Virus record (IMG/VR): IMGVR_UViG_3300025608_000073 | Span: 1-28,121 of that record | Strand: one strand, 5' to 3' | Length of the DNA stretch: 28,121 bases | Source of the DNA: a virus | Taxonomy: Duplodnaviria; Caudoviricetes | Notes under the pieces: generated by a model | Told to the model about the DNA's origin: nothing | Database searches by the model: none | The model's input: the letters and a program-made list of their open reading frames with translations, nothing else | Made by a program: the position numbers and the translations under genes | In this document: positions 1-28,121 of the stretch, in pieces | Layout of the letters: every line of letters begins with the position of its first letter | Position numbering within the stretch: the stretch's first letter is position 1

Positions 1-198
1 TTCCAACTCAGCCGTATAACGCCTAACATCCATAGAGCCCTCACACGTCAAAAACGCACGAGCGTAACCCTTTTTATACTCAGCCTTAGCCCTAACCGCG
101 GCCTCGTCCAAGTCCGCAATAGTAGCGGTAGCCTCGTCAATTTCACGACCGATACGGCTAAGCGTGTCGATAATATCCGCTGGTGTAAGGTTACTCAC
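1..198 (-). CDS. Partial (5' part) copy of the 112-aa coiled-coil protein at 27442-27780
   Basis: Same frame as 27442-27780 inside the terminal repeat; truncated by the window edge. Confidence 0.85.
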   Translation of the reverse strand, partial: MSNLTPADIIDTLSRIGREIDEATATIADLDEAAVRAKAEYKKGYARAFLTCEGSMDVRRYTAELE

Positions 199-391
199 TC
201 TTACCCTCTACACGCTCACGGCGAGACTCACGCATTTTACGGAACAACACCGAGGTCTGCTTATAATAGTCAGTCCACGGCTTACCCTTGTCGCCAATAG
301 TCCACTGGTCAGACGCACCACACAATCGCACACGAGCTAAATACATCTCTAGCTGGTCGTTTACGTCTACATCCTGTATCGTGTAACTCAT
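191..391 (-). CDS. Hypothetical protein, 66 aa (identical protein to 27773-27973)
   Basis: ATGA overlap with the upstream gene; GGGGG RBS; differences between the two copies are all synonymous. Confidence 0.85.
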   Translation of the reverse strand: MSYTIQDVDVNDQLEMYLARVRLCGASDQWTIGDKGKPWTDYYKQTSVLFRKMRESRRERVEGKSE

Positions 392-939
392 TTTTTACCC
401 CCTGTAATCATTGCCTTACGTTGCGTTACTATCTTACGCACAAAGTCGGCGTAACCGTCACGTTTCGCCATATTCCACAAAGCCTCGAGCTCGTCAACCG
501 TGCCAGCCTTACTCACGTCATCAAAAAACGTAGCAGGTGCCTCTGGTGCCGACTGTACCGGTGCCCCACGTTGCACCTTCTCCATTTCTTCACGGCTAGC
601 CAACGAGCGGGCCGCGTCATCCTTGTTACCCGTCCACGCGGCCGACGCCAAAGCCATACAACGACCCACGGCCGAGCTCTCGCAATTCTCAAGAGCAGAC
701 GTAGAGTTAGCGCCAGCCTGCCCGTCAACCTCGAACGCGTGCCCCGTGGCCTTAGCCAACCCGTCTAACTGGTCCTCACGGGATAAGTAAAGCGTCGCCT
801 TCACCCGCCAAACACCCTTAGCCCTATCCTCGGCCGTCGAATAGTCGACAGTCTCCAACCGGTAATCTGGGTAAGCGGTCTCGAGCATAGCCAAACGCTC
901 GGCAACCGTCGCATACTTATTTAGGTCGAAACGTGCCAT
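388..939 (-). CDS. Rad52/Sak-like single-strand annealing protein
   Basis: Y.TVAERL...ATGHAFE...SALENCESSAVGR pattern typical of phage Rad52-fold annealases; lies near a YqaJ exonuclease; AGGAGG RBS. Confidence 0.7.
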   Translation of the reverse strand: MARFDLNKYATVAERLAMLETAYPDYRLETVDYSTAEDRAKGVWRVKATLYLSREDQLDGLAKATGHAFEVDGQAGANSTSALENCESSAVGRCMALASAAWTGNKDDAARSLASREEMEKVQRGAPVQSAPEAPATFFDDVSKAGTVDELEALWNMAKRDGYADFVRKIVTQRKAMITGGKK

Positions 940-1412
940 TATTTACCTCCTACGTGTACGCCACGACTGCGAGCGAATTGTTCTATATATGTTTTTTCGT
1001 TTAAACCTTTAATTAGCGAGTTACGATTTTTTGCAAGACGCTTATGGTCTCTACCGCCCTTAAACGCTTCTAGCAAAAGTCCAAACTCGGCCATATCGCC
1101 CAGAATTTCCCGAGAGAATTCTAAATTTTGGTCTACGCTCAATACCTCGATATAGTGCGTCAATTTTTGGCGGTATAGCTCGTTCTCGGTAGACAAAGCC
1201 TCAACGCTACTACGAGCCTCGTTTAGCTGTCTGAGGACGTCGCTATTTTCGTTAAAGACATTTTCCAAAGCGTGCAAACGTTGTAGCTCTTTACGCGCCT
1301 TTGTCAGCTCGTCTACAGTTACAGCTAACCGGCTCTTGACTTCTTGTAAATTAGTTTCCAGCTTATTTATTGTTTGCCTCACCGATTTCTCGGCGTGCTT
1401 TCCACGTGCCAT
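939..1412 (-). CDS. Coiled-coil hypothetical protein, 157 aa, AT-rich
   Basis: Heptad-like Leu/Glu/Lys pattern; TAATG-coupled to the next gene; RBS present. Confidence 0.8.
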   Translation of the reverse strand: MARGKHAEKSVRQTINKLETNLQEVKSRLAVTVDELTKARKELQRLHALENVFNENSDVLRQLNEARSSVEALSTENELYRQKLTHYIEVLSVDQNLEFSREILGDMAEFGLLLEAFKGGRDHKRLAKNRNSLIKGLNEKTYIEQFARSRGVHVGGK

Positions 1413-1415
1413 TAC

Positions 1416-2009
1416 CTACCCCTCTCTCTCTGTAATCGCCTGCCACAACTCGGCAGACCTTGTAACCATACTCTCTATTATGGTCTCGTCGCGGTCAATA
1501 AACCCATATTTAGGCTCGAGCCACGCCGGCACCATAACACCCGCCTCGGACTCCTCACGCAACAACCAAGCAAAAACGCAACGCTCAGCCCCAGTAACGT
1601 AAAGCTGCCACTGCACCTGCCGTACATAAGCGACCGGTATTTTATCGACAACACCCCAGTCTTTACCCGTCGTCTTAATCTCGCCGATCGTCAACCCGTC
1701 CAAGCTCAGCCCATCCGGTGTAGCCATCGCCACAAGGTTAGACTCGTGCCGTATCAGCCAATCATTAGGCATAACACCAGTCTCGCCCTTGACCCACATA
1801 GCCAGCCACGGCTCATTATCGAGCCCAAACTGCATATAAGCGTTAACCGTTACCGGTGTCTCATTATCCCAATCAGCGACAACCTCACGGAAACCCGACG
1901 GTGTCATAGCCTTAGACATAGTCGTAGCAGACAACCCCAACCTACGGGCGTCCAACCAAGCAACCTCGTCTAACTGTTTAGACGCCACAAACTGGTCAGC
2001 GGTAAGCAT
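1416..2009 (-). CDS. YqaJ-like (lambda Exo/RecE family) exonuclease
   Basis: WL..RR.GLSAT, G...E, ATPDG, EIKT and Y..QVQWQL motifs of YqaJ recombinase exonucleases. Confidence 0.9.
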   Translation of the reverse strand: MLTADQFVASKQLDEVAWLDARRLGLSATTMSKAMTPSGFREVVADWDNETPVTVNAYMQFGLDNEPWLAMWVKGETGVMPNDWLIRHESNLVAMATPDGLSLDGLTIGEIKTTGKDWGVVDKIPVAYVRQVQWQLYVTGAERCVFAWLLREESEAGVMVPAWLEPKYGFIDRDETIIESMVTRSAELWQAITEREG

Positions 2010-2221
2010 TAGTACCAGTGGTCGCCCATAACAGCGGCCAACTCATTCCCCGCAAAGTGCATACCGTCCGACAAAGCCGCAAAGCGACCCGACGCAATCA
2101 AGCTACGACTGCCCGAGCTCGCCTCAATAAGCGCCTTTGCGGTGCGAGTCTCGTACACCTCGACCAGTAACGTCTCGGCGTCATCCTCCACCACCTCGAC
2201 AATGTATTTAACGTCATCCAT
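2009..2221 (-). CDS. Hypothetical protein, 70 aa (MDDVKY...)
   Basis: Likely start is ATG at 2221, overlapping the end of the upstream gene; stop is TAATG-coupled to the exonuclease. Confidence 0.7.
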   Translation of the reverse strand: MDDVKYIVEVVEDDAETLLVEVYETRTAKALIEASSGSRSLIASGRFAALSDGMHFAGNELAAVMGDHWY

Positions 2222-2513
2222 TAGACAACCCCCACACAATCGAATAACGGCCCGAGTCCAACCGTACACGACGGCCAGTATCCACCACCAGGCCACGATC
2301 GACCAACTCGGCACGACGAGACCTAATACCAGACTCGGACGCCCGAGGTGCCGTCTTATAAGAGTTATACGCCTGCACCAGTTGACTATCGTTACGTGGT
2401 CGCTTAAGGCACCGTAAAATATACGCTTGCGTCGCCGTCACGTTATCCACCGAGTCAGCGGCCAAGTGAGACGTAACCGGATCGGTCCTACGAGCTCTAA
2501 CCGTCCTCGCCAT
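2214..2513 (-). CDS. Putative winged-helix DNA-binding protein, 99 aa
   Basis: ARRTDPVTSH.AA N-terminal motif and ESGIRSRRAELVDRGLV.DTG wHTH-like pattern common in phages; ATG at 2513. Confidence 0.75.
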   Translation of the reverse strand: MARTVRARRTDPVTSHLAADSVDNVTATQAYILRCLKRPRNDSQLVQAYNSYKTAPRASESGIRSRRAELVDRGLVVDTGRRVRLDSGRYSIVWGLSNG

Positions 2514-2673
2514 CCTCGCCCACCCCCTCAGTACCAAACGTAAGCCGCATATTTTCCAGCGCCGTACGCAACTCTCGGGCCTGCTTAAGACTCATAACAA
2601 GCCTGCCCTCGTCCATATCCCAACCATCGGTAGCGGTAATAAACACCTGACTACCCGTACTATCTACCCGCAT
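2497..2673 (-). CDS. Hypothetical protein, 58 aa (MRVDSTGSQVFIT...), absent from the ORF track
   Basis: Manually translated open frame that fills the gap between whiB and the wHTH gene and overlaps both; GAGGGG RBS. Confidence 0.7.
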   Translation of the reverse strand: MRVDSTGSQVFITATDGWDMDEGRLVMSLKQARELRTALENMRLTFGTEGVGEDGEDG

Positions 2674-2920
2674 TAGTTATTTTCCCTCTCTCCTCTGGAC
2701 CCAAACCGCCCCAGACGCCGTAAGTTTCGTTAGCGCCTAAAGCATACTCGAGACATTCTAATTTTACTGGACACAACCGACACAACTGTTTCGCCACGTA
2801 GTAACTAACCCCGTGCTCGGGGAAAAAAGCCGACGGGTCAGCCTGACACGGCACCTCGCCCCCAGCCTCGTCGATCGCGTGTAACAGGTTGTCGTACCCT
2901 GGGGGTGTGTAAAAGCTCAC
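2660..2920 (-). CDS. whiB: WhiB-family transcription factor
   Basis: Four Cys (C...CxxC....C) plus the GVWGG turn. Confidence 0.95.
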   Translation of the reverse strand: MSFYTPPGYDNLLHAIDEAGGEVPCQADPSAFFPEHGVSYYVAKQLCRLCPVKLECLEYALGANETYGVWGGLGPEERGKITNAGR

Positions 2921-3063
2921 CGGTCACGTACCGCCATAAGAGCACCAGCGGCCATAACCAACACCCCATACAACGTAAGCCCGTTAACAGGCACGTTATA
3001 AGGGTCAATTACGCCAGGTGTGAGCGTCATAACGGCACCGATAGCCACAACAAGGTAAGCCAT
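2917..3063 (-). CDS. Small membrane protein, 48 aa (MAYLVVAIGA...)
   Basis: TAATG coupling at 3063; two hydrophobic segments; GTGA overlap with whiB. Confidence 0.7.
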   Translation of the reverse strand: MAYLVVAIGAVMTLTPGVIDPYNVPVNGLTLYGVLVMAAGALMAVRDR

Positions 3064-3416
3064 TAGACGAGCCTCGACAGCCACAACAACAACCCAATAG
3101 CGAGAACCCCAAACGCTGCCAAAGAGGCAACCAAAACCCAATACTCGGTCTTGGTCAACTGGATAACCTCGGCCGCCTTCTCAAGGTGTCGAGCCTGCCG
3201 ACGGCTAAGAGGTTGTAAAGCGACGTGCTCAGTAGCAGCTTTAGGGTGAGCCGGCAAGTGCTCCCACAGCTCTATAGCCTTCCACACGCGATCGGCGGAC
3301 TCGTGCAACCAAGCCCACGCTACATCGTCCAGCGTGTAACCGACAGCCTTGTACCAGCTCTCGTAACGGGTAACGTCATCCTGTAACGCTACCTCGATAT
3401 TGTTGTAGTACCCCAT
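3063..3416 (-). CDS. Hypothetical protein with C-terminal transmembrane helix (first early gene)
   Basis: GAGAGG RBS; hydrophobic C-terminus; first full ORF after the late terminator. Confidence 0.8.
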   Translation of the reverse strand: MGYYNNIEVALQDDVTRYESWYKAVGYTLDDVAWAWLHESADRVWKAIELWEHLPAHPKAATEHVALQPLSRRQARHLEKAAEVIQLTKTEYWVLVASLAAFGVLAIGLLLWLSRLV

Positions 3417-3460
3417 TGTTTCTACCTCTCTCTAGGTTTATGGCTGTGTGCCATTACCAC

Positions 3461-3490
3461 AGTCTTGCACAAAACCCTACGGTCTCGCAA
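3461..3490 (-). promoter_or_regulatory. Putative early sigma-A promoter
   Basis: TTGCGA-N18-AAGACT with a TG extension, in the only gap between the terminator and the first early gene. Confidence 0.45.
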
Positions 3491-3516
3491 CATTGACTCT
3501 ACAGAGTGTCGGAAAC

Positions 3517-3556
3517 AAAAAAAAGACCCCCCTAAGCTCGAAAGCCTAGAGGGGTC
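3517..3556 (-). terminator. Rho-independent terminator ending the late/lysis operon
   Basis: GACCCCTCTAGGCT-TTCG-AGCTTAGGGGGGTC: 14-bp stem with G-U pairs, followed by T8. Confidence 0.93.
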
Positions 3557-3577
3557 CACCCTGAGAGAGAGGGTTAT

Positions 3578-3670
3578 TTACTGGCAGCTATCACACTGCA
3601 AAAGTTCCATAGGGTCTACAGGTACCTCGTAATCTGACACACGCTCTACAGCGTCCAGGCGGGCGTTCAC
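3578..3670 (-). CDS. 30-aa microprotein ending in CxxCQ (MNARLDAVERVSDYEVPVDPMELLQCDSCQ)
   Basis: GTG start overlaps the holin stop (GTGA); the stop lies just before the terminator; below the ORF-track cutoff. Confidence 0.7.
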   Translation of the reverse strand: MNARLDAVERVSDYEVPVDPMELLQCDSCQ

Positions 3671-3867
3671 TCGCTGGCCTTGTCATACTGGAGCACCGAC
3701 GTAAGCAGCGACATAATCAAAGCGAGCGAGGACACAGAGAGCACGTTAACCCAGTCCACCTCGAAAATACCTACAGCTCCAACGCCGATAGTGGCGATAG
3801 CCGTCTGTGCCCAAGTTTTCAGAGCGCGCTCTGTGGCGTACTCGTGGAAACGCATTAGTTTATCCAT
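3667..3867 (-). CDS. Holin, r1t family
   Basis: ERALKTWAQT...VDW..VLSVS.LA...SLLTSV signature of r1t-type holins; located in the lysis cassette. Confidence 0.88.
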   Translation of the reverse strand: MDKLMRFHEYATERALKTWAQTAIATIGVGAVGIFEVDWVNVLSVSSLALIMSLLTSVLQYDKASE

Positions 3868-4090
3868 CTGGGTTACCCTCTTTTCTCTGTAATCTTACAT
3901 CCTCATACGCGCTAGCACCTGTATAAACGCTCAAAGCTGCGCCCATAAGGCCAGCCACCGACAACACCACAGTATCCAATACTGCGCGATCGTCACCACT
4001 GAAAAGCACGTACACAATAACTACAGCGCCAAAACCGAGCGTACTAAATATAGCTCGTCTGCGATATTTCCACGAGGGGCCGTCGCTCAC
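3860..4090 (-). CDS. Membrane protein, 76 aa, two TM helices (holin-like)
   Basis: GTG at 4090 overlaps the upstream TGA; SWKYRRR followed by two hydrophobic helices. Confidence 0.75.
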   Translation of the reverse strand: MSDGPSWKYRRRAIFSTLGFGAVVIVYVLFSGDDRAVLDTVVLSVAGLMGAALSVYTGASAYEDVRLQRKEGNPDG

Positions 4091-4323
4091 CCTGCAAGCC
4101 CCACGATCCACGGCATAACCGCGGCCACAAGACCAAAACCACCCACAGCCCAACCCATACGGGTCTCGAGCTTGCGAATACGAGCCTCGTGGTCGTCGAT
4201 CGTCTCCTCGCTGTTAGGCAGACTATTAGCCACCTTCTCCAACAGCTTGCCCTGGCGTTGCACCTCAGCGTAAATATCGCGCATAGACACCCTTACCGCG
4301 GTCGTCTCGTTACTCTCAGCCAT
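4087..4323 (-). CDS. Coiled-coil plus C-terminal TM lysis-cassette membrane protein, 78 aa
   Basis: DHEARIRKLE coiled coil then one TM helix; TAATG-coupled to the endolysin. Confidence 0.75.
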   Translation of the reverse strand: MAESNETTAVRVSMRDIYAEVQRQGKLLEKVANSLPNSEETIDDHEARIRKLETRMGWAVGGFGLVAAVMPWIVGLAG

Positions 4324-4862
4324 TACCGTAACGCCCTACGTACATCGAAAAACCGGCGTAAGCGAGCGCTCATAGGCTTTACCACACGTGGCGGTTTAGA
4401 TGCCGGCGTCACCTCGACTTTAGGCTCTGGCTCGACAGGCGCGACCTCGTCAACCTCAAAATAAGGCATCGGGTCTACAGTCTGCCCCCAAGTCCGCGTA
4501 GGGTGGCGTACCTCGAAGTGCAGGTGCGGTCCTGTGCTAGCACCAGTATTGCCTACCAGCGCTATCCGCTCCCCTTGTTGGACGCGTGTGCCCTTGAGCA
4601 AGTGCGATGGCTTTGCAAGGTGGTAGTAAACCGTGTAAAGATCGGGCGCGTGCTTGATAATCAGCGTGTACCCGCCAGACCCGCCAGCGCCCTTATGCAC
4701 GATCACACCGTCCGCCGGTGCGGTCAAGGGTGTACCTGTGGGCGCGGCTACGTCTACCCCGTGGTGGAACTTGCGTTTACCCGTGATGGGGTGAACGCGC
4801 CACCCGTAAGGGCTACGAGCGTTTACCGTGTACGGTTCGGGCCAAGGTTCGACCAGTCGCAT
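4323..4862 (-). CDS. Endolysin, M23 metallopeptidase
   Basis: HxGxD (HHGVD) and GxTGxSTGPHLHFE zinc motifs; upstream of the holins. Confidence 0.93.
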   Translation of the reverse strand: MRLVEPWPEPYTVNARSPYGWRVHPITGKRKFHHGVDVAAPTGTPLTAPADGVIVHKGAGGSGGYTLIIKHAPDLYTVYYHLAKPSHLLKGTRVQQGERIALVGNTGASTGPHLHFEVRHPTRTWGQTVDPMPYFEVDEVAPVEPEPKVEVTPASKPPRVVKPMSARLRRFFDVRRALR

Positions 4863-5791
4863 TACACTCTCACTCTTACGATAACAATACCGGAACCACC
4901 ATTACCGCCTCTATCAACTGGGGTTGAGTCGTATTGCCCGCCACCACCACCGCCGGTGTTGGCAGTGGCATCAGTTGGAGTTGTATAGACTGTTCCTGAT
5001 GCACCACCGCCGGAACCACCAGCACCACCTGACGATGCACCACCGCCGCCACCGCCGCCGGCATAAGTTACCGCCGAACCGGTAATAGAGTTCGCGGTTC
5101 CAGCGCCACCAGCGCCACCAGTGTTACTACTAGGGGCCGTGCCCCCGACAGCTCCAGCACCGCCACCACCGCCACCGGAAGAAGCGTTGCCCTGACCACC
5201 ATCATTACCCAGGGTTGGAATACCGAGACCACCAGCGACTAAAACACCAGCATTTAGACCACTCGCACCGCCACCAGAAGCTCCATTTTGCCCAGCGGCA
5301 CTGTCAATACTTGTTGAGCTGTATCGAATAGCAAAACCGGCACCGCCACCACCGCCAGGAGCAAAGTATTTTGACAATGAGGATGCGCCACCGCTGCCCC
5401 CTTGTGAGCCAGTATTCCCCTGGTCGTTTCTACCGAGACCGCCAGCGCCTACAACAACATCAAGTGAACCGGCAGGGATATAAGCGTTCTCGATATAAAG
5501 CAAACCACCGGCACCTCCACCACCGGCGTAACCAAGACCACCTGCTCCGCCTCCACCAACAAGCAGAACATCCGCATACCCGCCACGAGTAACCGTCAAA
5601 GTCCCATCGCTAGTAAACGACACATACTCGTAATCGAACCCATCCGTATAAGACCCCGTAGGAGTATTACTGATAGCCGCGTGAACCTCCAACGCGCCAC
5701 CCAACAACTGCCACCTAGAATTAGCGTCATCCCAGTAATAGTTGTTGTAAATCTGCCCGTCAGTAGGGCTAGTAGGAAAATCAAGAGCCAT
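4862..5791 (-). CDS. Glycine-rich tail fibre/receptor-binding protein 2
   Basis: MALDFP.SP.DGQ N-terminus; LLVGGGGAGG...GGSGIVIVR glycine-rich fibre domain. Confidence 0.8.
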   Translation of the reverse strand: MALDFPTSPTDGQIYNNYYWDDANSRWQLLGGALEVHAAISNTPTGSYTDGFDYEYVSFTSDGTLTVTRGGYADVLLVGGGGAGGLGYAGGGGAGGLLYIENAYIPAGSLDVVVGAGGLGRNDQGNTGSQGGSGGASSLSKYFAPGGGGGAGFAIRYSSTSIDSAAGQNGASGGGASGLNAGVLVAGGLGIPTLGNDGGQGNASSGGGGGGAGAVGGTAPSSNTGGAGGAGTANSITGSAVTYAGGGGGGGASSGGAGGSGGGASGTVYTTPTDATANTGGGGGGQYDSTPVDRGGNGGSGIVIVRVRV

Positions 5792-6612
5792 TAGCCAATC
5801 CTCACAATCACAATACCCGAAGCGCCGTTATTCCAGCCGTCCCCACCATTACCAGTATTAGCCGTAGCGGCCCCACCGGTAGTAGCGTTTCCGCCACGCG
5901 CCCGAGTCACTGACGAACCTGTTATAGAGGTTGCAAGCCCAGCCCCGCCAGCGCCACCAGATGCACCAGACGCACCAACAGCCCCAGCGCCACCGCCACC
6001 TGACCCACCGCCGCTACCTGTGGCGGCTAAGCCACCATCGTTTCCAAGTCCAGGCGTGCCTTTCCCCCCAGGTCTACCGGCATCAAGCGCTCCTGAGCTA
6101 CCACCGCCAGACCCACCGTTGTTGCCAAAATCTGCGTAACCATTGTCATATTTAGCGCCCCCGCCGCCACCGCCGCCAGGAGCATAAAAGCTGCCAAGCC
6201 TACTTGACTCGCCGTTCTTTCCTCCCTGAGGGATACTGTTGCTGTCGCCAGCTCGGTCTCCACCAGGGCCGACAACAACGGGTAACTCTCCGGCGGGCAA
6301 AAAAGCGTTTTCAATATATAAGTGGCCGCCTGCGCCACCGCCAGAAACATAAGTGCGCCCACCCGCGCCACCGCCACCGATAACGAGAATGTCAGCAAGG
6401 CCAGCAACATCCACAGTAATCGTGCCGTCACCCGTGAACGAGTAAATAGTTGCATCACCGTCAGTAGTGGTGGCAACCGTTCCCGTCACACCGGAAACAC
6501 CGGCAAGATTTTCTACAGTGCCACGCACGCGCCACAGAGAATAAGTGTCATCCCAAACAAAACCGTTATACAACTGCCCATCTACGGGGCTGTCGGGAAA
6601 ATCAAGCGCCAT
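5791..6612 (-). CDS. Glycine-rich tail fibre/receptor-binding protein 1
   Basis: Paralog of 4862-5791 with the same N-terminal motif and GIVIVR C-terminus. Confidence 0.8.
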   Translation of the reverse strand: MALDFPDSPVDGQLYNGFVWDDTYSLWRVRGTVENLAGVSGVTGTVATTTDGDATIYSFTGDGTITVDVAGLADILVIGGGGAGGRTYVSGGGAGGHLYIENAFLPAGELPVVVGPGGDRAGDSNSIPQGGKNGESSRLGSFYAPGGGGGGGAKYDNGYADFGNNGGSGGGSSGALDAGRPGGKGTPGLGNDGGLAATGSGGGSGGGGAGAVGASGASGGAGGAGLATSITGSSVTRARGGNATTGGAATANTGNGGDGWNNGASGIVIVRIG

Positions 6613-7151
6613 TACTCGACCACCTCATCCTCAACAGGCTCGGCAACCCACTGTGCGAACAACGTCAGCTCAGCCGTGAAAGCATAATCCGCCTCATCAG
6701 CATACGAATCACCCGAACCATCCGCTACAGTGTTCCACTCATCAAAAGTGTGACCCTCCAACGCAAACCCGTTAGCGGTCAAAGCGTGCGTGCCAGCATC
6801 AAGCTGGAAAGGCATCGAACCATCCCCACCGTTAGCATCAAAGAACACAAGGGCAGGGTAAGGGTGTGCATCCTTCACAGCCTGCACAGCATCCAACCAA
6901 TCCTGCTCCGTGGCCTCACCACGCTGAAAATCAAAAAACACTGGGTCAGAGTCATCACGGTAAGCTGCCTGCCGGTTAGCCACCACCCTGGCGTGAGCAA
7001 CCTCGTACTCGACCTGAGCCTGCTCAGCCTCCAACTCGGCAAAAGTCGGTTTCGTGCTGTCAGACAACCAAGTAAGGCCACTGTAAGAGTCACCGTCGAG
7101 AGTCCACTCGGCATCGGGGTAACGCTTAGTAAGTATCTGTGCAATATCCAT
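6612..7151 (-). CDS. Tail-fibre assembly-like protein fused to an InlB B-repeat (Listeria-Bacteroides repeat) domain
   Basis: N-terminal half resembles short proteins that follow fibres (YPDAEW...LTW...KPT..EL...R..AY...VK..HPYP); C-terminal FDANGG.G.M...F...G.TF..WNT..DGSG..Y...TLFAQW matches the B-repeat pattern. Confidence 0.75.
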   Translation of the reverse strand: MDIAQILTKRYPDAEWTLDGDSYSGLTWLSDSTKPTFAELEAEQAQVEYEVAHARVVANRQAAYRDDSDPVFFDFQRGEATEQDWLDAVQAVKDAHPYPALVFFDANGGDGSMPFQLDAGTHALTANGFALEGHTFDEWNTVADGSGDSYADEADYAFTAELTLFAQWVAEPVEDEVVE

Positions 7152-8431
7152 TAGCCAGCCACCTCCATAAGAGTAATTGTAGAAACACCAGTTCTATCAA
7201 AATCCCCACCGCGGTTAACGTATCCCGTGCCCCCACTAACGGACATTTGAACTTTGTAAGTAGTAGAAGATGTTGTGGCTGGAGAATCTAAAAAGTTAAA
7301 GCCACCAAAAGCTCTTATAGCGCTAGAAGTATTATAGGTAGGCATTGTGAATCGACTGGTACCACCCGTTCCTTGGGCAATATTCGTGGTGCCCCTAACT
7401 AAATTGAAGTTTTGATTGTCGCCAGAACTAGATTGCGAATAATAAATATCGCATAAAACCAAGATTTTGCTTGAAGTAGACCTCGGCGTAATGCTGGCAG
7501 TCAAACCGGTCACGTCAACCAAAGACGTGCTAGTCGAGCCGAAAGAATCCGTCTTAGTCGTAGACACAACCTGCAAAATACCGCCAGACCGCGACACCGC
7601 CCCAATCCACTGCGACGAACCCCCACCAGGGTCAGTGTAATAAACATACATAGACCCATCCGTGTCATCCAACCACAACTGGCCCTCATACCCTGTAGGC
7701 GCTGTAGACTGCACCGCCACAGACGGGCCAGCAGCAGAAACCCACACCGAATCAGCACCGTAATAAACGTACATCTCGCCATCATCGGAGTCCCACCACA
7801 AGTCACCATCGGACGGGTCAGACGGTGCCGTAGCCGAGATAGTAACCCCGCCACCACCGCCAATCGGACCCCACAAGTCAGCCACCGGATCGTAACCCTC
7901 AAACGTGCCACCATCCGTGTTGAAACCAACGTGCGGGAAAACCTCAGTAGGTCGCGTGTCATCCGACCACAAACCAATACGAGTACCCATATACTCGCGA
8001 CGATCCGTAATAGTCGTAGGCACACCCGACGTAGCCGGCACCAGCACATTAGCCAAAGCCATCTCATAAATACCGGCGTCTGTCTGGACAAGAGCAGGGG
8101 CGACAGGTGAACCCGCCGGTGTCCCAGTCTTTACCGCCAACACCACACTGTTAGCCGTAGGGTCAAGACGCAAAACAACAACATCTAACCGGTCGTTAGT
8201 AGCATCCGCTGTAGCAAGCGCAAGAGCCTCGGTACCAGACGAGATATAAAAGTGTCCTCGGACCATAGCCTGCCCAGTGGCAACATCCACCGCAAGACCA
8301 GTACCTACCGATACTTGGAGCTCTGTGCCACCGTATGTACCGTTAACCCCATCCTGGAGGGTACGGAACATCTGGCTAAATTGTGTTTCCGTCGTGTCGA
8401 TATTCTCGAACGGAAAACTACTCTGAGTCAT
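7151..8431 (-). CDS. Minor tail/baseplate-anchored fibre protein, 426 aa
   Basis: Actinophage-type N-terminus (SFPF...GQAMVRG..Y...R.D.VVLR); two AP....G.LW.D..DG.MYVYY repeats; C-terminal GGILQVV...ITLMEVAG fibre-tip domain. Confidence 0.8.
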   Translation of the reverse strand: MTQSSFPFENIDTTETQFSQMFRTLQDGVNGTYGGTELQVSVGTGLAVDVATGQAMVRGHFYISSGTEALALATADATNDRLDVVVLRLDPTANSVVLAVKTGTPAGSPVAPALVQTDAGIYEMALANVLVPATSGVPTTITDRREYMGTRIGLWSDDTRPTEVFPHVGFNTDGGTFEGYDPVADLWGPIGGGGGVTISATAPSDPSDGDLWWDSDDGEMYVYYGADSVWVSAAGPSVAVQSTAPTGYEGQLWLDDTDGSMYVYYTDPGGGSSQWIGAVSRSGGILQVVSTTKTDSFGSTSTSLVDVTGLTASITPRSTSSKILVLCDIYYSQSSSGDNQNFNLVRGTTNIAQGTGGTSRFTMPTYNTSSAIRAFGGFNFLDSPATTSSTTYKVQMSVSGGTGYVNRGGDFDRTGVSTITLMEVAG

Positions 8432-8443
8432 TTATTGCCTCTC

Positions 8444-10015
8444 TTATTGCTCGAGCTCATAAGTGCCCGTAATGTCGAAACTGTCAGCGGTCGTAAGCGT
8501 AATCGGTTTGTTGTGCTCGAACGGCTCAGTCTCACCGTTAGACTTGATATACGACAAAGTCATAACGTTAGACCCCGCCGGCACGTGCCCAAGTATCGAA
8601 TAGGTATTGCCCGCCGAGTCGTCGAACAAAGACCCGCCCGAGAACGTAACCGGTCGGCGACTGTTATACGGCAAAGTCATAAAGTATTGGCCGGTACCAA
8701 ACGTAAGAATATTGGTAAAGTCCACCGAGTAAGCAAAGTAGACCATATCCCCAAAACGGGTATAGGTGGCCGTAAACACTGGCCCGCCAAACGTTGGTTG
8801 TGTACCGTCCGTACCACCACTTATGTCGCTAAACGTTGTTACAACGCCATACCCAGTATTGTTACGCTCAATTTCGCTAATACGTTTAGACTGAGTTAGC
8901 GCAGCCTTACCCAGTTTCGCCTCGTAAGACGCCGGCATAGGAGCCCCAACCTCAGCGGCCAAGTAAACGCCGTCCGACTGGATAGACAACGCCACAGTGT
9001 AAACGACAGCCGTAGCGACAATATCCCTCACGGTAACCGTAATAGTGTCGCCCAAACCCCACTCGGACCCAAACAACATAGTCGCATTATCCGTAGGTGT
9101 CACCGTCATAGACACCCGAGTTTTACCCTCGTCCACGAGAGCCTCAGTCGCAACCTGTGTAAACTCGTCCGACTCTTGCGTAGTCCTCGAGTCCACAAAC
9201 GACTCTATACGGCGACCCCACACAGTCTCGGCATCCGTAGACTGCGATAACGTGCCCTCAAAAAATAAGCGCTCCTCTTGCTCCCCAGCGCCTCCCACAA
9301 TAGCGCGAGTCAACGACGGGGCAGAATAAGCGTAATCGGCAGACGTAAGCCGGCCGTTGTCAATATCAAAACGGATAAGAGCGCTACGATCGACAGGCTC
9401 GTACACGTCGAACACAAGACTATCGCCCACTTGCTCGATCGAATAACCGACGCCGCCAGACTGTGCCAGCCCGTAAAAAAACTCTTGCAACTGGTCGAAC
9501 CGTGCCGACCCGTAAACAGTCTCCCCGCGCCCCTCATCTGTAGCCACCGTAAGGTCTGCAACCTGCCGGCTAACAGGGCCACTAACCAGGTTGCTATCTA
9601 CATACCCTTTTAGTGCCGTCTCGACAACGTCGTTACGTACGTCGTGAGCTTGCGACTGCGCCGTAACATCATCCTCGGCGGGGTCAGGGTAAGCCAAACG
9701 CTCAGCCAAAATAACCGAGTCGTCAACACCCGCAATAGCCCACGACCCGTCTGGGTCATCCTGTGTCTGCACAAGAGACGCCGACAACATAGGGCCAGAC
9801 ATTATTACACCATCTGGGCCGGTAACAATAAGACCGTACCCTGGTGTGCGTAAAAGCTCAGCCATAGCCGAGGTCGAGTGTAGGTCAACTTTCCAGCTAC
9901 CAACCTCGTTGTGGCGCAAAATAAACTCGGCACCGACCAAGTCCGCACCCGAGAGTTGACCGACCCGCTCGAGAGACTTGTTACGTACCTCTACAGTTAG
10001 GTCGTCTAACCTCAC
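8444..10015 (-). CDS. Baseplate hub/minor tail protein, ReqiPepy6 Gp37-like
   Basis: VEVR....R.G..., R.N.VG.W, AIVGG.GE...R, WG.RIE.F.D.R and WGLGD.ITV patterns; follows Dit. Confidence 0.82.
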   Translation of the reverse strand: MRLDDLTVEVRNKSLERVGQLSGADLVGAEFILRHNEVGSWKVDLHSTSAMAELLRTPGYGLIVTGPDGVIMSGPMLSASLVQTQDDPDGSWAIAGVDDSVILAERLAYPDPAEDDVTAQSQAHDVRNDVVETALKGYVDSNLVSGPVSRQVADLTVATDEGRGETVYGSARFDQLQEFFYGLAQSGGVGYSIEQVGDSLVFDVYEPVDRSALIRFDIDNGRLTSADYAYSAPSLTRAIVGGAGEQEERLFFEGTLSQSTDAETVWGRRIESFVDSRTTQESDEFTQVATEALVDEGKTRVSMTVTPTDNATMLFGSEWGLGDTITVTVRDIVATAVVYTVALSIQSDGVYLAAEVGAPMPASYEAKLGKAALTQSKRISEIERNNTGYGVVTTFSDISGGTDGTQPTFGGPVFTATYTRFGDMVYFAYSVDFTNILTFGTGQYFMTLPYNSRRPVTFSGGSLFDDSAGNTYSILGHVPAGSNVMTLSYIKSNGETEPFEHNKPITLTTADSFDITGTYELEQ

Positions 10016-10863
10016 CCGTGCACCACCTCATAAGCCAAGTTATACTCTACCGTAATCTGAGTATTAGAGTCCGCGTTAGTGCCCGTAATGAGCAAGGCAG
10101 ACGTGCCAGGTGGCAGCGTAAAGAATTTAGGCGACGTAGCAAGAATGTCGTAACGGTTAGCCCCGCCAGCGTCCTCCACGGTAGCCGTCTCGTGGTCCAC
10201 ACGGTACACCTCACCCGACGTCACAGACTCAGTAAACGCCCAACCCTGGCCGTCCAAAGTAACCTGCAAGTTATCCACCGGTCCAGCGACACGGATAACA
10301 GGGTAAACCGGTACGTCGCTGTCATTCTCCACGTTCACAACACCGATAGCCTGAGACGACGAAACACGTAGCTTAGACAACTGTGGCAACAACCCGCGGC
10401 CAGTGTTACCGCTAGTGATAACAAAGCTCTCGCTCTCGGTCGACTGCCAGTACGGGTTAGGTGCCTGAAACGACAACAACGTTTTAGCCCACGTGTACCC
10501 GCCAGTATCGCCACCGTACTCGAGCTCAGCCCCGCCAACATAGTGCAGCTCTAAAAATATGTCGCCGTCGTCACGTAAAGCCGTGAGAGTGGTAGGGCCA
10601 GCCGTATCCTGTGTCAGTTTAGCCAGGCGTCGCAGCTTGTCCTCGACGTCTGTAGCAGACGACCCGAGCACGGTAACCGGCATATCGACATTACGTACAC
10701 CACGACGGCTATACCGGTACACACCGCCATACCTTGCCGACTCGTCAATACGCACAGACGTAGGCGGGATACCGAAACCCACAAGTGTAGGGTTTAGCAC
10801 GTAGCTCGAGTTATCAAAAGTGATAACGTCGCCGTTGGACCCTGTCAGAGTGTAACCGCTCAA
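10012..10863 (-). CDS. Distal tail protein (Dit)
   Basis: Directly after the tape measure gene; F.APNPYW, N..DVPVYP.I.V.GP and FFTLPPG motifs. Confidence 0.82.
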   Translation of the reverse strand: MSGYTLTGSNGDVITFDNSSYVLNPTLVGFGIPPTSVRIDESARYGGVYRYSRRGVRNVDMPVTVLGSSATDVEDKLRRLAKLTQDTAGPTTLTALRDDGDIFLELHYVGGAELEYGGDTGGYTWAKTLLSFQAPNPYWQSTESESFVITSGNTGRGLLPQLSKLRVSSSQAIGVVNVENDSDVPVYPVIRVAGPVDNLQVTLDGQGWAFTESVTSGEVYRVDHETATVEDAGGANRYDILATSPKFFTLPPGTSALLITGTNADSNTQITVEYNLAYEVVHG

Positions 10864-12482
10864 GCCAAAACCCTCGCCCTCGTCATAGCTAGCCGTAGCT
10901 CTTGCTCGGCGTCAAAACTCTTATTAGGTGCCGCGTAATAGTTAACCGTGCTACCGTTACCGCCACCATCAAGGCCGACCATTTTCTCGAACCGATCGAG
11001 CGGAATAACAACCTCGGGCCCAGCCTCACCGATAAGCGCCGTAGTAGGACTGTCAACAAAACCGCCCTCGGCCAACCGTGGCAAGTTTATACTCGAGATT
11101 TCGCTAATATTTACGCCAAAGCTCTTACCGCCGATACCAGGTACCCACGACGGCAAGCTAAAGCTAATACGGTTAAGCGCCCGTATGAGAGAGTTTATCC
11201 CTCGAATAGCGCCATTTACAAAGCCCTCAAAAAGCCCTATCCAACCGTTTATATAAGATTTAAACGCGTCCCCGATAAACTCGATAACAGCGGTAAAAAC
11301 CGTTTTAATATTAGTCCAGGCCTCGGTTACCGCGTCAATAAAAGACTGGAAAACGATACCCATAGTGCGGGTAACAGCCTCCCAGGCAACCCCAAGAGCC
11401 TCGAACACAGTCTGGAAGAACTGGGTCTTAGTTGCCAGGTAGACAATACCGGCCGTCAAAGCCGCGATAGCGACAATAACGATACCTATAGGGTTAGCGG
11501 CTAAAACAAAATTAAGCACAGTCTGTACGGCAGCGTACGCGGCTGTAGCAATACGTTGCGCGTTAAACGCGATCGTCAACACGCCAATAATGCCCGCAAA
11601 AGTAGCAATAGTCGGTATGTTCTCTTGGATAAACCCAAAGAAACCGCGCACAACGTCAAGCAACGGCAACATACCACTCGTCACGTCTGCCAACACCGGC
11701 AACAACACCGAGCCTAAATCTGCCTGCAACTGTGTAACGTTAGCGCTGAGGATGCGCTGGCTGTTAGCCAACCCGTCCGACGTGTTAGCAAAGTCACCAG
11801 CCGTATTAGCGGTCGACTCCATAAGCAAGCCATAACGAGCCTGAGTCTTAATATCCTCGGTCATCTGCTCGCCGACACCGATAAGACCGGCCCGCAAAGC
11901 ATACGCTTTAACCTCAGAGTCGAGCAGGTTTATACCAAACCGTTTTAGAGGCTCAGCCTCACCCGACAGACCCGACTGGAAAACCTGCAAAGCCTCGGAC
12001 ACGTCAATATTAAACACCGAGGCAAAGTCGGCGGCACGCGTCGTAACATCGTCCACAAAGCCGGCAACGTTACCGCCCTCGCCGACAACCCTGCCCGCAA
12101 AAGCTGAGAACCTAACAGATGCGGCGTTAAAGTCAGACTGGGTCACACCGAGCCTAGTGGCGGCGTTTTCGCCCAAAGCCACAACGTCTGCGGTAGCGTC
12201 ACCATAGGCCACAGAGACCGCGTTTAGAGACTCCTCGAGGTCACTAGCTGCACCTACCGAGCTCTTGACAAAACCAGCTACAGCGGCCACACCGAGACCA
12301 GCCGCGATCGGTGTCGCGAACCCCTTTACAGACGCCGCGAACTTGCCCTTAAAACCTTTACCGGCCTTAGCGCCCGTCTCACCGCCAACACTCTCGACAC
12401 CGCCAAGCTCTTTAGCGATAGCCGACTGGAACCCTTTAGCTACGGGTATAAGCGTTACATAAGCGTAGGCTTGCTCTGCCAC
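10860..12482 (-). CDS. Tape measure protein, 540 aa
   Basis: AYVTLIP N-terminus; Ala/Gly-rich helical body; ANPIG.V...I.AL motif; periodic W/F; C-terminal LA.GG...IGEAGPE.VIPL. Confidence 0.93.
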   Translation of the reverse strand: MAEQAYAYVTLIPVAKGFQSAIAKELGGVESVGGETGAKAGKGFKGKFAASVKGFATPIAAGLGVAAVAGFVKSSVGAASDLEESLNAVSVAYGDATADVVALGENAATRLGVTQSDFNAASVRFSAFAGRVVGEGGNVAGFVDDVTTRAADFASVFNIDVSEALQVFQSGLSGEAEPLKRFGINLLDSEVKAYALRAGLIGVGEQMTEDIKTQARYGLLMESTANTAGDFANTSDGLANSQRILSANVTQLQADLGSVLLPVLADVTSGMLPLLDVVRGFFGFIQENIPTIATFAGIIGVLTIAFNAQRIATAAYAAVQTVLNFVLAANPIGIVIVAIAALTAGIVYLATKTQFFQTVFEALGVAWEAVTRTMGIVFQSFIDAVTEAWTNIKTVFTAVIEFIGDAFKSYINGWIGLFEGFVNGAIRGINSLIRALNRISFSLPSWVPGIGGKSFGVNISEISSINLPRLAEGGFVDSPTTALIGEAGPEVVIPLDRFEKMVGLDGGGNGSTVNYYAAPNKSFDAEQELRLAMTRARVLA

Positions 12483-12859
12483 TTAAGGCCTCCATTTCGA
12501 GCGCGTTTTAGAATGTCTTTAGCGTCATCCCTAACCGTGCCTCGACCGCCAGCCTGGTTAGTATTAGCCCAGGGGCGCGGGTACGGTTTCGGTTTCCGTT
12601 TACTGTTTACTTGCGCGTGTAAGTCGTACTGTGCAACCATCGCGGCCCACTCGTATGAGACAGGGTGGTGCCAACCGTTAACGCTCACCTGCAACCAAGA
12701 GGTAGGGTCGCGCAACAAAACAGCGACTAAATACACAACCTCGACCCAGGGGATAGTCTCGCCCAGGTCGTTTAGGCCTAAGTTAAAACGGTATCTAAAG
12801 TCGTAAATAAAAGCGGCTCTGTGGTCGTCGATTAGCTCGACGACCTTGATTATTCCCCC
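12455..12859 (-). CDS. Tail assembly chaperone, frameshifted C-terminal part (gpGT-like)
   Basis: Open frame -1 relative to the chaperone, entered at the slippery site; no convincing start or RBS of its own. Confidence 0.82.
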   Translation of the reverse strand, partial: GGIIKVVELIDDHRAAFIYDFRYRFNLGLNDLGETIPWVEVVYLVAVLLRDPTSWLQVSVNGWHHPVSYEWAAMVAQYDLHAQVNSKRKPKPYPRPWANTNQAGGRGTVRDDAKDILKRARNGGLKWQSKPTLM

Positions 12860-13080
12860 AGTGCTACGCCACCCGTCCAAGCTTTCATATGCTTAGCGAA
12901 CTCGGACACGGGCAAAGTGTCTAAAATCTGTAGTTGCTTGTCTGTAAGAACACCCTCGAGGATAAGCCAAGTCTGCTCAGACTCGGACTCGTGGCGTGCC
13001 TTACGCAATACGCCAGTAGGCATATCGTTAAAGTTGGGTAGCTCTACAGTCTTACCCTTGTGTTCGATTACGTAACTCAT
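12850..13080 (-). CDS. Tail assembly chaperone (gpG-like), 76 aa
   Basis: Between major tail and tape measure genes; GAAAGG RBS before ATG at 13080. Confidence 0.88.
   Translation of the reverse strand: MSYVIEHKGKTVELPNFNDMPTGVLRKARHESESEQTWLILEGVLTDKQLQILDTLPVSEFAKHMKAWTGGVALGE
12853..12859 (-). other. -1 programmed ribosomal frameshift site G GGG GAA
   Basis: CTG GGG GAA TAA at the end of the chaperone; a -1 slip gives GGA ATA ATC AAG..., in frame with the 12455-12880 ORF. Confidence 0.85.
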
Positions 13081-13196
13081 AGCGGCTATACCTTTCGTAG
13101 ATATTATTTTAGCGGCACGGTGGGGAGCGTCGGGGGTGGCAGACACCCCCCACCAGGTTGGGAGCCCTCTAGGCCGCCGCAAGAAACCTAGAGGGC
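13081..13196 (-). promoter_or_regulatory. Structured intergenic leader: two hairpins and a possible pseudoknot
   Basis: Stems at 13164-13196 and 13119-13154; loop GCGGC is complementary to GCCGC at 13112-13116 and 13082-13086. Confidence 0.6.
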
Positions 13197-13202
13197 AAGC
13201 TA

Positions 13203-13736
13203 TTAAGCCTCTAGGTCAGAGAAGAATTTCTCGACCACAGTAGAGCTAGCGTCGGCGTAAGCGGTGATAGTCACCTGGTAGCCGATAGCCTCACCCGAGG
13301 CCAGCGTACGCTCGCCCACCGAGGTAATCTCACCCGAGGGCAAGTAAGTGCGCTCGATCGAGGCACCGTCGATAACGTCAATAACGAACGACTGCCGGCC
13401 ACCGGTCTTACGGGGGTCGATAGAGAACTTACCGCCAACGTTGGTAACGCCGTAGTAAAGCTCCAAAACGGCCTCGTTGGTCTCAATAAACGTCATTTCG
13501 ACCGAGTAGGTGCCTTCAGAGACAACCTCGCGCACGAGGCTACCGTCTTGCCACGAGCGAATCTGGTTAGTGGACTTGTCGATAGTTTCAGCAATACCGT
13601 CCGCGGACACATACCCGAGGTCAATAAAAGCCGCGTCAAGTGCACCGTCTGAGTCGGTTGGTGCCGTAGTACCTGTAGGCGCAACATACACCGCGCCCGT
13701 AGTGGCTACTCTTACGTTGTCAGAGTCTAAAGCCAT
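13203..13736 (-). CDS. Major tail (tube) protein
   Basis: G.V.VAP.GT..P...F.DLGY.S.DG..E...I..WQ...VR pattern of actinophage tail tube proteins. Confidence 0.92.
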   Translation of the reverse strand: MALDSDNVRVATTGAVYVAPTGTTAPTDSDGALDAAFIDLGYVSADGIAETIDKSTNQIRSWQDGSLVREVVSEGTYSVEMTFIETNEAVLELYYGVTNVGGKFSIDPRKTGGRQSFVIDVIDGASIERTYLPSGEITSVGERTLASGEAIGYQVTITAYADASSTVVEKFFSDLEA

Positions 13737-13753
13737 AATATTATTTCCTTTCG

Positions 13754-14137
13754 TTAGAGGTTTGTACCTCTATGGTCAACGGCAAAACGCATAAATCTAC
13801 GTTGGGCCTTTAGGTCGGTCACGTCCTGTATAGAGCTCTCGGGGACCACGTCAACGATAGGGATACCGTCGGGTAAATCATCGAAAACAGCCATAACATT
13901 ACGGGCCAAAGTTTCCGCGTTAGCGTAGGACGTCTCGTACACGTTAACGCCAATACTGTCCGTCATAATCGTTTTAGATCGACGGGTGCCGCCGTCTCGG
14001 CGTAAAATTACTTGCGAGTCTGTATCGTCCGCGAGGATACCCACACGGGTATCGGTGAACCCTAAAGCTGTTAGCTCAGTTGTGATACGGCTAACCAGGT
14101 GGGCCATAATGTCGCTAAAAATAACCGCGTCCGCCAT
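13754..14137 (-). CDS. Tail terminator
   Basis: Directly before the major tail gene; V.LRRDGG...V.V......A..LA..V motif. Confidence 0.78.
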   Translation of the reverse strand: MADAVIFSDIMAHLVSRITTELTALGFTDTRVGILADDTDSQVILRRDGGTRRSKTIMTDSIGVNVYETSYANAETLARNVMAVFDDLPDGIPIVDVVPESSIQDVTDLKAQRRFMRFAVDHRGTNL

Positions 14138-14442
14138 TAGCTCGCCCTCGCTCGTCGGGGTTTGTTAGTTTTTACTTTGTAGCCGCGTTTACCGCCAGCT
14201 AGGTCTAGGGCACGTGACAGGGTGCCAGTGTTGGCCTCGTCAAAGTCAGAGCCTCGAACAACTTTAGCTCGAGCTCGACGACCATTACGTAACACCTGCA
14301 AGTCGCTACCTGGTACTGCCGACTGTACACGAGCCATACGCTTACGTAGTTGCGAGGCAACCTCTTTGGACCTGAGCAACTCGCCCATACCCTTAAAGTT
14401 TAGTTTCACCTCACCGCCACCGCCAGGTATTTTACTAGCCAC
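14137..14442 (-). CDS. Neck/tail-completion protein (HK97 gp10-like position), 101 aa
   Basis: GTG at 14442 overlaps the upstream gene; VKLN..G..ELLRS.EV...L and L.RAL motifs. Confidence 0.68.
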   Translation of the reverse strand: MASKIPGGGGEVKLNFKGMGELLRSKEVASQLRKRMARVQSAVPGSDLQVLRNGRRARAKVVRGSDFDEANTGTLSRALDLAGGKRGYKVKTNKPRRARAS

Positions 14443-14758
14443 GGTCGATCTGCCTCTGCAAGTTAACAACCGCGCCAGGGCTCCACGAGCCCAAACCATC
14501 GCGCCAGTCGAAAGCCTCACCGTCGACCTCGTAAGTCTTACCTCTAATAGTAAAAGTGTCGTCGTCTTGGACGTCGTGCCCAGTCGGTAAATAGATAGTG
14601 AGACCGTCGGTTACCACGATCTGGTCGGCGTCAAAGTTAGTACCCGACACCCGAGCCGAAACAATAGCGTTAACGGTCGACGTAGTAGTAGTAAATACTG
14701 GTTGGCCGTAACTATCGACCGAGGTCGAACTTCGTCGGGTTTGGGTAATAGACTCCAT
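14435..14758 (-). CDS. Head-to-tail stopper
   Basis: D.YG.P, LTIYLP...DV...D...IRG..YEV.G....W motifs; synteny. Confidence 0.82.
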   Translation of the reverse strand: MESITQTRRSSTSVDSYGQPVFTTTTSTVNAIVSARVSGTNFDADQIVVTDGLTIYLPTGHDVQDDDTFTIRGKTYEVDGEAFDWRDGLGSWSPGAVVNLQRQIDRG

Positions 14759-15317
14759 AGTTACCGTTTCCTAATGTCGACGCGGACCTAAAAGTTTTCT
14801 CGCGGTAGTAGTTAGCTACCTCAATGTCGCTAGGGCTCATAAGCACTTGGCGGCCAACAGCCCAGTTAGCGTAAGACTGCGAGAACGGCCCCACGCTCTG
14901 CTGCTGGATACCAGCCGCCGCGTCGGCGGGGATAAGCAAAGTACGCACAACCATACCGGCAACAACCGCAACAACGTCGTCGGGGATAGTGTCGGAGCCG
15001 TGGTCATAATTGACAATTACAGGGCTATAAGAGCCCAGCTCATAGAGAGACTGGAAACCGTCGTAAGTGTAATCAAGCTCGACACCGTCAATATCTACAA
15101 CGCTGTTTATCTCAATTACAGGGCGTTGCACCAGACGCACAATACCGTCGCGAGGGAACAGTCTAACCGTAGACTCGGATACCTCGAACTTTTGTACGGC
15201 ACGCTGCACAAACATAGCTGAGGCGTCCGAGAGCCAAGCCGTAGCCTGTGCGGTCTCGCCCGCGGTCAAAGACCGACCAATACGTGCCTCGACGTCGGCA
15301 ATAGTAGCTAGAGCCAA
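14712..15317 (-). CDS. Head-to-tail adaptor
   Basis: LAT..DV.AR.GR.L....A..L.DAS...V..VV..MV.R...Q.SVGPFS.SY; follows the capsid gene; TTG start with GAGAGG RBS. Confidence 0.85.
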   Translation of the reverse strand: MALATIADVEARIGRSLTAGETAQATAWLSDASAMFVQRAVQKFEVSESTVRLFPRDGIVRLVQRPVIEINSVVDIDGVELDYTYDGFQSLYELGSYSPVIVNYDHGSDTIPDDVVAVVAGMVVRTLLIPADAAAGIQQQSVGPFSQSYANWAVGRQVLMSPSDIEVANYYREKTFRSASTLGNGNYGVYYPNPTKFDLGR

Positions 15318-15352
15318 TTTTTAGCCTCTCGTAAAAAACTTTGTGCGGCGTA

Positions 15353-15380
15353 GAGGGGACGACCGTAAGGCCGCCCCCTC
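15353..15380 (-). terminator. Strong hairpin after the major capsid gene (terminator or mRNA stabiliser)
   Basis: GAGGGGGCGGCC-TTAC-GGTCGTCCCCTC: 12-bp stem; the T-tract is displaced about 14 nt downstream. Confidence 0.6.
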
Positions 15381-15400
15381 ATAGCAGTTACCTACTGGTA

Positions 15401-16213
15401 TTAGCCAGAGTAGTAGCTGTAAACAGCGTCGCTCTTGAGCACCTTAGCGCCGTACACGTTCAGACCGCGAACAATGTCCGAGAACTTCGACGGGTTGCGC
15501 AGTGACTCGAGGCTCTGAATCTGGTTGACAAACGCAACCATAGAGCCGTGGTATGCCAAAGCTCCAACGCTCTGCGAGTCGGTGGCGACCAGCGCGGTCT
15601 CGACGACGGTAAAGCCGTAGAGGCGTCCGATAACACCGTTGCGCAGCTCCGAGTCGTTTCCAGCTACAGAGACGTCGTCCAGACCCTGAATGAGCAGGTC
15701 GGCAAAGTCGGGCGACACGGCCAGGTAGCGGTTAGACGCGGGAACCTTTGCGTTACCCATAGCGGTACGCATAGCGCGGACACCGGTAAGCGCCTCGGCG
15801 GCGGTGTCTACGACAATGCTGCCAGAGTTGGAGTTGGTTGCACCTGCGAGCATCTGGTCGAGGACGTAGTTTTCTGCGTCCTCAGCGAGCGCACGACCGG
15901 CAGAGTCAACCCAGGGGCCAAACTCGCTCGAAGCCTGCACCTTGTCGACGTCGTCAACGTTAACCGAGAAAGCCTTTTCCTGGTCAATGAGCAACTGTAC
16001 CTCGGTGTCGGCAAGAGCCTCGGCCGTGATGGTACGGGTCGCGCTGTAGTCAGCGATCGTAGGGGTGGTTGCGTTAATAATGTGGACTTTGTTACCAGCG
16101 GTAACGTCGCCCGTAAACGCGTTGTCAAGGGTGGGGATAACCACCTGGTTGGCGATAAACGACTGGGTAACCCCTGCCGCCCACACCTCTGGGATAAATT
16201 GGTCAATAGCCAT
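15401..16213 (-). CDS. Major capsid protein, 270 aa
   Basis: FIPEVWA...G..V.I...L.IDQ.K.F...VDD.D..Q...VP...R...V.P...G.IG...GF.V...D.VRGL.VYG.K pattern; follows the scaffold; GAAAGG RBS. Confidence 0.93.
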   Translation of the reverse strand: MAIDQFIPEVWAAGVTQSFIANQVVIPTLDNAFTGDVTAGNKVHIINATTPTIADYSATRTITAEALADTEVQLLIDQEKAFSVNVDDVDKVQASSEFGPWVDSAGRALAEDAENYVLDQMLAGATNSNSGSIVVDTAAEALTGVRAMRTAMGNAKVPASNRYLAVSPDFADLLIQGLDDVSVAGNDSELRNGVIGRLYGFTVVETALVATDSQSVGALAYHGSMVAFVNQIQSLESLRNPSKFSDIVRGLNVYGAKVLKSDAVYSYYSG

Positions 16214-16233
16214 TTTTTAGCTACCTTTCTTGT

Positions 16234-16836
16234 TTAAGATTTCCCCATAAGAGAATCTAGGCGACCGTCGTTACGGGCTCTTAAAATCTCGTCTGGGGTC
16301 ATTCCGTTTAACTCGTCTCGCGAGCGAATCTGTGCGAGCGAATTCTTGTTACCTCGGGCACCTTGCCCCAAGTCTGGTTTAGGCGCGTCGAGGTTTGTGC
16401 TGTGAGCCTCCACCCACGTCGCAATAGCCTCGCTGTCAATGTCGCCAGAGTCGTCGATAAACGCGGTCTTATCGAACGCCAGGATCGAGTCGCCCTCAAG
16501 CGCCCTACCCTTAAGCGAACTTTTAAGCTCTGCCTCTACCAATTTCTCTGCGAACTCCAACCTGACCGCCTGCCTAGTATCCTCTTTAGCCTGCTCCACG
16601 GCACGCTCTTGCTCGCTTAGCTGTGACTGGCGAATAGCCTCAAGCTCAGTATTAGCCTGGTCGAACTGTTCGCGTTTACGGTTAAGCTCTTTGAGCTCTG
16701 CGCGTTGCTTATGCAGAGTTTTTACTAGGGGGTGGTCTTGCGGATACTCCTCTAGGTTAACGTCTGTGCTGGCTGTCTCAGCCTCTACAACGTCGCCCTC
16801 GGGTTTATTTTCTATTGTAGTTTCGTCTTGCGACAT
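16234..16836 (-). CDS. Capsid scaffolding protein, 200 aa
   Basis: Acidic N-terminus, coiled coil with LSEQERA, D...F.D..G..D motif and C-terminal GRLD.L; ATG at 16836 with GAAAGG RBS. Confidence 0.85.
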   Translation of the reverse strand: MSQDETTIENKPEGDVVEAETASTDVNLEEYPQDHPLVKTLHKQRAELKELNRKREQFDQANTELEAIRQSQLSEQERAVEQAKEDTRQAVRLEFAEKLVEAELKSSLKGRALEGDSILAFDKTAFIDDSGDIDSEAIATWVEAHSTNLDAPKPDLGQGARGNKNSLAQIRSRDELNGMTPDEILRARNDGRLDSLMGKS

Positions 16837-16842
16837 AGGGGT

Positions 16843-16882
16843 TACCTTTCCGTCTCGGAATAGATAGGACTCGTCTCGAGTC
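16843..16882 (-). promoter_or_regulatory. Tandem GAGAC-loop hairpins over the scaffold RBS
   Basis: GACTC-GAGAC-GAGTC and TATCT-A-TTCC-GAGAC-GGAA-AGGTA. Confidence 0.7.
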
Positions 16883-16907
16883 ATAACCGACCAGGGTGGC
16901 CGGAAAA

Positions 16908-17756
16908 TTAAATATCGTTAGGCCCAGTAAAAGCCTGGTCGCGCCAGGTCAAAGTGGGCCCATACTCGCCGTGCTGTCGCGTAGCGATAATCTCGGTAAA
17001 GTCTGCCAAACGCACGTCGTCGTCGTACTGCACAAACTTGCCTATAGCGGCGTCGCGTGCCTCTCGGTCTGATACGCCGAGCTGGCTTTGTAAAGCCTCG
17101 TGGATACTGTCTAGACCGCCCTGGTCGATAACCTGCCCAGGGTCAAAGTCGCCGTATATAGCCTCCTCGCCACAATCACAACCAGGGTGTATCGGCTTTA
17201 GGTTGTCGCGGGTGTACCTCTGGGTCGAAGCGATAGCGCACAGAGCGCAGTTTTCCGAGCCAGTCAACACACGACGGTAACCGACAATATTGCTATTACC
17301 TTGCCGTTGCTTTAAACCAGCCTGTCGGCTAGCAAGTTGTACGTTAGTTTCTGCGATCGACGACGCTCTAGCCGCGCCCTGCTCAATAGCGGTAGTAAAA
17401 AGAGTATTAGCAGACAAAGCCGTATAAACCTGCACAAACGGGCGACGGTACACCTCTTGAGCGCTAGGCCCGTTACGCAATACCTCATCGGTTAAATCAC
17501 TGGGTCTAGTTGGCTCTGGGGTGAAAGACTCACCGTTAGCCTTAGCCACTTGTTGGTAATAAGCGGCCTGCAAGTTAGCCGCTTGTTGCTTAAACCCGTC
17601 GATCTGCGGACCAACAACACTTATATAGCGCTCTAAATCGTCATCGCGCCACGAGCCAAGCTGTCTAAAAGCATTACCGGCAAGAGCGCCCGCACCCCTA
17701 ACCAACCTAGTATTAAGTCGGTTATAGCCGTCTCTAACCTCGGCTAACGTAACCAT
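16908..17756 (-). CDS. MuF-like minor capsid/capsid maturation protein
   Basis: Between portal and scaffold; GYRRV.....C.LC...S...H..CDC motif. Confidence 0.8.
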   Translation of the reverse strand: MVTLAEVRDGYNRLNTRLVRGAGALAGNAFRQLGSWRDDDLERYISVVGPQIDGFKQQAANLQAAYYQQVAKANGESFTPEPTRPSDLTDEVLRNGPSAQEVYRRPFVQVYTALSANTLFTTAIEQGAARASSIAETNVQLASRQAGLKQRQGNSNIVGYRRVLTGSENCALCAIASTQRYTRDNLKPIHPGCDCGEEAIYGDFDPGQVIDQGGLDSIHEALQSQLGVSDREARDAAIGKFVQYDDDVRLADFTEIIATRQHGEYGPTLTWRDQAFTGPNDI

Positions 17757-19096
17757 TACGCCTCAATAGTTGGCGGTGGTGTCTCGTCTGGTGTCCCCAA
17801 CAATGCCTCGGTAAGCAACGTCTCGCCGGCCCGTTGCACTTCCATTTCGTCAATTTCCGCCGGGGAGAACTGACCAATAAGAGACATACGCGACCTAAAC
17901 GGAATATCTTGAAACTTGCTATTAGCGTCGGCACGCTCGGCCATACTGTAACGCTCGGCGGGTTTCCACAACGGCTCAAGGTCGAGCAACGTAGCGCGGA
18001 CGTCATCGCCCAGCCACCTAAAGACAAGCGACATAACGCGAGACCAGCCAGGGCTAACCCGTGCAATACGGTCCTCGGTCTTAAACACCAGACCCTCACG
18101 TGCCAACTGTGCGCCCTCTGCGGACCCGTTAGCGCCCTCGGGGGTAAAGTAGTGCATAGGGGTACGGGTGACAGCCGCAAAGTCCTGTATATCGGCTCGT
18201 ACGGCGTTTAGGATACCCGTAATCTCAGCCTGCCCCAGCTCGGTAACATCGGCACCCTCGGGAATCATCCACAAAGAGCCAGCCGACGACTCGAAAATAC
18301 CCGAGTAGTCGATCTCGTTACCGTCGCTGTCGTGCGTCGGAAAATCACCCTTTAGGACGCGTTGCCTAAACGCCTGCGTTGTCGCAATAACCAAACGTTG
18401 CAAAATCATATGGTTAACACGGTCGATAATGTCCAGGTAAGGCTCGTACTCGCCCTTTTCGTCCGCGTTAGCGAACTTCACCACGGGCACCTCGCCCAAC
18501 GGGTTAGCCATCTCCTCTACGAGCTGGTACTTGTCGGGGTCGTAAATATTGTCTTGCCCAGACTTTACAAACACCTCGACCGAGTCGGGGCCATACCAGT
18601 AGAGGTAATGCTCGCCGCCCTCGTTAAAAACCTTGATAGCCTCAATAACCTTAAACGGCTCTGTAGGCGACGTACGGCCGTAAACCTGCCTGGGGTCCTC
18701 CACGGTCACTACGGGGTATTCTGAGCCCGCAGGATAGCCCACAAGGGCGTACGCGGTACCAAAACGCAGTAGGTACGAGTGCAAGTCGGCAGCGCCAAAG
18801 TCCAGATTACTAGCTTTCCACAAACGGCGAGCCTCACGGTCCCCGTTTTCGTCATCATCGGCACCAGTACGGAAACCGCCGATAACCATACGCTCACGTA
18901 CGGCAGAAACCGACAACTGGGCCAGGTTTAGACGTGCTTTACGCTGAAACCGTCGGTAAGCGCGACTCTGACCGTCCGCACTCTCGGGTAGCGGCGCGTC
19001 ACCATCGTAATAACGCTCGAGTAGGTTGTAGTGCGCTTGCTTACGAGCCAAAGCCTTAAGTAAACCTTGTTGTGTGCTAGAGAGCTGTGTAGCCAT
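17756..19096 (-). CDS. Portal protein (SPP1 gp6-like)
   Basis: L..YY.G..P.P, N.A.L.V....ER, NPLGEVPVV.F.N...GE.E......D.N motifs; follows TerL. Confidence 0.93.
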   Translation of the reverse strand: MATQLSSTQQGLLKALARKQAHYNLLERYYDGDAPLPESADGQSRAYRRFQRKARLNLAQLSVSAVRERMVIGGFRTGADDDENGDREARRLWKASNLDFGAADLHSYLLRFGTAYALVGYPAGSEYPVVTVEDPRQVYGRTSPTEPFKVIEAIKVFNEGGEHYLYWYGPDSVEVFVKSGQDNIYDPDKYQLVEEMANPLGEVPVVKFANADEKGEYEPYLDIIDRVNHMILQRLVIATTQAFRQRVLKGDFPTHDSDGNEIDYSGIFESSAGSLWMIPEGADVTELGQAEITGILNAVRADIQDFAAVTRTPMHYFTPEGANGSAEGAQLAREGLVFKTEDRIARVSPGWSRVMSLVFRWLGDDVRATLLDLEPLWKPAERYSMAERADANSKFQDIPFRSRMSLIGQFSPAEIDEMEVQRAGETLLTEALLGTPDETPPPTIEA

Positions 19097-19108
19097 ATAA
19101 AGAATGTC

Positions 19109-20770
19109 CTAACGTATGCGACGCGGGATAAAAGTGGATCGTGTGGCCTCACCTTTCGAGAGGGCTACAAGCCGTGCCTGGTAAGCCAACAAAGCACTAA
19201 CGGCCGCGTCGATTTTGTCCCTACTTTCGGGGTGGGACTTTGCAATAGTTATACCCGAGCGCCCAATACGGCGACGAGCATTTAAAACGTGACGAGTCAA
19301 AGCTAAAGAGCCGTCGTGTGTTAGCTCTTTATCCAAAATAGCGGTACTAAACTGTTCCACCGCTCTAACGACAAGGTAAGACCTGTTACCAGTCATCCAC
19401 CACGCTATCGGGTTGGACTGGCTAGCCTTAGCTTTAAGTTTCTTACCGTATGCGGCCTCCCACTTAGCTATATAGCTCTCCCAGCGGGCGGGGTCCGCGA
19501 ACATACCTACAACGTTGTAAGTCTCAAAAGCTTTAGCCACCTCATAGTCGACCTCGTCGACAGGTACAGCCCAGTCGTCACCCGACGGGCCGTTAGGTTG
19601 CTCCCACACTTTAATCTCGAACAGGTGCCCATCGGAAACACGGCAACCAATAAGAGCGGTGGCGTCTGTGACACCTCGAGCACGTTTACGCGAACCGTCA
19701 AAACCTAAAGTAACGTCCTCACCAGGTTTAACCGGTTTGTCAACATAGCAAGCGTTCCACTCGGGCGCTGTAACCCAGGCGTCGCGTGCACTCGTAGGCT
19801 GATTAAAGTAGTACCGGCGCGAGTCCGACGGGTCGTTACGCGGATCGTAAAACTCTGACAGGATACGGTCAACATCCATAATTTCAGCGAACGGCCCGTA
19901 AGCCTCAGCGATACCAGCGCGTACCTGGTCCTCGTCTGTTAAATCTATGTCCGCGTCTGCCTCGCGGTGGTCAAAGAGTAACCGTTGCCTTTTGGTCTTA
20001 CCCTCGTTTATGAGCTTTGCCAGCTCGTGGGTCTCCTCAGCTACCGACTTCTCGCCAGGCAGATACATAGTAGACGTCTCGAGAGACCACGGCTCAGCGA
20101 TTTTACGTTTTGCGAGGTTACGCCTGACCGTCTGGTACATACGCTTAAGCTCGGGACGGTTATACAAGTGGGTCTCGTCAAAGACCACCATAGTCTCTTT
20201 GCCACCGTCTTTAGAGCTATTGCTCGCAGTCGACGGCACAATTTCGCCACCACCGGGCAAGAAAATACGGGTTAAACCAGCCGCGTCGCGCGGCAACCCC
20301 TCACTTAGAACACCCTCAGTGAGATTAAAATAAACGTTGTCGTACGTGTTGCCAGCCTGCCCCTCCTCTGTCGCCAAACAGCGGATAACAGGGGCGGTGA
20401 CCTCCACACCTACCGGCTCACCCGCCGCATACGTGTAAACAAGCCCGTTACGCTCGTACGTCTCCCCGCCCCTAGCGTAATGGCTAAACCGTGCCGGCCC
20501 CATCGCCTCGAACAGCACAATAAAACCGGCGAGCTCAGACTTAGCGCGACCCTTAGCCCTCGACATAAAAGCCGAGTCGTACAGGCGTCGACCGTCACCG
20601 TCCAAAGCGTAAACATCCACCACAAACGCGGTAAACTCGTCATCGAGCGCGACAGGTTGCCCCTGCACATCGCCAGGGCCGTGGACACAAAAAGTCTCTA
20701 TCCACCACACCGCAACCCAACCCAAAGAGCGGTTACGATCGTGCGAGTCGGCCCTAATCAGTTCACGCAT
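19109..20770 (-). CDS. terL: Terminase large subunit
   Basis: Walker A-like RAKGRAKS, Walker B VVFDETH, nuclease LGFDGS...DATAL and KIDAA motifs. Confidence 0.96.
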   Translation of the reverse strand: MRELIRADSHDRNRSLGWVAVWWIETFCVHGPGDVQGQPVALDDEFTAFVVDVYALDGDGRRLYDSAFMSRAKGRAKSELAGFIVLFEAMGPARFSHYARGGETYERNGLVYTYAAGEPVGVEVTAPVIRCLATEEGQAGNTYDNVYFNLTEGVLSEGLPRDAAGLTRIFLPGGGEIVPSTASNSSKDGGKETMVVFDETHLYNRPELKRMYQTVRRNLAKRKIAEPWSLETSTMYLPGEKSVAEETHELAKLINEGKTKRQRLLFDHREADADIDLTDEDQVRAGIAEAYGPFAEIMDVDRILSEFYDPRNDPSDSRRYYFNQPTSARDAWVTAPEWNACYVDKPVKPGEDVTLGFDGSRKRARGVTDATALIGCRVSDGHLFEIKVWEQPNGPSGDDWAVPVDEVDYEVAKAFETYNVVGMFADPARWESYIAKWEAAYGKKLKAKASQSNPIAWWMTGNRSYLVVRAVEQFSTAILDKELTHDGSLALTRHVLNARRRIGRSGITIAKSHPESRDKIDAAVSALLAYQARLVALSKGEATRSTFIPRRIR

Positions 20771-21221
20771 TTAAGAGCCGTGCCCTGCGGTCGTCGAGCT
20801 CGTCGACAGGCGCAAGAGTAACCGACTCAGCCTCGGGCTCCACGTAACGTATCCGCAAGTCTCTACGAGCGTCTACAGTAGTCCCGATAATTTTCTCGCG
20901 CTGCCTAAGCTCAGACATAGCCGATACAACACCGGTAACAGCCTGGGCGTGGATAAGCGCAGTGTCTAAGCAAAAAGCCCAATCGCTAGGCGACCATAAG
21001 ACACAGTGCGGCATAGTAGTGACCGACTCATACCACGTAACCGTCTGCTCAGGCATAGGGAAAATAGTAGACTCGCCGGCCTTGTTTATAATCTCTCGCA
21101 CCTCGGGTAAAGCCGGTTTCTCACCGGAATAAGGCACGTTAACTACATCCGTCCAGTCAACCGTAGGCTTATGCCTCGTAACTGTCGGACGATCACTGGG
21201 TTTACGTCCAGCCATAACCAT
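20763..21221 (-). CDS. terS: Terminase small subunit
   Basis: Overlaps the TerL start; W......PH...W...DW....DTA..H...ELR.RE...G.T...R..LRI motif of actinophage TerS. Confidence 0.85.
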   Translation of the reverse strand: MVMAGRKPSDRPTVTRHKPTVDWTDVVNVPYSGEKPALPEVREIINKAGESTIFPMPEQTVTWYESVTTMPHCVLWSPSDWAFCLDTALIHAQAVTGVVSAMSELRQREKIIGTTVDARRDLRIRYVEPEAESVTLAPVDELDDRRARLLNA

Positions 21222-21224
21222 AGT

Positions 21225-21261
21225 GTTACCTCGTCTCGAGAATAACGGCGTATCTCACGCC
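21225..21261 (-). promoter_or_regulatory. Tandem GAGAY-loop hairpins over the TerS RBS
   Basis: GGCGT-GAGAT-ACGCC and GTTAT-T-CTC-GAGAC-GAG-GTAAC. Confidence 0.68.
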
Positions 21262-21869
21262 TAGCGTTGCAAAGCCCAATCTAAATACAAAACGTCGAGC
21301 TTGCTCTTACGGTACGGCTTGCCAGTTACCGTAATAAACCTACCGGCGGGATAAACCTCGACCTTGAGACTACCCGCCTTAAACCTGTAACCCTTAGCGA
21401 GGTCACCATAACCCCACACGTGCAACCCGCGACCCGACGGCGAAAACTCGCTATACGTCTCACCGAGACCCTCGACAAACTTAGCCGCCTCAGCGTCAAC
21501 AACACCGCCAGTAACACAGTCGTCTAAATCGACACACACAATACCGTCGCCATTTAGCACAAACCCGTAACCGTCGCCCTTGTCACAATTAGCAACCTCA
21601 GCGTAACTAGCCCACGAGTGCTCATCGTGCACCGAGACACCCCACCCGCCAATCGCGATCGGTCGTTTCGCTCGGTGTCGAACCCAGCGAGACCGCGACC
21701 GCAACTCGGCCGGTATCGGGTTGGCCCTAGCCTGCGCCTCAGCGACATAAGCCGGCGACCGTCTACGATCCCTGTGCGCCTTCACCCTGCACCCGCTACC
21801 ACAATACTGCGGCTTGCGGCCACGCTTAGGCTGCACTAAATCCATTCCACACACACGGCAAAAAGTCAT
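21261..21869 (-). CDS. Zn-finger plus AEP primase/polymerase (NrS-1-like Prim-Pol domain), 202 aa
   Basis: CxxC...YCxxxC finger, then IP.EL....RWV, G.GFVL...VCVDLDDC (DxD), E.SPSG.GLH and VEVY...RFITVTG AEP motifs. Confidence 0.88.
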   Translation of the reverse strand: MTFCRVCGMDLVQPKRGRKPQYCGSGCRVKAHRDRRRSPAYVAEAQARANPIPAELRSRSRWVRHRAKRPIAIGGWGVSVHDEHSWASYAEVANCDKGDGYGFVLNGDGIVCVDLDDCVTGGVVDAEAAKFVEGLGETYSEFSPSGRGLHVWGYGDLAKGYRFKAGSLKVEVYPAGRFITVTGKPYRKSKLDVLYLDWALQR

Positions 21870-21875
21870 AACCAG

Positions 21876-21904
21876 ACTCTACCAGGTGTAACGATAAGCG
21901 GCAA
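21876..21904 (-). promoter_or_regulatory. Leaderless sigma-A promoter for the Zn-finger-AEP gene
   Basis: TTGCCG-N17-TAGAGT-N6-ATG; no Shine-Dalgarno sequence. Confidence 0.65.
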
Positions 21905-22019
21905 AAACCCGTTTACCGCCTGTCTAAGCCCTCGAGCCCCACGGATACCAACCCACCCAGGTCGATTAGCGTACGCCCGTTAGATAGGCGCACAAAGCCT
22001 TACAGGGGGTAAAAGCTGG

Positions 22020-22093
22020 CGTATTGCACGTACAGCGAACTACAGCACCTCTCCGCCTGCCCCTATGGGGGGGGAGGGGGTGGGTCCCCCTAC
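22020..22093. other. Putative cos/packaging region
   Basis: Longest non-coding gap, directly after the packaging-type HNH gene and upstream of the terminase; contains G/C homopolymer runs. Confidence 0.5.
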
Positions 22094-22399
22094 CTAGATT
22101 AAACCTGGATGGGTACCCTTAGGTCGTGTCTCGGTTATTACTGGCTTACGGGCTCTTGCCTCTGCTGCCTCTTGCGCTGTCTTACGCTTATGGTGCCAGG
22201 GGCACAATAGTCTTAGGTTATTTAGGTCGTGGTTTCCGCCGGCCGCCAGGTTTACTATATGGTCCACGTCCGTACCTTTGTGCGTACAGCCGTCCTCGTG
22301 TTGACATATCCCTACGGCTCTCTGTATGACTAGGGCACGGGTCTGTTTCCAGCCTGGGGGGTCTTTAGGTCTCTTGCTCGAGTCCCAGTTATGTGCCAT
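22094..22399 (-). CDS. HNH endonuclease (terminase-associated, HK97 gp74-like)
   Basis: W...R..V..R....C...C.....VDHI......H...NL..LC..HH..KT. Confidence 0.92.
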   Translation of the reverse strand: MAHNWDSSKRPKDPPGWKQTRALVIQRAVGICQHEDGCTHKGTDVDHIVNLAAGGNHDLNNLRLLCPWHHKRKTAQEAAEARARKPVITETRPKGTHPGLI

Positions 22400-22413
22400 A
22401 GGGGGTGTCGTGT

Positions 22414-22731
22414 TTACTCGTTAGGTAGGCGTACCGAGTTGGCCCAACGTTGCCCAGGGTCTCCACCCCAGGCGTCCCACGCTACACGGCCAGGGCTCGG
22501 GTAACCATCCTCGCCACGGTAGAAACCCTCGGCGTCTTTGTTACCTGCCTGCCTAGCAAAGAATGACCGCATACGTGCGATCGTGTCCTCTGATACGTCA
22601 CGGCCGTTAGCGAGTTGCACGGCACGGGCTCTACCTACATCGGTAAAACCTGAGCCGGCGTATCCTTCAGCTAACCAGATTAGAGCTCTTTTGGCGGCGT
22701 CTTGTACGTCTTGTGGTGGGGTGTAGGGCAT
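22414..22731 (-). CDS. Conserved phage hypothetical protein, 105 aa (PSPGRVAWDAWGGD motif)
   Basis: TAATG start; well-formed globular sequence with G..RA.QLA...TI.RM.SFFAR...AW..WGG..G..W. Confidence 0.82.
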   Translation of the reverse strand: MPYTPPQDVQDAAKRALIWLAEGYAGSGFTDVGRARAVQLANGRDVSEDTIARMRSFFARQAGNKDAEGFYRGEDGYPSPGRVAWDAWGGDPGQRWANSVRLPNE

Positions 22732-22844
22732 TAGCTACAGTCGTCTAACGTTTGGTCCCACGTGCAATAGCCCGTACAACAGCAACGCTCACCGCATACA
22801 CAAAGATTAGAGACGTTATCCCCAGTGGTACAGCAATCAGCCAT
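22731..22844 (-). CDS. Possible overlapping 37-aa Cys-rich peptide (9 Cys)
   Basis: GGGAG RBS; TAATG-coupled to the next gene; may be a frame shadow of the membrane peptide. Confidence 0.35.
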   Translation of the reverse strand: MADCCTTGDNVSNLCVCGERCCCTGYCTWDQTLDDCS

Positions 22845-22867
22845 CCGATAATCTCCCACGCGCTCAT
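22745..22867 (-). CDS. 40-aa single-pass membrane peptide (MSAWEIIGWLIAVPLG...)
   Basis: ATG abuts the upstream TAA; GGGGAGG RBS; hydrophobic helix with a basic tail. Confidence 0.65.
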   Translation of the reverse strand: MSAWEIIGWLIAVPLGITSLIFVYAVSVAVVRAIARGTKR

Positions 22868-23101
22868 TTAGTAGACCTCCCCGTATGCGGACTTGCCCCA
22901 CTCGAGTAACCCTGTTACCGCATATAGTGGGGTTGTGACTGAGCGGTACACGCCAATATCTGCCGTCTCGCCGTCGTCATCCATAGTACCAGCCGAGGCC
23001 ACGATAACCCAGTCGCGGACAAAGTCTACGGGGTCTAGAGCCTCGTCTATTACGTGCTCTGTTATTGCCCGTGCGAGCTCGTCGTACGTCTCAGCGGACA
23101 T
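22868..23101 (-). CDS. Hypothetical acidic protein, 77 aa
   Basis: GAAAGG RBS; L..AI..H...V.DWV.V...P.Y...GLL pattern seen in small actinophage late genes. Confidence 0.8.
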   Translation of the reverse strand: MSAETYDELARAITEHVIDEALDPVDFVRDWVIVASAGTMDDDGETADIGVYRSVTTPLYAVTGLLEWGKSAYGEVY

Positions 23102-23120
23102 AATAAAAACCTTTCGATAA

Positions 23121-23202
23121 CTCGGCTTAGTCTCTGTTCCATTGGCTTACGCCTCGACCGCCATAAGGTAGTCGTATATTTACAGTGTGGACTATTGCCG
23201 AG
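23121..23202 (-). ncRNA. Candidate structured RNA (multi-stem junction)
   Basis: Nested pairings CTCGGC/GCCGAG, TAGTC/GACTA and CTGT/ACAG enclose the hairpins CGACTACC-TTAT-GGCGGTCG and GGC-GTAA-GCC; intergenic. Confidence 0.5.
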
Positions 23203-23218
23203 ACTGTCTAAGGTAATT

Positions 23219-23956
23219 CTATATATGACGGTACTGGTTTGTGCGAGTCGAGGACTTGCTACGCTGCCATTTTTTGCACGACTGGCACTGGTACCGCGGG
23301 TAACTGCCGGTTGACGTGTAAGACCGACCCCTTACTGTGAGGTGTTCCGATCCGCACACAATACAAGACTCGGGTTTTCCGTTGTATATGGCGGCGTTAG
23401 GGTGCTGGTTATCCATCCACGGCTTAAACTTTTCGTACAAGTCAACCAAGAGGTTTACGTCTTGTATCTGGTACTTTTTCATCTCGGCCCAAGCTTTTTT
23501 ATTGCCAGCCATACACTCGGTCCAAAGCGGAAAGCCAGAGTGTTTTACCTTTTCCCCTACGCCTAGCGCTTTAGCGACGTAGTCAAGTTTGTTACTTGGG
23601 AACCTAAAGTTTTTTTTATTGGTAGCCATTAGGTCTAAATCTTTAGTGGGAGAAGGTGGCTGTAAACCGTTTTCGATAAACTCTCTGTTTATGTGTTTGT
23701 GGTCGAAGGCTCTAGAGTTCCAACCGGAAATATAGTCTGCCTCATCCATAAGCCTGTGTAGCTCTTTTAGCATTGCCTCTTTGCCATCGTGGTGGATAGA
23801 CTTAAATATAACCTTTTTAGAATCAGACCAGCGAGCGCCAAAACACATCACCTCGGTTGGCTTTACAATCTGCGCCAAAGAAATATTCTGATTCAACAAA
23901 CCCCAAACCCAAACCAGATTAGGGGTAGTCTCTAGGTCAAAAAAGAGTATACGCAT
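23219..23956 (-). CDS. RNase H-fold DEDD 3'-5' exonuclease (DnaQ/YprB-like) with C-terminal Zn ribbon
   Basis: FFDLET, WN...FD, D.DL, SNKLDY and Y..QDV motifs; CxxC...CxxC tail. Confidence 0.9.
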   Translation of the reverse strand: MRILFFDLETTPNLVWVWGLLNQNISLAQIVKPTEVMCFGARWSDSKKVIFKSIHHDGKEAMLKELHRLMDEADYISGWNSRAFDHKHINREFIENGLQPPSPTKDLDLMATNKKNFRFPSNKLDYVAKALGVGEKVKHSGFPLWTECMAGNKKAWAEMKKYQIQDVNLLVDLYEKFKPWMDNQHPNAAIYNGKPESCIVCGSEHLTVRGRSYTSTGSYPRYQCQSCKKWQRSKSSTRTNQYRHI

Positions 23957-24714
23957 TAGGGCCTCGTTTCGTTTTTGGGCACACTAATAGAGCGCACCCC
24001 CAGTGTAGCATACTTCTCGAACATTTGTTCGGGTTTCTCATCCTCGGCGTGTCGCAATTCCTCGGTATGGTCAATCTCGTACCTTAGCTGCCTCATCCCG
24101 CGGCCGTGGAGCCACACAGCGAGGCACGCGATACAACGAGCTTTAGTGTTTTCGAGCGAGCGGTACTGGACTACACGAGACTCGATTAGGATAGCCCGAC
24201 GGTACACGCCTTGCTCGTCTGTGGCGTGGCTGGCACCGCAACGAGGGCAGGGTGCCGTAATCTCTAACACGGTTGGCGGGTTTAGTTTTGACTCGATCCC
24301 GTACACCATAGACGCAATTTTTTTAGTTTTCTCTGCGATTACCGAGTCGGAAACTTTACGGCTTGTCGCTTGTTGTGCGAACTGTATATACCATTGTCGC
24401 AAGTTGCTCTCGGGGTCGGGAAACGGTTTAGCGTCCGACACCTCGCTATACAGTCGACGTATCTGCCGGCTGAGAGCCTCGTAATAGTCCAGGGCGTCCG
24501 CGTCGATAACGTTACGCTCTGAGGCCAGCCCCGCACCTTGCACGCTAGAGCCGAGGCTTGAGTGCACGAGCTCGCGTAACTGTTTTAGCAAAGCGTCGTG
24601 TTGTATATACACTTTTTGCTCTGTGCCGTCGTCGTCCTCTACGATCACCGCAGACTTGTGCGGTTGGCTTAGCCGGTCGACTAGGTTTAGCAGGTCGTCG
24701 TTAGAAGGGTGCAC
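23956..24714 (-). CDS. Zn-ribbon protein at the early/late boundary (possible late regulator)
   Basis: VD.L..P...LL.QLR...APCP.CG...C.AC...W; last early gene before a promoter. Confidence 0.65.
   Translation of the reverse strand: MHPSNDDLLNLVDRLSQPHKSAVIVEDDDGTEQKVYIQHDALLKQLRELVHSSLGSSVQGAGLASERNVIDADALDYYEALSRQIRRLYSEVSDAKPFPDPESNLRQWYIQFAQQATSRKVSDSVIAEKTKKIASMVYGIESKLNPPTVLEITAPCPRCGASHATDEQGVYRRAILIESRVVQYRSLENTKARCIACLAVWLHGRGMRQLRYEIDHTEELRHAEDEKPEQMFEKYATLGVRSISVPKNETRP
24002..24010 (-). promoter_or_regulatory. Extended -10 promoter element (putative late promoter)
   Basis: TG-C-TACACT, about 45 nt upstream of the exonuclease ATG. Confidence 0.62.
24017..24032. promoter_or_regulatory. 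LexA-binding SOS box (Actinobacteria/Gram-positive type)
   Basis: TCGAAC-ATTT-GTTCGG versus the consensus TCGAAC-N4-GTTCGA; perfect CGAACA-NN-TGTTCG palindrome. Confidence 0.8.
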
Positions 24715-25087
24715 TCTCGTCTACCGGTTTCGCCTGTCCAATAACTGCGGTAGGCCACATTTCCATAATGGCAGCCTCTTGGACCTTCTCGCCTGCAACC
24801 GTGACACTGGTGGCTCGCACCTTGATAGCGGAACCCGTGGAGCCGTCGCGTTTCGGGAATGTGCTAGTGCCGGTAATGCGACCCTTGACCTTGACCTGTT
24901 TTACACCCTCAAGGGCGTTACGTTGGTCTGTGGTGACGTCGTAAACGGTCTTGTCTACGGTCTCCCACTCGTCATTGTCGTTTTTCTTGCGGACGTCTAC
25001 AGCGACCTTTAACGCTACGCCCCAGTGGAACTCTTTAACATCGTTTAGCCAGCCTGTCACTTCGACAAGCGCCTCATTTTTCTCCAC
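24701..25087 (-). CDS. ssb: Single-stranded DNA-binding protein
   Basis: OB-fold pattern (V.V.G.L...VAV..RK.....WE...V.V.G......RDG.....V.A..V) and acidic C-terminal DESAPF. Confidence 0.88.
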   Translation of the reverse strand: MEKNEALVEVTGWLNDVKEFHWGVALKVAVDVRKKNDNDEWETVDKTVYDVTTDQRNALEGVKQVKVKGRITGTSTFPKRDGSTGSAIKVRATSVTVAGEKVQEAAIMEMWPTAVIGQAKPVDESAPF

Positions 25088-25149
25088 GGTTACCCCCTAA
25101 AATCGTTGACCAGTTGACAATATTACACGGTTGTAGTTTTAGCTCACCT

Positions 25150-25425
25150 TTAACGTGTGCCGGCGTGTCGCAAAATATCGTCTTTAGCGACCATAAGCCT
25201 ATTTTTTTGCATAACGTAAGCTATCTGTCCTGACTCTGTCCAACGTCTAATCGTGGCTACGTGGTAGTGGACGAGCTCGGCCGCCTCTTTTAGTGTTATC
25301 CACCTCGACTCGGCTGGTTGCTCGACAACCGTGGGCTCGGGGCGTTTAGGGGCTACGTACGTGTGGAACCGTTCACGCTTTAAAGCCTCTATGTCGATCC
25401 CTAACATTTCTGCTTGCCAGCTCAC
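25150..25425 (-). CDS. Excisionase-like/MerR-type HTH DNA-binding protein
   Basis: WITLKEAAELV.....TIRRW...G.I motif. Confidence 0.85.
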   Translation of the reverse strand: MSWQAEMLGIDIEALKRERFHTYVAPKRPEPTVVEQPAESRWITLKEAAELVHYHVATIRRWTESGQIAYVMQKNRLMVAKDDILRHAGTR

Positions 25426-25580
25426 TTTTCCCCCTGGTGGTCTGTTACACGGATAAGTAGAGTCTCTGCCCTTAGTTGCACAACGTCGGGTTTACTGTCC
25501 CCGCTGCATAGAGACGCTATTGCCTCGTCGCTCATCGGGCGAAACCCTGGCGGTAACCAAAACGGTTTAACCTCAGTCAA
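25422..25580 (-). CDS. Hypothetical protein, about 52 aa
   Basis: TTG overlaps the upstream TGA with a GAGG RBS; GTGA overlap downstream. Confidence 0.55.
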   Translation of the reverse strand: MTEVKPFWLPPGFRPMSDEAIASLCSGDSKPDVVQLRAETLLIRVTDHQGEK

Positions 25581-25993
25581 GACGCCACCTCGTACACGTG
25601 CTCGTCTATCCAAGCGCTCAAAACGCTAGGCGACACCTCCAAAGACTTACGGTAAATCTTAGAGCAACACGGCAGACACGCGGTAATAAGAGCCCCGTGC
25701 TCAGCACACTTAGGTTGCGGGTCACCCTCACGGTAATCATCCAACTCACGGGCAGACTTACTAGCCTCCTCATTGAGCTCTTTAGTGACCTCGTGAGACT
25801 TAGCCAATACGTGTTTAGGCTCTACCCACTTAATATTTACGTCTTGTTGCGCCTTCACAACGGATCGCTTAGCGACCTCATACGACAAGTACCCAATTAG
25901 CTCGTGCCAACTATCCACGACCCCATCGTTTACCTGCCGGTTATCCAACACGGCCAGCTTGCGGACTAACCGCTCTGTCTCCAACTTATCCAT
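25577..25993 (-). CDS. Helicase loader/inhibitor-like protein (SPP1 G39P-like)
   Basis: M...E...L......DNR.......W..L...L.Y..A..; coupled directly after the initiator. Confidence 0.65.
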   Translation of the reverse strand: MDKLETERLVRKLAVLDNRQVNDGVVDSWHELIGYLSYEVAKRSVVKAQQDVNIKWVEPKHVLAKSHEVTKELNEEASKSARELDDYREGDPQPKCAEHGALITACLPCCSKIYRKSLEVSPSVLSAWIDEHVYEVAS

Positions 25994-26697
25994 TACGCGC
26001 CTCTCTCTAGCTCTCGCAGTCTAGCCAGATTATCCTCAGCCCGCGACCGCGACTCGCCGCGCTTGCCCCGTGCCGGCAACGGCCCATCCTCCCACCGCTC
26101 ATTATTAAGCCAAGTAGCAGGATACGGCACATACGCCTTAGCAGGCAGATTAGGGTCACCCGCGAAACGTTGCGCACCCTCCACAACCAACCCCAACTTT
26201 TCAACGTCCACCTTAGCGAAAGCCTTACGAGCTCTAGCCTTATCCACCTTATGCGGGTACGCCTCCCAAAACACGTCGAACTGCGCACTATACATACTCT
26301 TAATTGGGTCTAGTTCATTGGGTCTAGTTAGTGTGTCGTTTTTGTCGCCCCCCCTATGTCGTTTTTGTCGCCCCCCTATGGTTATTTTGTCGCCCCCTCT
26401 GACACGTCGCAAAGTGTAAACACTACTGCGCTGCCCCGTGTCATCACGACGCAACTCTTTACCCAACGCGCCCACCTCGACCAGCTCACTTATCGCACGA
26501 TCGACAGACTTAATCGTGCACTTAGCCCTACCCGCAATAGTCGCCCTAGCCGGCCACGCCGTCATCGTCTGATTATCCGCGTACCTAGCAATAATCGCGT
26601 ACACCCTAATCGCCTTATGGCTTACCGCACTGTCTAATAGCCACTCGGGGACAATAGAAAACTTTAGGTCGGACTCGACCAGCTCACTCTCTCCCAT
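25993..26697 (-). CDS. Phage replication initiator (wHTH N-terminus, DnaD-like C-terminus)
   Basis: F..VP.W...AWP...TIA......SV.RAI.EL...G HTH; F..FW.AYP.K..K..A.KAF...PYPATWLN..RWED. Confidence 0.88.
   Translation of the reverse strand: MGESELVESDLKFSIVPEWLLDSAVSHKAIRVYAIIARYADNQTMTAWPARATIAGRAKCTIKSVDRAISELVEVGALGKELRRDDTGQRSSVYTLRRVRGGDKITIGGRQKRHRGGDKNDTLTRPNELDPIKSMYSAQFDVFWEAYPHKVDKARARKAFAKVDVEKLGLVVEGAQRFAGDPNLPAKAYVPYPATWLNNERWEDGPLPARGKRGESRSRAEDNLARLRELERGA
26303..26397. repeat. Iteron-like repeats (putative replication origin) inside the initiator gene
   Basis: Three copies of TTTTGTCGCCCCC at 22-23 bp spacing, plus two copies of ATTGGGTCTAGTT. Confidence 0.8.
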
Positions 26698-27100
26698 ATA
26701 TCTCTCTCATTCTCTCGAGGGCGTCACTCTCTGACACCGTTAACCGCTCATTATTGACTAAAAACTTCCAGCCGTCAAAATAGCGTACCGGCACGTCGCT
26801 AATATCCCACGAGTTGACCACCCAACGCGGTACACCCCACCCACGAGCCACGTACGCCTCTCTAAGCGACGCGTTAGACGTTTCCGCCACATTATGTGCC
26901 CAGCACAAACTAATCAGCCAGGCGGGCTCTGAGTCGTATTGGGCACTACCGCCCATACCACGGCTAACCCTATGCTGCACAGTCAACCCGCCACTACAAG
27001 GCAAGCTGAAACCCTGACCGACACACACACCACCGTCACGATCGTAAACGACCTGCCGGATACGCTCTACCTGTTTCTTAGACCGCTTACCAATACTCAC
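26684..27100 (-). CDS. HNH-like endonuclease
   Basis: V..RDGG.C...C.G.L..QHR..RGMGGS...L..LC..HN. Confidence 0.78.
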   Translation of the reverse strand: MSIGKRSKKQVERIRQVVYDRDGGVCVGQGFSLPCSGGLTVQHRVSRGMGGSAQYDSEPAWLISLCWAHNVAETSNASLREAYVARGWGVPRWVVNSWDISDVPVRYFDGWKFLVNNERLTVSESDALERMREIYGRE

Positions 27101-27438
27101 TAGGAGCCGTTAGGACGCTCTACAAGACGCAATAAGGTCGCCAAGTCCATAGTTACCCACCAGTCCTCAGCCTGGCCCTTACCAACCCTCTTATGCACCA
27201 CAACGGGGGGTTTATCGCCAGCCTGCGATACAGCTTGACCCCACCAGCCCGCCAAGTCCAAACGAGCCTGATTTTTAACCTCTATAGAGCACGGAAAATT
27301 AGTAATAATGTCCTCGCCCGACTGGTACCCGCCACGCGCAGCCCTAGACGTTACCGCAGTCCAACCGGCACGCTCCAAAGCCTTAGTAACCTCGACCTCT
27401 GCCTGGTTGCCTTTACGTCGCGAGCTAGCGCCAGACAC
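27100..27438 (-). CDS. Holliday junction resolvase, PD-(D/E)XK (Hjc-like)
   Basis: SRRKG...E.EV...L...G...G.DI...IEVKN...L..W..QA. Confidence 0.85.
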   Translation of the reverse strand: MSGASSRRKGNQAEVEVTKALERAGWTAVTSRAARGGYQSGEDIITNFPCSIEVKNQARLDLAGWWGQAVSQAGDKPPVVVHKRVGKGQAEDWWVTMDLATLLRLVERPNGS

Positions 27439-27441
27439 AAT

Positions 27442-27780
27442 CTAAGCCTGGCCCCACTCGAGCCGAATAAGCGGCCCCAACGAGCGCCCAATCTCCAACC
27501 GATCGCGCAAAGCTCGCAACCGGCTAACCTCAGCCCGTAACTCTTGGTCTGCAAGCTCAGCCGTAAAATAAGCGTCCGACATTTCCAACTCAGCCGTATA
27601 ACGCCTAACATCCATAGAGCCCTCACACGTCAAAAACGCACGAGCGTAACCCTTTTTATACTCAGCCTTAGCCCTAACCGCCGCCTCGTCGAGGTCCGCA
27701 ATAGTAGCGGTAGCCTCGTCAATTTCACGACCGATACGGCTAAGCGTGTCGATAATGTCCGCGGGTGTAAGGTTACTCAC
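27442..27780 (-). CDS. Coiled-coil protein, 112 aa (possible recombination accessory factor)
   Basis: All-helical; A.AFL...GS...R...A pattern; lies between the annealase and the resolvase. Confidence 0.75.
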   Translation of the reverse strand: MSNLTPADIIDTLSRIGREIDEATATIADLDEAAVRAKAEYKKGYARAFLTCEGSMDVRRYTAELEMSDAYFTAELADQELRAEVSRLRALRDRLEIGRSLGPLIRLEWGQA

Positions 27781-27973
27781 TCTTACCCTCTACACGCTCA
27801 CGGCGAGACTCCCGCATTTTACGGAACAACACCGAGGTCTGCTTGTAATAGTCAGTCCACGGCTTACCCTTGTCGCCAATAGTCCACTGGTCAGACGCAC
27901 CACACAACCGCACACGAGCTAAATACATCTCTAGCTGGTCGTTTACGTCTACATCCTGTATCGTGTAACTCAT
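27773..27973 (-). CDS. Hypothetical protein, 66 aa (second copy)
   Basis: Identical protein to 191-391. Confidence 0.85.
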   Translation of the reverse strand: MSYTIQDVDVNDQLEMYLARVRLCGASDQWTIGDKGKPWTDYYKQTSVLFRKMRESRRERVEGKSE

Positions 27974-28121
27974 TTTTTACCCCCTGTAATCATTGCCTTA
28001 CGATCTGTAACCATCTTACGCACAAAGTCGGCGTAACCGTCACGTTTCGCCATATTCCACAAAGCCTCGAGCTCGTCAACCGTGCCAGCCTTACTCACGT
28101 CGTCAAAAAACGTAGCAGGTG
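27970..28121 (-). CDS. Partial (3' end) copy of the annealase gene
   Basis: Inside the terminal repeat; reads KMVTDRK where copy 1 reads KIVTQRK. Confidence 0.85.
   Translation of the reverse strand, partial: PATFFDDVSKAGTVDELEALWNMAKRDGYADFVRKMVTDRKAMITGGKK

Follow-up and report, generated by a model that had tools for sequence, protein, structure and literature searches.

A conserved LexA-type box over a predicted promoter in the last early gene of a probably actinobacterial tailed phage

The phage and its genome

The window (the whole stretch of 28,121 nt that was analysed) comes from a tailed phage whose recognisable genes all lie on the minus strand. The early genes encode WhiB, a YqaJ exonuclease, an annealing protein, RusA, an HNH protein, an O-like initiator, an HTH_17 protein, a putative SSB-like protein (assigned from reading of the sequence, with no family match) and g10. 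These are followed by a DnaQ-like exonuclease, small genes, an HNH endonuclease, a primpol-like gene, terS, terL, the portal, head and tail genes, an M23 endolysin and a holin, and a hairpin-T-run terminator ends the late block. Terminase, portal, tail tube, tape measure and Dit are all present; hence the phage is not of the tectivirus type. The features considered below are:

24017..24032, no strand assigned: putative LexA-type operator TCGAAC-N4-GTTCGG, TCGAACATTTGTTCGG (match to the actinobacterial consensus)
24002..24010, minus strand: extended -10, TG-C-TACACT, TGCTACACT (TAnnnT with fixed T, A and final T)
23956..24714, minus strand: g10, the last early gene, 252 aa, DUF7341-like, with two CxxC pairs (PF24030 weak; Atlas DUF7341 0.95)
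23219..23956, minus strand: DnaQ-like 3'-5' exonuclease, the first gene after the promoter (phrog_403, E 7.5e-85; PF13482)
23105..23218, minus strand: structured RNA-like element with two hairpins enclosed by a long stem (window copy, z -3.65)
22094..23101, minus strand: g12-g14 and HNH endonuclease, closing the unit that certainly lies in the path of the boxed promoter (gene order)
22040..22055, with runs up to 22090, minus strand: strongly conserved motif that follows G/C runs in the HNH-primpol interval (11-locus alignment)
21876..21904, minus strand: P2, TTGCCG-17 nt-TAGAGT, without LexA box (9 of 9 loci examined)
3667..21869, minus strand: late block of primpol-like gene, terS, terL, portal, head, tail, endolysin (M23) and holin (profile matches)

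Positions 1-539 recur at 27583-28121 with 14 mismatches, which implies a circle of 27,582 bp; the repeat is probably due to two strain variants joined at an assembly overlap. Considering this end repeat and the longest contigs among the relatives, which measure 27-30.5 kb, the genome looks complete, despite the CheckV description of the record as linear and 42% complete.

Gordonia and Streptomyces phages account for the 25 best matches of the terminase and, together with the WhiB gene, they make an actinobacterium the likely host. A MAG labelled Clostridia, which gave a single distant locus (L107) and whose LexA region is AT-rich and Firmicutes-like, was not accepted as the host.

The phage had originally been described as having no recognisable repressor or integrase, and all searches bearing on this were empty: no tyrosine or serine integrase (serine recombinases included) was found by domain search in the window and four larger relatives, and neither ParA (PF13614) nor the S24 peptidase domain of cleavable repressors was found in the five records searched, the window included. 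Of the marks of a phage-plasmid, an own initiator (O-like) without integrase is seen, and ParA is not.

The boxed promoter

The box lies 6 nt from the extended -10 and covers approximately -37 to -22 of the predicted promoter, i.e. the spacer/-35 region, with transcription predicted to start near 23995. It falls within the last 26 codons of ORF 24714-23956 (252 aa), in the frame P-E-Q-M-F-E ... A-T-L, and the ATG of the exonuclease follows right after this ORF at 23956. The position of the box, its spacing and its place inside the end of the last early gene, as given in the original prediction, were thus reproduced.

The window box has one mismatch to TCGAAC-N4-GTTCGA, the consensus of the likely, actinobacterial type of host, and the family consensus has none. 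The proposed match to the actinobacterial SOS box agrees with the published Streptomyces venezuelae LexA consensus, tCGAAC-N4-GNNCGa (PMC9380542). The Mycobacterium tuberculosis recA box ends in GTTCGG, as the window box does (PMC8607333, Table 1), and the half-site TCGAACA is given as the actinobacterial form (PMC2248561).

The exact sequence CGAAC-N4-GTTCG occurs once in the window. The expected chance counts in 28 kb are 0.03 for this 10-base core and 0.06 for at most one mismatch in 12, so that the value of 0.002 given earlier for the 12 bases is too low for a site that has one mismatch. The chance figure alone is only suggestive, and it is the conservation in relatives that makes the observation convincing. 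A sigma-70 scan of the window returned 7 promoters, as against 7.5 in shuffled sequences, and the boxed promoter was not among them; the scan is blind to extended -10 sites that have no -35. Upstream of the first early gene of the window, the best match to the box has 6 mismatches.

Conservation of the element as DNA

The homologues of g10 comprise 87 close ones (44-100% identity) and one distant one. A peptide footprint of the box, [VIFLP][EK]xx[F..][EDG], is kept in the tails of 66 of the 87, and the rest of the tail is variable. Taken with the position of the box in the reading frame, the footprint could suggest a chance match to LexA sites that has been retained through protein constraint on the g10 tail. 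The nucleotide sequences make this practically untenable.

Core peptides outside the box, chosen from an alignment of 36 of the 88 proteins, were used to fetch 68 loci (L040-L107); there is overlap among the sets, and L056 is the contig of the window itself. Loci without an anchor peptide (eight) were left out, among them L058, which has a perfect box; L043 and L091 stop short of the region needed for the frame test. The site is present in the same frame in 49 of the 60 anchored loci, where it has no mismatch to the 12-base consensus in 17, one in 24, two in 3, three in 1 and four in 4. This in-frame conservation reaches down to approximately 45% identity in g10, and the family consensus equals the actinobacterial consensus at all 12 positions. 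Among the 35 distinct in-frame sequences (window included), the spacing between box and TAnnnT is constant in all, and so are the T, the A and the last T of TAnnnT, while the residues encoded there differ (T, R, K, I; G, D, A, V, S).

Codon usage was compared over 17 clusters formed at 90% identity. The Glu codon in the box is GAA in 16 of 16 clusters, as against 66 of 256 (26%) in the gene core, and the Phe codon is TTC in 14 of 14, as against 27 of 56. Six conserved Glu columns and two conserved Phe columns, used as controls, show mixed codons. The Fisher p values are 1.5e-9 for GAA and 2e-4 for TTC; they are uncorrected for kinship, but the clusters span the tree. Loss of the palindrome through synonymous changes in close relatives, which had been named as evidence against the proposal, was therefore not observed.

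The element is also conserved outside the frame. In clade B (seven loci), g10 ends earlier and the extended -10 lies further downstream. With it comes a pair of weaker boxes that are separated by 31 nt, have 2-4 mismatches and lie largely outside the ORF; one of the pair overlaps the -10. In this survey of clade B and upstream regions, 2 of 38 loci were short of upstream DNA and 9 were duplicates, and these were dropped. The conservation of box and -10 independently of the reading frame, which had been called for, thus held. The g10 tail that carries the promoter (residues 226-252) is predicted to be disordered (pLDDT <50). Since the synonymous sites are fixed, the residues over the -10 vary and the tail appears disordered, the box and the extended -10 are a real element that is kept by selection as DNA.

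The protein that binds the box

A viral collection was scanned for the box followed at 6 nt by an extended -10, and 25 records were found: 4 of this family, 9 of an unrelated portal group, 10 of a group of low-GC phages and 2 isolated records, in one of which the unit precedes scaffold and capsid genes. The portal group (L125, L126, L128-L130, L132, L133, L141, L146) consists of small, phage-like elements of about 11-18 kb with a perfect box, and 6 nt separate the -10 from the start of the portal gene. In four portal-group records no integrase was found, and a search for g10 in four records of the group, which are incomplete, also found none (two positive controls were detected). The low-GC group (L123, L124, L127, L131, L136, L138, L139, L142, L143, L145) has a perfect box within conserved intergenic surroundings. 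An earlier scan of the collection with a 5-nt spacer gave one unrelated match. When the spacing was left free, 54 records in 20 groups were obtained, with 6 nt in 5 of the 20 groups and 9 nt in 6; a 6-nt spacer is therefore common, and not unique, among viral box/-10 pairs.

Because the box/-10 unit occurs in unrelated elements where g10 was not found, a host factor is favoured as the binder, and host LexA would be the simplest candidate. Judged from the sequence, it is very likely that LexA binds the window box, and we would be surprised if the promoter at the extended -10 were inactive.

It may be asked whether the palindrome could be the site of a phage protein, either g10 as a Q- or RinA-like regulator or the HTH_17 protein, and resemble a LexA box only outwardly. 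The gene g10 does occupy the position, directly before a late-facing promoter, where lambda Q and RinA-type regulators sit, and its product has two CxxC pairs. Moreover, the family can encode a LexA-type DNA-binding domain of its own: in L104, where the box is absent, a gene for a 78-aa protein with this domain (L104:197-433; PF01726, E 2.5e-16; TIGR00498 positions 3-71) overlaps the end of g10, directly before the -10. Four such proteins were found, one of them on a 27.6-kb contig. No longer homologues of the L104 protein were returned, and a search of viral loci was likewise empty. The placement of L104 in the tree is unreliable, as it rests on 28% of the columns. A different imperfect palindrome is present in L104 at the position where the box would be.

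On the other side, the family consensus agrees with the host-type consensus at every one of the 12 positions, the box is present in elements where g10 was not found, and a search of the window together with 16 related virus records gave no PF01726 match. Che8 gp100, a distant homologue of g10, likewise precedes an exonuclease, yet no box is present where its gene ends. A binding site for a phage protein is therefore considered very unlikely. As regards g10 itself, Foldseek gave no fold match at E <= 0.001, a sequence search of the PDB gave no match under E 0.09, and comparison with VIA gave a best Z of 7.1 to a helical bundle, with residues 148-252 barely covered.

Extent of the control

It had been proposed that the box lies on the late promoter of the phage. 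The boxed promoter does face the genes from exonuclease to holin, and the order exonuclease-g12-g14-HNH-primpol-terS-terL behind it is conserved in relatives; it may not be the sole late promoter, considering the presence of P2 in all nine loci examined and the decay of the box in some relatives (see below).

Between the exonuclease and g12 lies the structured element of about 110 nt, in which 4 of 9 consensus pairs are changed on both sides. It has no match in Rfam at gathering scores, is found in relatives (e.g. L042:11491-11620, L049:10734-10863) and remains part of the leader in those without the exonuclease. It could aid read-through, and is a candidate for an antitermination or translational control RNA. 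The motif region at 22040-22055 is likely to be the cos site or genome end, judging from its G/C runs and alignment.

P2 has a perfect sigma-A-type geometry (TTGnnn-17 nt-TAnnnT-6 nt-ATG), and a leaderless start is predicted for the primpol-like gene (zinc-finger/primpol-like). The P2 spacer contains a conserved CGTTAC/GTAACG, in either orientation, a possible autoregulatory site. As P2 precedes primpol, terS and terL, expression of the packaging and structure genes could be independent of the boxed promoter. Two conserved small hairpins without T run precede terS (21221-21261, minus strand), the second partly over the ribosome site, and on account of these transcripts from P2 may or may not extend into the terminase genes.

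A narrower role for LexA is conceivable on these grounds. LexA would gate only the right-end unit (DnaQ-like exonuclease, g12-g14 and HNH), with P2 firing the packaging, structure and lysis genes, so that SOS would time nuclease expression and help with cos cleavage and not the whole late programme. The cos-like motif between HNH and primpol suits such a role, as does the conservation of P2. The same is suggested by the two lineages without the exonuclease: in one clade (four loci) the box has degenerated (4 mismatches) and the -10 is kept, and the distant L107 has neither exonuclease nor box. These cases, however, represent two events only, and among exonuclease homologues from phages outside the family, none of 25 distinct ones has a box (at most 2 mismatches, within 200 nt upstream). 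Furthermore, the box/-10 unit heads the portal gene in unrelated elements, and the stretch from the boxed promoter to terS showed no conserved hairpin followed by a T run. The narrower role is thus regarded as rather unlikely.

The preferred reading, to which we assign a probability of about 0.5, is that the palindrome is a host LexA operator that represses a predicted promoter at the early/late boundary, as a checkpoint for the exonuclease, HNH and much of the virion expression until the SOS response, which the phage would probably set off by its own replication and recombination. The unboxed early promoter would drive WhiB, the YqaJ exonuclease, the annealing protein, RusA, the O-like initiator, the SSB-like protein and g10, while LexA on the box would occlude the spacer/-35 of the promoter in the g10 tail. 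Single-stranded DNA from phage replication or recombination, or damage from outside, would then activate RecA, and LexA would be cleaved. The boxed promoter would thereby be released, with read-through possibly needing g10 or the structured RNA, much as gp6 is required at P3 of GIL01 in addition to the release of LexA. It is moderately probable that transcripts read through past the cos-like junction into terS-to-holin, making virion output dependent on the boxed promoter. The single box of the window, as compared with the tandem boxes at P3 of phage GIL01, counts against the preferred reading.

A further possibility is that LexA holds the late genes off during a non-integrated carrier or phage-plasmid state, as in GIL01, until damage comes from outside. 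The absent integrase and the O-like initiator are compatible with such a state, and so is the arrangement in some relatives. A second box (1 mismatch) lies just upstream of the early-gene ribosome site in three groups (L047/L081; L049 with G010/G011; L089), and small divergent HTH genes lie beside the early promoter in L047 (2474-2848), L049 (1754-2005) and L053 (3853-4071). In the window, however, the early promoter is unboxed and no divergent HTH gene, ParA or S24 repressor was found, so that neither a limit on early replication nor a partition function is recognisable. A carrier state is therefore unlikely for this phage, and the non-integrated replicon offered by the original prediction as one of two options is weak for the window. 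With the early promoter unboxed and no repressor visible, a lytic checkpoint is preferred over a silent replicon; given the rest of the preferred reading, a lytic timer is fairly probable.

In metatranscriptome X1, contigs 95-99% like the window are found within 3579-23401 and none over the early genes, and one of them bridges the end of the exonuclease and g12. These data consist of contigs only, with no strand, start or level, and possibly represent DNA; they were given no weight.

Comparison with known systems

Direct LexA control is reportedly established for CTXphi and for the tum gene of phage 186. To our knowledge, the late promoters controlled by lambda Q and by RinA are not LexA-boxed. 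In layout, the window nevertheless resembles lambda Q/pR' and RinA/terS, with recombination genes, RusA, initiator, last early gene and late promoter in succession (for RinA, PMC3152322), but no clear link in fold or sequence was found between g10 and Q, RinA or ArpU.

The closest parallel is GIL01, a linear-plasmid tectivirus of Bacillus thuringiensis, where LexA-gp7 represses P3 at tandem boxes and gp6 is also needed (PMC6182141). GIL01 does not integrate, has no cleavable repressor of its own and carries LexA boxes on the promoter of its virion and lysis genes; the window likewise has a LexA-type box at a predicted promoter that faces such genes, and no recognisable integrase or cleavable repressor. 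GIL01 differs in the tandem arrangement at P3, in having boxes at the early promoter P1 and in the co-repressor gp7 (PMC6182141). The window, unlike GIL01, represents a tailed phage with one in-gene box, an unboxed early promoter and P2 before the terminase genes.

SaPIs, unlike the autonomous phage of the window, are satellites that integrate and carry a repressor of their own, Stl. They nonetheless offer a likeness in the direct LexA control, here predicted, of a packaging operon of a mobile element: SaPI operon I consists of six genes, including terS and the capsid-size genes, and is LexA-regulated (PMC3152322). In S. venezuelae, LexA is bound upstream of the genes of a prophage cluster (the tail-fibre gene vnz_21525 and others), which are strongly induced by mitomycin C (PMC9380542). 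An actinobacterial-type LexA site thus lies upstream of phage structural genes there as is predicted here, but that cluster is chromosomal, its boxes are weaker and it is not analysed as a phage regulatory design (PMC9380542). Lytic deferment, proposed for phages with host CtrA or Spo0A sites, likewise has a host regulator delay the lytic programme without true lysogeny; it involves other regulators and hosts, and the pathway is itself hypothetical (PMC9437464).

Elsewhere, GIL01 and N15 are listed in PMC11652158, the Streptomyces tectiviruses that were scanned by others had no LexA box (PMC6950372), and Samy and CyranoPS look SOS-independent (PMC11302927; bioRxiv 10.64898/2026.10.29.762952). 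No paper describing a LexA box at the late promoter of a tailed actinophage was found in a search of mostly open literature. The novelty claimed at the outset was nevertheless overstated, as P3 of GIL01 is already a LexA-repressed late promoter (PMC6182141) and prophage LexA targets have been published for S. venezuelae (PMC9380542). LexA control of a late promoter is a published principle.

If the preferred reading is true, phages classed as strictly lytic for want of integrase and repressor can still be wired to the DNA-damage status of the host. UV or antibiotic stress would then set burst timing in environmental actinobacteria, and prediction of lifestyle from gene content would miss it.

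Regulatory variants within the family

The family offers a compact case (one 16-bp site at one promoter) together with a natural series of regulatory rewiring. Two suggestions are made tentatively and jointly, and both are doubtful at present. One is that in this widespread family of tailed actinophages, which has no integrase, repressor or partition genes, the SOS repressor of the host is the sole recognisable switch from early to late expression, with the phage's own replication provoking RecA/LexA cleavage as a clock. The other is that the switch may be seen evolving, its forms being the single in-gene box, tandem boxes outside the gene, an extra early-gene box and replacement by a captured LexA DNA-binding domain.

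The LexA domain of the L104 lineage is a parallel, in an unrelated virus lineage, to gp6 of GIL01, which is likewise a phage LexA DNA-binding-domain protein; gp6 acts at P3 (PMC6182141), and the L104 protein may act at the corresponding promoter. Unlike GIL01, the LexA-domain gene is present here only in a sub-lineage without the box.

In L047, an A-rich repeated tract is present about 200-520 nt past the holin, between the terminator and the early genes. It contains several AAAAAAATGTT-like units, which resemble the weak boxes of clade B.
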